Shown one piece after another: positions 1 to 64,000 of a stretch of 64,000 bases of DNA. Source of the DNA: Candidatus Zixiibacteriota bacterium (GTDB lineage: Bacteria; Zixibacteria; MSB-5A5; UBA10806; 4484-95). A program made the position numbers and the translations under genes. The stretch covers positions 148,880 to 212,879 of the forward strand of contig JBBIRK010000006.1 in NCBI GenBank assembly GCA_037441845.1, given 5' to 3'. The first letter of the stretch is position 1. The number at the start of each line of letters is the position of its first letter. Under the pieces are notes generated by a model. It was not told where the DNA came from, did no database searches, and was given only the letters and a program-made list of their open reading frames with translations.

Positions 1-8048: not shown

Positions 8049-9327
8049 ATAGAACCGCGAACCTTTCGAACGCCCGCAGCGTTTGTTTCAGTTGCGCCGC
8101 ACCGTGCGCCGTGCTTACGAACCAGGCCTCGTACCCCGAGGGCGGTATGAAGACGCCGTTATCGAGCATGACGCCGAACAACCCCGCATAAAGTTTCATA
8201 TCCGTACGTTGAGCCGCCGCGAAATCGTCGATATTTTCCCTCGAAAAGTATAACGTGAACAGACTGGCCGCGCGGTTGATTACCAACGGAATCCCCCGAC
8301 AGCCGGCGATAGTCTTCAGCGATTCCGTCAGCTCTATCGCATAATCTTCGAGTTGCCGATAAATCCGCTTGTTTAGACGCTTAAGCAAAGCCGCTCCGCA
8401 TGCTGCGGAAATAGGGTTCCCCGACAGGGTGCCGGCCTGATACACAGGCCCGATCGGTGCAAGCATCTCCATTATCGCCTGCTTGCCGGCGACCGCGCCT
8501 ATGGGCATACCGCCGCCCAGAATTTTTCCATAACATGCAATATCGGGGATGATTCCATATAGCTCCGCCGCTCCTCCCGGCGCTACCCTGAATCCGGTTA
8601 TTACTTCGTCGAAAATGAGCACCGACCCGCTTTCTGCGGTTTTCGTCCGCAACAATTCGAGAAATCCTTCGGCTGGAGGAATCACTCCCATATTTCCCGC
8701 CGCCGGTTCCACGATCACCGCCGCTATATCTTCACCATGTCGGTCAAAACAATTTTTCACCGCCTCCAAATCGTTATAGGGGATTGAAATGGTTAACGTC
8801 GAAATTTCCGAAGGCACTCCGGCGCTTGCGGGGATGCCGCCGGTGGCCAGGCCGGAGCCCGCCCGGACGAGAAACGAATCCGAGTGGCCGTGGTAACCGC
8901 CGTCGAATTTGACGATGAGCTTCCTGCCGGTGAATCCACGCGCAAGCCTTATCGCCGTCATGCAGGCCTCGGTTCCCGAGCTCACCAGCCGCACCATATC
9001 GATCCAGGTAATGTGTTTTTTCACCAGATTGCAAAGCTCGAATTCCCCCCTCGATACCGTCCCGAACGAGAGGCCGTGTCTTGCCGTCCGGGTGATCGCT
9101 TCGATCGACTTCGAAAACGCATGTCCAAACGGGAGAGGCCCCCAGGACATCACGTAATCCACGTAGCGGTTTCCATCGATATCGTAGATATATGCCCCTT
9201 TTGCCTTGGTCGTCACGAACGGTTTCCTGCCGACCGCCCCGAACGCTCTGACCGGAGAATTGACTCCACCGGGAATCAAGCGCTTCATTTTCTCAAATAG
9301 CGCATTCGATTTTATCGATCTTCGCAT
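8038..9327 (-). CDS. hemL: Glutamate-1-semialdehyde 2,1-aminomutase.
   Basis: 429-aa class-III aminotransferase. Motifs: GGVNSPVRAF, YVDYVMSWGPL, FDEVITGFR. Confidence 0.9.
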   Translation of the reverse strand: MRRSIKSNALFEKMKRLIPGGVNSPVRAFGAVGRKPFVTTKAKGAYIYDIDGNRYVDYVMSWGPLPFGHAFSKSIEAITRTARHGLSFGTVSRGEFELCNLVKKHITWIDMVRLVSSGTEACMTAIRLARGFTGRKLIVKFDGGYHGHSDSFLVRAGSGLATGGIPASAGVPSEISTLTISIPYNDLEAVKNCFDRHGEDIAAVIVEPAAGNMGVIPPAEGFLELLRTKTAESGSVLIFDEVITGFRVAPGGAAELYGIIPDIACYGKILGGGMPIGAVAGKQAIMEMLAPIGPVYQAGTLSGNPISAACGAALLKRLNKRIYRQLEDYAIELTESLKTIAGCRGIPLVINRAASLFTLYFSRENIDDFAAAQRTDMKLYAGLFGVMLDNGVFIPPSGYEAWFVSTAHGAAQLKQTLRAFERFAVLYGK

Positions 9328-9345
9328 GCCGCTTTACCGTGCTTA

Positions 9346-10326
9346 TTATCCGCCGGCGATCCAGCGGGCGATATCGAGCGCATGATAGGTGATTATGATG
9401 TCGGCGCCCGCCCTCTTGATGGCATGGATTATTTCCATCACCAATTGCTTTTCGTCCGCAGCACCTGATTCCGCCAATAACTTGGCCATCGTATATTCGC
9501 CGCTGGTATTGTAGGCCGCCAGGGGAATCCCGATCCCCGAGTTTTTCGCCCTCCATATAATATCCAGATAAGCCAAAGCCGGCTTGACCATGACTATATC
9601 GGCCCCCTCTTCGATATCCAATTCGATTTCCCTAAGTGCATCTCCCGGCCGACGATAGTCGAGTTGATAACCGCATCTGTCGCCGAACTTGGGGCTCGAT
9701 TTCGCCGCCTCTCGAAACGGCCCATAAAAAGCCGAGGCAAATTTGGATGAATAAGACATGATCGCCGTTCCCGTGAAACCGGCCTCGTCGAGCGCCCGAC
9801 GTATCGCCGCCACCTGTCCGTCCATCATCGCCGATGGCGCCACGATATCGGCGCCGCACCGGGCGTGACTTTCCGCTTGTCGGGCAAGCATTTTCAAGGT
9901 GGCGTCGTTATCGACCTCGCGTCTTTTCACTATCCCGCATTGCCCGTGATCGGTATATTGGCAAAGGCAGACATCGGTAATTGTAATCATTTCCGGACAA
10001 ACGTACTTGACTCTGCGGATCGCCTTTTGCACGATACCATCTGCCCTGATCGACGAGCTTCCCATGGCATCTTTCTTGCGCGGAATACCGAATAGCAACA
10101 CCGCGCCGATCCCCAGATCCGCCGCAGCTTTAACCTCGGCGCCGATGCTGTCAATAGTATTTGTCTTTATTCCGGGCAGTCCCTTGATAGATTGGGGCTT
10201 GCCGATAGTTTCGCTGACGAATAACGGATAGACAAGATTGGCGGGGGAGAGGTCGATTTCTTTGCACAGGTCGCGCAGAGATTTATTTTTCCGTAACCGC
10301 CGCGGCCGAATCCTTAGATCGCTCAT
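9346..10326 (-). CDS. hemB: Porphobilinogen synthase (delta-aminolevulinate dehydratase).
   Basis: RPRRLRKNKSLRDL at the N-terminus, the active-site region VKPALAYLDII, and YHALDIARW at the C-terminus. Confidence 0.9.
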   Translation of the reverse strand: MSDLRIRPRRLRKNKSLRDLCKEIDLSPANLVYPLFVSETIGKPQSIKGLPGIKTNTIDSIGAEVKAAADLGIGAVLLFGIPRKKDAMGSSSIRADGIVQKAIRRVKYVCPEMITITDVCLCQYTDHGQCGIVKRREVDNDATLKMLARQAESHARCGADIVAPSAMMDGQVAAIRRALDEAGFTGTAIMSYSSKFASAFYGPFREAAKSSPKFGDRCGYQLDYRRPGDALREIELDIEEGADIVMVKPALAYLDIIWRAKNSGIGIPLAAYNTSGEYTMAKLLAESGAADEKQLVMEIIHAIKRAGADIIITYHALDIARWIAGG

Positions 10327-11885
10327 TTTTCCGATTCTCCCGTTTTTCCGCTGAACGCCGCCAACAGTTCCTTAATCATTCCCTCGATCGAATGATTTTC
10401 GCATTCGCGTGCCACCGTCAATCCCCTTTGTCTTATCCGCTGCGATGTCGATGGTCCGATAGAGAATATCATGGCTCCACGGGTGAACGATTGGATCTCC
10501 TTTTCGCTCAATATTTCGAACATTCCATCGACCGTCGAACCGCTGGTGAATATAATCGCATTGGGCGGCGTTTCCAGCAGTTTTTCCTTGAATCCAGCCG
10601 GCCAACGGGGAACCGATACCGAGTATGTTCGCAGCGGCGACACTTTCGCCCCCGCTGCCGTCAAGACATCTTCAAGCATGGCGTCCCCCAGATTGCCCTT
10701 TACCCTTATCACCACCGCTCCGCGCAAGTCGAATTTTTCGGTTAGTTGCGTTGCCAAATTGGCCACAGTCGCCTTACTGGGGATGAAATCAGGATGAAGC
10801 CCCGTTTCGCGTAATTCCGCCGCAGTGCCCTCGCCCACGGCTGCCACTTTCAAACCGCCCAAAAGTTTGATATCGCTTTTTGCTTTCAACTGCCCGATAA
10901 AATGCCGAACGCCGGCTTGGCTGGTGAAAACGAGCCATCCGTCGCGATCGCCTCTCCTGTTGTTAAGCAAAATTAACATTCTGTTCCAGGCTTCTTCGTC
11001 GCGATGTTCCGATACGGCGATCGTGGGGCAGGGGAGAACCTCGGCGCCGAGTTTCCTTAGCCGCCGGTATAATGGAAAAGCCAATTCTACGGGCCGGGTA
11101 ACCATAATCCTAACGCCGAAAAGCGGTGCTTTTTCGAACCAAGCCAGCATCGGTCGCAGCTCCACCACTTTTCCGATTACCACCAACGACGGCGGCCTGA
11201 TTTTCTTTTCGATTGCTTTCACGGCCAATCTTCCCAATGGTGCGCCGACGATATGCTGCGTCGGCTCCGTTCCGCGCTCGATAATAACCGCAGGAGTATC
11301 GGGGTCAAGGCCGCTTTTTATCAGCCTCCCGCTTAACGATTCAAGTTCCTCCACGCCCATATAAATAATCAGGGTTCCGTTTCTCAACTTCGCCAGCGAT
11401 TCCCATGGAACATCCGATATTTCCTTCGTTTTCGATTTGTGCCCGGTGGCGAGAACGGCATACGAGGAATATCTTCTATCGGTGATCGGGATTCCGGCAT
11501 ATCCGGGGACCGCCGTTCCCGCCGTGATGCCGGGAATCACCTCGAAATCAATCCCGTTTCGGCATAGATATTCGGCTTCTTCACCGCCCCGGCCGAATAT
11601 AAAAGGATCGCCGCCTTTCAGCCGAGCCACGTTTTTCCCCTCGGTTGCGAGTTTAACCATCAATTCGTTTATTTCGTTCTGCTCCGTGGAAAAATGTCCT
11701 CCGCGCTTGCCCGCAAAATATATTTCGCAGTTTTGTGAAACCCCGATAATGAGTTCCAGGGGCGTAAGGTAATCGTAAATCAACGCATCGCATTGCTCGA
11801 GGATCGCTTTACCTTTGACCGAAATCAAATCCGGATCGCCCGGTCCTGCGCCTATCAGGTAAACTTTTCCTTTTCCTTCAGCCAT
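10323..11885 (-). CDS. cobA/hemD: Bifunctional uroporphyrinogen-III C-methyltransferase / uroporphyrinogen-III synthase (CobA/HemD fusion).
   Basis: The N-terminal SUMT motifs are VYLIGAGPGDPDLISVKG and RLKGGDPFIFGRGGEE. The C-terminal roughly 250 aa are a HemD-like domain. The total is 520 aa. Confidence 0.85.
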   Translation of the reverse strand: MAEGKGKVYLIGAGPGDPDLISVKGKAILEQCDALIYDYLTPLELIIGVSQNCEIYFAGKRGGHFSTEQNEINELMVKLATEGKNVARLKGGDPFIFGRGGEEAEYLCRNGIDFEVIPGITAGTAVPGYAGIPITDRRYSSYAVLATGHKSKTKEISDVPWESLAKLRNGTLIIYMGVEELESLSGRLIKSGLDPDTPAVIIERGTEPTQHIVGAPLGRLAVKAIEKKIRPPSLVVIGKVVELRPMLAWFEKAPLFGVRIMVTRPVELAFPLYRRLRKLGAEVLPCPTIAVSEHRDEEAWNRMLILLNNRRGDRDGWLVFTSQAGVRHFIGQLKAKSDIKLLGGLKVAAVGEGTAAELRETGLHPDFIPSKATVANLATQLTEKFDLRGAVVIRVKGNLGDAMLEDVLTAAGAKVSPLRTYSVSVPRWPAGFKEKLLETPPNAIIFTSGSTVDGMFEILSEKEIQSFTRGAMIFSIGPSTSQRIRQRGLTVARECENHSIEGMIKELLAAFSGKTGESEK

Positions 11886-12804
11886 CGATATCGCCCAGTA
11901 ATGATTTCACGTTATTTGATTCCAATTTGGCCGCGATCTTATCCAATAAAATCGAGTCTTGTTCATGCAAAGGAATTCTTTCCTCCAGATCGATCCGCTT
12001 TCGGCCGTCGCGGGCCAGCGCCGCAATCGTGACCGCGAATTCGCCGCCCATTGGCCGCGCGTAAACGCCGATCGCCGCCCCGCAACCGACGGAAAGCAGG
12101 TTGAGAACCGCCTTTTCCAACGAGACTGCCCTTCGCGAGATCGGATCATCGATCGCCGCCAGCATCTCCATCAACCGATTGTCGTCCCGGCGCACCTGAA
12201 TCGCCAGAGCCCCCTGGCCGGCGGCAGGCACCAAATCCGTCGGCTCGAATACTTGGGTGATTTCATCGGCCAACCCGAGCCGCTCGAGTCCGATTCGGGA
12301 AAGGACGATCGCCTGTAATCGGTCGTAATGCAGTTTTTTTAATCTGGTCTCTACATTTCCCCGCAAATTTTCGATCGATAAATCCGGCCGGCGGTTGAGC
12401 AGCATGGCTTTCCGTCTCACCGAACCGGTGCCGATGCGGCTTCCCGGCGGAAGCCGTTCCAGCGTCAACCCTGATTTGCTGACCAACACGTCCTCGCAAT
12501 TATCCCTGGGGGGTACTGCCGCGATAACAAGTTCCGGAATTTCTCGAGAAGGCAGATCTTTGGCCGAATGAACCGCCATATCTATCATGCCGGCGATCAG
12601 TTGCCTTTCTATATTCTTGGTGAACACGCCCGGCTCTGGCATTTTATCCAGCGGTGTCCCCGTATCCGAATCGCCCGTGGTCGTAATACGCACGATCTCC
12701 CAAATCGCTTCATTACATTTATCTTTGAGCAAGGCGATGACTTGATTGGTTTGGGCCATGGCCAGCTTACTGGCGCGCGTTCCAACCCTGATGTGGGAAT
12801 TCAT
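11878..12804 (-). CDS. hemC: Porphobilinogen deaminase (hydroxymethylbilane synthase).
   Basis: IRVGTRASKLAMAQTNQV at the N-terminus, then GDSDTGTPLDKMPEPGVFTKNIE and GCGAAIGVYA. Confidence 0.9.
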   Translation of the reverse strand: MNSHIRVGTRASKLAMAQTNQVIALLKDKCNEAIWEIVRITTTGDSDTGTPLDKMPEPGVFTKNIERQLIAGMIDMAVHSAKDLPSREIPELVIAAVPPRDNCEDVLVSKSGLTLERLPPGSRIGTGSVRRKAMLLNRRPDLSIENLRGNVETRLKKLHYDRLQAIVLSRIGLERLGLADEITQVFEPTDLVPAAGQGALAIQVRRDDNRLMEMLAAIDDPISRRAVSLEKAVLNLLSVGCGAAIGVYARPMGGEFAVTIAALARDGRKRIDLEERIPLHEQDSILLDKIAAKLESNNVKSLLGDIDG

Positions 12805-13463
12805 TCCGTGGTTTCGCCGGTTTTTGTGGGTTCGAGCATCTCGACGAGCATGTTTTCGATTCTACGATCATCGCCCGATTCCAGAGCCGATTTCCAGTCG
12901 GCCATGAGAAATCTTTCGTAACAGGCGGTTTTATTGGCCAGATCGTCTCCCCATCTTTCTCTGGTCATCGTCCTGAAATGCGCCGCCAGAGCCGCGATTT
13001 TCGACCAGTGCGGCTTGAACATGCCGTCGAGGACCATTTTCAGATGGCCGGCCAGAAACGGCGCCTGACCATCGGTGGAAATGGCTATCGACAGGTTATC
13101 TCGCCTTAATGTCGCCGGGAATATGATGTCGCATTGATCGGGGTTGTCCACGGCGTTGACCGGAACCCCGGCTTTCCGGCAGTCGTCGCTGACAGCCCTA
13201 TTGATTTCGGGATCCTGGCTGGCGGCGATCACGAATCCATAAGCCGCCGCCTCCGGCGATATATAACTTCGCCTGATCAATTTCACCTTTTCCTTGTCGG
13301 CGAACCATTCGATTTTATCGACGAAAGCCGGTGATATCACGGTTATATCGGCGTGGTAATCGATCAAAATTTCGATTTTGCGAAGCGCCACTTGCCCGCC
13401 GCCGATTATCAACACCGGCCTGTTTTCCAACGAGATCCCCACCGGCATGAATTTATGAGCCAT
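12801..13463 (-). CDS. sirC: Precorrin-2 dehydrogenase / sirohydrochlorin ferrochelatase (SirC / CysG N-terminal domain type).
   Basis: Rossmann motif LIIGGGQVALRKIEIL, 220 aa. It sits between hemA and hemC. Confidence 0.75.
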   Translation of the reverse strand: MAHKFMPVGISLENRPVLIIGGGQVALRKIEILIDYHADITVISPAFVDKIEWFADKEKVKLIRRSYISPEAAAYGFVIAASQDPEINRAVSDDCRKAGVPVNAVDNPDQCDIIFPATLRRDNLSIAISTDGQAPFLAGHLKMVLDGMFKPHWSKIAALAAHFRTMTRERWGDDLANKTACYERFLMADWKSALESGDDRRIENMLVEMLEPTKTGETTE

Positions 13464-13484
13464 AGTTTTTTTCCCTTTTGTCGA

Positions 13485-14684
13485 TCAGGTTTCGGCGTTC
13501 GACTTGAGCTTGAGCAGTTTCTGCGTATATTTCTTGATCGCTTCTTCGAGCTCGATTCGCGAATGCTCCGGCAATCCGGAAATGATCGGCGACAGCTCGC
13601 TGTTCATCAGCTCATCCGCTTGCCGGGCCAGGCCGTTATAAGCCGGTTCGAGACGCGCGTGATCATACCAGTAGATAAACTCGTCCAATCTCCTTTCTAT
13701 TATCTCCTCGGCTTTGATCACCGCCTGCTGCTTTGCCTGGTTGGCCGCTTTGATAGATTCTCTCACGTCGTCGAGATCGAGCACTTCGACCTGCCGCGCA
13801 TAATTTTTGGGAACGTCTATATCGCGCGGCACGGCCATGTCCAACATGATCAGCTTCCTGCCGCCGCGGGATGATATTAATCGGTCTATCATTTTTTTAT
13901 TTATCAACGGCTCTCTCGCAGAGGTGCAGCTGATAACCACATCCGCTTGGCGAATCAGGTTTTCGAGCTCTTCCAGCGGATATCCGGTTCCCTGGTATCG
14001 CCCGGCGAGTTCTTCAGCTTTTGATTTGGTTCGATTGACGAAGCTGAGCTTGGAATAACCCAGACGGTTCAACGCGGAGGCCGCCAGCGCTATCATCTGA
14101 TTGACGCCGATCAGTACGATCACCGGATTCTCCAATTCTGCAAGCCTGCTTTTCAGCAACTCGATCGAGGCGCTGCTGACCGAACAGGCTCCCCGTCCAA
14201 GTTCCGTATCCGTACGTGTCTGTTTGCCGACACGAAAGGCCTGATGAAAAAGTCGGTGCAGTATTTTCCCCGCGGCTTTGACGTTGCAGGCCGAGGTGTA
14301 CGCCTCGCGGACCTGTCCCTGTATATGATTTTCTCCCAGCACCATCGAATCGACTCCGGCGGCGACCCGGAAGAGGTGATCAGCCGCATGCCGATCCTTT
14401 TTTATATAAAAATGCTCTTTCCACCTGTCGATTGAAACGGCGGAAAAATCGGCATAGAAATGCTCGATAATCGAGAATGGATTTTGTCTGTTTTCGGTTA
14501 CCAGATAAAATTCAATCCTGTTGCAGGTGGCCACGATCGCCGATTCCAAAACGCCGTCCTGCCTGCTTAATATCATATTCGCTTTGGCCAGTTCCTCCCG
14601 CGTTATTTGGAGTGGTTGGCGGATCTCCACGCTACCGGTGCGGTGATTTATTCCGCATACTATCAAGCTGACTCTACCGGACAT
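13485..14684 (-). CDS. hemA: Glutamyl-tRNA reductase.
   Basis: VCGINHRTGSVEIRQ, ATCNRIEFY, and the NADP-binding VLIGVNQMIALAASAL. Confidence 0.85.
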   Translation of the reverse strand: MSGRVSLIVCGINHRTGSVEIRQPLQITREELAKANMILSRQDGVLESAIVATCNRIEFYLVTENRQNPFSIIEHFYADFSAVSIDRWKEHFYIKKDRHAADHLFRVAAGVDSMVLGENHIQGQVREAYTSACNVKAAGKILHRLFHQAFRVGKQTRTDTELGRGACSVSSASIELLKSRLAELENPVIVLIGVNQMIALAASALNRLGYSKLSFVNRTKSKAEELAGRYQGTGYPLEELENLIRQADVVISCTSAREPLINKKMIDRLISSRGGRKLIMLDMAVPRDIDVPKNYARQVEVLDLDDVRESIKAANQAKQQAVIKAEEIIERRLDEFIYWYDHARLEPAYNGLARQADELMNSELSPIISGLPEHSRIELEEAIKKYTQKLLKLKSNAET

Positions 14685-14714
14685 AAATTTCCTCGGATCG
14701 TGCCCTTTGATATA

Positions 14715-16403
14715 TCAATCTAATGCCGCTTGGACTCCGCCGCCAATGATTTTCAGACTGCTGAATCCTTTTTCCCGAAGAATATGGACAGCTTGGTAGG
14801 CTCTCGAACCGCGCTTGCATATAATCGAAATCGGGGTGGATCGATCGAACTTGAGCTCGGCGTTTTTCAACTGGCTTAACGGTAAACGGATAATTTCCCG
14901 ATTTTGCCGTTCGGGAATAGGCTGACCGGAACTTTCCGATTTTTCCCGCACGTCCAGCAGCACTATCGCCGAATCGGCCTCCAGATCTCCGGGATCGGCG
15001 ATCGAAATTCCGCGGTTTCTTGATAGCGCCAACGTCGCCAATTGATACAGCGGATCGAGCGCCTCGGCGAATGGCGGGGCATAGGCATGTTCGAAAGCCA
15101 ATAGATCATGGATTGTCGAATATTTACGAAGCAGTGCCGAAAATACGTCGAGACGGCGGCATATATCTCCGTTGCCGGCCGCCTGCAACCCCAGCAGTCT
15201 GCCCTCGGTTTTGCCGAAGATCATCTTGAGAACGAAACTCTTTTTCTCCGGATAATAATCCGGTCTATCGACGAACGAGCCCCAAACACAATCCGGATTC
15301 AATCCGGCCGCGGCCGCCTTTTTGAAACTTACACCGACCGCACCGGCATTCAAATCGAATATCTTCACAATCATATTGCCCAATACCGGCGGATTTTCGG
15401 CATTTCCACCGGCAAAATTTTCCGCGATAATCCAGCCATGCTTATTGGCAAGCGAACCCATCGGCAAATAACATGGTTCGCCGGTTATCAGGTGCACGGA
15501 CTCGATGCAGTCGCCGCCGGCGTAGATATCGGGATCCGACGTGGCCAATCGGCTGTCCACCTTTATCGCCCCCGACTTTCCGAGAGTCAACCCGGCTTGG
15601 GTAGCAAGTGCCGTATTCGGCTGAACCCCAAGCGCCAGAAAAAGATAATCGGCTGAGATTTCGTCTCCGCCGGCAATTGAAACGGCCGGTCTTCCGTCCC
15701 TGTCGAAAACACTGCCGATATTCGCTCCCTTTACGACTCTCACCTTTTTCCGTTCGAGCTCGCGCTCGACAACGGCTGCCATCTCCGGATCGAACATCGC
15801 CGGCAGCAATTGATCGGCCTTTTCTATCAGCGTCGTTTGGATACCCCAAAGGCCTCCTACAGCCTCGGCCAACTCACAACCGATAAGACCGCCGCCTATT
15901 ATTATGGCCGATTCTATTTTCCCGGATTCGGCCTTAGCTCGAAATTTTATCGCATCTTCCGGTCTGGTGAAATACGAAATCGTCTCCACATCAGGGACCG
16001 GAAAGGGGGAAGGTATCGGCACGCCGCCGGTGGCCAAAACAAGTTTACCATAGCGATGACAAGTCGGTTTATCTTGATTTTTCGAACGCAGGGTTACCGT
16101 TTTCGCGGTCCGATCGATAGCGGTCACTTCGGTATCGGTATAAACATCGAACCCTTTGACGTCTCTGAAAAACGCCGTATCTCTTTCCACTCCATACGGA
16201 GTCATCTGCAGTTCTTTGAATGTTCCTACATCGCCCGAGGCGAAATAGGGCAGGCCGCACGAGGCGAACGATATGTAGTCGGATTTTTCGAAAAGAGTGA
16301 TCTTTGCTTTGGGCAAACGTCTGGCCAGCGCCGAGGCGGTTTTCATTCCTGCTGCTGCTCCACCGACAATTACGAAATCCGAGTACTGATTATCAATAAG
16401 CAT
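14715..16403 (-). CDS. CoA-disulfide reductase-family flavoprotein with a C-terminal rhodanese domain (NAD(P)H-dependent persulfide/polysulfide reductase-like).
   Basis: FAD motif VIVGGAAAGMKTA and redox Cys SFASCGLPY, as in CoADR. The C-terminal rhodanese active-site loop is CKRGSRAY. The start was moved to the ATG at 16403, which is preceded by GAAGGAGG 7 nt upstream; the track ORF starts at 16448. Confidence 0.75.
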   Translation of the reverse strand: MLIDNQYSDFVIVGGAAAGMKTASALARRLPKAKITLFEKSDYISFASCGLPYFASGDVGTFKELQMTPYGVERDTAFFRDVKGFDVYTDTEVTAIDRTAKTVTLRSKNQDKPTCHRYGKLVLATGGVPIPSPFPVPDVETISYFTRPEDAIKFRAKAESGKIESAIIIGGGLIGCELAEAVGGLWGIQTTLIEKADQLLPAMFDPEMAAVVERELERKKVRVVKGANIGSVFDRDGRPAVSIAGGDEISADYLFLALGVQPNTALATQAGLTLGKSGAIKVDSRLATSDPDIYAGGDCIESVHLITGEPCYLPMGSLANKHGWIIAENFAGGNAENPPVLGNMIVKIFDLNAGAVGVSFKKAAAAGLNPDCVWGSFVDRPDYYPEKKSFVLKMIFGKTEGRLLGLQAAGNGDICRRLDVFSALLRKYSTIHDLLAFEHAYAPPFAEALDPLYQLATLALSRNRGISIADPGDLEADSAIVLLDVREKSESSGQPIPERQNREIIRLPLSQLKNAELKFDRSTPISIICKRGSRAYQAVHILREKGFSSLKIIGGGVQAALD

Positions 16404-16437
16404 CACCGCGTCCTCCTTCAAACGACCTCCGGCCGGC

Positions 16438-16470
16438 AATAAACGCAAAAGGGTCCGGCATGCCAGACCC
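16438..16470 (-). terminator. Stem-loop (GGGTCcGGCATGCCaGACCC) followed on the - strand by a T-rich tract (TTTTGCGTTTATT). Putative terminator or attenuator between dsrP and the CoADR-rhodanese gene.
   Basis: Inverted repeat at 16451-16470. The complement of AATAAACGCAAAA (16438-16450) supplies the U-tract for a - strand transcript. It lies in a 126-nt gap after the dsrP stop. Confidence 0.35.
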
Positions 16471-16529
16471 TCCTGTTTTATTCCGCTTGTTTCCTCTGGC
16501 GGATCACCGGAATGACCTCGCTGTCATCT

Positions 16530-17687
16530 TCAAGCCATCGCCTCTTCCTTATACGACAGAGCTATTTTGTAGAAGATAGTAACCAAGAAGAAGCCGATCG
16601 CATAGACGCCCAACGATATCAGCAATTCCGGAATAGTGGGGGAATATTCCGTCACATGTCCGATAGGCGAGGGCACGAATCCGGCTACCACCATCCCCAG
16701 CCCTTTGTCGATCCAAATGGAGCCGAAAACCATCAAACACGCCGCAATCAGCAGCCCGTTCACACGCCGCAATTTCGGCACTATCAATATCACCAGCGAC
16801 AGCACCGCCAGAAACACCGAGGTCCACATCCATGGCACCAACCGCGATTTCCCCTCGAGGCCGAAATACAGATACCGGAAATGCTCCAGATGTTCCGGAA
16901 TATTGCTGTAAAACGCGGTGAAAATCTCCATTAGGATAAAGAATACATTGATACACATGGCATAAGTTACAATCTGCGTCAGCTTGCCTATCGCCTCCTG
17001 CCCGGCGTCGAATTTGGTTAGCTTACGGATAATAAAACACATCAGTATCAACAGGGCCGGCCCCGAGGCAAAAGCGGAGGCGAGAAAACGCGGGGCCAAT
17101 ATCGCGGTCAACCAAAACGGTCGAGCGGCCAAGCCCGAATACAGGAAAGCGGTAACCGTATGGATACTTATCGCCCACGGAATGGACAAAATTATTATCG
17201 GTTTTATCCAGCCCGGAGGGGCGATCGCCTTGCGCTCGGCGTTTAATGTCACTCTGCTGATTATCACGTTCAATAATAGGTAGCCGCCCAGGGCTATCGA
17301 ATCCCAGAACATCAACGAATGGGGCGTCGGATACAACATGACGTTGGGAACGCGGGTCGGCTGTCCCATATCGACGAAAATGAACAACATGCACATCATC
17401 ACCGCGGCGATAGCCAAAAATTCGCCCAGAATAGTTATTTTCCCGAACGCCTTGTAATTATGCAGATAATAGGGCAATACCACCATCACCGCCGAGGCGG
17501 CCACACCGACCAAGAAAGTGAATTGCGCGATATAAAATCCCCAGGTGACGTCGCGGCTCAATCCGGTGATACCCAGGCCGTAGGCAAGCTGTTTCAAATA
17601 AAACAAGAAGCCGATGAAAATCACAATTCCCAGCAACGTTATCCACAGCCAATATCTTCGATCTCCGATTAGCGCTCTTTCCAGCAT
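16530..17687 (-). CDS. dsrP: DsrP, NrfD/PsrC-family integral membrane quinone-interacting subunit of the DsrMKJOP complex.
   Basis: 385-aa polytopic membrane protein (about 10 TM helices). It is the last gene of the dsrMKJOP array. Confidence 0.8.
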   Translation of the reverse strand: MLERALIGDRRYWLWITLLGIVIFIGFLFYLKQLAYGLGITGLSRDVTWGFYIAQFTFLVGVAASAVMVVLPYYLHNYKAFGKITILGEFLAIAAVMMCMLFIFVDMGQPTRVPNVMLYPTPHSLMFWDSIALGGYLLLNVIISRVTLNAERKAIAPPGWIKPIIILSIPWAISIHTVTAFLYSGLAARPFWLTAILAPRFLASAFASGPALLILMCFIIRKLTKFDAGQEAIGKLTQIVTYAMCINVFFILMEIFTAFYSNIPEHLEHFRYLYFGLEGKSRLVPWMWTSVFLAVLSLVILIVPKLRRVNGLLIAACLMVFGSIWIDKGLGMVVAGFVPSPIGHVTEYSPTIPELLISLGVYAIGFFLVTIFYKIALSYKEEAMA

Positions 17688-17694
17688 ATTTACC

Positions 17695-18477
17695 TCAAAC
17701 TATGTAATAGATTTGCGGTTTGGTGCCGAGTCCGGCCTTGCGGCGGATAGTGAAATTTTCGCTGAGGATCCGCCTTACCTCCGAATCCGGATTTTCCAGG
17801 TCGCCGAAATGCAGCGCCTTATGTTTGCAGGCTTCGACACAGGCGGGAAGCAATCCCTTGGCCAGCCGCTCCTCGCAGAAAGTGCACTTTTCGACCACGC
17901 CGCGGCTGCGCGTCGGAAATTCCGGGCGCAGTTCTTTTATGAAAGGACGGGGATCGCGCCAGTTGAAACTGCGCGAACCGTAAGGACAGGCGGCCACGCA
18001 ATAGCGGCAGCCGATACACCTGTGCCAATCCATCATGACGATTCCGTCTTTGCGGCGCCAGGTAGCCTTCGTCGGGCAGACTCCCACGCAGGGGGGATTG
18101 TCGCAATGGTTGCAAAGCACCAATACCGGCTTTTCGAGCACCTCATGAACCAAATGCTCATGTTCTAAATCCGGAAACGCCCCCTCGAATTTTTCTTTCC
18201 ATATCCATTTGATTTCGTCTTTCGGATTATCGAACCGGGGCACATTATGGGTCAGATGACAGGCCTCGATACAATCGCGGCAATTATCAACCTCACGGCA
18301 TTTCCGAAAATCGACCACCATAGCCCAGCGGGCGGCGGTCAGCGGACCGCTGGTTTGCGGCGGATTGACGATCAGCGAATCCTCGCCGGCTATAGCCCGC
18401 AAAGGGAAATTGATTGCGCAGCCGAACGCCGCCGCTGAACCGGCCAAACGCAAAAATTCCCGCCTATTTACTGACAT
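17695..18477 (-). CDS. dsrO: DsrO, periplasmic ferredoxin-like 4Fe-4S protein with a Tat signal.
   Basis: The twin-arginine signal is MSVNRREFLRLAGSAAAFGCA. There are multiple Cys clusters (CRDCIEACH, CNHCDNPPCVGVCP, CIGCRYCVAACPYG, CTFCEERLAKGLLPACVEAC). Confidence 0.85.
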   Translation of the reverse strand: MSVNRREFLRLAGSAAAFGCAINFPLRAIAGEDSLIVNPPQTSGPLTAARWAMVVDFRKCREVDNCRDCIEACHLTHNVPRFDNPKDEIKWIWKEKFEGAFPDLEHEHLVHEVLEKPVLVLCNHCDNPPCVGVCPTKATWRRKDGIVMMDWHRCIGCRYCVAACPYGSRSFNWRDPRPFIKELRPEFPTRSRGVVEKCTFCEERLAKGLLPACVEACKHKALHFGDLENPDSEVRRILSENFTIRRKAGLGTKPQIYYIV

Positions 18478-18862
18478 TGCGCACCTCCTGCGGTTCCAGA
18501 TGGCAGTCCCAGCAATAAGGGCTGACGCCCACGAAGGTATGGCATTTGTCGCAAAAATCGGATTTGTTGGAATGGCAGTTCATACAAGTATTGGTCAGGC
18601 TCATTTCGATCTCTTTTCCCGTAAATGTCGTGTAAGTCCTGATTCCCCGACGAACTACCGAGTCGCGCCACTGATTGAGGAAATCCATGTGTGCGGCAGT
18701 CATATAATCTGTCGGAGCCACACATTGTTTTTCCGCTGTCACCAATTTCGGTTCCGGACGATAATCCGCTTGGCCGCTTATTAGAGCGTTATACCAGAAC
18801 GGCACCGTGATTATCGCCAGAAATATGATCAGTCCCGTCAAAATTTTACCAGCATCGTACAT
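18464..18862 (-). CDS. dsrJ: DsrJ, small trihaem cytochrome c.
   Basis: There are three CXXCH motifs (CMNCH, CDKCH, CWDCH), an N-terminal signal anchor, and the conserved extra Cys (EKQCVAP). The protein is 132 aa. Confidence 0.85.
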   Translation of the reverse strand: MYDAGKILTGLIIFLAIITVPFWYNALISGQADYRPEPKLVTAEKQCVAPTDYMTAAHMDFLNQWRDSVVRRGIRTYTTFTGKEIEMSLTNTCMNCHSNKSDFCDKCHTFVGVSPYCWDCHLEPQEVRNVSK

Positions 18863-18864
18863 AA

Positions 18865-20475
18865 TTACCGTTCCTCCCCCGGTGAAAACGGAGTTCCCCG
18901 CAGATCGACCTCCCGCTTTTTTTCGCCTTTCATTACCAACGCATTGCCGACCAGCTCATGCACGCCGGCAACCTCGACACCCGGCACCCAATATTCGAGC
19001 AGCGGCGGTAGCGTTGCTTTATCGATAGCGCAAATACAAGCCAGCAGATTGACGCCGTGCTTTTCACTGACGAACTTCACAGCGTTGGCTCGCGGCAAGC
19101 CTCCCCGAAGCCGCATTTCGAGATTTTCGTCGGTGCCCAATCCCGATCCGGAACCGCAGCAGAAAGTTTGCTCTCTGATAGTGTTTTCCGGCATCTCGTG
19201 GAAACGATTGCAGACGTTTTTCAATATATACCGCGGTTCCTCGAGCAACCCCATCGCCCTTGAGGGATTGCACGAATCGTGAAATGTCACGTTCCAATGG
19301 TCGTTGCGGCTCGGATCAAGTTTCAACTTTCCGTGCTTAATCAGGTCGGCGGTGAATTCGCAAATATGCACCATCTTGGTCGATTTGGCGTTTTCGAATC
19401 TGGTTCCCGTAATCGGCGAAACCGGCGGCTCGAGAAAATCGGCCGGACCGTTTATGGTGTCCATATATTGGTGAAGCACCCGCCACATATGCCCGCATTC
19501 GCCTCCGATTATCCATTTCACTTTCAGGCGGCGCGCTTCGGCGTAGATTTTGTTGTTCAGCCTTTTCATCATCTCGGCTGAATGGAACAGGCCGAAATTG
19601 CCCCCTTCGGAGGCATAAGCGCTGAAAGTATAGCTCAATCCGATTTCGTGGAACAGCGCCAGATAACCCAAGAGCGTGTAATAATGAGGCGTGCCGAAAT
19701 AATCCGCCGACGGCACCACGAATAAGATGTCTTTACCTTTCTCGTTGATCGGAGCGTTCACTCGTATTCCGGTCAATTCCTCAAGTTCGTCGACCGCGAA
19801 TTCGATACTGTCTTTGAATCCGTGGGGTTGAATTCCGAGATGATTGCCGGTGCGGAAACAATTGGCCGCCGGAGTGGTAATCCAGTCGATCCCGCAGCCG
19901 ATCAGATTCAACAGCTCGCGCACCATCATCGTAATTTCCGCCGTGTCTATTCCATAAGGGCAAAAAACCGAGCAGCGGCGGCACTCGGTGCATTGATAGA
20001 AATAATAGAACCACTCCTTCACGACTTGCTCGGTCAATTCTCTGGCGCCGGCCATCCTGCCCATTATCTTGCCCGCCAAAGTGAAATCGTTGCGATAAAC
20101 CGAACGGAGCAGCTCGGCGCGCAAGACCGGCATGTTTTTGGGATCGCCCGAACCGATGAAAAAATGACACTTGTCGGCGCAAGCTCCGCAGCGCACGCAT
20201 ATATCCATAAAAATTTTCAACGAACGGTATCGGTTCAGACGTTCTCGCAGCCCGTTCAAAATGATTTCTTTCCAATTTTCCGGCAACTTCCAGTCGGCGT
20301 CGGTCGGTTGCCATTTGCGGACATGGGGCAAGCCGAGATATTCAGCGCGCTCGGGAACCGCCGCATAATTGTATGTTCCGTGGCGGAATTCGACCGCCGG
20401 ATCCATCCAGCTTTTTTTCGGAGGATTATAATCTATGCGCCCGAGCTCTTCGGGTTTAGGTGTCTTTTCAGCCAT
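18865..20475 (-). CDS. dsrK: DsrK, HdrD-like catalytic subunit (4Fe-4S plus CCG domains).
   Basis: Motifs: CVRCGACADKCH, CTECRRCSVFCPYG, HDSCNPSRAMG, TFCCGSGSGLG. The start was moved to the ATG at 20475 (MAEKTPKPEELG). That ATG overlaps the dsrM TGA stop as ATGA. Confidence 0.85.
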   Translation of the reverse strand: MAEKTPKPEELGRIDYNPPKKSWMDPAVEFRHGTYNYAAVPERAEYLGLPHVRKWQPTDADWKLPENWKEIILNGLRERLNRYRSLKIFMDICVRCGACADKCHFFIGSGDPKNMPVLRAELLRSVYRNDFTLAGKIMGRMAGARELTEQVVKEWFYYFYQCTECRRCSVFCPYGIDTAEITMMVRELLNLIGCGIDWITTPAANCFRTGNHLGIQPHGFKDSIEFAVDELEELTGIRVNAPINEKGKDILFVVPSADYFGTPHYYTLLGYLALFHEIGLSYTFSAYASEGGNFGLFHSAEMMKRLNNKIYAEARRLKVKWIIGGECGHMWRVLHQYMDTINGPADFLEPPVSPITGTRFENAKSTKMVHICEFTADLIKHGKLKLDPSRNDHWNVTFHDSCNPSRAMGLLEEPRYILKNVCNRFHEMPENTIREQTFCCGSGSGLGTDENLEMRLRGGLPRANAVKFVSEKHGVNLLACICAIDKATLPPLLEYWVPGVEVAGVHELVGNALVMKGEKKREVDLRGTPFSPGEER

Positions 20476-21470
20476 CACTTGTCCTTTTCCATAGGCAATC
20501 CAGAGGCCTTGATCTTGTCGGCGAATTCTTCTTCCCACTCCTCGTAAGTGTGCACTTTAACCGGATAATCCCACGGATTGATATGCCGCCGGCTTCGGCT
20601 GTCATTGGGCATATTGCGCGTAGGGGATAAGAATACTCCGCCCATATGCATCAGTTTGCCATAAGGGAAATACGCCACCAATACACAAACCAAAAACAGG
20701 TGCAAGTAAAATAAAACTCCCAACCCGTCCGGCACGACCGGATTGAAACTGACAAGCCCCATCGCCAACTCTTTGACCGCCACGATATCGGTCTTGAAAA
20801 AATACCTCATCAACACTCCGGTCACCGCGATCGATCCGATCAGAAGCAAGGGAAAATAATCCGCGAAAAGGGAAAAATACCGCAGTTGAGCCGAAAACAA
20901 CCGCCGCAAAAACAAAAAAGTCAATGCCGCCAGCAGCGTGATATTAGTGATATATATAATCGGCACCCCGATCTGGAAAAAGCCGTCGATACTTTGCAAC
21001 AGTTTGACGAATCCCGGCACGGGCTCGGCGAAATAACGGTAATGACGCAGAAAGACGATTAAAAACGACCAATGAAAAACGAGTCCGCCCAACCATAACC
21101 ACTTGTTGGCGCTGTAGGTCAATTTCGGTCCCGTCCTCAATTCGGCTTTGGTGTTCCGAAACAGCGAACGGAACAGCAGCACTTCGAGCGCCATGCGGAC
21201 TATTACTCCCAACTTGGAACTCGGGTTGTCGATTTTATTCGATTTTATCCAGGGAAGGGAGGTCTGCTGGCCGCAAGTGGTTGTGATTTTGAACGGCACC
21301 GGCGATTTAGACCAGCCGATCACCCGATAGACCACACCGGCAAAAAACGCCGCAATCGCCGCATAAGGGATTACCACCCCGAACAGTGATTGCAATCGCA
21401 GCATTCCCGACCCGATCAAAGCAATCGCTATCAAACCACCGGCCGCCAGAAAAGATACGAAGGCATTCAT
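20475..21470 (-). CDS. dsrM: DsrM, NarI-family dihaem cytochrome b membrane subunit.
   Basis: 331 aa, 5-6 TM helices, C-terminal YFPYGKLMHMGGVF, and a position upstream of dsrK. Confidence 0.8.
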   Translation of the reverse strand: MNAFVSFLAAGGLIAIALIGSGMLRLQSLFGVVIPYAAIAAFFAGVVYRVIGWSKSPVPFKITTTCGQQTSLPWIKSNKIDNPSSKLGVIVRMALEVLLFRSLFRNTKAELRTGPKLTYSANKWLWLGGLVFHWSFLIVFLRHYRYFAEPVPGFVKLLQSIDGFFQIGVPIIYITNITLLAALTFLFLRRLFSAQLRYFSLFADYFPLLLIGSIAVTGVLMRYFFKTDIVAVKELAMGLVSFNPVVPDGLGVLFYLHLFLVCVLVAYFPYGKLMHMGGVFLSPTRNMPNDSRSRRHINPWDYPVKVHTYEEWEEEFADKIKASGLPMEKDK

Positions 21471-21518
21471 GGTCCGACGACCTTTCTTCTGGGGCGATTT
21501 GGAATTTCAGCCATACGC

Positions 21519-22037
21519 TTATACCTCGTCTTGAATATCGTTGCTTTCGAGAAGACACGCTCTATCGAGCAGTTTCTGATATCTGCGCTTGAATTCGTTT
21601 ATTTTAATCCGACCCAGCTGTTCCCGGCATTCCATGTAAATATCGAAACAATTCAGCGCGATTTCGTCGATCTTTTCGGATATGCGGGCATATTCCTTCC
21701 GGGTTTCGTGATCCTCCAGATCGACCGCAAGTTCCTCGCTTATTATTTTTTTCAATTGAAATATGAAACCGAGCGCCCGCGATGGATCGAAATCCTGCAC
21801 CGCCCTGATCTTGATCAGCTCGATCGGCAATTTCCCGTCGTGATCGCCGCTGTCCAACAACCGGTCGTAAATGCAGGCCAAGTTTTCTTTCATGGTGTGA
21901 CCGACCGGATTCAGAAATCGATCGCGTTGATTTTTAAGGTGCGCCCTGGCGCGCGGCTCATAAGTGGCCACGACACTGTCGGTCCATTTGTCGAGAATCC
22001 CTTCTCGGCGTTGCCGCAGCAGATTCAAAAGCGACAT
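21519..22037 (-). CDS. dsrT: DsrT-like protein (RsbRD-N-like domain protein commonly encoded between dsrC and dsrMKJOP).
   Basis: 172-aa soluble helical protein with no cofactor motifs. The call rests mainly on its position between dsrC and dsrM and on general similarity to DsrT/RsbRD_N proteins. It was not verified by alignment. Confidence 0.4.
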   Translation of the reverse strand: MSLLNLLRQRREGILDKWTDSVVATYEPRARAHLKNQRDRFLNPVGHTMKENLACIYDRLLDSGDHDGKLPIELIKIRAVQDFDPSRALGFIFQLKKIISEELAVDLEDHETRKEYARISEKIDEIALNCFDIYMECREQLGRIKINEFKRRYQKLLDRACLLESNDIQDEV

Positions 22038-22081
22038 CGCTCAAACACCGCCCTTTCGGCCCGATATCGACCTGTTAAAAT

Positions 22082-22119
22082 GGGGTTTCCGGGAAACTCC
22101 ATTTTAACCCGAAAACCCC
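22082..22119 (-). terminator. Imperfect stem-loop (GGGGTTTCCGGG...CCCGAAAACCCC) followed on the - strand by AUUUUAAC. Possible partial terminator downstream of dsrC.
   Basis: Inverted repeat with one mismatch and a 14-nt loop, in the 101-nt dsrC-dsrT gap. Confidence 0.3.
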
Positions 22120-22138
22120 GCGAAATTACAAGCAGCGA

Positions 22139-22456
22139 TTAAACGCAGCCGGTCGGTTTCGCCAATCCGGCGACCTTGCAGGCTCCCTTGGCCGGTCCCG
22201 AGGGAAACAGCTCGTAGATCTCTTTCAGCGAAAATCCGGTTTCCTTGCAGAGCTTGCGGATCATCGGCGCGATACCGAATTTCTGATAATAATCGCGCAG
22301 ATAGTTGACTACCTTCCAGTGCTTTTCCGTCATTTCGGTTACGCCCTCGGCACCGGCGAGCGCTCTGGCTACATCCTCATTCCATTTATCCATTTCCTGG
22401 ATAAACCCGTCCTCATCAACCTCGATTCTCACGTTTCCTGCTTCGAAAATCGGCAT
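22139..22456 (-). CDS. dsrC: DsrC, with the conserved C-terminal swinging arm carrying both cysteines.
   Basis: 105 aa ending ...FPSGPAKGACKVAGLAKPTGCV. This is the GAC(K)...PTGCV DsrC signature. Confidence 0.9.
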   Translation of the reverse strand: MPIFEAGNVRIEVDEDGFIQEMDKWNEDVARALAGAEGVTEMTEKHWKVVNYLRDYYQKFGIAPMIRKLCKETGFSLKEIYELFPSGPAKGACKVAGLAKPTGCV

Positions 22457-22497
22457 TTCATTCCTCCATTCTTTTTATTTTTTATCTTGATTGTTGG

Positions 22498-24180
22498 CTA
22501 ATGCATCTCGATATATCCACAGGGACAATTCTCCGCGCATTTCTTGCAGCCGTTGCAAAACTCGAGTTTGAATTTATACTCCTGCCCCCGCACTAAAGGC
22601 TTAACGATCGCGTTGTCCTGGCATAGACTCCAGCAGGTTCCGCAATCGAAACAAAGGCCGCAGCTCATGCAACGCTTCGATTCTGCCACCGCCTCCTCGA
22701 ACGTCAACGTGCTGGTGATCTCGGCGTCGAGGCTTTTCAGCCTTTCTTCAACCGGAAGCTGTTTCGCTTTGACCGGGTGCGCCTCGGGGAAATAAGTATG
22801 AGCCATCTTGTCCAACGTTATCAAATCCAGCTTTTCCGGCACGCGGATCGGGTTATTCGAAATCAATTCGTCGATCGCCAGCGCCGCCATCCGCCCGTGA
22901 TAAATCGCGGTGATCACCAACCCCAGTTCGATATCGTCTCCGCCGGAATAAGTCCCAGCGTCCCTGGTCTGACCCTTTTCGTCAACCTTGATCCAATCTT
23001 TTCCATCTATCAATTTGTCCAACCCGGTGAAATCCGGCTCCTGGCTTATCGCCGCTATAAGAGTGGAAAATTTCAAGTCGAACGTGTCACCTTCGATTGG
23101 AACCGGCCGCCTTCTTCCCGATGAGTCAGGTTCACCCAATTGCATCCTCTGACATTTGGCGCCGACCGCTTTGCCGTTTTCCTGATAAATTTCTATCGGA
23201 GCCGCAAGATATTCGATAGCCACGCCCTCTTCCTCGGCGCCATCGATTTCCTCGCAGATCGCCGGCATCTCCGCTCTGGTGCGGCGGTATAAAATCGTGG
23301 CTTTGGCGCCCAATCTGCGGGCTACACGAGCGGCATCTATAGCGGTGTCACCGCCGCCGATCACCACCACATGATCTCCGACATCGAGCTTTTCGCCGGT
23401 GTTTATCCGGTGAAGAAACGCCGTTCCCGTAAAAACGTTGGGGGCATCTTCACCCTTAATCCGAAGTTTAATCCCTTGATGCGCTCCGATCCCCACGAAA
23501 ATCGCCTTGTAATCTTGTTTCAGCTTATCGTAGGCGATATCTTTGCCGACGATGGTGTTCGTTTTGAGTTCCACTCCCAGGTCGACTATCCGCTGTATTT
23601 CGGCGTCGAGAACATGCTGCGGCAGGCGATAGTCCGGTATCCCGTAGCGAAGCATACCGCCCGTCTTCGGAAACGCCTCGAATACCGTAACCGGATAACC
23701 GCGGCGGGCAAGCTGGTAAGCGCAAGACATACCGGCGGGGCCGGAACCGATTACCGCTATTTTCTCGGCCTTTTTCGTTTCGCTGATCAGTCTGGGCTTG
23801 AGGTTTTTGGATAATCCATAGTCGCCTATAAATCTCTCGATATTATTGATCCCGACCGCGCCTTCTTTATCCTTGCGATTACACTGGCTTTCGCATGGGT
23901 GTGGGCAAACCCGGCCGCATACCGAAGGGAACGGGGTCGTTTCGAGAAATATGTAGAACGCTTTCGCCAGGGTTTCATCGTAACTCTGACCGAAATCCTC
24001 GGTTCTCGAAATCGCCGTGATCATCTCCCGAATTCTGTTGTGATTCGGACAGGTATTTATGCATGGCGGCATCTTTTCCACCAGCTTGGGGCGCAATGGG
24101 GAGGTCTCTACGCTCGAGCCCCCCGACGATCGCGAAAGACTTCGCAAACCGGTTTTGGTTTTTTTGACTATTTTAGCCAT
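22498..24180 (-). CDS. dsrL: DsrL-like NAD(P)H:acceptor oxidoreductase. It is GltD-like with an extra C-terminal 2x[4Fe-4S] ferredoxin domain, probably the short DsrL-2 type.
   Basis: GltD-like N-terminal Cys cluster (CINTCPNH...CGRVCPHPCESQC). FAD site VIGSGPAGMSCAYQLARRG. NAD(P) site VVVIGGGDTAIDAARVARRLG. C-terminal ferredoxin CMSCGLCFDCGTCWSLCQ...CNGCKKCAENCPCG, which GltD, NfnB and SudA lack. It sits between dsrN and dsrC. Confidence 0.65.
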   Translation of the reverse strand: MAKIVKKTKTGLRSLSRSSGGSSVETSPLRPKLVEKMPPCINTCPNHNRIREMITAISRTEDFGQSYDETLAKAFYIFLETTPFPSVCGRVCPHPCESQCNRKDKEGAVGINNIERFIGDYGLSKNLKPRLISETKKAEKIAVIGSGPAGMSCAYQLARRGYPVTVFEAFPKTGGMLRYGIPDYRLPQHVLDAEIQRIVDLGVELKTNTIVGKDIAYDKLKQDYKAIFVGIGAHQGIKLRIKGEDAPNVFTGTAFLHRINTGEKLDVGDHVVVIGGGDTAIDAARVARRLGAKATILYRRTRAEMPAICEEIDGAEEEGVAIEYLAAPIEIYQENGKAVGAKCQRMQLGEPDSSGRRRPVPIEGDTFDLKFSTLIAAISQEPDFTGLDKLIDGKDWIKVDEKGQTRDAGTYSGGDDIELGLVITAIYHGRMAALAIDELISNNPIRVPEKLDLITLDKMAHTYFPEAHPVKAKQLPVEERLKSLDAEITSTLTFEEAVAESKRCMSCGLCFDCGTCWSLCQDNAIVKPLVRGQEYKFKLEFCNGCKKCAENCPCGYIEMH

Positions 24181-24195
24181 GATCGACTCTCTTTA

Positions 24196-25647
24196 TTATA
24201 ATGCTTTTTTTAACGCAGGTTTATTTTCACTGTTCAGGCGGTTCGCAGCAGCTGCCTTCTGCTTATATTCAATCGCCTTTTGCACGAATGCGGGCGCCCA
24301 CGATTTGACACCTTCGGCATGGATATGCAGATAACTTGCCATCGAGTTTTTGAAGACGATGCCGTCGCGTTTTCCCCCCAAGCCGGTTCCGATCTTCAGC
24401 CCCAGGCAGGTTGTATACTCATTATTCGAAAAATCCAGCGGATATGTATAATGAAATTCATGTCCCTTGATTATAGTGCCCCGCTCGTAATAAGGATTAT
24501 CTTTATCTACGACAGCCACCTCATAGCCGTGGCCGGCCGGTTTATCGCCGATACCGAGTCTTAAATTCAAAATCGAGGCCATCGGGTAACTCGCATGGTC
24601 CAATTCCAAGCTTTTTGATAGATAAATAAGGCCGCCGCATTCGGCGTAGATCGGCATGCCGCTTTCCGCCGCCTGTCGCACCGATTCCATCATGCTTTTA
24701 TTCGAGGCCAACCGCGCGGCGTGCGTTTCGGGGAATCCTCCCCCGATATAGAGGCCGTCCAGCTCCGGCAGACGGGGCTCGTCCAAAGGCGAAACCGCAA
24801 TGAGTTCGGCTCCAAAACGCCTTAAAGCCTCCAGATTTTCAGGATAATAAAAGGTGAAAGAAGAATCCGCGAAATAACCGATTCTTGCTTTTTTCGGAAT
24901 ATCTTCCGGAATTTCCGCGAAAACGTTGTGTTTGATCTCCATCGCCGGCGCCTGCGCAGCCACCTTGATCAATTCATCGATCTCTATGAATTCGCCGCCG
25001 ATTTGCATTGTTTTTTCTTCCAGTTTTTCCATCTTCCCGAATTCGTCCGGAGGTATCAGCCCGAGGTGCCGCTGAGGAATCAAATGATCGTGTTCGGTAA
25101 ATGACGGGATCGCTCCCAGAACGGGGATTCCGCAATACTTGGCTATCGATTCCTGGATTACCTTACGGTGTCTGGCGCCGGCCACTTTATTGAGGATAAC
25201 CCCTTTAATCTGCAGTTTTTTGTCGAAATCGAGACACCCTTTCAGCAGTGCGGCGATGGTTCTCGTGGTTTTGGCGGCATTGATCACCAGAACCACCGGC
25301 GACTGAATCAGTTTGGCCAGCTCGGCCGTGCTGTTTACCCCCGATTCATCTCTGCCGTCGAAAATTCCCCGGTTGCCCTCGACAACCGCGATATCGCAAT
25401 CGCTTGATCTCGAAACGAACGATCTCCATACCAATTCGGGTTCTGCCATGAAGGTGTCGAGGTTGTAGCAGCTTCGCCCGGCGATTTTACCCAGCCAGGC
25501 TGAATCGATATAATCCGGCCCCTTTTTGAATACCGCCGTCCTCAGGCCGCGGCGACGCAGAGCCGCCACGGCGCTGAGACAAACTATCGTCTTGCCGGAA
25601 TCGCCGGACAAACCGGCGATCACCAGCCGGGGCAATTCAAACCGCAT
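24196..25647 (-). CDS. dsrN: DsrN, cobyrinic acid a,c-diamide synthase homologue (sirohaem amidase).
   Basis: The CbiA/CobB N-terminal ATPase motif is VIAGLSGDSGKTIVCLSA. The C-terminal glutamine amidotransferase domain has an active-site Cys (YAECGGLIYL). It lies directly downstream of dsrABD. Confidence 0.8.
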   Translation of the reverse strand: MRFELPRLVIAGLSGDSGKTIVCLSAVAALRRRGLRTAVFKKGPDYIDSAWLGKIAGRSCYNLDTFMAEPELVWRSFVSRSSDCDIAVVEGNRGIFDGRDESGVNSTAELAKLIQSPVVLVINAAKTTRTIAALLKGCLDFDKKLQIKGVILNKVAGARHRKVIQESIAKYCGIPVLGAIPSFTEHDHLIPQRHLGLIPPDEFGKMEKLEEKTMQIGGEFIEIDELIKVAAQAPAMEIKHNVFAEIPEDIPKKARIGYFADSSFTFYYPENLEALRRFGAELIAVSPLDEPRLPELDGLYIGGGFPETHAARLASNKSMMESVRQAAESGMPIYAECGGLIYLSKSLELDHASYPMASILNLRLGIGDKPAGHGYEVAVVDKDNPYYERGTIIKGHEFHYTYPLDFSNNEYTTCLGLKIGTGLGGKRDGIVFKNSMASYLHIHAEGVKSWAPAFVQKAIEYKQKAAAANRLNSENKPALKKAL

Positions 25648-25675
25648 CGAGGAAATCCTCCGGAACGATCCGGAT

Positions 25676-25921
25676 TTAATCGTTGGCCGCGCCTTCTTTA
25701 TGCGGCAATTCGATAAAACTGCCGCCGAAATAAGTGTAAACGCAGCGGCCGGAATTCATCAGCTCTTTAATGGCTTCTTTGCAGAGCTGTTTGTCGACCT
25801 CGTCGCCGTAGAGCTCGATCATGGCCTTGGTCAGATCGGTCGCTTTCAGCTTCTTTTGACCGGTCGATTCCTTGACCAATTTGTACATCGCATCGGCGAT
25901 TTCACTTACGGTTTTAGCCAC
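25676..25921 (-). CDS. dsrD: DsrD, small winged-helix protein of reductive dsr operons.
   Basis: 81 aa, Lys-rich. Its C-terminal ...SGRCVYTYFGGSFIELPHKEG resembles the DsrD ...EYWSSGSTTMYGLKG end. It is positioned immediately after dsrB. Confidence 0.7.
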   Translation of the reverse strand: MAKTVSEIADAMYKLVKESTGQKKLKATDLTKAMIELYGDEVDKQLCKEAIKELMNSGRCVYTYFGGSFIELPHKEGAAND

Positions 25922-25933
25922 TTAAATTACTCC

Positions 25934-27016
25934 TCAAAAGGTTAAATGCGTCGAACGCTTAAAGGTCAGGCCGGCATGCTTGAAATCATCGATATGCTCT
26001 TTGCGGAATTCTATTCCGGCCATCCTGAAAAAGCGCGGCCAGCCGATACGCTCGATCCATTCGCCCATGCGTTCGTATTTCTTGGCATTCTTGGCCCAGA
26101 GCTCGACGATGTTCTTGACTGCGCTGGTAACCTCGGGCCAACGCGGCGGATTGTTGGGCAAGAACGGTATCGCCAGCTTCGAAAACATCGGCTCATGTCT
26201 GGCATTGGACACTTTGCCGCCTACCCAGATAGATACGCCGTCGTTGAGCGGATCGTTCAATTTCATGGCCGGGCAGACGGTATAGCAGTTGGCGCAGAAC
26301 ATGCAGCGCTCTTCGATAACCTCAACCGATGGCTTGCCGTTCACCGTCGCCGGTCTGATCGCCGCCGTCGGGCAGGAGGCGCTGACATTGGGAATTTCGC
26401 AGATGTTTTTCAAATTGTCATGGTCTATTTTCGGCGGCCTGCGATGTATCCCGAGAATCGCGATATCCGAACAATGCACCGCGCCGCACATATTGAGGCA
26501 GCAGGCGAGCGCGATCCGTAGTTTGCCGGGCAGCTTCATGTTCTCGAAATAGTCGATCAATTCGTCCATCACCGATTTGACGATGCCCGAAGCGTCGGTG
26601 GCGGCCGAGTGGCAATGGATCCACCCCTGGGTGTGCACGATACTCGAAATCGAGTTCTGAATTCCGCCGACCGGATGGCCGAGCGCTTTTACTTCTTTGA
26701 TCAATGGCTCGATATTTTCCGGCTTGGTGAGCAGAAATTCCACGTTATGCCGGCTGGTGAAACGCAGATAGCCGTCGCAGTATTTATCCGCCAGATCGGC
26801 ATACATCCTGATTTTCTGAATGCTCAGCAACCGCGGCGACCCCACCCGAACTGAGTAAAGTTTATCGCCGCTTTCGGCCACATGGACCATCACCCCGGGT
26901 TTTATGACCTCATGATATCTCCATTTGCCGTAATTCTTCTTGATAATGGGCGGCAAAAATTTCTCGTAATGCGGCGGACCAATATCGGTTTTTCTTGCCT
27001 GTGCTGTTTCTGCCAT
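25934..27016 (-). CDS. dsrB: Dissimilatory sulfite reductase beta subunit.
   Basis: [18 protein letters not shown], sirohaem/FeS Cys clusters ([13 protein letters not shown]), and the ferredoxin insert CPTAAIRP...[12 protein letters not shown]. Confidence 0.9.
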
Positions 27017-27053
27017 GGTTTACCTCTATTTTTATCGCTTTCCTTCCTGTTTA

Positions 27054-28259
27054 TTACTTCTCTTCTTCGCTCTCGTCCTCTTCGAAATACTCCTCATAGA
27101 ACACATAGGGGTTTTCGCGTGGATGAGCGACCATTTCGGGGATCGGTTCCACCCCTATGGCCTCGAGGAAATTCCCCATACCGACGCGTTGGATGAATTC
27201 CCCGACACGCTCCCGGTTTTTCCCTTCCTCACTCCAGATCTCCCAGATTTTGGCCAGAAGTTCCTTGATCTCGGTGTAGGGCGGCTCGATCTTTATAAAG
27301 GGGACTATCACCGATGACAACAGCGCGCCTTCGATAATGGGTGCCTTGGAACCGAGCAACAGCGCCGCGCCTCTGTCTTTTCCCGGCCGAAGCGCTTTGG
27401 GCATGACATTTATGCAGTGCATGCAGCGGCGGCAGTAGCTGTTATCGATATGGAGCTCCTTGCCGTCCCAATCCATGCACTTGGCGGGGCAATTATCGAC
27501 CACTTCCGAGCGGATATCCATTCCTTTGGCGGCATATTCTTTAACCGCTTCCTTATCGACCTGAATGCTGTCGCGCCAAATCCCGATCACCGACAAATCG
27601 GCTCGGGCGATCGATGCCACGCAATCGTTCGGACAACCCGACATTTTAAGTTTGAACTTATAGGGAAACGCCGGCCGGTGAAGCTCATCCTGAAAAGCCA
27701 TCGTTAGGTCGTAAGTCAACGCCAGCGTGTCGTAACAAGCCCATTCGCAGCGGGCGGGACCGACACAGCAACTCGGCGTCCTTACATCTGACCCGGAGCC
27801 GCCCAAATCGAATCCGGCCTGAGTCAATTCGGAAAATATCGGTTCCAACTCGGCCGTCTGGGTGCCCAGGAAAATAATATCGCCGGTGGAGCCGTGCATG
27901 TTGGTCAATCCCGAGCCGTGTTTTTCCCATATATTGCAAAGCGTGCGCAGCGCCTCGGAGGTGTAAAACCAACCCGACGGCTGATTTATACGGATCGTAT
28001 GGAAATGTGAGATGTGGGGGAACTTATCCGGCAGATCGGAATAGCGGCCTATGACTCCGCCGCCGTATCCCATCACGCCCACGATCCCTCCGTGTTTCCA
28101 GTGCCCGATTCGCTCGTTGTATGATTGCTCGAGCTGGCCGAGAAGATCGGTCGCCATCGGGCTTTTCTGGGAGGCAAGCTTGATTTCCTTGACGAAACTC
28201 GGCCATCGGCCTTTCTCGAGTTCGTCAAGCTTGGGTGTCTTGTAATGATTATCGGCCAT
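27054..28259 (-). CDS. dsrA: Dissimilatory sulfite reductase alpha subunit.
   Basis: [21 protein letters not shown]-terminal signature. [17 protein letters not shown] sirohaem-[4Fe-4S] coupling Cys. Ferredoxin domain [10 protein letters not shown]...[12 protein letters not shown]. Acidic C-terminal tail. Confidence 0.9.
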
Positions 28260-28411
28260 CGTTTCTCCTTACACCATTATGGTTGATTCTTTATTATCTT
28301 CCGATTTCTTCGAACAGCGCCCGGCAGCGGCCATGTTCGCCTCCTCGGGCATAAATTGCAGATTTCATCCTGTCCGCTCCGCTCTCCGACCGGCCAACCG
28401 CCTTCCAATCA

Positions 28412-28440
28412 TAGATAGTTAACCCGACGCCGCCAGTCAA
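28412..28440 (-). promoter_or_regulatory. Sigma-70-like promoter candidate upstream of dsrA. On the - strand: TTGACT, 17 nt, TATCTA.
   Basis: The + strand AGTCAA lies at 28435-28440 and TAGATA at 28412-17. The site is roughly 155 nt upstream of the dsrA ATG. A second candidate (TTGATT, 16 nt, TATAAT) lies at 28536-28563 on the - strand. Confidence 0.25.
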
Positions 28441-28621
28441 GAACTATTTGTGAAATTTTTCATTATCTTATTTCGGCTGCGACCCCTTTTCTCATTCATA
28501 AGATTCGCTATTTTTGGCTTCAACGTTTCAGCCAGATTATAGCATCTAAACATGGACAATCAAACTTATTTTTATCCCGATACGACCGCCGATCACCATT
28601 TGCGTTGACTTTCCATCGTAA

Positions 28622-30859
28622 CTACATGCCTTTATATGGATTAGGCCCGATCTTGTCAATCTCCTCGAGAAATCCGTCGAAAATCTCCGGGATTTTCCGA
28701 TAGTCGCTTATAGCCAACTCATGCAGCCTGACCCGTTCCTCCTCCAGCACCAACTGCTTCAATTTCTCCCGTACGTTCGACATCCGCGTTGCCGCCAGCT
28801 CGCTTCCCCTGATAAAGTGGCATTGGTAATCATCGCCCTTTTTGCAACCGATAAGCAGCACGCCGTCGAATCCGCTGGCCAAAGCATCGCTGACCCAGAC
28901 GGTATTCATCGAACCCAGGCATCGCAAAGGGATTAATCGAATCATCGCATTGTAACGCAATCGCATCAATCCGGCCATATCCACCGATGGCAAAGCGTCG
29001 TTTTCGCAGATAAAAGCCAAAATCCGCGGTTTTTCCTCGAACTCGTCGGGAATGTGGATCGATTTGATCATCTGCGACATCATGTTCACGTTGTAGTTCT
29101 TGAACGAGATTATCCGCTCGGGACAGGCGCCCATGCAGACGCCGCAGCGCCGGCAACGGAATGGATTGGGAAGCGGTGTTCCTTTTTCGTCCTCGTCGAG
29201 AGTCCCAAAAGGGCACTCCTCAGTGCACCGCTTGCACTGGGTGCATCGCTGCATGAAAAATTCCGGAAAACTTGCATCTCCCGACCGCGGATGCACGGCC
29301 AGCCCCCGGGATACCGCCTCGACCGCCTGAATCGCTTTCAACGCCGCCCCGTAGGCATCATCGCGGCTCTCGGCGAATCCCATCGGGGCCCGCACCGCCC
29401 CGCAGGCGTAGATCGCCGTCCGCCTGGTTTCATAGGGAAAACAGATATAATGGGAATCGGGAAAGCCGTATTTGAGGGTGGGGAGATCTGTTCCTTGACG
29501 GTAAGTCAAATTGATTATTTTCGCCCCCTTCTCGGCGCCTGCCGCTTCCTTTTTGCCATCGGCGGTGGTGGCTGTTTGATCGCCTGCGGTATCGCCGACG
29601 GATTCCTCCTCGAGCGTCTCGACTTTCGTGGCTGGAACCATCCCCGTGGCCAGGACTACCAAATCCGCCTTGATAGAAATGCTTTCCCCCAAGAGCGTGT
29701 CAGTCGCTGTAACCAGTATTTTCCCCGAATTATCTTTGGCGACTTCCTTGATTTCGCCTTTGGTGAAAAATACGGCGTCATCGTCCTGAACCTGCGCATA
29801 AAACAGCTCTTGCTGGGCAGGAGTCCGCATATCCTTGTAAATAATATAGATTTTTGTGTCGGGATAGCTTCGCCTTATATACAGGGCCTGTTTCAAGGTG
29901 ACCAAACAACAAACCGACGAACAATAGGGGAGATGGTTCTCGTCGCGTGAGCCGGCGCACTGAATGAAAACCACGCTTTCAGGTTTCTTGCCGTCCGATG
30001 GCCGTTTTATTCCCCCGTTGCCCATCATCCGCTCGATATCGACGTTGGTCACGACGTCCGGGGAAATTCCGTAACCCAGATGCGTCAGTTTGCCGGGGTC
30101 GTAGGCGCGCCAGCCGGCCGCCAAAATTATCGCTCCGACCTCGATCTGTTTGCCGCCGGATTCGTTTTTCAAAGTAACGGCGAATTTGCCGGGCTGCCCG
30201 CTGGTTTTTTCGACGACGGTTGACGTGTAAACTTGAATGTTTTTGTTTGAATTCACCTTTTGCAGAAGGTCTTGCAGCCCGGTATCATCGAGGTTCGAAT
30301 AAGGGGAAATACGAGGGTATGATTTCGTAGTTTTCGCCGCCCAGCCGCCGAGCTCTTTTTCTTTTTCGATCAGCACCGCCTGATAACCGGCCTCGGCCAC
30401 GGCCAGAGCCGCCTGTAAACCGCTCATTCCGCCGCCGATCACCATGATCGATTTGCTGGTCGGTTCGATATACGGCTCGGGCGGTTCCGAATTCTGCAGC
30501 CTGGCTATTCCCATTCTGATATAATCCTCGGCCAGCATCTGCGTATCTTCGTCGTTGGGTGCATGAGACCAGGCTACCTGTTCGCGCAAACTGATTCTAT
30601 CGGTTAAGACATCCTTACCGAAATCAAACAGTTCCGTAAATACGCGGCCCGAACAGGCGGCGATCGCCACCCGGTTGAGATTCTCGGCCTTGATATCGTC
30701 CTTTATCGATTCGACCGTTTCTTTGGCGCACAGAACGGCGTGCGATTTGCAAACGGCGGCTTTTCCACCCTTGGCCGCCTCAGCGACGAGTTTTTCGATA
30801 TCGATTGCTTTTTCGATATCACAGCCACGGCAAATATAAACTCCAATTTTCGTGTCCAT
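28622..30859 (-). CDS. qmoB: QmoB, HdrA-like flavoprotein with a C-terminal MvhD-like domain.
   Basis: 745 aa. FAD site IMVIGGGMSGLQAALAVAEAG. Several 4Fe-4S Cys motifs. C-terminal MvhD-like ILAFICENDALPSV...LIGCKKGDDYQCHF. Confidence 0.8.
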   Translation of the reverse strand: MDTKIGVYICRGCDIEKAIDIEKLVAEAAKGGKAAVCKSHAVLCAKETVESIKDDIKAENLNRVAIAACSGRVFTELFDFGKDVLTDRISLREQVAWSHAPNDEDTQMLAEDYIRMGIARLQNSEPPEPYIEPTSKSIMVIGGGMSGLQAALAVAEAGYQAVLIEKEKELGGWAAKTTKSYPRISPYSNLDDTGLQDLLQKVNSNKNIQVYTSTVVEKTSGQPGKFAVTLKNESGGKQIEVGAIILAAGWRAYDPGKLTHLGYGISPDVVTNVDIERMMGNGGIKRPSDGKKPESVVFIQCAGSRDENHLPYCSSVCCLVTLKQALYIRRSYPDTKIYIIYKDMRTPAQQELFYAQVQDDDAVFFTKGEIKEVAKDNSGKILVTATDTLLGESISIKADLVVLATGMVPATKVETLEEESVGDTAGDQTATTADGKKEAAGAEKGAKIINLTYRQGTDLPTLKYGFPDSHYICFPYETRRTAIYACGAVRAPMGFAESRDDAYGAALKAIQAVEAVSRGLAVHPRSGDASFPEFFMQRCTQCKRCTEECPFGTLDEDEKGTPLPNPFRCRRCGVCMGACPERIISFKNYNVNMMSQMIKSIHIPDEFEEKPRILAFICENDALPSVDMAGLMRLRYNAMIRLIPLRCLGSMNTVWVSDALASGFDGVLLIGCKKGDDYQCHFIRGSELAATRMSNVREKLKQLVLEEERVRLHELAISDYRKIPEIFDGFLEEIDKIGPNPYKGM

Positions 30860-30860
30860 C

Positions 30861-32156
30861 TTAATTCCTCCCCGCAGTCACATTTATCGCTTTGAGCGCC
30901 GCTCCGGTGGCATCTCTTACCGAATCGGCTACGTCCGCCGGCCTCAAAGCCGTCCCGGCGCCGATTATCCCCGACTTTTGCTGGGGCACGAAAAATCCAT
31001 ACGGGTCGATTTGCAGATTAAGCGCCGGTGCATCTGCGGCGGTATTAGGAACCATGCCGACCGCCAACACGGCCATCTCGACCTCGTAATCGCAGGTACT
31101 GCCGGTTAGTGTGTCTTCTGCCGTCAGCACCAGATTTCCGTTGGCATCGTTGCGGGTGATTTTGCCCACCTTGCCGCGGTGAAAATGCAATTTCGGATCC
31201 TGTTTCGCCTTGGAGTAGAAATCCTCAAGACGTCCCGGAGATCTTATATCTATGTAAAAGATATGAATATCCGCTTCCGGATACCGGGCTCTTACGTACG
31301 ATGCCTGTTTCATCGAGGCCAAGCAGCAGACGGCCGAACAATAGGGGAGATGATTCTCATCGCGGGAACCGGCGCATTGCACGAAACCGATGCTCGAAAT
31401 CTCCTTGCCGTCCGATGGCTTTACGATTTTACCGCCGTAGGGACCGTTTTCCGAGGCAATTCTTTCCATCATCACGTTGGTGATGACATCGGGATATTTG
31501 CCGAATCCGAGATTGTCCAGCCGTTTGGCGTCATATGGCCTCCAGCCGGTCGCCCAAACTATCGCTTTGGCATTGACCGTTATCTGAATCGGCCGCATGT
31601 CGAAATCGATCGCGCCGTATTCGCATACTTCGGCGCATTTCCTCACTCGGGGATCATTGACATAATTGCCGTCGATAACATACCTGAACGGATAAGCCAT
31701 CAAGTGCGGCAGATAAATCGCCTTGGTTTGATCGAGGCCGTAATTGAAAGTGTTGGGAATGCTTACTTCGCAGGCCTCGGCGCACTTGCCGCAGGCGGTG
31801 CATTTTTCATTAATATAGCGTGGATTTATTTTGATCGACGCCTTGTACGAGCCCGGTGCACCCTCGACCGATTGAATCTCCGTCAATGTCAGGACCTTGA
31901 TGTAGTTGCTGTTTTTGATCCTTTTCAGATTGATCTCCAATCCGCAGGTGGGGGGGCACATTTTCGGAAAGTACTGATTGGTGGCGGCAACCCGACCGCC
32001 CAGCGAGGGCTGCGATTCGATCAACAGCGCGTGATGAAACGTCTCCGCCAACTCGATCGCCGCGGTGATCCCCGCAATGCCGCCCCCGACTATCAACGCG
32101 TCGGTGTTGATTGTTGAGCCTGATTTTAGTTGATTTTCATGGATAATTTGGGTCAT
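30861..32156 (-). CDS. qmoA: QmoA, HdrA-like FAD/FeS flavoprotein.
   Basis: 431 aa. FAD site ALIVGGGIAGITAAIELAE. Ferredoxin Cys motif CTACGKCAEAC. It lies directly upstream of qmoB, 1 nt apart. Confidence 0.8.
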   Translation of the reverse strand: MTQIIHENQLKSGSTINTDALIVGGGIAGITAAIELAETFHHALLIESQPSLGGRVAATNQYFPKMCPPTCGLEINLKRIKNSNYIKVLTLTEIQSVEGAPGSYKASIKINPRYINEKCTACGKCAEACEVSIPNTFNYGLDQTKAIYLPHLMAYPFRYVIDGNYVNDPRVRKCAEVCEYGAIDFDMRPIQITVNAKAIVWATGWRPYDAKRLDNLGFGKYPDVITNVMMERIASENGPYGGKIVKPSDGKEISSIGFVQCAGSRDENHLPYCSAVCCLASMKQASYVRARYPEADIHIFYIDIRSPGRLEDFYSKAKQDPKLHFHRGKVGKITRNDANGNLVLTAEDTLTGSTCDYEVEMAVLAVGMVPNTAADAPALNLQIDPYGFFVPQQKSGIIGAGTALRPADVADSVRDATGAALKAINVTAGRN

Positions 32157-32618
32157 ATAATTCTCCTTAAACCCTTATTCCCGCAACAAATGCTGGTATT
32201 CTCCAAACCCGAAGACTATACCGCAATTTGTGAAATAATTAACAATACCGGGCAAAAAAATCACCGTAAGGTTCTGCAGATTTTCCATAGCCGCTTCAAA
32301 TTAACAATCGCTAATTTCATATGTCAAGCAATAATCCGATTTTTTATCCCGATCATGGTCAACTTATATCATATTAGGAGATTCATTTTTTTTCTTGACA
32401 GGCTTTGTGAAAAAAAATACATTTCCCCCAAGAAATGAAATTTTGGGGAAATCGGCGCCGAGCTGGATTTTTTTGGTGATACATTGTGAAAAAAATAACA
32501 AGAATATTGGCCGCTCAATCTTTCTTTTCCCCGGTTTTCACGCCGATCCGCTTGCTCGATCAATCGAATTTATTCCATCGATATTAATCGAAACAACTAA
32601 AAGGTGACAGGAAGGCCT

Positions 32619-33845
32619 ATGCAAAAAACAAAATTAATATCCCCTCACGGAAGCAAGACGCTGAAAACGCTTCTGCTCGAGGGCAAGGCCAGAGAGGATG
32701 AACTTAAAAAAGCGCAAAAACTGCCGAAAGTAACCATCACCTCGCGGGAAACCGGTGATCTGATAATGCTCGGTATCGGCGGTTTCACCCCTCTCGATGG
32801 CTTCATGGGATATGACGACTGGAAAGGCGTCTGCCAAGACATGAAAATGACCAACGGCATTTTCTGGCCGATCCCGATTACCATGTCCCATTCGGAAAAA
32901 ATCAGTCCCGGAACCGAAATCTGCCTGATTTCCGAAGAAACCAAGGAAATCATGGGCACCATGAAAGTCACCGAATCCTACAAAATCGATAAGGACTTCG
33001 AGTGCAAAAACGTCTTCCGCACCAACGATCCCGAACATCCGGGCGTGAAGATGGTGGCCGAGCAGAAAGAATGGAATATCGCCGGACCGGTGAAAGTTCT
33101 ATCTGAAAGCTATTTCCCCACCGAGTTCGCCGGTATCTACCAAAGACCGGCCGAAAGCCGGAAAATCTTCGAGGAAAAGGGATGGAAAACCATCGCCGCC
33201 CTCCAGCTCCGCAATCCGATGCATCGCTCCCATGAATACCTCGCCAAAATCGCCATCGAGGTTTCCGACGGCCTTTACATTCACCAACTGGTCGGCAAAC
33301 TGAAACCGGGCGATATACCGGCGGATGTCAGGGTCAAATGCATAGATACCCTCGTAAATCTTTACTTCGTTAAAGAACGCGTGGTTTGCGGCGGTTACCC
33401 GCTGGATATGCGTTACGCCGGTCCGCGCGAGGGATTGCTTCATGCCGTTTTCAGACAGAATTTCGGCTGCACTCACATGATTATCGGCCGCGATCATGCC
33501 GGCGTCGGCAATTATTACGGCCCATTCGATGCCCAAGAGATATTCTACCAGCTCTGGGACGGCGCTCTCGAATGCAAAATGCTCCCGATCGACTGGACTT
33601 TCTGGTGCTACAAATGCGGCGGAATGGCTTCGATGAAAACCTGCCCGCACGGCAAAGAAGATCGGCTGCTTTTGAGCGGCACCGCGCTGAGAAAAGGCCT
33701 ATCCGAGGGCGGCGACATTCCGCCCGAATTCAGCCGCAAGGAAGTGCTGGATATCCTCCGCGAATATTATGCCGGGCTGACCGAAAAAGTCGAAATCAAA
33801 CTTCACGGCCATGCCACCGGAGAAGCGGATACGAAGAGAAAATAA
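32619..33845 (+). CDS. sat: Sulfate adenylyltransferase (ATP sulfurylase).
   Basis: [13 protein letters not shown] (the Q-x-R-N...H-x-x-H motif) and [12 protein letters not shown]. The start was set at the ATG at 32619 ([12 protein letters not shown]), which has a GGAAGG RBS; the track ORF begins at a GTG at 32604. Confidence 0.9.
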
Positions 33846-33876
33846 ATCGATAGCTTAAACGATACAGGAGGTTTGA

Positions 33877-34317
33877 ATGCCGAGTTATGTGATTTTCGAC
33901 AAATGTGATGGTTGCAAGGCGCTCGATAAAACGGCCTGCCAGTATATTTGTCCGAATGACTTGATGGTGCTTAACAAAGAAAAAATGAAAGCCTACAATC
34001 AAGAGCCGGAAATGTGCTGGGAGTGCTATAGCTGCGTGAAGATCTGCCCCGTCCAGGCGATCGAAATCCGCGGCTATGCCGATTTCGTGCCGTTGGGTGC
34101 CAGTGTCACCCCCATGAGAAGCAGCGATTCGATCATGTGGACCGTCAAGTTCCGCAACGGAATGCTGAAAAGATTCAAATTCCCGATTCGCACTACTCCG
34201 GAGGGTCAGGCCAAACCGGACGGCGGCTTTGCCACCGCTCACGACGATCTGAACAGCCAAGTCCTGGCCCAAGAGCCCGAGGCGCTGAGAACCAACGAAG
34301 TTTACACCATTAAGTAA
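33877..34317 (+). CDS. aprB: Adenylylsulfate (APS) reductase beta subunit.
   Basis: MPSYVIFDKCDGCKALDKTACQYICPNDLM...CWECYSCVKICPVQAI gives two 4Fe-4S clusters, followed by the AprB C-terminal tail. The RBS is CAGGAGG. Confidence 0.9.
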   Translation: MPSYVIFDKCDGCKALDKTACQYICPNDLMVLNKEKMKAYNQEPEMCWECYSCVKICPVQAIEIRGYADFVPLGASVTPMRSSDSIMWTVKFRNGMLKRFKFPIRTTPEGQAKPDGGFATAHDDLNSQVLAQEPEALRTNEVYTIK

Positions 34318-34337
34318 TAAGTCGGAGGAAGCTGAAT

Positions 34338-36263
34338 ATGTCTCAAAAATTTGAAACCGTAAAAGTAACGACAGATCTGCTTATTCTTGGTGGTGGCATG
34401 GCGGCATGCGGCGCTGCGGTCGAGGCCTCATACTGGGCCAAGAAAAAGGGCTTGAAAGTAACGCTTGTCGACAAGGCGGCCATGGATCGTTCCGGCGCAG
34501 TCGCCATGGGCTTGTCGGCGCTCAATCAATATGTCGGCCTCCACGAGGGCAAAAATACGGTCAAGGATTACGTGGATTACGTGCGTATGGACTTGATGGG
34601 CGTAGTCAGGGAAGACCTCGTCGCCAATATCGCCCGCCACGTCGATTCGACCGTCCACCTCTTCGAAAAATGGGGTCTGCCGATCTGGAAAGACGAAAAA
34701 GGCGGCTATGTCCATGAAGGACGTTGGCAGTTGATGATCAACGGCGAATCCTACAAGGTCGTTATCGCCGAGGCGGCCAAAAACGCGCTTGCCCAAGCCG
34801 GCGGCCAGTATTTCGAACGCATCTTCATCACCGAACCGCTGTTGGATGGCGATCGCATTGCCGGCGCCATCGGTTTCAGTGTCCGCGAAAACAAATTCTA
34901 CGTGTTCAATGCCAAGGCGACAATAGTGGCCATGGGCGGCGCCGTGCATGTGTTCAAACCACGCAGCACCGGCGAGGGTCTCGGGCGCGCCTGGTATCCA
35001 CCCTGGAATTCGGGTTCGAGCGCTTACTTCACCATCAAAGCCGGCGCCGAAATGACCAGCCAGGAAGTCCGCTTCATCCCCGTTCGTTTCAAAGACGCAT
35101 ACGGACCGGTCGGTGCCTGGTTCCTGCTCTTCAAGTCGAGAGCGACCAATGCAATGGGCGGCGACTATATGGTCGAGCGGGTTGACGAATTGCAAAGATG
35201 GAAACCTTACGGCCTGGTGAAACCTATCCCGGCCAACCTGCGCAATTGGCTCGGCATGATGGATACCATGGAAGGCAAAGGCCCGATCTACATGCGCACC
35301 GAAGAAGCGATCAACAAGATAGCCAAGGCTGCCGGCGATGAAAAAGAAGCCAAGAAAAAACTCAAAGAGCTGGAAGCCGAAGCTTGGGAAGACTTCCTCG
35401 ACATGACCATTTCGCAGGCGATCCTCTGGGCTTCAACCAATGTCGAGCCCGAGGTGAAGTCATCCGAAATCGCCGCCGCCGAACCGTATTTCATCGGTTC
35501 CCATTCCGGCGCATCCGGCGCCTGGGTCAGCGGTCCCGAGGATCTCCAGACTCCCGAAACCAAGAAGGAATACTTCTGGGGCTACAGCCACATGTCCACC
35601 GTCAAGGGTATGTTCTGCGCCGGCGATGCTTCGGGTGCCTCGTCGCATAAATTTTCCTCCGGTTCGCATGCCGAGGGCAGAATCGTGGGCAAAGCGGCAA
35701 TCAAGTTCATCGTCGAAAACAACACCCTGCCCAAAATCAACGACGCTGAGGTCGAAGCATTGAAGGCCGCGGTTTACAAGCCGCTGGAGAATTTCGAAAA
35801 ATTCAAAGGCGCCACCACCGATCCCGATATCAACCCCAATTACATCCGGCCGAAGATGTTCATGTTCCGCCTGCAAAAAATAATGGATGAATATGTTGGC
35901 GGCGTCTCGGCTCAGTTCTCCACCAATAAGGCTTGCCTCGATCGGGCGCTCGAATTGATCGGCTATCTCAAGGAAGACAGCGAAAAACTGGCGGCCAAAG
36001 ACCTTCACGAACTCATGCGTTGCTGGGAAAACGTCCAGAGGATGTGGCAGGCGGAAGCTCACGCTCGCACCATTCAGTTCCGCGAGGAAACAAGATGGCC
36101 GGGCTATTACCGCCGCGCCGATTTCCCCACCATGGACGAGAAAAACTGGCATTGCTTCGCCAACTGCCGCTGGGACCGCAACAAAAAGAGCTGGGAAATG
36201 ATCAAACGGCCGATGCTTCATATCTATCCCCAGCCACAAGAACACGAGTTGCTTGGCGGTTAG
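34338..36263 (+). CDS. aprA: Adenylylsulfate (APS) reductase alpha subunit (FAD).
   Basis: The N-terminal FAD motif is DLLILGGGMAACGAAVEAS. The 641-aa fumarate-reductase-family flavoprotein follows aprB. Confidence 0.9.
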   Translation: MSQKFETVKVTTDLLILGGGMAACGAAVEASYWAKKKGLKVTLVDKAAMDRSGAVAMGLSALNQYVGLHEGKNTVKDYVDYVRMDLMGVVREDLVANIARHVDSTVHLFEKWGLPIWKDEKGGYVHEGRWQLMINGESYKVVIAEAAKNALAQAGGQYFERIFITEPLLDGDRIAGAIGFSVRENKFYVFNAKATIVAMGGAVHVFKPRSTGEGLGRAWYPPWNSGSSAYFTIKAGAEMTSQEVRFIPVRFKDAYGPVGAWFLLFKSRATNAMGGDYMVERVDELQRWKPYGLVKPIPANLRNWLGMMDTMEGKGPIYMRTEEAINKIAKAAGDEKEAKKKLKELEAEAWEDFLDMTISQAILWASTNVEPEVKSSEIAAAEPYFIGSHSGASGAWVSGPEDLQTPETKKEYFWGYSHMSTVKGMFCAGDASGASSHKFSSGSHAEGRIVGKAAIKFIVENNTLPKINDAEVEALKAAVYKPLENFEKFKGATTDPDINPNYIRPKMFMFRLQKIMDEYVGGVSAQFSTNKACLDRALELIGYLKEDSEKLAAKDLHELMRCWENVQRMWQAEAHARTIQFREETRWPGYYRRADFPTMDEKNWHCFANCRWDRNKKSWEMIKRPMLHIYPQPQEHELLGG

Positions 36264-36305
36264 ATTTACGGTGCTTGGAAGGGAATCATTCCCTTGGTGA
36301 ATGGA

Positions 36306-36342
36306 GAATCCTCCGGTGGATGCCGGAGGATTCTTGATTTTT
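36306..36342 (+). terminator. Rho-independent terminator after aprA.
   Basis: Perfect 11-bp stem GAATCCTCCGG / CCGGAGGATTC with a 6-nt loop (36306-36333), followed by TTGATTTTT. Confidence 0.6.
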
Positions 36343-36569
36343 AGGCGGACCTTCATCGGAGGCCGAATCGCCGGTTGGCGGAAATGCCTTTGGCTGAAAT
36401 GAGCGGCGATTCCCGATTGTCTTAGGTGGGCCTGAAAGGCGATGTTCGGTGTTTTTTCGAATCGGTTTCAAGACCGATGATTGACTTTGACCGCCGATTG
36501 ACTATATTGTTTACGATCGCCCCGGACTTAAATTACGATGCCTTGATTTAGGGCCGATACCGGAGGAAG

Positions 36570-36839
36570 ATGATGACGAACGATAGCAAATTGAATTGCC
36601 CGCACTGCGGAAAATCGTTGAACAAATGGATGCCGCCCATTGAATCATCTTGGGGTCAAAACCCCCAGTACGTATGTTTCAACGACGAATGCCCTTATTA
36701 TGTCCGCGGCTGGGAGTGGATGAAGAATCAATTTCAACAACATGCCTCTTACCGTCACCGCTATAATCCGGCCAACGGGGAGGAGGGGCCGCTGCCCGTC
36801 TGGTCGCCCGAGGCATTGAAAGACGGAATCATCAAATAA
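36570..36839 (+). CDS. Small zinc-ribbon-like hypothetical protein.
   Basis: CPHCGKS...[10 protein letters not shown] gives two CxxC pairs. The protein is 89 aa. A TTGACT/TATATT promoter-like pair lies about 50 nt upstream. Confidence 0.35.
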
Positions 36840-36850
36840 ATGGATAGAAC

Positions 36851-37663
36851 ATGGAAGAAATCGAAAAACTGAAAAAAACGATACTCGCCGAGTATCCGAG
36901 ATTGAATCGCGCAAACGAGTTTTCTTTCAAATGCCATCCCGGGGTCAGCTGTTTCAACGTTTGCTGCGCCGATGTCAATATCTTTCTGACCCCTTACGAT
37001 ATCCTGAGGTTGAAACATAATTTGGGCATCTCCTCCGAAAAGTTCCTTTCGGACTATACGATCTCTCCTTTCGACGAAAAGCTGAAATATCCTATCGTGA
37101 TGTTGAAAATGGAGGATGACGAACGCAAGAGCTGTCCCTTCGTCGGCCCGGATGGCTGCCGAGTATATGCCGATCGACCCTGGGCCTGCCGCATGTATCC
37201 TTTGGGTCTTGCCTCGCCGAAAGAAAACAGCGGAATAGCGGACGATGAGTTTTATTTCTTATTGCAGGAGGATATCTGTCGGGGATTCGAGGAAAATCGC
37301 CGTTTAAGCGTGGCTGAATGGATCGACGAACAGGGAATCGCCGAATACGACGAGATGGGTAAATATCATAAAGAGCTTACCCTTCATGATTTTTTCCAAA
37401 AAGAAGGAAACAACCTCACTCCGGCCAAAATAGAAATGTTTTTCCTGACTTGCTACAATCTCGACCAATTCCGGGAATTCGTTTTCGGCAGCAGTTTTCT
37501 GGAAAAGTTCGATATCGACACGGAGACCCAAACCACCATCAAAGACAATGACGTCGAGCTGCTGAAATTCGGATACCGTTGGCTGAAATTCGCTCTATTC
37601 GGCGAAAAAACCATGAAAATAAAAGATGAAATAATTTCAAAGATAAAGTCGGGGAATTCATGA
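36851..37663 (+). CDS. YkgJ/UPF0153-family putative Fe-S or zinc-binding protein.
   Basis: CHPGVSCFNVCCAD and CPFVGPDGCRVYADRPWACRMYP match the YkgJ CxxxCC...C...YxxRPxxCRxYP pattern. Confidence 0.55.
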   Translation: MEEIEKLKKTILAEYPRLNRANEFSFKCHPGVSCFNVCCADVNIFLTPYDILRLKHNLGISSEKFLSDYTISPFDEKLKYPIVMLKMEDDERKSCPFVGPDGCRVYADRPWACRMYPLGLASPKENSGIADDEFYFLLQEDICRGFEENRRLSVAEWIDEQGIAEYDEMGKYHKELTLHDFFQKEGNNLTPAKIEMFFLTCYNLDQFREFVFGSSFLEKFDIDTETQTTIKDNDVELLKFGYRWLKFALFGEKTMKIKDEIISKIKSGNS

Positions 37664-37711
37664 TTTCCGGCGGTTCTAAGTTAGGTGATTAGATAACGCC
37701 ATCGGCCCTTG

Positions 37712-38389
37712 CTATCTGACCCGCAATCCCGCTATTTTCACCGCACCTCTATGATAACCGTCGGGGAACAACCTTTCCATATCCGCCAAATCGATCTTAT
37801 TATCCTTACACGTTTCATAAATCGTCGGCACGGTTTTATTTTCGGCGTATTTCTGCCTTAAGTAGGTTATCACTTTCCAATGTTCCTTGGTGAGAGGGAC
37901 TTTCATCTCATAAGCGCGGTTGACCGCGAACACCTCGTCCCAATCTTTCGGGTTGACCAAAAATCCCCGGGAATCGATCCGATAAGTTTTGGAATCGTAT
38001 TCCGATTCGAAACGTTTGTAGTTTTCTTTCAGCCAGAAATGTTGAATATAGGCTTCCCGATAAGTGATGCCGGCCAGCCTGCAGGCTCCGCGCAAATAAC
38101 CGGTGGGAAATAATTGCTGCAGTTCCCCCAGACCGAGATTGTTTTTTTTGCAGGCGACATATACCAGCGGGCAGCTGTTCATCGTGGCGAATGAATTCCG
38201 GATAAAGTGGATCACTTTCCAATGGCTGTCCGTCAAACCGACCGTGATTTTAACCGCCGGCGCAAGGGCTCTGGCGAAATCCTCATCCCATTTGGAGGGG
38301 TCGATCAGATAACCTTGCGCATCGATCGGATACCTCTTCGACTTGAAATAAAGATATTTGGGTTTGGCCGATTTCTTTCGAACGCTCAT
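37712..38389 (-). CDS. Tandem DsrC/TusE-like fusion (two DsrC-family domains, both lacking the C-terminal catalytic Cys arm).
   Basis: Domain 1 reads ...WDEDFARALAPAV...HWKVIHFIRNSF...LFPTGYLRGACRLAGI. Domain 2 reads ...WDEVFAVNRAYEM...HWKVITYLRQKY...LFPDGYHRGAVKIAGLRVR. Compare the window's own DsrC, ...HWKVVNYLRDYY...LFPSGPAKGACKVAGLAKPTGCV. Confidence 0.65.
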   Translation of the reverse strand: MSVRKKSAKPKYLYFKSKRYPIDAQGYLIDPSKWDEDFARALAPAVKITVGLTDSHWKVIHFIRNSFATMNSCPLVYVACKKNNLGLGELQQLFPTGYLRGACRLAGITYREAYIQHFWLKENYKRFESEYDSKTYRIDSRGFLVNPKDWDEVFAVNRAYEMKVPLTKEHWKVITYLRQKYAENKTVPTIYETCKDNKIDLADMERLFPDGYHRGAVKIAGLRVR

Positions 38390-38483
38390 ACACCGATTCC
38401 ACGAAACCCCGTCGCCTTTTCACCGCAGGCCTATTCCGAAAACGCTTTTCCACCGCTTCACAAGTAAGGCCGCACATTCGAAA

Positions 38484-38921
38484 TCAAGCGTAGGGATACA
38501 TCCCCTTCTTGATCTGCTCGAGATTTTTCAAAATCTCGCTGTGCTTTCTTTCGTCGATCAATAGGTAATCCAGAAGATATTCCTGAACCAGCATCTTTTT
38601 ACCGCGCAGTGCGGATAGGGCTTCCTCGGCGAGCTTGATCGTCTGGCTTTCGAGTTCGATATGATGCGCGATCATGCTCCATACTTTGGCGACTTCGTCG
38701 GGAGAAAGCGCCACCGCCTTGCCCTCAAGCGTCGAGGCGATGAACTCCTGCACTCGGTAATGCATCTGCGAATCCCGCTGGATAATTTCCATGATTAACC
38801 TGACGATCGGGTTGTCCGTTTTTTCGATAATGTTGCCGGTCGAGGCTATCGAGGCGTTCTCGATTTTCTGCCAGCGTTTCATGTTGTCAAGAATTTGCTG
38901 TTGCACTTCTTTGGTTGACAT
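38484..38921 (-). CDS. Hypothetical helical protein, possibly a ferritin-like four-helix bundle. The start is set at the internal ATG with an AAGGAAAGGA RBS.
   Basis: Recurrent E...H/ExxH pairs (MHYRVQE, IAHHIELE, ERKHSE). The track ORF, extended to 39062, would overlap the upstream gene by 90 nt. Confidence 0.35.
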   Translation of the reverse strand: MSTKEVQQQILDNMKRWQKIENASIASTGNIIEKTDNPIVRLIMEIIQRDSQMHYRVQEFIASTLEGKAVALSPDEVAKVWSMIAHHIELESQTIKLAEEALSALRGKKMLVQEYLLDYLLIDERKHSEILKNLEQIKKGMYPYA

Positions 38922-38971
38922 ATTTGAGTCCTTTCCTTGAGATTGCTTTGATAAAAGATTTCCTATTCGGT

Positions 38972-40588
38972 TTAATGCCATTCCCAGGTGAGGAACGGCT
39001 CCTTTATATCGGTCATGGCGTTGACTATCAATTCCACCAGCCCGCCGTATAAGATGTTGCACTTTTCGAACACCCCGTATGCGGAGAACAACTCACGAAT
39101 CTGTCCTTTGCAATTTGAGCACGGCGCACAAACGTATTTTTTATGCTCGGGGCCGATTATATCCTGGAACACATCCAAAACTTGCTTCAACTTCGCCCTT
39201 CCCGCAACGCTGTGCCGCCAGTCCGGGAAATTGGAATTGGGCATGATCGCAAATCCGCTGCCGCCGCCGCAGCAATAATTATATACTCCATGCGGCGTCA
39301 TCTCCCTGAAATTGGGGCAAATCGCCCGCAGTATCTCTCTTTGCGGCTCCACGATTCCCATCAAGCGGACCACGTTGCAGGGGTCGTGTAAGGTGACGTG
39401 AAAATCGGCGTTCCGCTGCGGATCGAGTTTCAATTTGCCGCTCAAAACGATATCTCTCAACAAGGTCAGCGAGCTTTCGCGGGGGATATTCAAATCGCCG
39501 GCGAATACTCTGTCGGCGACCACCGTCATCGCCTTGTGCGAATGGCCGCATTCACCTATCACGATCTTTTTGACTCCCAGCTTCTTGGCCACTTGGGCGT
39601 GCCGGATCGCCACTCTCGAAAACTGCACATCGTCATACCAGACGCCGTAATTGACACCGTCGTAACCCAAAAGATCGCTCGACAAAGTGTAGCTTATACC
39701 GGCGGCCTCCAAAATTATGGCGAAAGCCTCCGGATTCTCCGGCCAGGCGAGAAGTTCGCCGGCATTGTGGATTAAAAGCAGCTCCGCTCCCTCTTTATCT
39801 ATCGGCCACTTGAAATCCATGCCGGTTTTTTCGCGAATCTCGTCTTCCATGAATTCGATATTGTCTTTGAACGCCACTGGCGTCATGCCGGTCGATGATC
39901 CTTTGTCGAGATGCTGAACCGTTCCCAACTCGTGTACCTGCTTCGGCGCTATCCCCATCTCCTGGCTGAATATTTTGCGCAGTTCATGAGTAACCAAGCC
40001 GTTGTCGGCGCCTATCGGGCAGGTCTGGGCGCAACGGCGACATAGCGTGCAGCGATACGACAGCTCGATCAATCGAGCGATCATTTCCCACGATGCCTCG
40101 ATATAATCTCCGCTCAATCGGGAAAGAAATGCACCGCCTTGTTTGACATACCGCTTGTAAAGCTGCCTTAAAATCTGCGCCCTGAATGTGGGTCTATAGA
40201 TTTCTATCTCTCCGGATTGTTGAAATATCGGGCAGGCCTGCGAACAGGTCTGACAGCGCGCGCAATACTCGACTGTCAAAAGCAGCGGCTGTAAAAACGT
40301 CCAGTTGTTCTCTTTGGAAAACAGCTTGGACAAACCCGAAAGGAATTTCTCTACCAGCTGCCGTTTCTCGTTTTCGTCTTTCGGTTTGGGCAGCAACACA
40401 GCCGACACGCCATCCAGACCGCATTCGTATTTGCTCATCTGGTCTGCGGATAATTTTTTGATCTTCGGCTCGAGCTCGAGCTTGTTATAGGGGGGAGGAA
40501 GCGGGATGAATCCGGCCGGATCGAGTTCGACCAATTGCTCCACCGGACTATTCATGTCCTTCGGTGTGATATTCCTGTTGTCTTTCAT
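38972..40588 (-). CDS. DsrK/HdrD-like CCG-domain iron-sulfur protein (second paralogue).
   Basis: CARCQTCSQACPIF, CTLCRRCAQTCPIG, HDPCNVVRLMG and YNYCCGGGSGFAI are CCG motifs. The start was moved to the ATG at 40588, which overlaps the upstream stop as ATGA. Confidence 0.75.
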   Translation of the reverse strand: MKDNRNITPKDMNSPVEQLVELDPAGFIPLPPPYNKLELEPKIKKLSADQMSKYECGLDGVSAVLLPKPKDENEKRQLVEKFLSGLSKLFSKENNWTFLQPLLLTVEYCARCQTCSQACPIFQQSGEIEIYRPTFRAQILRQLYKRYVKQGGAFLSRLSGDYIEASWEMIARLIELSYRCTLCRRCAQTCPIGADNGLVTHELRKIFSQEMGIAPKQVHELGTVQHLDKGSSTGMTPVAFKDNIEFMEDEIREKTGMDFKWPIDKEGAELLLIHNAGELLAWPENPEAFAIILEAAGISYTLSSDLLGYDGVNYGVWYDDVQFSRVAIRHAQVAKKLGVKKIVIGECGHSHKAMTVVADRVFAGDLNIPRESSLTLLRDIVLSGKLKLDPQRNADFHVTLHDPCNVVRLMGIVEPQREILRAICPNFREMTPHGVYNYCCGGGSGFAIMPNSNFPDWRHSVAGRAKLKQVLDVFQDIIGPEHKKYVCAPCSNCKGQIRELFSAYGVFEKCNILYGGLVELIVNAMTDIKEPFLTWEWH

Positions 40589-41526
40589 TTCCCGTTGTCC
40601 TTTTTGTCCTGACCTGCGGCTTCGGTGGCCGCCTGCGCCCAGGTCTTGTTTTGCCCTATATGCGGGGCCGCCCAAGTCAATTTATAGCCGAGCGCCCGGG
40701 TGACCTCCGCTTCTATTTTACTGCCTCTAATATTAGGTTCGTCTTCCCATCTGACGGTGTGATAAGTGAAATACTTGCCGATAAAGTGAGTCATGTGGGT
40801 GAACGGCAGATAAACGAAAAACAAGGTCGTCAATATCAGGTGAAGTTGGGTGATCGTCGGCAAAGAGGGCGTGGCTTTCAAAGTAATCATGCCGCCGGCG
40901 AAAGAACGCAGATGCCCCAGCGATGAATCGGCCGTAAGCCACGACAAAAATCCGGTGACGAAAATCGCCAATAAAAGCAGCAAGTTGAAATAATCCGCTC
41001 TTACCGAAAATTTCCTCAGCTCCGCTCGAAAGATGCGACTTAAAAACAATCCGAACGCGCCGATCGCACCCAATACCCAGCCTGCCACCCCCGTAATGAT
41101 CGTGAAACCGTTAAGCAACCTTCCCCAGGTGCTTTCCGATGCGCCGGAAATCTCGATTCCCATGGTCTGCAGGACCCCTCCGATAAGCAACAAAAAGATC
41201 GTAGCCGTCAGCAAATAAAGACCGAAATGAAACGGAAACGAAAAATACCAGAGCTTGCGATTATTGCGATACAGCGATTGAATCGCCAAAATCTCGCGCC
41301 CCATTTCCGCTATTTCGCTTCCCACGGCGATCTGACGGGGCTTGGTCCACCAGTTTATCTCCTCGAAATACGAACCGCCGTAATGTTCCTTGCCCTTTTC
41401 GTGGGGAATAGGATAGAGCTCCCATCTCACGTGCAAAGGCATTCTGGCGATCCGGATCGCTCTAATAAGACATCCTACCACCAAAACAATCACCGCAAAG
41501 TAGAACACGAATTGTAACCAATTCAT
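40585..41526 (-). CDS. DsrM/NarI-family dihaem cytochrome b membrane subunit (paralogue).
   Basis: 313 aa with 5-6 TM helices, and VYLPFTHMTHFIGKYFTYH at the C-terminus. It is translationally coupled to the HdrD-like gene. Confidence 0.7.
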   Translation of the reverse strand: MNWLQFVFYFAVIVLVVGCLIRAIRIARMPLHVRWELYPIPHEKGKEHYGGSYFEEINWWTKPRQIAVGSEIAEMGREILAIQSLYRNNRKLWYFSFPFHFGLYLLTATIFLLLIGGVLQTMGIEISGASESTWGRLLNGFTIITGVAGWVLGAIGAFGLFLSRIFRAELRKFSVRADYFNLLLLLAIFVTGFLSWLTADSSLGHLRSFAGGMITLKATPSLPTITQLHLILTTLFFVYLPFTHMTHFIGKYFTYHTVRWEDEPNIRGSKIEAEVTRALGYKLTWAAPHIGQNKTWAQAATEAAGQDKKDNGK

Positions 41527-42003
41527 TCACTTACTCCCTTGCCCTTTCGCCGGTTTCCGGCTTGCGTTCGATTGCATAAGCGAAACGGCTGATATTTTCG
41601 CCGCGCCCGATGGCCGCAGTTCCGATTGATCGCAGGCGATCGATTTCCATAAAATATATTGTTCAGTAGATGATATTCTATCCGAGATTGAGAAAAATTT
41701 CTCTAAGTTTTCCATAAAAATCGGGTCTGAGTATTGAATCGACCCTTAAACTTATCGACAAAATATATATATGTATTTTATGCAATTCAAGTAATATTTC
41801 GCTTGTTGTTTCAAGATTTTATGTGATTTCATTCACATGATCGTCCGGTTTTGATTTTCGTTGCAAGACAACCTTGCCGGCACCGCTTTCAAATCCGATT
41901 CGCTTTGCGGTATCCTGCGCAATTATATTTTTTGCAACAGCTTGCGATAGTGGATAAATCACCCGCCGTTAGCTTTTCTGATCGCCGCCCGAGCGCATTG
42001 ATC

Positions 42004-42033
42004 TTGACTGCATTGTTCGTTTTAGGCTATATT
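42004..42033 (+). promoter_or_regulatory. Sigma-70-like promoter candidate (TTGACT, 17-18 nt, TATATT) for the PEP-utilising enzyme gene.
   Basis: Read directly from the 545-bp AT-rich intergenic region. It lies about 40 nt upstream of the ATG at 42072. Confidence 0.25.
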
Positions 42034-42071
42034 TTTTGATTAAATTGGTGTTGGGTCAAGGAATGGTATAG

Positions 42072-44621
42072 ATGCTTCAATGGTTTGATCATTCGAAACG
42101 CGAAAGCCGACAAGATCCAGCTTTTTTACTTAAAAAATTCCAGGGAAACTTCCAGCAATTCATCAGTCTGCTCGAAAAAAACTACCAGGTCCTGAAGACC
42201 ATGACCGAAATGGAGGAAAGGGCACAGGGGAATGCCCATTTCGATCTCAATTACGTTCGCAATTCGATATCCTCGATCCGCAGCGGACTCGTGGAGATGA
42301 TCGACCTGTTGATCTCCATCGGGGGGGAAAAATACTCACCGCTGTGGAATCGCCTTCGCCTTATCGAATCGGAAATCGAAACTCTTCTGCCGTCGATTCA
42401 AACTATCGAGGCCGACGATTATGTGATCGAAATGACCGATATCGATCGCTTCCGCTCCGGCAGCGTCGGCAACAAGATGGCTCAACTCGGCGAAATCCGT
42501 TCGCGGATAGGGTTGCCCGCACCCGATGGGTTCGCCATTTCCGCCTGGGCCTACAAGTATTTCATGGATGCCAACAATCTCGGCGATAAAATAGCGTCGA
42601 TGTTAGGCAAGCTTAACCTGAGGTCGTTCTCCGAACTCGAACGAACCAGCGCCGAAATAACCGACCTGATCGTATCCGCACCGCTGCCGAGCGACCTCCA
42701 CGAGGCGATACTCGTCGGCAGCGCTAGGCTGCTCAATCGGCATCCGGGAGCGAGATTGGCCATTCGTTCGAGCGCCACCGGTGAGGATTCGTTTTTCAGT
42801 TTCGCCGGTCAATATGCCACGTTTCTTAACGCCGGCCACGAGGAAATCGTCGATTGTTATAAGAAAATCATCGCCAGCAAATTCAGTCCGCGGGCGATCT
42901 ACTACTGCCTCAGCCACTCCTTGTCCGAACTCGACATGGCCATGGCCATCTGTTGCGTGGTGACGATCGACGCCAAAGCGGCAGGCGTGATTTATACCCG
43001 GGATCCGATCAGTCCGAGCGCCGATTGCCTGTTGATAAACTCGATCAACGGATTGGGCAAACTGCTGGTGGACGGTCTCATCACACCCGATTGTTTTCGC
43101 GTTTCCAGGTTGGACCGTTCGATTAAAGAAACGAGGATCTCGACGAAAAACAAATATCTGACCTTGTCCCCCGAAGGCGGTATAGAAGAACGTGTTGCCG
43201 ATAAGGAACAAGCCGAATCGCCCTCCATCAACGCCGAGGAAATAGCGCGCCTGGCGGACTTTGCCCTTAGGATCGAGGATCATTATAAATGCCCCCAGGA
43301 CATCGAATGGGCCATCGATAAGTCGGGGGAAATATACTTTCTGCAAACCCGGCCGCTCCGACTTTCCTTTCAGCCGGACGAGCCCGCGTTGCCGGATTTA
43401 TCCGATCGCAAAATTATCGTCAAAGGGGGGACGACCATCTGCCGGGGTATCGGATGCGGCCCGGTTTTTTTCGCATCGTCGGTGGCCGATCTGGAAAAAA
43501 TGCCCCACGGAGCGGTGCTTGTGGCCGCCAATCCTTTCCCGGGGCTGGTCAGCGTTTTCAAAAACGCGAACGCTCTGATAACCCGTTTCGCCAGCGTGGC
43601 CAGTCATATGGCGACTCTGACACGGGAATACCGAATTCCCACTCTCGGCGGAATCGAATCTTTCGACGGATTCAAACCCAACGAAACGATCACGGTCGAC
43701 GCCGGCAGCCGGATGGTGTATTCCGGGCCTTGCCCGGAAACGCTCAAAGAAAAGCAAACGAGCCGCGGCCTGTTCGACGGTTCCGACAGCGTTATCCTGC
43801 TTCGCAATATAATGAAATTCATTTCCCCGCTTAATATGCTGCACCCGAACGATCCCGATTTCAATACGGACAACATAAAAACGTTTCATGACATAATCCG
43901 ATTCGTTCATCAAAAAGGAATCGAGGAGATATTCGCAGGAGCTCAGAACCTGCACGGCCGGGAGAGGATCAGCGCGAATCTGAAAAGCCATATTCCCCTC
44001 CAGATCAGCATCATCTATATCGATCGGGAAATCACTGGAACGCCGGAGCAGCCCGCCGAGATCGACGACCGGGTCATCGGTTCGAAGCCGATGCAGGCTT
44101 TATGGAACGGCATCCTGACCGTGGGCTGGCCGCATCCCGTCAGTCCGGCCAAACGGTCCCCAAACGATGAATTGATCTCGACCTCGGTCGCCGGCCTGGA
44201 AAACAGCGAGTATTCCGAAAAAAGCTTTGCAATAGTGGGAAAAGAATATATGTTGCTCGGGTTGAGGATGGGTTACCACTTGACCACTATCGAAACCATG
44301 TGCACGCAAATCCCAAACAAAAATCATATCAGGATGCAATACAAAGACGGCGGCGCCGCGCTCGACAGGCGAATCAGACGGGTCAAGCTGATCGAATACA
44401 TATTGGGCAGGCTCGGTTTCGAAAATAAGAGCCGCGGCGATTTTCTCGATTCGAGTTTCGACGGAGCCGAGGAAACCGTAACCCTGCACACTCTTTTCCT
44501 GCTGGGCAAGTTAATAATGATGACCAAGCAGCTTGATATGGCCCTCTCCAACGACGCCGTCGCCGAGTGGTATCGAGATGAGATTCTCGAAAAACTCGGC
44601 CTGAAACCGGATAGGAAATGA
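42072..44621 (+). CDS. PEP-utilising-enzyme family phosphotransferase (PpsA-like ATP-grasp N-domain plus phosphohistidine swivel domain) with an unrecognised roughly 290-aa C-terminal domain.
   Basis: GNKMAQLGEIRSRIGLPAPDGFAISA matches the PPDK_N nucleotide-binding region. The mobile His domain is GGTTICRGIGCGPVF...ASVASHMATLTREYRIPTLGG. The C-terminal third shows no PEP-binding TIM-barrel motifs. Confidence 0.55.
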   Translation: MLQWFDHSKRESRQDPAFLLKKFQGNFQQFISLLEKNYQVLKTMTEMEERAQGNAHFDLNYVRNSISSIRSGLVEMIDLLISIGGEKYSPLWNRLRLIESEIETLLPSIQTIEADDYVIEMTDIDRFRSGSVGNKMAQLGEIRSRIGLPAPDGFAISAWAYKYFMDANNLGDKIASMLGKLNLRSFSELERTSAEITDLIVSAPLPSDLHEAILVGSARLLNRHPGARLAIRSSATGEDSFFSFAGQYATFLNAGHEEIVDCYKKIIASKFSPRAIYYCLSHSLSELDMAMAICCVVTIDAKAAGVIYTRDPISPSADCLLINSINGLGKLLVDGLITPDCFRVSRLDRSIKETRISTKNKYLTLSPEGGIEERVADKEQAESPSINAEEIARLADFALRIEDHYKCPQDIEWAIDKSGEIYFLQTRPLRLSFQPDEPALPDLSDRKIIVKGGTTICRGIGCGPVFFASSVADLEKMPHGAVLVAANPFPGLVSVFKNANALITRFASVASHMATLTREYRIPTLGGIESFDGFKPNETITVDAGSRMVYSGPCPETLKEKQTSRGLFDGSDSVILLRNIMKFISPLNMLHPNDPDFNTDNIKTFHDIIRFVHQKGIEEIFAGAQNLHGRERISANLKSHIPLQISIIYIDREITGTPEQPAEIDDRVIGSKPMQALWNGILTVGWPHPVSPAKRSPNDELISTSVAGLENSEYSEKSFAIVGKEYMLLGLRMGYHLTTIETMCTQIPNKNHIRMQYKDGGAALDRRIRRVKLIEYILGRLGFENKSRGDFLDSSFDGAEETVTLHTLFLLGKLIMMTKQLDMALSNDAVAEWYRDEILEKLGLKPDRK

Positions 44622-44732
44622 ACGACCATGGACCACCGGCCTAAATCGTCTGCAAAATGAACCGTAACTGTCGCGAGCTCGGCGATCTCTTGTAATCGGC
44701 CGCATTCGCGCTTTTTGATCAAGGAGAGACCG

Positions 44733-45257
44733 ATGGAAAAACTAACTGCAGCCGACATAATGATACCGCTGGATAAGTACCCCCATATTCCTTATTGGTA
44801 CACCCTGCGGCGCGCTATAGTGGAGATGGAAAAATCCGAAATCGATATCGGCGGAAAAAAATCTCTTCCCCGGGTCGTCTTGATTTTCGACGAGAAATAC
44901 CAACTTTTGGGGATGGCGCGCCGCCGCGATATCCTCAGAGGCCTCGAGGCCGAATTTTTGGATACCGGCTCGGCCGAATCGAAAGGACATGCTTTCGGGG
45001 TCAAGACCGATCCCAACCTACTGGAGATCTTCTCCGAAAAATGGATTCACGGCCTGAAAGAGCGCGCCGAACGACCGGTCAGCGACATAATGCTGCCCAT
45101 AACCGCCACCGTCGAACACGACGACCATATTCTGAAAATCATCTATAACATGGTGGATAAAAATCTGAGCCTGATCCCGGTTGTCAAAGACAAACGCATC
45201 GTCGGTGTGGTACGATCGGTCGATGTTTTCCATGAAGTCGCCAAGTTGCTTATGTGA
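44733..45257 (+). CDS. CBS-domain pair protein.
   Basis: Two CBS-like repeats (DIMIPL...VVLIFDE and DIMLPI...LIPVVKDKRIVGVVRSVDVFHE). The start was set at the ATG at 44733, which has an AAGGAGAG RBS. Confidence 0.65.
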   Translation: MEKLTAADIMIPLDKYPHIPYWYTLRRAIVEMEKSEIDIGGKKSLPRVVLIFDEKYQLLGMARRRDILRGLEAEFLDTGSAESKGHAFGVKTDPNLLEIFSEKWIHGLKERAERPVSDIMLPITATVEHDDHILKIIYNMVDKNLSLIPVVKDKRIVGVVRSVDVFHEVAKLLM

Positions 45258-45286
45258 TGACGTCTATAGCGAAGTTAAGGAATTGA

Positions 45287-46825
45287 ATGGTGTTTGGGAA
45301 AAAGAAAAAAACCGGACAGAAAATGTCCGGCAAAGGTGATTTGCCGCCGCTTCCAAGCGAAGTCTATCTTGCACCGCAATCCGAACGATTCAACTGGAAT
45401 CGCCTGATTTTTATCCTTCTCGGCCTCTTTTTATTCGCCGTTGTCTATCTGGCGCCGCCCATGCCCAATGCGGTCGATCCCGCAGGAAAACATTTCGCCC
45501 TTATGCGCGAGGGGAAAGCGGCGATCGCCCTGTTTCTCCTGGCGGGAACTTGGTGGGTGTTCGAAGTCATTCCGATCGGTGTCACCGGAATCGCCATCGG
45601 CGTCATTCAGGCGCTGTTTCTGATCCGACCCGCCAAGGCCGCATTCACCGATTTCATGGACCCTTCGGTTTGGTTCATCTTCGGCGCCCTGGTTATCGGA
45701 AGAGTCTTCACCAAGACCGGTCTTACTCAACGTATGGCTTATCGCATGCTGTTGATGGTCGGAGAGCGAACCAGCATGATCTCATTCGGCTGTATCGCAA
45801 TGACCGCTCTGCTTACGCTCATCATGGCTCACACTGCAGTGGCCGCGACCATTTTCCCGCTTTTAATGGCGGTTTATGGACTTTATGATGAAACCGGAAA
45901 ACCCTCGAAATTCGGCAAGGGCCTTTTTATCGGCATGGCTTATGTGGCCGGCGCGGGAAGTATTGTAACTTTGTTGGGTGCCGCGCGTGCCCCCGTCGCC
46001 ATCGGATTCTTCAAAGACATGGCAGGAAGGGAAATTTCGTTTTTCGAATTGACATACTTCATGTTGCCGCTCGGCTGGGTCATGGTGGTTCTGATATGGG
46101 TCTTGCTGAGATTGATTTATAAACCCGAGAAGGCGAAAATCGAAGGCTTAAGGGAAAGGGTGGCGATGCTTAACGACAGGCTGGGGCCGATGTCAAGAAA
46201 TGAAAAAATCTCGCTCTTGATCGTCTTCGGGGCGATCTCGATTCTCGCGCTCAGGTCGTTTATACCCGCGCTCGCCCCGCTCGATAAGAGCGCCATCATT
46301 CTGTTATCTACGGTTTTATTTTACCTTTTCGGAATTCTCGACATTAAGGATCTCGAAGAATTGCCTTGGAATATCGCGCTTCTTTTCGGCGGCGCCATGA
46401 GCATCGGTTTCTGTCTGTGGCAGACCGGTGCCGCCAGTTGGCTCGCGGTGAATTGGCTCGTGCTGTTCCAGAATGCGCACTGGCTGGTTTTCGTCCTCGG
46501 AATCGCGGTCTTCGTTATGCTGATGACCAACTTTATCATGAACGTGGCGGCCATAGCGATCAGCCTGCCCGTAGCTCTGGTAATCGCCCAATATCTGGGA
46601 GTTGCCCCGGAAGTCGTATTCTATTCAGCCCTGGCCACGGCTGGAATGCCCTTCTTGCTGTTGGTTGGAGCAGCCCCCAACGCCATCGCCTACGAAAGCA
46701 GGCAATTCACCTCCGGCGAGTTCTTGTTCACCGGTATCCCCGCCAGCATTATTTTGACCGGGGTACTTGCTCTTTTCATTCTGGTCGTATGGCCTTTGAT
46801 GGGGATGCCGATTCTCGTCCGTTGA
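45287..46825 (+). CDS. DASS/SLC13-family (ArsB/NhaD superfamily) anion permease. Candidate sulfate or di/tricarboxylate transporter.
   Basis: 512 aa with roughly 12-14 TM helices and two repeated halves with hairpin-loop-like motifs. It is adjacent to the CBS protein. Confidence 0.6.
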   Translation: MVFGKKKKTGQKMSGKGDLPPLPSEVYLAPQSERFNWNRLIFILLGLFLFAVVYLAPPMPNAVDPAGKHFALMREGKAAIALFLLAGTWWVFEVIPIGVTGIAIGVIQALFLIRPAKAAFTDFMDPSVWFIFGALVIGRVFTKTGLTQRMAYRMLLMVGERTSMISFGCIAMTALLTLIMAHTAVAATIFPLLMAVYGLYDETGKPSKFGKGLFIGMAYVAGAGSIVTLLGAARAPVAIGFFKDMAGREISFFELTYFMLPLGWVMVVLIWVLLRLIYKPEKAKIEGLRERVAMLNDRLGPMSRNEKISLLIVFGAISILALRSFIPALAPLDKSAIILLSTVLFYLFGILDIKDLEELPWNIALLFGGAMSIGFCLWQTGAASWLAVNWLVLFQNAHWLVFVLGIAVFVMLMTNFIMNVAAIAISLPVALVIAQYLGVAPEVVFYSALATAGMPFLLLVGAAPNAIAYESRQFTSGEFLFTGIPASIILTGVLALFILVVWPLMGMPILVR

Positions 46826-46872
46826 TTTCGGCGCGACAGATGCGTCCGGACTACTCAAGCATGAAATTCGGC

Positions 46873-49485
46873 TTAGTTGTTTTTTAAAAACTGAATGAGG
46901 TTCGTACCCTTATTCGCGATACCGAGTTTCTTGCGGATCATTTCCCGATGTTTACTGACCGTTCCCAGCGTCAGCGACAGCGAACGGCTGATCTCTTTGG
47001 ATGTATAACCGCTCTTGATCAGGCTGCAGATTTCCGCCTCGCGCGGAGTCAATTTCGAATATAATCTGCCCACGCCGCCCGCCGAAGAGGCCATCTCCTG
47101 CAATTGATTCTGGAGCAGCTTGTAATTGGCCATGTTTACGCTGCCGTCGTTGTTCAAAATCCTTTTCAGCGTGGGCAGCAATACCCGATCGATATCGTCG
47201 GCGAGCTGCTTTTTAATTTCCTTCTTTTCTTTCTCGATAAACGACAGCACCTCTTTCAAGGCTATATTGGCCTCTATCAGCGCCTCGTGTTCTCTCGCCA
47301 ATCTTTCCCTGCTGATAATCTCACGTGTTTTCTTGCAGACTATATCGATCACTTCCTCGAGAAATTCGGCCGCCGCCCGATCGGGACGAGTCCCGTCGAA
47401 TGGATCATCCACCGAAAGCCACCCCTCGATATGTCCGCTGTCGTCGAGTATCGGCGAAAAGAATTCATCACCGGAACGCCATGAATTCTCTTTGCCTGCC
47501 GGATTTACCGCCTGCGGTATGAACCTGCCCGTTGCCTTGAAGTCGAAACCGGCCTCCTCAGGAATGAAGTATGATCGGCTTATCTTGAAACGTGCATCGG
47601 TTATCGCTTTCGAAATAGAAAGATCGGGCGCCGGTGCTCTCCTTGCCCTTTCCACGACCTCCTTATCGAGCCCGACTTGGCCCAAATTCGTAATTTCCCG
47701 CTTTTCGTTATGGAATGTCATCACGGCGCGGCGAAATTGTCGGCCCTCGTAGATCGCCCGACAACCCAACTCGAGACAATCATCGATAGTCTTGGCGGAA
47801 CGCAGATTATTCAATAGATTCAATCGCGCCTGACCGATAATCCTGCCCTTCACCAAACCGGTGATGTCGAGAATCGCGCCGAAAGCGCCGGCATAACGGC
47901 CGTCGGAGGCGATCCTCGGCGAGGCGGATACCAGAATGGTCTTGCGGTTGCCCTTAGCCGTCTTTATCGATAATTCGTATTGTGAATTGATCCCTTTTCG
48001 ACGCACCGCCGTTTGCTGTCTTATCAATTCGAATTGGTCTTCGTCCAGATATTCCATCAGCGATTTTCCCACCATTGCCTCGGGGCTGTTTTCCTCGAAA
48101 ATTCCGGCGAATGCGGGGTTGCAAAAGCTTATCACTTCGCGGTCATCGACTACGCCGAGCCCTTCGAGCACCGAATTGAATAACATGTTATAACGATGTT
48201 CGGATTCGGTGATCGCCCGCACTCCCTGCTTCTGCCGGGTGATATCGTCGGTATAAACGACGACCATATCCTCCGGCGCGTAAACATACGTGACCGCCAA
48301 GTCCTTTACCTTTCCAGTCGATTTATAGCGGTGTTCGTATTCGCGTTTTACCGGCGATTTCTTATTGTAACATTCCCACAGATCGGCCACTATATTGGGC
48401 GAATCGCGGTATAACTCGTTTAAGGAAATTCCCAGATAATCGGAGATTTTTCCCTCGGTGATGTTCACCGCGGCATCATTGAAATCGATAAGATAAAAAT
48501 CATCACACTTGAACTGCCAAGTATAAGTCGCCATCGGGAAAGCCTTGTAATGCGCCCGCAATCTTTCTTCGCTTTCCCGCAAACTTCGCTCCGCCGCGAT
48601 ACGCTCGGTGGCGTCGATTCCCACAATCCAGTTGGCCCAGCCCGGTATTTGTTGAAAACCCGAGATATTCCACCACTCGATAACTCTTTTCGAACCGTCC
48701 TTCTTGCTGATCGGGCAATACCCCACCCGATAAGCGTGATCCTCGCCGCATTTTCCTCTCAGCACCTGTTCTCGATGATCGGCTTCGACAAAGAGCATCC
48801 TCAACGCTCCTTTATTGCCGATTATTTCGTCGGCCGCATAACCGGTTATTCGATGACAGGCTTCGTTCCAGGCGATTATGTATTCCTCCCGATCGAACGC
48901 CATGATTAAAATCGGCAGATTATTGAATATCCGCCCCAGTTTTTCCTGAAATGCGTGGTGGGATTTTTCCAGCTCCTTGCGCCGGGTTAGGTCGCGGGTC
49001 ACCCCTGCGATCTCCTTTATCGTTCCGTCGGGTTCCCTGATTATAGTCAACTTTATTTCACATTCCACCAGATGCCCGCGCTTATGCTTCAACTTATACT
49101 CGAGAGTCCTGATCGTATTTTGCGCCGGGCCGTCCGCAAAAGAGCGGCTTTTCTCGTTCTCGAGTTCTCGCAAGGCGTCCGCGTATGACTCCGGCGAAAG
49201 CAGTTCCGCGATTTCCATCGCGCAGGCTTCTTCGGAAGTATAGCCGAGTAAACTATAGACCGAAGGGCTTACGAACGTGAGCCGCAAATCCGGACTTATG
49301 GTCCACAACACATCGGATAGGAATTCCAGCAGTATCGGATCGAAATTACGCCGGTCACGCGAATCGATGCCGCCTCCGTTCCAATCGCCCTTTGTCGCCT
49401 TGCCGGCATTTTCGGCTTCGTCGTTATATGGAATGTTTTTCATTTTGCGCTCCATGTATGCGCCCGCCGGCACGGCTTGAGACAA
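46873..49485 (-). CDS. Multi-PAS-domain transcriptional regulator with a C-terminal LuxR/GerE-type helix-turn-helix.
   Basis: The C-terminus LTPREAEICSLIKSGYTSKEISRSLSLTLGTVSKHREMIRKKLG is a GerE helix-turn-helix. Several PAS/GAF-like repeats lie upstream. Confidence 0.65.
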   Translation of the reverse strand: MSQAVPAGAYMERKMKNIPYNDEAENAGKATKGDWNGGGIDSRDRRNFDPILLEFLSDVLWTISPDLRLTFVSPSVYSLLGYTSEEACAMEIAELLSPESYADALRELENEKSRSFADGPAQNTIRTLEYKLKHKRGHLVECEIKLTIIREPDGTIKEIAGVTRDLTRRKELEKSHHAFQEKLGRIFNNLPILIMAFDREEYIIAWNEACHRITGYAADEIIGNKGALRMLFVEADHREQVLRGKCGEDHAYRVGYCPISKKDGSKRVIEWWNISGFQQIPGWANWIVGIDATERIAAERSLRESEERLRAHYKAFPMATYTWQFKCDDFYLIDFNDAAVNITEGKISDYLGISLNELYRDSPNIVADLWECYNKKSPVKREYEHRYKSTGKVKDLAVTYVYAPEDMVVVYTDDITRQKQGVRAITESEHRYNMLFNSVLEGLGVVDDREVISFCNPAFAGIFEENSPEAMVGKSLMEYLDEDQFELIRQQTAVRRKGINSQYELSIKTAKGNRKTILVSASPRIASDGRYAGAFGAILDITGLVKGRIIGQARLNLLNNLRSAKTIDDCLELGCRAIYEGRQFRRAVMTFHNEKREITNLGQVGLDKEVVERARRAPAPDLSISKAITDARFKISRSYFIPEEAGFDFKATGRFIPQAVNPAGKENSWRSGDEFFSPILDDSGHIEGWLSVDDPFDGTRPDRAAAEFLEEVIDIVCKKTREIISRERLAREHEALIEANIALKEVLSFIEKEKKEIKKQLADDIDRVLLPTLKRILNNDGSVNMANYKLLQNQLQEMASSAGGVGRLYSKLTPREAEICSLIKSGYTSKEISRSLSLTLGTVSKHREMIRKKLGIANKGTNLIQFLKNN

Positions 49486-49670
49486 GTCAACCCAAGGATC
49501 GCCTTGCTGCGATATATCACAATTAAGATAATCGCTTTTCTTCGTTTTACAACTCTAAAATTCGGCGGCTTGCGGTCAAGCATTGTGCCCTGTATCATGT
49601 GCCCATGTCTTGGCTTGCCCGAATCATGCCTCCGCTTCAGCTGCCAGCCGAACGATGATACATCGTACGT

Positions 49671-50897
49671 TTGAAATTTCGCTTGTCTAAACGATTTCTA
49701 ACCCCTAATTACCCCCTGATGCGATTGCAACCCGCCATGATGGGCATAGCCATTGGAGTGTTCGCGATTATGTCATGCGCCGAGCGTAATGTGCACAGCC
49801 TCCACCAGCGGGCGATCGTGGCCGATATGCACTGCGATACCGCTTTGAGGCTTTTGCGCGGTCACGAACTTGCCCAAGCCGATTCTGTCGGCCACGTCGA
49901 TCTCGATAAACTGAAAAAAGGCGGGATTGATTTACAGGTCTTTGCCTGCTGGATTCCCACCGATACTCCGGCCGACAGCTGCAGATCCAGAGTCGATGAA
50001 ATGCTGGATACGCTTTACCGCCAGATCGAAAAAAACGCCGACCGAATTGCTGTCTGCAAAAACGCCGCGGAGGCTTCCGCCATTATCGCCGGCGGAAAAG
50101 TGGCGGCGTTGCCCGCTATCGAAAACGGGGTGGCAATTGAAAATAATCTCGATAATCTGGATCACTTCTATCGCCGCGGCGTTCGCTGCATGACATTGAC
50201 CCATACTTCGTCGAACGATTGGTGTATATCGTCGGCCGACACGAATCCTTCTTTCGACGGCCTTACGCCGTTCGGCCGCCGGGTCATCGAGAGGATGAAC
50301 GAACTGGGGATGATAATCGACGTCTCTCATGCTCATCCTTCGGCCGTGCGCGAGGTTTTGCGGCTGTCGCGGCATCCGATAATCGCTTCCCACTCCTGCG
50401 CCCGCGGTATCTGCGACCACGACCGCAATCTCACCGACGATCAGATAAAAGCGATCGCCGCCGCCGGCGGGGTCATCGGCGTCAATTTCTTTTGCGGCTA
50501 TCTTTCGCAACAATGGAGCCAGGTCGTCGATTCGTTCACCGCGGCTCATAAGGCGGAAATCGATTCGATTAGGGAACGTTATAAAAACGATCGCCGCGAG
50601 CGGCACCGGGCTATGGCCGGAATTTTCGCGGCGATGGATTCCGCCGTGGCCGGTATAAAAGTCGATGTGGCTTTAGTGGTCGATCATATCGATTATATGG
50701 TCAAACTTGTCGGCGCCGATCATGTCGGCCTGGGTTCCGATTTCGACGGTGTATACAGATTACCGCAGGGGCTTTCCGATTGCTCGATGATGCCCAACAT
50801 CACCGCCGAACTTATGCGGCGCGGATATTCGGATACCGATATCGAGAAAATCCTCGGCGGCAATTTTATTCGCGTATTTACGGCCGTCTGCCGGTGA
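49671..50897 (+). CDS. Membrane dipeptidase (peptidase family M19) with an N-terminal signal peptide.
   Basis: HCDTALRL, GGIDLQVFACW, MIIDVSHA and HVGLGSDFDG are renal-dipeptidase-family metal-ligand motifs. Confidence 0.8.
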   Translation: MKFRLSKRFLTPNYPLMRLQPAMMGIAIGVFAIMSCAERNVHSLHQRAIVADMHCDTALRLLRGHELAQADSVGHVDLDKLKKGGIDLQVFACWIPTDTPADSCRSRVDEMLDTLYRQIEKNADRIAVCKNAAEASAIIAGGKVAALPAIENGVAIENNLDNLDHFYRRGVRCMTLTHTSSNDWCISSADTNPSFDGLTPFGRRVIERMNELGMIIDVSHAHPSAVREVLRLSRHPIIASHSCARGICDHDRNLTDDQIKAIAAAGGVIGVNFFCGYLSQQWSQVVDSFTAAHKAEIDSIRERYKNDRRERHRAMAGIFAAMDSAVAGIKVDVALVVDHIDYMVKLVGADHVGLGSDFDGVYRLPQGLSDCSMMPNITAELMRRGYSDTDIEKILGGNFIRVFTAVCR

Positions 50898-50921
50898 TTG
50901 CAGCCGCACTCTTGTCGATAA

Positions 50922-51632
50922 TCAGGCTTCGCCCAGGTAGGCTTTACGCACTTCCGGGTTTATGGCTATCTCGGCGGCTGTTCCTTCCAGCCGGATGAGT
51001 CCGGTTTCGAGAACATAAGCATAATCGGCGATACTCAAAGCCATATGCGCGTTCTGTTCCACCAGCAGAATTGTGGCCTCAAGGCGGGAATTGATCTCCA
51101 CTATCTTCTGGAAAATGGTCTTGACCAAAATCGGGGCGATTCCCAGCGACGGTTCGTCGAGCAGCAGCAGTTTCGGACGGGCAAGCATCGCCCGCCCCAG
51201 GCAAAGCATCTGCTGTTCTCCGCCCGATAGCTTGCCTCCCGGCTGTTTCAGGCGCTCTTTCAGACGCGGAAACATGCCAAACACGAATTCCATGTCTTTT
51301 TCGATTTCGCCTTTGTCTCTGCGCAGATAAGCGCCCATCGCCAGATTCTCTTTTACCGATAGATTGGCGAAAATCATCCGCCCCTCGGGACCATGTGAAA
51401 TCCCCATCGCTACTATCTCGTGCGCCGGGCGATTGGTGATATCTTTGTCGCCGAAAATGATTCTTCCCTCGGCCACTTTTACCAACCCGGAAATCGCCCG
51501 TAGCGAGGTCGATTTGCCCGCCCCGTTGGCCCCAATCAGAGCGACTATTTTCTTGCGAGGGACATCGATCGAAATTCCTTTCAAGGCCTCGATCGCTCCG
51601 TAACGGACGCGGACATTTTTCAATTTCAACAT
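50922..51632 (-). CDS. livF: Branched-chain amino acid ABC transporter ATP-binding protein.
   Basis: Walker A GANGAGKST, ABC signature LSGGEQQML, Walker B LLLLDEPS. Confidence 0.8.
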   Translation of the reverse strand: MLKLKNVRVRYGAIEALKGISIDVPRKKIVALIGANGAGKSTSLRAISGLVKVAEGRIIFGDKDITNRPAHEIVAMGISHGPEGRMIFANLSVKENLAMGAYLRRDKGEIEKDMEFVFGMFPRLKERLKQPGGKLSGGEQQMLCLGRAMLARPKLLLLDEPSLGIAPILVKTIFQKIVEINSRLEATILLVEQNAHMALSIADYAYVLETGLIRLEGTAAEIAINPEVRKAYLGEA

Positions 51633-52405
51633 CAGTTTTCGACTCTTTCGCCGAGATATGCTTCGAGCACCGCCGGATTATTCTGAATCTCCCGCGGGCT
51701 TCCCTCGGCGATTTTGATACCGTAATCCAACACGGCGATTCTTTCGCAGATTCCCATCACCACGCTCATGTCATGTTCGATCAACAAGATTCCGCAGCCA
51801 TAGAACCCCCGCGCCCGGCGTATCAAATTCATCAACTGATTTTTCTCGGATTGATTCATTCCCGCCGCCGGTTCGTCGAGCAATACCAGGCGCGGTCGGG
51901 AAACCATCGCCCTGACTAATTCCACTCTTCGCTGCAGGCCATAGGGAAGCGATAGAGCGGGTTCGTTCATTATCTCGCGAAGGCCAAAAAAATCGAGCGC
52001 CTCTTTTATTTCGCCGTCGATCCGCTTTTCGTACCTGTGGAATTTAGGCCCCTGAATCGTCGCCCCCATCAGGCCGTAACCCGCCTGATAATGGATTGCA
52101 GCTTGCACCGTTTGGTAAACGGTGAGCGATTTGAACAATCTTATATTCTGGAAGGTCCTCGATATCCCCAGTCGGGCGATCTGGGGAATTTTCAGCCCCA
52201 AAAGCGATTTCCCTTCGAATACGATCGATCCCGCCGAGGGTTTATAGACTCCCGTGATCAAATTGAAAACGGTCGTTTTGCCGGCACCGTTCGGTCCGAT
52301 CATGCCTACTAAACATCCTCTCTCGAGTTCGAGATCGAGCTCCGATACGGCCGCCAGGCCGCCGAAATGAATGGAGCATTTTTTTATCGAAAGCAGCGTT
52401 TCCAT
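51632..52405 (-). CDS. livG: Branched-chain amino acid ABC transporter ATP-binding protein.
   Basis: [33 protein letters not shown]. Confidence 0.8.
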
Positions 52406-52406
52406 G

Positions 52407-53375
52407 TTATCTCGCCGCGCTTGCCGTCGCTTTTTTCCTCCCGGATCCGAACGCGAATAAACCTCCGGGACGGGCGATCATGATAACCACCAGCAAGAGC
52501 GCATAAATCACCATCCGATACATCGCCACCGCCCGTAATGCCTCCGGAAGTATGGTGAGAATCAACGCCGAGAAAATCACCCCGGTTATGCTTCCCATAC
52601 CGCCGATCACCACCATGACCACGATCTCGAAAGAGCGCAAAAAGCCGAATTGCGCCGGATTGATATATGTTACGAAATGAGCATAAAGCCCGCCGGCGAT
52701 TCCCGCGAAAAACGCCCCGATAATGAACGCGCTGACCTTTATCCTGGTGGCGCTTATTCCGGCGGATTCCGCCGCGATCTCGTCGTCGCGCACGGCCAAA
52801 TAGCCGATACCGTATGTCGAGTGCAGCAAATTATAAAGCAGATAAATCAGCAGCGCCGCGATCGAGTAAACCCAGAAAAAATCGGTCATCTTGGCGATTC
52901 CGGTGAATCCCCGGGCGCCGCCCAGAAAATCGAGATTCTGGATTATCACTCGGATTATTTCACCCATGCCGAGAGTCGTAATGGCCAGATAATCCCCTTT
53001 CAATCGAAGCGTGGGGATACCTACCAACAGCCCGCACACCGAGGCGGCCGCACCGCCTCCTGCCAGCGCCGGTAAAAAAACAAGCGGCGTAGGTAATCCG
53101 CCTCCGGCGCCGATTAAGCTCGTTATCAAAGCCGAAGTGTAAGCTCCAATCGCCATGAAGCCCGCATGTCCCAGCGAAAATTGACCGGCGAAACCGTTTA
53201 TCAGGTTCAAGCTCGAAGCCAGAATGATATTGATTCCTATGTAGATAATGATCTGATAATAGTAGGGGCTTATGCTGCCTTGTAGCTTTCCCAACAGCCA
53301 GAATACCGGCAAACTCAGAATCAAAACCGCTTTCGGTTTGTGATCCCGAATCATATTCCAGACGATACCGGCCAA
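52407..53375 (-). CDS. livM: Branched-chain amino acid ABC transporter permease.
   Basis: 322-aa polytopic membrane protein of the LivM type, adjacent to livH. Confidence 0.75.
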   Translation of the reverse strand: MAGIVWNMIRDHKPKAVLILSLPVFWLLGKLQGSISPYYYQIIIYIGINIILASSLNLINGFAGQFSLGHAGFMAIGAYTSALITSLIGAGGGLPTPLVFLPALAGGGAAASVCGLLVGIPTLRLKGDYLAITTLGMGEIIRVIIQNLDFLGGARGFTGIAKMTDFFWVYSIAALLIYLLYNLLHSTYGIGYLAVRDDEIAAESAGISATRIKVSAFIIGAFFAGIAGGLYAHFVTYINPAQFGFLRSFEIVVMVVIGGMGSITGVIFSALILTILPEALRAVAMYRMVIYALLLVVIMIARPGGLFAFGSGRKKATASAAR

Positions 53376-53432
53376 TTACCTTACCCCGAAATGCGAATTC
53401 TTCCGCCGTTTCCCCATCGTTTCAATCGAGGC

Positions 53433-54338
53433 CTATACTTTCTCGGTTTCATGTCTGCGCAGTATCCCCGACGGCCGGAAAAGCAGGATCAGAATCAGTA
53501 TTCCGAATGCTATCGCATCCCTGAACGCGGGGGAGATGTAACCGGTTACGAAAGTCTCCGTTAAGCCGATTATCATCCCTCCGATCGCCGCCCCGGTCAG
53601 ATTGCCGATACCACCAAGCACCGCCGCGATAAACGCCTTCAATCCCGGAAATATCCCCATAAGCGGATTTATACTCGGATAAACCGAGGCATATAATATC
53701 GCCGCCGCCGCCGCCAGGCTCGAACCCAAGACGAATGTCAACGAAATCACCCTGTCGATATTTATCCCCATCAATCCGGCCGTTTGATGATTGAATGCGA
53801 CCGCTCTTATGGCGGTGCCCATGCGCGTGCCGAAAACGATGAATCGCAATATCAGCATTAACGCCAAGGCGGTCGTTATGACTATTATCGAGTTGGTGTT
53901 TATCACCAGATCGCTCGAGTCGATTATGGCCGCCGAGGGAATCAACTCGGGGAACAACTTCGGATCGGGTCCGAAGACCAATTGGCCGCCGTATTCGAGA
54001 AAAAGCGACACGCCGATTGCCGTTATCAGAATGGTCAGTTTCGGCCGCGAACGCAGCGGGCGATAGGCTATCTTTTCGATCGTCACCCCGAGCGCCGAAC
54101 AGACGATCATCGCCGCGAGCATCACGGCCAGCCCGGCTGGAATCGTCGCCTCGCCGGTCAGAGGCATTATCAGCGGCCCCAGATAATACCCGACGAATGC
54201 GCCCACCATGAATACGTCTCCGTGCGCGAAATTGATGAAACCGAGGACACCGTAAATCATGGTGTAACCCAGGGCGATAAGGGCGTAGATACTCCCCAAC
54301 GACACCCCGTTTATCACCTGTTGGAAAAATTCACTCAT
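53433..54338 (-). CDS. livH: Branched-chain amino acid ABC transporter permease.
   Basis: 301-aa membrane protein with a LivH-like N-terminus (QQVINGVSLGSIYALIALGYTMIYG). Confidence 0.75.
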   Translation of the reverse strand: MSEFFQQVINGVSLGSIYALIALGYTMIYGVLGFINFAHGDVFMVGAFVGYYLGPLIMPLTGEATIPAGLAVMLAAMIVCSALGVTIEKIAYRPLRSRPKLTILITAIGVSLFLEYGGQLVFGPDPKLFPELIPSAAIIDSSDLVINTNSIIVITTALALMLILRFIVFGTRMGTAIRAVAFNHQTAGLMGINIDRVISLTFVLGSSLAAAAAILYASVYPSINPLMGIFPGLKAFIAAVLGGIGNLTGAAIGGMIIGLTETFVTGYISPAFRDAIAFGILILILLFRPSGILRRHETEKV

Positions 54339-54348
54339 CGGATCAGGA

Positions 54349-55488
54349 TCAGGGCTGAATGATCTCCCGCAGGCTCATTTTATTGTCGTTGACCGCAATT
54401 ATCACCGCCGGCTTGCGCGCGTTGCGATCGGGCCCGATCGTGATCGTTCCGGTCACCCCCCGGAAATTCTCGGTCTTGGCCAAAGCGTCGCGGATACATT
54501 CGGGCTGGGTGTTTCCGCAACGCTCGATCGCATCGAATAGTATCCGCCCGGCATCGTAGCCCAGCGCGGCCATGGCATCCGGCGTCTCCCCGAAAGAATT
54601 GCGATATCTGGCGACGAATTTCTGAACCATGGTGTCGGGATCATCGGCCGTATAAGCGGTGCTGAAAAAGGTATTGTCCATCGCTTTCCCGCCGATTTCT
54701 ATAAGTTTCGACGAATCCCAGCCGTCGCCGCCGATAATCGGCATGTTCATGTTCAATTCCCTGGCTTGCTTTGCTATCAGGGCGGCCTCGGTGTAGTAGC
54801 CGGGCAGAATTATCGCCTGAGGATCGGCCGCTTTCAACGCCGTCAGCTGCGCCTTGAAATCGACGTCCCCCTCGCTGTAGGCCTGGGTGGCCATGACTTC
54901 CCCTCCGAGTCGCTTGAATGCGATTTCGAAAAACTGTGCCAGGCCGATACTGTAATCGTTGCGAATATCCTTGAGCAGCGCCACCTTTCGCAGTCCAAGC
55001 GAATTGAAAGCGAACCTGGCCATCACCTCGCCCTGAAAAGGATCGATATAACAGACACGGAAAATGAAATCTCCTTTTTCGGTCACCGCCGGGTTGGTCG
55101 ATGCCGGACTGACCATGGGGATACGATTCTGTTGGCATATCGGCGCTGCCGCCAGGCTGCGCGAGGAGGACACCTCGCCGATAATCGCCACCACGCGATC
55201 GCGGGTGATTAGTTTGGTTACCGCGGTGGCGGCCTCTTCCGGTTTCGATTGGGTATCCTCGGTGAGAAGTTTAATCGGTCTTCCGAGGATTCCTCCCGAC
55301 CCGTTGACGTCTTCCACGGCCAAAAGCAGGCCGCGATGGGTCGATAGACCGAAGGTGGCGGTTGTGCCGGTCAACGAAGAGTATTCGCCGATTAAAATTT
55401 CGTCGCTTTTTTGTGATCCGCCGCATGCGGAAAGGATGGCCAAACCGAGAATGGTCAACGAAATCATTAATTTCCCGCGATTATTCAT
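54349..55488 (-). CDS. livK: Periplasmic branched-chain amino acid / Leu-Ile-Val binding lipoprotein.
   Basis: Lipoprotein signal LAILSACGG and the type-I periplasmic binding fold. It is the first gene of the livKHMGF array. Confidence 0.75.
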   Translation of the reverse strand: MNNRGKLMISLTILGLAILSACGGSQKSDEILIGEYSSLTGTTATFGLSTHRGLLLAVEDVNGSGGILGRPIKLLTEDTQSKPEEAATAVTKLITRDRVVAIIGEVSSSRSLAAAPICQQNRIPMVSPASTNPAVTEKGDFIFRVCYIDPFQGEVMARFAFNSLGLRKVALLKDIRNDYSIGLAQFFEIAFKRLGGEVMATQAYSEGDVDFKAQLTALKAADPQAIILPGYYTEAALIAKQARELNMNMPIIGGDGWDSSKLIEIGGKAMDNTFFSTAYTADDPDTMVQKFVARYRNSFGETPDAMAALGYDAGRILFDAIERCGNTQPECIRDALAKTENFRGVTGTITIGPDRNARKPAVIIAVNDNKMSLREIIQP

Positions 55489-55645
55489 GGTGTTCTCCTT
55501 TTCCTTTTTCCCTATGATAGAAGCAATTCAGCGACATTGTCAAGGAATGTATGATCACCGCAGATTCCGCGCCCTCGGCCGGCGACAGAAAAGCCGACGC
55601 GGTGAAAGTCCCGCATCGGCCGTCGATCCTTCGTTGCCTCAATAT

Positions 55646-57535
55646 CTACTGCAAATGTTTTTCCAGGAATTTTTCCATCGCCTCGTAAAAATCGAATCGG
55701 TTTTCTTCGTTGGCGAATCCGTGGCCTTCATTGTCTTTTACCATATATTCGACTTCTACGCCGCGCTTTCTCAAAGCCTCCACTATCTGATTTGATTCGT
55801 CGATCTTCACCCGCGGATCGTTTGCCCCCTGGGCCACCAGAAGCGGTGCCTTTATTTTTTCCGCATGAAATACTGGCGATCTTTCAACGAAACGGGCGCT
55901 GTCCTCGGTCGGATTGCCCACCATTTCATACATCATGTCGAGGTAAGGTTTCCAGTAAGGGGGAATCGTTTTCAAGAACGTGAACAGGTTCGATACCCCT
56001 ACGTAATCGACTCCGCAGGCGTATAACTCCGGTGAAAACGCCAGCCCGGCCAGCGTGGCGTAACCGCCGTAGCTGCCTCCATAAATAGCGATTCTTTTAG
56101 GATCGGCGATCCCCTCCGCGATCAACCACTTCACGCCGTCGGTTATATCATCCTGCATCGCGCCGCCCCACTGCTTGAACGACTTCATCCAAAATTCCCG
56201 GCCGTATCCGGTCGAGCCCCGGAAATTGATCTGCAAAACCGCATAGCCGCGATTGGCCAAGAATTGCACTTCGGGATTGAATCCCCAGGTGTCGCGATAC
56301 CAGGGGCCTCCATGAGGATTCACCACCACCGGCAGATTTTTTGGTTCCTTTCCCAGCGGCAAGGTCAGATAACCATGTATCAACAGCCCATCGCGCGCCT
56401 TGTAGCTTATCGGCTTCATCGGAGCCAGCTCGTTTTCGTTGAGCCAGGGATTGCGTTCGGCCAGCTTCGTCAAATTGCCGCTCTCTTTTTCGTATAAGTA
56501 GTAGGCGCCCAAGGTGCGGTCGCTGAAAGTCCTGACTATGAGTATATCTTCTTCCTTATTGTTGAACGTAACCGCCACCTCATAGCCGGGGAGTCTTTTC
56601 CTCAGATCGCCGTAAATCATTTCCGTTTCCTTATCCAGAAACTTTTCTTCGGGTTTCCAGGTGGTGTAATTGATCTGGGTCAAGACTTTTCTCTTGCGGG
56701 AATAAGCCATCGACTCTACGTCCACCTCCGGATGCTCGAATATGACTTCGATTTCCTTTCCCGAGGCTACATCGTATTTGACGATCGCCATCTTGTCCCT
56801 GCCCAAATTCGAGGTGGCGTAGATGTTCTTGTTGTCGAACGTGAAAAACAACGGCGAAAAAGAATCTTTGAAATTGGTTTGCATCAACGTCCGGAACGGT
56901 TCGGCGGAATTGTCTCGATAAAGTATCGACACATTGACACCGTCCGTCGCCGTCGCTATACGGATATTGCCGTCGTGGTCGGTCATCCAGCTGACTATAT
57001 TGCCGGGATTTTCGGCTTCCATCCGTAGCTCGCCGCTGGCGGTGTTCAACCGATAAGCATCGAAAATCTGGGGGTTGCGCTTGTTCATCCCGATTAGCAC
57101 GTCCGTCGGATGATCGATCAAGTCGTCTATCAAGCGTACCTGAACCGAATCGAACGGCGTCAAATCCACTTCACGGGTTCCATCGATATTGACCGCGAAC
57201 AGATGGTAATTCTCGTCTCCGCCGAAATCTTTCAGGTAGAGAATCCGGTCGTTCCCTTTCCAGAAATAAGCTGATATATCCCTATCGGTCACCGAGGTGA
57301 CCCTCGTCGCCTTATCCGTTCCCCGCCGCTGAACGAAAACGTTCATTCTGTTTTCGTAAGGTTGGGTGAACGATATATGATTGCCGTCCGGAGAAATCTG
57401 AAAATACGCCTTCTCCGGGTTCCTGAAAAAATCCCGCAACGGAATCCGCCGCGGCGTCTGCGCCGACAAATGAGTTGCCGCCATCATGAATAGCATGATA
57501 CACAGCCCCGAGGCCAACAATTGATTTTTCACCAT
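55646..57535 (-). CDS. Secreted S9-family serine peptidase (prolyl oligopeptidase / dipeptidyl aminopeptidase family) with an N-terminal beta-propeller.
   Basis: Signal peptide. Catalytic GGSYGGY, and Asp/His in GANDPRV and GHGF. Confidence 0.75.
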   Translation of the reverse strand: MVKNQLLASGLCIMLFMMAATHLSAQTPRRIPLRDFFRNPEKAYFQISPDGNHISFTQPYENRMNVFVQRRGTDKATRVTSVTDRDISAYFWKGNDRILYLKDFGGDENYHLFAVNIDGTREVDLTPFDSVQVRLIDDLIDHPTDVLIGMNKRNPQIFDAYRLNTASGELRMEAENPGNIVSWMTDHDGNIRIATATDGVNVSILYRDNSAEPFRTLMQTNFKDSFSPLFFTFDNKNIYATSNLGRDKMAIVKYDVASGKEIEVIFEHPEVDVESMAYSRKRKVLTQINYTTWKPEEKFLDKETEMIYGDLRKRLPGYEVAVTFNNKEEDILIVRTFSDRTLGAYYLYEKESGNLTKLAERNPWLNENELAPMKPISYKARDGLLIHGYLTLPLGKEPKNLPVVVNPHGGPWYRDTWGFNPEVQFLANRGYAVLQINFRGSTGYGREFWMKSFKQWGGAMQDDITDGVKWLIAEGIADPKRIAIYGGSYGGYATLAGLAFSPELYACGVDYVGVSNLFTFLKTIPPYWKPYLDMMYEMVGNPTEDSARFVERSPVFHAEKIKAPLLVAQGANDPRVKIDESNQIVEALRKRGVEVEYMVKDNEGHGFANEENRFDFYEAMEKFLEKHLQ

Positions 57536-57688
57536 CGCATTTTCCTTTCCGAAAAACGATTATTGAATATCTTCAAATAAGCGCATGATCACCGGGGCGA
57601 CCTGCATCTTCTTCGCAATAAGCCGTCCGGCGCAGTCGTTGTGTAGTTTGAGAATCTGCGGCGGAAAGTCGCCTGCGCGCCGCCGATA

Positions 57689-58330
57689 TCATTCTATCAG
57701 TCCCAGCTCCCGAAGTTCTTTTTCGTAGCGCACCCTGACCATGTAGGGTATCGTCTCCGTATATTTGCCAACCGAAGTATGCTGGAATTTCCCCTCTTTT
57801 TTGCATTCGTAATAATGTTCTTTGCTCCGATAGCCGATAATTTCCGCCGGATTGCCGAGAATTATGGCCAAGGGCGGAATGTTCTTCGTCACCACCGATC
57901 CCATTCCGATTATCGCCCCCTCGCCGATCTCCACGCCCGGCATTATCATCACTCCCGCTCCGATCCAGACGAATTCGCGGATTATCACCGGTTTGAGCTC
58001 GATGATTTCATCGAACGGAATCGCCTTGGCGTTGCGGTAGTGATGTTGAACCGTGAATATCGTGCAGTTGTAACCTATACCGGTGTTCTCACCGACATAT
58101 AGACCGCCGCTCGAATTGATCATCGTGCCGTCGTGGATAAGAACCCGGTCTTTCAAAATAACCCGCTGGGGCATGTTGATTGAAACCGAACGGCCTATGC
58201 AAACGTCTTTGCCGTACTCGCGGAATTGCTCGGGAATGTACGTTCGCCGCATTTCCTCCCGATAGCATCTGCGCAGCCACGATATGAATCGTATCGGCGC
58301 CCAATCCTTAATCAGCCGTTTCAGCTCCAT
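57689..58330 (-). CDS. Hexapeptide-repeat (left-handed beta-helix) acetyltransferase.
   Basis: IGYNCTIFTV, VWIGAGVMIMPGVEIGEGAIIGMGSVV. Confidence 0.65.
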   Translation of the reverse strand: MELKRLIKDWAPIRFISWLRRCYREEMRRTYIPEQFREYGKDVCIGRSVSINMPQRVILKDRVLIHDGTMINSSGGLYVGENTGIGYNCTIFTVQHHYRNAKAIPFDEIIELKPVIIREFVWIGAGVMIMPGVEIGEGAIIGMGSVVTKNIPPLAIILGNPAEIIGYRSKEHYYECKKEGKFQHTSVGKYTETIPYMVRVRYEKELRELGLIE

Positions 58331-58727
58331 ACTTTCCCAACCAGCAATCTTGACCGTCCCACGAGTCGATATGATACGATAACCGATACCCGGTTACAAC
58401 CGCAAAATCAAATCAACAATTCTATGAATTTTCATAATTATCGGTAGCCCGGGTGGGATAATAACAATAAACCGCCCCTTCCTAAGTATCCGTAAACGCC
58501 GACTTTCCAGTAAAATATATGTTTTTGTCGCCGTTTGCAATATTTCTTGATATCCCTTAATTGGTAGATTATCCTGATCCGCACGAACAGGTTGCTTTCT
58601 TTTGTCAAAAATGACGTTTACAATCATCGCGGATTTGCAAGACCGCTGGAAAAAGCAGATCAAGCATCCAGGTATCGCTTATCGCGAGCGGGCGTTCGGA
58701 CGCACTCCCTATTGAGGAACTTGCTGC

Positions 58728-59087
58728 GTGCACGAACTGGGAATAGCGGAATCGATCCTCGACACGATCCGCCTAAAAAGCAAAGAGCTGAACGGGGCCT
58801 CCATAAAATCGGTAGGCCTCAGGATCGGCGCTCTTTCGAATATCGTCGATGATGCCCTGCATTTTGCTTTCACGGTGATCGCCAAAGACACCGAATTCGC
58901 CTATGTCGAACTCGAAATCGAGCGTTGTCCGGTGCAGATCGAATGCCTCGATTGCGGCAGGCGTTCAGCGGTCGCCGATTTGCATTTCAGGTGCGACAAA
59001 TGCGGTTCCGGCAGAGTGGAAGTAATTCAAGGGTACGAATTGGAGATATCTCATCTGGAGATCGAATCCAATAGCGCCGAAAAGTGA
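58728..59087 (+). CDS. hypA: Hydrogenase nickel-insertion zinc-finger protein HypA.
   Basis: MHELGIAESIL at the N-terminus, then CLDCGRR...CDKCGS. Confidence 0.8.
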   Translation: MHELGIAESILDTIRLKSKELNGASIKSVGLRIGALSNIVDDALHFAFTVIAKDTEFAYVELEIERCPVQIECLDCGRRSAVADLHFRCDKCGSGRVEVIQGYELEISHLEIESNSAEK

Positions 59088-59137
59088 TCAAAAAACATTC
59101 ACTCAGGATATTTACTTTGCCATAAAGGAAAAGACCC

Positions 59138-59806
59138 ATGACCGAAAAGATCCCGGTAAATCAAAAACTCCTCTCGGAAAACGACCTGATCGCCGCCAGA
59201 CTCAGGGAACAATTCGATCTGAGGGGAATTGTGGCCCTTAATCTAATCAGTTCGCCGGGTTCCGGCAAGACCACCCTCCTTGAAAAAACCATCGGGGCGC
59301 TTAAAGATAAATACAGGTTGGCCCTGATAGCCGGCGACGTGCAGACCGAAAACGATGCAAACCGCCTTATCCGCGCCGGCGGCTCGATCGTCCGGCCGAT
59401 TGTAACCCGCGGCGCATGCCATCTCGATGCCCGCATGGTCGAGCGTGCCGTAGATAGCATCGACCTCGACGAAATCGACCTGCTTTTCATCGAAAACGTC
59501 GGTAATCTCGTTTGTCCCGCCGGATTCGACCTCGGCGAAAAAATGAAAGTGGTTTTAATGAGTACGACCGAGGGGCATGACAAACCGCTGAAATATCCCG
59601 CCGTTTTCCGAAGGGCCTCGGTTGTCGTCATCAATAAAATCGATCTTCTCGGCCTTTCCGATTTCGACCTCGATTGCGCCCGCCGCAATGCGCAGGAGGT
59701 AAATGCAGATCTAACGATTTTCGAAATCTCTTGCCGCGACGGCCGCGGTCTCGAAAAATGGTATGGCTGGCTGACGACGCTGATCGAAAGCGGACGCAAT
59801 CGCTGA
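59138..59806 (+). CDS. hypB: Hydrogenase accessory GTPase HypB.
   Basis: P-loop SSPGSGKTTLLEK, and ENVGNLVCPAGFDLGE. Confidence 0.8.
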   Translation: MTEKIPVNQKLLSENDLIAARLREQFDLRGIVALNLISSPGSGKTTLLEKTIGALKDKYRLALIAGDVQTENDANRLIRAGGSIVRPIVTRGACHLDARMVERAVDSIDLDEIDLLFIENVGNLVCPAGFDLGEKMKVVLMSTTEGHDKPLKYPAVFRRASVVVINKIDLLGLSDFDLDCARRNAQEVNADLTIFEISCRDGRGLEKWYGWLTTLIESGRNR

Positions 59807-60066
59807 TCCGACGAATCGATTGTGATCGATTTCCATTCGGCCGCCGCAAGCCCGACTTCGGCTCGATAATGATTCGAAACGAAAGGAGGAAAGGCGGTGC
59901 CCCGCCGTGGCGCCGATTCTTTTCCCGCCTTCAATCATGGTTTATGCCCGCCGCTTTACCGCATTAATAAGTCAATAGTCGCTTGACAATTTCGTGAACT
60001 TGACTCTATAATTCAAAGGCGGATTTCACCCGGGATTTCTTGGAGAGAGGACTCGCAGTTAAGAAT

Positions 60067-61443
60067 ATGAAAATCGCTATCGGCGCGGATCATGCCGGTT
60101 TCGCCTTAAAAGAAGAACTCAAGAAACAACTAAGCGGAAAAGGTTTTACGATCGACGATTGCGGAACCTACTCCTCCGATCCGGTCGATTATCCGATCTA
60201 TGCCCACGCCGTCGCCGTTCGCGTGGGACGGAACCAATGCGACCGAGGGATCATCATCGACGGTGCCGGAATCGGCTCATGTATCGTGGCCAATAAAATC
60301 AACGGCGTGAGAGCCGCCTCCTGCCACGACTTGTCATCGGCAAGAAACAGCCGCGAACACAACGACACCAACGTCCTCACCCTCGGCGCCGGATTAATCG
60401 GCCTCGAGCTTGCCCGCCAAATAACCGATCTCTGGCTGTCGACCGAATGCACCGCGGAAAGACATAAAAAACGGGTGGCCATGATCACCGAAATCGAAAA
60501 AGGCAACCCCCCGGCTGTGATCGCTCAGGCGGCATCGCCTGCCATACCCGAGCTCGGTCAGGAAGATATCCGGAAAATAGCCGAGAAAATCCAATCGCTC
60601 ATAGGCGGTAGTTGTCGGGTCGTCGATAATGACATCGTCTGTTCTTCCGGACAGAACATTTTCATTCATTACGGCCACCCTACCAAGATCGATCCCGATT
60701 CGGTCAAGCATATGATAGACGCCGGCGCCGGAAGAATCGGCTATACTCCCGATGGCAACGATGTGCCGTCCGGAATCACCGAGCTGATCGACCACACGCT
60801 GCTCAGCCCTCAGGCGACACCCGACCAGATCAAAAAGCTCTGCGAAGAGGCCGTCGCTTACAAGTTCGCCACCGTTTGCGTGAATCCCTGTCATGTCAAG
60901 TTATGCTCACAGTTGCTGCGCGGCACTCCGGTCAAGGTATGCTCGGTGGTGGGCTTTCCGTTCGGGGCGAACACCTCCGAGATCAAGGCGATGGAGGCGC
61001 GCCGGGCGATTCGCGACGGCGCCCGTGAGATCGACATGGTGATCAATATCGGAGCCCTCAAAGCCGGCGATGACGAAACCGTGCTGAAAGATATCATGGC
61101 CGTCACCGAGGCCTGTCGTGACGGCGGCGCGTTGTCGAAAGTTATTATCGAAACCGCCATGCTCACCGATGACGAAAAAATACGCGCCTGCAAACTCGCC
61201 AAAAAAGCCCGCGCCGATTTCGTAAAAACCTCCACCGGCTACGGCCCGGGAGGCGCCACCGTGCACGACGTGGCCCTGATGAGCGAGGCCGTCAAAGGAA
61301 CCAAGATGGGTGTCAAAGCCTCAGGAGGAATAAGAAGTTTCGCGGATGCCAAAAAAATGATCCTGGCCGGTGCCACCAGAATCGGCGCCTCGGCAGGGGT
61401 CAAAATCACCCAGGAGGCCAGGGAGATCACCGTCTCCGAATAG
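60067..61443 (+). CDS. rpiB-deoC: Fusion of ribose-5-phosphate isomerase B (RpiB/LacAB family) and deoxyribose-phosphate aldolase (DeoC).
   Basis: The N-terminal roughly 150 aa read [22 protein letters not shown]...[17 protein letters not shown] (RpiB). The C-terminal roughly 220 aa read [15 protein letters not shown]...ATVCVNP...[12 protein letters not shown]...VKTSTGYG...GVKASGGIR (class-I aldolase, Lys in VKTST). The start was set at the ATG at 60067. Confidence 0.8.
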
Positions 61444-61477
61444 AAACGCATCAAATTACCCAAGCCAGGAGAACACT

Positions 61478-62101
61478 TTGCCCGATTTAAGAGCTTACGT
61501 CTTTCTCGATAGCATCCAGCCCCAATATGCCGCATTTCTCGGAACCGTGGCTCAGGGGTTTTTGCCGATAGCCGGCATGGCCTCGCTTTACGTGGAGATT
61601 TCCCCGGGGATTGAAATCAACCGCATCACCGACATCGCCTTGAAATCCACCAAGGTCACCCCCGGTATGCAAATCGTCGAAAGGCTCTATGGTTTGCTGG
61701 AAATCCACTCGGAGTCCCAGGCCGATGTCCGCCAGGCGGGCAAGGCGATTCTCGATGCTTTGGGATTGCGCGAGGAAGACCGCTGGAAACCGAGAACGCT
61801 GTCAAGCCAGGTGATCAGACGTTTGGATGATCATCAGACGCAGCTGATCAATCGCATGCGCCACGGAAACATGATAATCGCCGGACAAACCCTTTACGTC
61901 ATGGAGGTGGAACCCGCGGCTTATGCCGCATTGGCCGCCAATGAGGCTGAAAAAGCCGCCGAAATCAATATTCTCGAAGTAAGAGCTTTCGGTTCGTTCG
62001 GCAGAATCTACTTGGGCGGTGAAGAAAAAGATATCGATGTGGGACATCGGGCGGCGATCAAGGCTATCGAGGGCATCTCCGGGCGGACCATGACGAAATG
62101 A
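61478..62101 (+). CDS. BMC-T shell protein (two divergent BMC domains in tandem). Probable TTG start with an AGGAG RBS.
   Basis: The two halves ([30 protein letters not shown]...[23 protein letters not shown] and [22 protein letters not shown]...[28 protein letters not shown]) follow the BMC-domain pattern of the adjacent BMC-H. Confidence 0.5.
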
Positions 62102-62194
62102 AATCGGCTGAATCCGAAATGGTTCGCCGGGAAAACGCAAGGTCAATTTCGAATGCAATGGCAAGTTACTTTTATCCTTATGGAGGTTGATTAA

Positions 62195-62512
<318 letters not shown>

Positions 62513-62647
62513 CCGCCCGGTTCGGGCCGATGGCGCGGCGTAAACCGCAATTGTCTTGATCGTGAGCTTTCGGGTTCAATACCGCCTGCGGCCGCCTGGC
62601 CGCCCGGCCGAACCCGATCGACCGAACCGGTCGCAGGAGAGGATAAC

Positions 62648-62965
62648 ATGCTTCTGGCAAAAGTGATTGGAACCGTCGTTTCCACTCGAAAAGAAAAAAG
62701 CCTCGAAGGCGTCAAATTCCTGTTGCTGCGACCGGTTGACCTCGACGGCAAAGAAAGCGGTGCCGGTGTCGTGGCTATCGATGCCGTCGGCGCCGGAATC
62801 GGCGAAATCGTGATGTTCGCCACCGGTTCATCGGCCCGCCAGACCGTCATAACCGACAAACGCCCCTGCGATGCGGTGGTGATGGCGATTGTGGATAGCT
62901 GGGAAATCGAAGGTGCCACCAAATATAAAAAAACCCAAAAAGAACCGAACGTGGATGAAATTTAG
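62648..62965 (+). CDS. BMC-P pentameric vertex protein (EutN/PduN/CcmL family).
   Basis: MLLAKVIGTVVSTRKEKSLEGVKFLLLRPVD...AIDAVGAGIGEIVMFATGSSAR. Confidence 0.8.
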   Translation: MLLAKVIGTVVSTRKEKSLEGVKFLLLRPVDLDGKESGAGVVAIDAVGAGIGEIVMFATGSSARQTVITDKRPCDAVVMAIVDSWEIEGATKYKKTQKEPNVDEI

Positions 62966-62999
62966 GCCGCTCCGATCGTAATCAGGCGGAAAAATCATC

Positions 63000-64000
63000 A
63001 TGGCCGAACTGGATGAAAGACAAATCGAGGCGATAGCCCGCAGGATCGTAGAGCATCTTTCGCTTGCCCGTAAAATGGAATCGCCCGGGCCGATCGTCCC
63101 CGATTTGGGTGACGGGATATTCGCCGATATCGATTCGGCAGTTCAGGCCGTAACCGCCGCCCAGCGCCAATTTTGCAATATGCCCCTGGCCAAACGCGAT
63201 GAAATAATCTCCGCCATTCGCAAATCGATGCTGGAAAACGCCGAAATCCTGGCAGAGGCCGCTCACGCCGAAACCGGCCTGGGACGCGTCGAAGATAAAA
63301 TCCGCAAGAACAAACTGGTAACCGAAAAAACGCCGGGCACCGAAGATCTCTATCCGACCGCCCGCACCGGCGACCGTGGTTTGTCCCTTTTCGAAGCGGC
63401 TCCTTTTGGAGTCATCGCCGCAATCACGCCTATCACCAACCCGACCTCGACAATAATCTGCAACACTATCGGAATGATCGCCGCCGGCAACGGGGTCGTT
63501 TTCAATGTTCATCCGGGTGCGCGCAAGGTGTCCATTCAAAACGTTATTTTGCTGAACAAGGCGATAACCGGAGTCGGCGGCCCGCCCAATCTGGTGGCGG
63601 CGATCGCCGAACCTACCGTCGAAAGCGCTCAACGACTGATGCAACATCCCGGGATAAGGCTGATCGTGGTCACCGGCGGCGAGGCGGTCGTGCATTTCGC
63701 CATGCACAGCGGCAAAAGGGCGATCTGCGCCGGTCCCGGCAACCCGCCTGTGGTCGTCGATGAAACCGCCGATATCCCCAAAGCCGGAAAAGATATCGTT
63801 CAAGGCGCTTCGTTCGATAACAATATAATCTGCACCGATGAAAAAACGACTTTCGCAGTCGAATCGATCGCCGTCGACCTGCTCCACGCAATGTCCGACA
63901 ACGGCGCCTTGGTCTTGAATACCTCTCAGGCCGCCCAGCTCGAACGATTGATTTTCGAAAAAAACAACGGCCCCGGGAAACCGGCGGTCATGAATAAATC
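63000..64000 (+). CDS. CoA-acylating aldehyde dehydrogenase (EutE/PduP family) with an N-terminal amphipathic encapsulation-peptide-like helix. Partial: the 3' end lies beyond the window.
   Basis: Manual translation from the ATG at 63000: MAELDERQIEAIARRIVEHL...FGVIAAITPITNPTSTIICNTIGMIAAGNGVVFNVHP...GASFDNNIICTDEKT (catalytic Cys). It is not in the ORF track because there is no in-window stop. Confidence 0.75.
   Translation, partial: MAELDERQIEAIARRIVEHLSLARKMESPGPIVPDLGDGIFADIDSAVQAVTAAQRQFCNMPLAKRDEIISAIRKSMLENAEILAEAAHAETGLGRVEDKIRKNKLVTEKTPGTEDLYPTARTGDRGLSLFEAAPFGVIAAITPITNPTSTIICNTIGMIAAGNGVVFNVHPGARKVSIQNVILLNKAITGVGGPPNLVAAIAEPTVESAQRLMQHPGIRLIVVTGGEAVVHFAMHSGKRAICAGPGNPPVVVDETADIPKAGKDIVQGASFDNNIICTDEKTTFAVESIAVDLLHAMSDNGALVLNTSQAAQLERLIFEKNNGPGKPAVMNK

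Follow-up and report, generated by a model that had tools for sequence, protein, structure and literature searches.

Dissimilatory sulfur metabolism centres on the carrier protein DsrC, which relies on a C-terminal arm for its chemistry. DsrC has been widely proposed as a partner of Hdr-type complexes (PMC5947623; PMC11636981). In the structure of DsrC bound to DsrK, CysA alone reaches the active site and CysB lies about 22 Å from the cluster (preprint 10.64898/2026.08.25.746951). RspA constitutes the third branch of what has been termed the 'DsrC/TusE/RspA' family (PMC8477390).

Here, we analysed a 64,000-nucleotide stretch of a Candidatus Zixiibacteriota genome (assembly GCA_037441845.1, contig JBBIRK010000006.1, positions 148,880 to 212,879; hereafter the window), in which one gene encodes two DsrC-family domains in a single chain, both devoid of the arm. 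Its product falls in a subfamily within the DsrC/TusE superfamily, one that is distinct, widespread and uncharacterised. A family that keeps and duplicates the fold in several phyla and discards the arm shows that the DsrC scaffold was reused for another job. Its recurrent placement in HdrABC, Mvh-type hydrogenase and Hyp gene clusters of Zixibacteria and Desulfobacterota bears on what bacterial Hdr-Mvh systems reduce, and makes it a concrete candidate for experiment.

Two arm-less DsrC domains in one protein

In the open reading frame listing, the tandem gene (37712-38389, minus strand) runs from an ATG start through 225 codons to a stop codon. The whole protein matches the Pfam DsrC profile PF04358 in two stretches (E=5.7e-45), and each half is recognised when submitted alone, namely the N-terminal half with E=1.2e-21 and 77.6 bits over profile positions 3-101 of 107, and the C-terminal half with E=3.2e-22 and 79.4 bits over positions 2-101, both far above the gathering score of 24.9 bits. 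TIGR03342 likewise matches in two stretches, the halves scoring 66.4 and 63.3 bits against a cutoff of 53.5 bits. The initial annotation, made from the sequence alone, had proposed that two DsrC-family domains without the arm are fused in tandem, and the profile searches bear it out: since both PF04358 matches stop at position 101 of 107, the C-terminal arm with its CysA is missing from the two halves, neither of which has the ...PKPTGC[VA] sequence.

Domain 1 (residues 13-109; 38063-38353, minus strand), which carries a basic HTH-like region, holds three cysteines whose codons were read directly from the sequence: Cys73 (38171-38173), Cys80 (38150-38152) and the CysB-equivalent Cys103 (38081-38083). 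Domain 2 (residues 132-225; 37715-37996, minus strand), with an acidic HTH-like region, contains Cys194 (37808-37810, minus strand). In place of the arm, the two are joined by a linker (residues 110-131; 37997-38062, minus strand) that is rich in aromatic residues, contains no cysteine and is poorly conserved, with a median identity to the query of 36% against 60-62% for the two domains. The core motifs quoted in the initial annotation align in both halves (WDEDFA and WDEVFA; HWKVIHFIR and HWKVITYLR; LFPTGYLRGACRLAGI and LFPDGYHRGAVKIAGL, for domains 1 and 2, respectively), and its observation that the 'GAC' cysteine occurs in the first half only holds as well, as Val217 of domain 2 occupies the position of Cys103. 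Past the AG motif, domain 1 runs on into the linker as ...AGITYREAY, and domain 2 finishes as ...AGLRVR, the protein stopping three residues beyond AGL.

AlphaFold2 predicted two confident DsrC folds (mean pLDDT 83.8), a fold made of a beta-hairpin at the N-terminus and a helical bundle that includes an HTH-like motif. Foldseek matched them to 3or1_C, 2xsj_C, 2v4j_C, 1sau and 1ji8 with E-values from 7e-7 to 4.5e-5 and target-normalised TM scores of up to 0.91, the best being 3or1_C (TM 0.91, rmsd 0.9 Å). The linker is drawn as a helix, although its pLDDT falls below 50 at residues 113-128, and a pTM of 0.50 leaves the relative placement of the two domains unpredicted, with no confident interface between them.

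A widespread subfamily with a conserved CysB-position thiol

The subfamily is marked by GY(L/H)RG instead of GP(A/G)KG. A search returned 1311 matches, of which the best 120 are nearly all two-domain proteins of 215-242 amino acids, and the matches with E<=1e-30 form 39 clusters at 50% identity. Scanning a genome collection with the single protein recovered only seven loci; the family alignment, run against metagenomes, was far more fruitful, and at least 505 metagenome loci share the two-domain architecture, which is common in public data. Members come from metagenome-assembled genomes labelled Zixibacteria, Ignavibacteria, Desulfobacterales, Syntrophobacter and Terriglobia. A few carry three domains, and the arm is gone from every domain; single-domain relatives also exist.

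Across 121 family members, Cys73 is conserved at 99%, Cys80 at 98% and Cys103 at 100%, with Cys194 within the same 98-100% range, and about 104 of the 121 end two to four residues beyond the last AG[LIVM]. Conserved cysteines are accompanied by conserved histidines (GYHRG, HW). Among the representatives at 50% identity, non-terminal domains almost always have a cysteine at the CysB position, and terminal domains have V, I or L at both positions 73 and 103; Cys73 itself varies in divergent members. This partition of cysteine and aliphatic residues at the CysB position suggests selection acting on this thiol in particular. The HTH-like region has a median net charge of +4 in domain 1 versus -3 in domain 2, and the family median pI of 6.5 is near neutral; the query, with its lysine-rich N-terminus, has a pI of 9.5. 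The tandem protein changes faster than its neighbours (87% versus 95-98% identity in the syntenic locus L003). A pseudogene or decaying duplicate was ruled out, as the frame is intact and different phyla have kept the motifs and the cysteines.

Our literature searches found no description of such a DsrC fusion, in line with the earlier remark that no characterised example was known. In public databases the architecture is annotated generically as TusE or DsrC, so that metagenomic surveys can count tandem genes as dsrC markers by mistake. The DiSCo tool demands the C-terminal motif (PMC8477390), a requirement that rightly leaves the tandem genes out of dsrC counts.

A protein surplus to the standard sulfite-reduction pathway

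The window also encodes DsrAB, a full DsrMKJOP complex, QmoABC and an armed DsrC. The latter, identified by a domain-HMM hmmsearch, its translation and the annotation of its neighbours, is a canonical DsrC of 105 amino acids (22139-22456, minus strand) that has CysB, the arm and CysA, its terminus reading ...GACKVAGLAKPTGCV. It lies between dsrL and dsrT-MKJOP, in a dsrABDNL-dsrC-dsrTMKJOP cluster in which the true DsrK (18865-20538) scores 740 bits against the NCBIfam DsrK model. This canonical protein is the real trisulfide carrier of the genome. The tandem gene stands outside the dsrAB cluster, and its product is incapable of carrying the DsrAB trisulfide; the initial annotation had said that the trisulfide is impossible without the arm, which agrees with the established mechanism, CysA being essential (preprint 10.64898/2026.08.25.746951). 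With this set complete, the standard pathway has no need of the tandem protein.

Gene surroundings in the window

The tandem gene is the last of an operon on the minus strand, preceded in order by genes for a DsrM-like protein, a DsrK-like protein and orf145. All four genes share a strand, with 94 nt between orf145 and the tandem gene, and within the window no terminator-like site separates the tandem gene from these upstream genes; the terminator and promoter scans gave nothing above shuffle expectation. The first gene (40585-41526, minus strand) encodes a DsrM-like, NarI-type membrane cytochrome b with a Pfam Nitrate_red_gam domain and scores merely 44.5 bits against NCBIfam DsrM (cutoff 300). 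The second (38972-40588, minus strand) encodes an HdrD-type DsrK-like paralogue with Pfam Fer4_8 and CCG domains, which reaches 325 bits against NCBIfam DsrK (cutoff 400), compared with 740 bits for the true DsrK, and has orthologues 65-92% identical in several phyla.

Immediately upstream of the tandem gene, orf145 (38484-38921, minus strand) encodes a highly conserved, uncharacterised protein of 145 amino acids. It matches no Pfam or NCBIfam model and has 1566 homologues of fixed length, about 70-75% identical. In Zixibacteria, orf145 belongs to operons with a Fur-family gene and an AhpC-Redoxin gene, and it also adjoins a tandem DsrC gene in an unrelated locus (L078). A general link to an AhpC/peroxiredoxin oxidative-stress system, prompted by these operons and by an AhpC-like gene in L002, was rejected because AhpC-like genes are near only two tandem loci and orf145 is near tandem genes only in one lineage and L078.

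Convergent with the tandem gene are two plus-strand genes identified by Pfam, one encoding an Ogr/Delta-type zinc finger (36570-36839) and the other a CxxCxxCC domain (36851-37663). Elsewhere these two share an operon with the DsrM/K-like pair, as ZnF-CxxCxxCC-NarI-like-DsrK-like in L096 and, on one strand, as sat-aprB-aprA-ZnF-CxxCxxCC-NarI-like-DsrK-like in L098. The arrangement of the window is syntenic in L003 and L015, and these three loci represent the one lineage in which the DsrM/K-like pair accompanies a tandem DsrC; orthologous pairs elsewhere occur either without a DsrC gene or with a canonical armed DsrC. The idea that the pair and the tandem DsrC substitute for a missing QmoC was discarded, since a bona fide QmoC is encoded at 6234-7358 (432 bits against a 300-bit cutoff), although none follows qmoB. 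HypA and HypB are also encoded in the window, some 20 kb from the tandem gene.

Hdr and hydrogenase modules beside tandem genes elsewhere

The most informative signal on the family is its gene context, which the initial annotation did not cover. Neighbourhoods were counted within 6 kb in 33 dereplicated loci flanked by 8 kb or more of sequence. They are enriched in redox modules: [NiFe]-hydrogenase or Hyp genes occur in 11 loci, Hdr-type genes in 9 and either kind in 14, many of them directly adjacent on the same strand; the contexts of the 19 other loci are unrelated. One to three copies of the tandem gene stand beside HdrABC, Mvh-type [NiFe]-hydrogenase or Hyp genes, and arrays of two or three tandem paralogues lie at the 3' ends of hydrogenase operons. 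In L020, for instance, the order is HdrC, HdrB (with two CCG domains), HdrA, small subunit, large subunit, HycI, HypA, HypB and then the tandem gene; L069 repeats this order with MvhD after HdrA and two tandem genes at the end, and in L013 MvhD-G-A-HycI is followed by three. The tandem gene comes after hypE in L035, L032 and L031 (with hypF-D before hypE in L035 and hypD in L032), and in L007 it adjoins HdrA together with HdrB/C-like genes. A further check confirmed the identities of these partner genes. The gap from hypB or hypE to the tandem gene is often 13-28 nt; in other cases the tandem gene sits between hycI and hypA. Several hydrogenase-linked loci (L001, L013 and L023) lack a CCG protein in the vicinity. 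Some tandem genes have histidine-kinase or cNMP-binding genes close by, and no tusBCD or mnmA context was seen around the tandem gene of the window or at the other loci sampled.

Possible roles of the tandem protein

We tentatively favour the possibility that the tandem protein is a thiol-based accessory or adaptor of cytoplasmic electron-transfer modules linked to Hdr-type proteins and [NiFe]-hydrogenases. We infer that the conserved Cys103 is redox- or sulfur-active; the partners would be the neighbouring Hdr, DsrK-like or hydrogenase proteins, and the two domains would divide labour. Basic domain 1, with Cys103 and, in the close family, Cys73 and Cys80, may be the reactive or redox-sensing half, and acidic domain 2, aliphatic at the corresponding positions, may be the docking half. 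In the sulfate reducer of the window, the tandem gene and orf145 would have been placed at the end of the operon of a DsrM/K-like pair that is itself presumably APS-reductase-associated, HdrED-like and quinol-oxidising. The canonical docking mode cannot support chemistry at Cys103, because CysB there sits in a helix inside a hydrophobic pocket, about 22 Å from the cluster. Also counted against the adaptor are the 19 of 33 unrelated contexts, the restriction of the DsrM/K-like link to one lineage, the faster change of the protein and the unpredicted orientation of its domains.

A regulatory role, which the initial annotation had put forward, gained no positive support, and we regard it as unlikely. 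The protein would be a redox- or sulfur-responsive transcription factor, its HTH-like motif binding DNA, the tandem mimicking a dimer and the cysteines acting as a thiol switch. The HTH-like motif is part of the DsrC fold, DsrC of A. vinosum reportedly binds dsr promoter DNA, and a regulatory role is ascribed to the arm-less 'RspA' relatives. The basic domain 1 region, the pI and lysine-rich N-terminus of the query, the varied gene contexts with occasional histidine-kinase or cNMP-binding genes, and a faster change than that of the surrounding enzymes are also compatible with this role. However, whole-protein pI and charge are not decisive on DNA binding, and the more informative per-domain values, with the HTH-like region of domain 2 acidic and that of domain 1 basic, argue against a symmetric DNA-binding pseudo-dimer; the family as a whole is near neutral. 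It would be unusual for regulators to form arrays of two or three adjacent paralogues, or to come in three-domain versions, at the 3' ends of hydrogenase operons, and Foldseek gave no significant match to a DNA-binding protein, the best having E>0.7.

The gene neighbours lend themselves to a bolder proposal, which we consider quite unlikely, that the tandem protein is a dithiol/disulfide substrate, a 'bacterial heterodisulfide', in which a disulfide formed by Cys103 and one of Cys73, Cys80 and Cys194 would be reduced directly by the CCG non-cubane clusters of HdrB or the DsrK-like protein, linked to H2 or quinol oxidation. Direct neighbours include HdrCBA with an Mvh-type hydrogenase (L020, L069), HdrA with HdrB/C-like genes (L007) and the DsrK-like gene of the window; the DsrK-like protein has kept its CCG domain, and four cysteines are invariant. 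Moreover, DsrC is the usual candidate for the disulfide substrate of non-methanogen Hdr-Mvh (PMC5947623). Against it, the protein has no flexible arm to bring a cysteine into a buried active site, CysB being about 22 Å from the cluster in the DsrK complex, the hydrogenase-linked loci mentioned above have no nearby CCG protein, and Cys73 is not conserved in divergent members. At its most general, and with equally low probability, the proposal would make the tandem family the dedicated thiol/disulfide or persulfide co-substrate of non-methanogen HdrABC-Mvh-type hydrogenases and of Apr-linked DsrM/K-like complexes, with the CysB equivalent of the non-terminal domain as redox centre and the second domain as a docking element replacing the arm. 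If true, tandem DsrC would supply the 'heterodisulfide' that is missing from the electron-bifurcating or quinol-linked modules of these bacteria.

More doubtful still is an accessory role in [NiFe]-hydrogenase maturation or protection, for example as a metal or sulfur chaperone working with HypA/B or HypC-F. The close spacing after hypB or hypE, the position between hycI and hypA, the conserved cysteines and histidines, and HypA and HypB in the window would fit. Nevertheless, the tandem gene does not adjoin hyp genes in the window and in most loci, and its place within hydrogenase clusters varies, so that it follows the whole cluster and not one particular Hyp gene; no Hyp-dependent maturation step is known to require a DsrC/TusE-type protein. 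Finally, four near-invariant cysteines in the close family (three in domain 1, one in domain 2) and the association with Fe-S-rich redox enzymes might evoke an electron carrier that binds a metal or an Fe-S cluster at the domain interface and partners hydrogenase and Hdr modules much as a ferredoxin would, but this is very improbable given the lack of a confident interface in the AlphaFold2 model, the variable Cys73, the existence of single-domain relatives and the presence of cysteine at the Cys80/Cys194 position in ordinary DsrCs (that of the window and that of A. fulgidus), which makes the latter probably a feature of the fold.

Comparison with known systems

The tandem protein can be set against the described members of the superfamily. 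With DsrC (PF04358, TIGR03342), the gamma subunit and trisulfide carrier of dissimilatory sulfite reductase, the two halves share the fold (TM 0.91 and rmsd 0.9 Å to D. gigas DsrC) and three core motifs (HW, LFPxG and xGAxxxAG), and a cysteine remains at the CysB position of domain 1. Unlike DsrC, the tandem protein has two domains per chain, has neither arm nor penultimate CysA, replaces GP(A/G)KG by GY(L/H)RG, and the identity of its halves to canonical DsrCs reaches only 25-35%; the CysA motif AGLPKPTGC[VA] is absent, and CysB, about ten residues upstream of CysA, is represented by Cys103 only. TusE, of the tRNA 2-thiouridine sulfur relay, belongs to the same superfamily, the halves being 32% identical to the E. 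coli protein, and many tandem members bear its name in public databases. However, the persulfide-carrying arm cysteine of TusE is absent from the tandem protein, which scores 82.7 bits against the TusE equivalog NF008562 (cutoff 191 bits). RspA-type DsrC-like proteins share the lack of the DsrC-specific C-terminal motif AGLPKPTG-C, but are single-domain by the descriptions found, whereas the tandem protein has two domains and an invariant CysB in the first.

At the level of gene clusters, the closest counterparts are the methanogen HdrABC-MvhADG system, which acts on CoM-S-S-CoB, and the proposed bacterial Hdr/Flx-DsrC couple. The substrate of the former is a small-molecule heterodisulfide and the tandem product is a protein; the DsrC of the latter is armed, with two arm-region cysteines, and the tandem protein has no arm. 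What relates the tandem loci to these systems is the presence of HdrC-HdrB-HdrA-MvhD-MvhG-MvhA-type genes beside a gene of the DsrC family.

Domain architecture of the tandem DsrC protein

The open reading frame at 37712-38389 (-) starts with ATG and encodes a 225-aa protein (hereafter tandem DsrC), which profile and fold both place in the DsrC/TusE superfamily. The initial annotation had described it as a fusion of two DsrC/TusE domains devoid of the C-terminal arm, a description that proved right in every detail. The whole protein gave two matches to Pfam PF04358 (DsrC; E=5.7e-45), and the profile search proposed at that stage recognized both halves separately (E=1.2e-21 and E=3.2e-22), the two matches ending at profile position 101 of 107, just ahead of the arm. 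TIGR03342 likewise matched two stretches, and the TusE equivalog model scored far under its cutoff. Alignment of the halves with the window's canonical DsrC, D. vulgaris DsrC and E. coli TusE revealed a shared family core (WDE.FA, HWKVI..[IL]R, LFP.G...GA....AG), GY(L/H)RG in place of GP(A/G)KG, and the absence of the ...PKPTGC[VA] arm from both halves. At the position of CysB, the conserved cysteine upstream of the penultimate arm cysteine CysA, domain 1 keeps Cys103 and domain 2 has Val, as expected from the internal GAC cysteine previously noticed in the first half only. Identity between the two halves is 42%, and each shares 25-35% with canonical DsrC and TusE.

Structure prediction, also suggested initially, returned two well-defined DsrC folds (AlphaFold2, 78-sequence alignment, mean pLDDT 83.8) with a linker of low confidence between them (residues 113-132); the pTM of only 0.50 leaves the mutual orientation of the domains undefined. 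In a Foldseek search against the PDB, each domain matched DsrC structures (3or1_C, TM 0.91, rmsd 0.9 A), and no solved structure displayed the two-domain architecture.

Distribution of the family

A search of 5.8 billion proteins yielded 1311 matches. The best 120 of these 1311 are almost all two-domain proteins of 215-242 aa at 53-87% identity, and their named members are Zixibacteria/GN15. An exhaustive search of 50%-identity representatives recovered 39 clusters at E<=1e-30, mostly of 200-255 aa, as well as three-domain proteins of 364-369 aa, and 505 or more loci were confirmed by scanning metagenomes; the architecture is thus no isolated case. Among species-representative genomes, it occurs in MAGs labelled Ignavibacteria (one with an 87% identical, fully syntenic tandem DsrC), Terriglobia, Desulfobacterales, Desulfococcus and Desulfobacteraceae; a Syntrophobacter MAG carries it too. 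Higher-order repeats were also observed: P0003 (359 aa; locus L010, 8001-9080) has three arm-less domains, the middle one resembling a recent internal duplication, the proteins P0124 and P0132 span 364-369 aa, and P0150 (541 aa), TusE-like and separate from the others, contains roughly five repeats and has a GP.K motif.

Public databases label the members only as "TusE/DsrC/DsvC family sulfur relay protein" or "tRNA 2-thiouridine synthesizing protein E". The initial annotation knew of no characterized tandem fusion, and neither full-text literature searches nor the papers on DiSCo (PMC8477390) and Dsr evolution yielded an account of a DsrC that is tandem, fused or multi-domain.

Conserved residues

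Cys73, Cys80, Cys103 and Cys194 are 98-100% conserved in the query and 120 relatives, and about 104 of these 121 proteins end 2-4 residues past the last AG[LIVM]. When all family domains were aligned to a single HMM, non-terminal domains almost always had Cys at the CysB position, divergent representatives included, and terminal domains had V/I/L there and at position 73. The Cys80/Cys194 position is probably a fold feature, because ordinary DsrCs, such as the window's canonical DsrC and the A. fulgidus protein, also have Cys there; as Cys73 is variable beyond the close family, the specific signature is thus a retained CysB, with a linker and a further domain taking the place of the arm. This linker is rich in aromatics, cysteine-free and weakly conserved. 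The HTH-like region is basic in domain 1 (median net charge +4) and acidic in domain 2 (-3), hence the two halves are not equivalent. Single-domain arm-less GYxRGAC relatives were also found.

Gene neighbourhoods across the family

ORFs were called in 95 loci, neighbours were clustered de novo, and recurrent clusters were named using Pfam and NCBIfam. The dominant neighbours encode large and small subunits of a Vhu/Mvh-type [NiFe]-hydrogenase, MvhD, HycI, HdrA, HdrB (2xCCG), HdrC, NuoE/F-like subunits, a sulfhydrogenase-type second hydrogenase, and HypA, HypB, HypD, HypE and HypF. In these hydrogenase/Hdr clusters, the tandem gene sits at sub-operon edges, after hycI, hypB (13-nt gap) or hypE (28-nt gap), often as two or three consecutive paralogues. 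In Zixibacteria, such arrays of two or three (231, 219 and 217 aa; L013, 8001-10140; L014; L021; L001; L069) come immediately behind MvhD-MvhG-MvhA-HycI.

Dereplication at 90% identity left 33 loci with at least 8 kb of flank. NiFe or Hyp genes lay within 6 kb in 11 of them, Hdr-type genes in nine, and either in 14, for a chance proximity to one such cluster roughly estimated at 1% in a 3-4 Mb genome; the neighbours of the remaining 19 share no common theme. In a Desulfobacterales MAG (L005, 8697-9326), the gene directly downstream of tandem DsrC resembles APS kinase (CysC), judged solely by inspecting its sequence, with HdrC-like, [NiFe]-hydrogenase and HdrA genes beyond it.

The sulfate-reduction island and the tandem DsrC operon

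The window is a dissimilatory sulfate-reduction island. Its minus strand carries qmoA, qmoB, dsrA, dsrB, a DsrD-like ORF, dsrN, dsrL, dsrC (product ending …GACKVAGLAKPTGCV), an RsbRD_N-domain gene holding the place of dsrT in related clusters, dsrM, dsrK, dsrJ, dsrO and dsrP, all membrane-complex subunits exceeding NCBIfam equivalog cutoffs. The plus strand carries sat, aprB and aprA, followed by Ogr/Delta-type zinc-finger and CxxCxxCC genes (36570-37663 (+)). A bona fide qmoC (6234-7358 (+); 432 bits, above the equivalog cutoff) lies about 21 kb from qmoA-qmoB (28622-32156 (-)), which are directly upstream of dsrAB and not beside aprBA. With canonical DsrC, Dsr, Apr and Qmo genes present, the standard pathway is complete without the tandem protein.

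Several other features of the island deserve mention. A DsrL-type NAD(P)H oxidoreductase (22498-24180 (-)) and the DsrD-like ORF (about 25650-25860 (-)) are found together in one reductive-type dsr cluster (dsrAB-D-N-L-C-T-MKJOP), as has been reported for 'Ca. Thermonerobacter' and peatland Acidobacteria. Directly downstream of dsrP, 14715-16448 (-) encodes a 577-aa flavoprotein resembling CoA-disulfide reductase (328 bits, short of the equivalog cutoff), followed by the tetrapyrrole/siroheme-biosynthesis genes hemA, cysG (N-terminal domain) and hemC. A third HdrD/TmcB/HmcF-like protein (2086-3825 (-)), with Fer4_8 and CCG domains fused to a C-terminal response-regulator receiver, adjoins a PAS histidine kinase (637-2058); this arrangement suggests a CCG-type redox enzyme under the control of phosphorylation. 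Homologues of hypA and hypB lie at 58728-59806 (+), the encoded HypB sharing 64% identity with one from Zixibacteria; the entire 64-kb window yielded no structural gene for a [NiFe]-hydrogenase.

The tandem DsrC gene closes an operon on the minus strand, after genes for a NarI-type DsrM-like protein (40585-41526 (-)), a DsrK-like protein (38972-40588 (-)) and orf145 (38484-38921 (-)), with gaps of 50 and 94 nt and no terminator-like site between genes. The DsrK-like protein (Fer4_8 and CCG; 325 bits against the 400-bit NCBIfam DsrK cutoff) has well-conserved orthologues (65-92% identity over Zixibacteria, Latescibacterota and Deltaproteobacteria). A complete Zixibacteria genome (L098) has sat-aprB-aprA-ZnF-CxxCxxCC-NarI-like-DsrK-like on a single strand, a Latescibacterota locus (L096) has ZnF-CxxCxxCC-NarI-like-DsrK-like without apr, another Zixibacterium has a canonical armed DsrC ahead of the NarI-like/DsrK-like pair, and a deltaproteobacterial contig has the pair alone. 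These contexts identify the pair as an APS-reductase-associated HdrED-like module; together with the ZnF and CxxCxxCC genes, it looks like an uncharacterized membrane complex additional to QmoABC. Its link to tandem DsrC is lineage-specific: the two are joined only in the window's Ignavibacteria-like lineage (the window, L003 and L015), where the pair lies in opposite orientation to sat-aprBA, with orf145 and the tandem gene behind it.

The remarkably conserved orf145 family (1566 matches, fixed length of 145 aa, 70-75% identity) is covered by neither a Pfam nor an NCBIfam model. In Zixibacteria (L099, L100, L101), orf145 occurs in Fur-family/orf145/AhpC-Redoxin operons; in L099, genes for rubrerythrin, ferritin and 1-Cys peroxiredoxin come next. 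The sole family hint is a sub-threshold rubrerythrin-like match (E=0.008) of the homologue in L078. The orf145 product probably represents an unrecognized oxidative-stress protein.

Possible function and classification

From gene context, we tentatively infer, as the best supported reading, that tandem DsrC serves Hdr-type and hydrogenase modules as a thiol-bearing accessory or adaptor, in which Cys103 of the non-terminal domain would be the functional group under selection and the second domain would offer a distinct docking surface. A role as a redox-responsive regulator appears unlikely. Lower still ranks a true disulfide substrate ("protein heterodisulfide"). According to a preprint on the DsrMKJOP-DsrC cryo-EM structure, CysA alone, carried by the extended arm, comes close to the DsrK active site, and CysA mutation abolishes growth (10.64898/2026.08.25.746951). 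An arm-less domain therefore cannot be a trisulfide carrier, which supports the earlier proposal that it could not form the DsrAB trisulfide, nor, if the same docking mode is used, a direct substrate of a DsrK-type site; this weakens the heterodisulfide reading. A hydrogenase maturation accessory is improbable, and an Fe-S or metal carrier more improbable again. The hydrogenase/Hdr linkage and the rule of CysB kept and arm lost are testable and should interest specialists of sulfur metabolism or hydrogenases.

Tandem DsrC is best described as a new, uncharacterized architectural variant of the DsrC/TusE superfamily, found in several phyla. It differs from bona fide DsrC, defined by the arm and CysA, in lacking both, and from TusE in equivalog score, arm cysteine and gene context.
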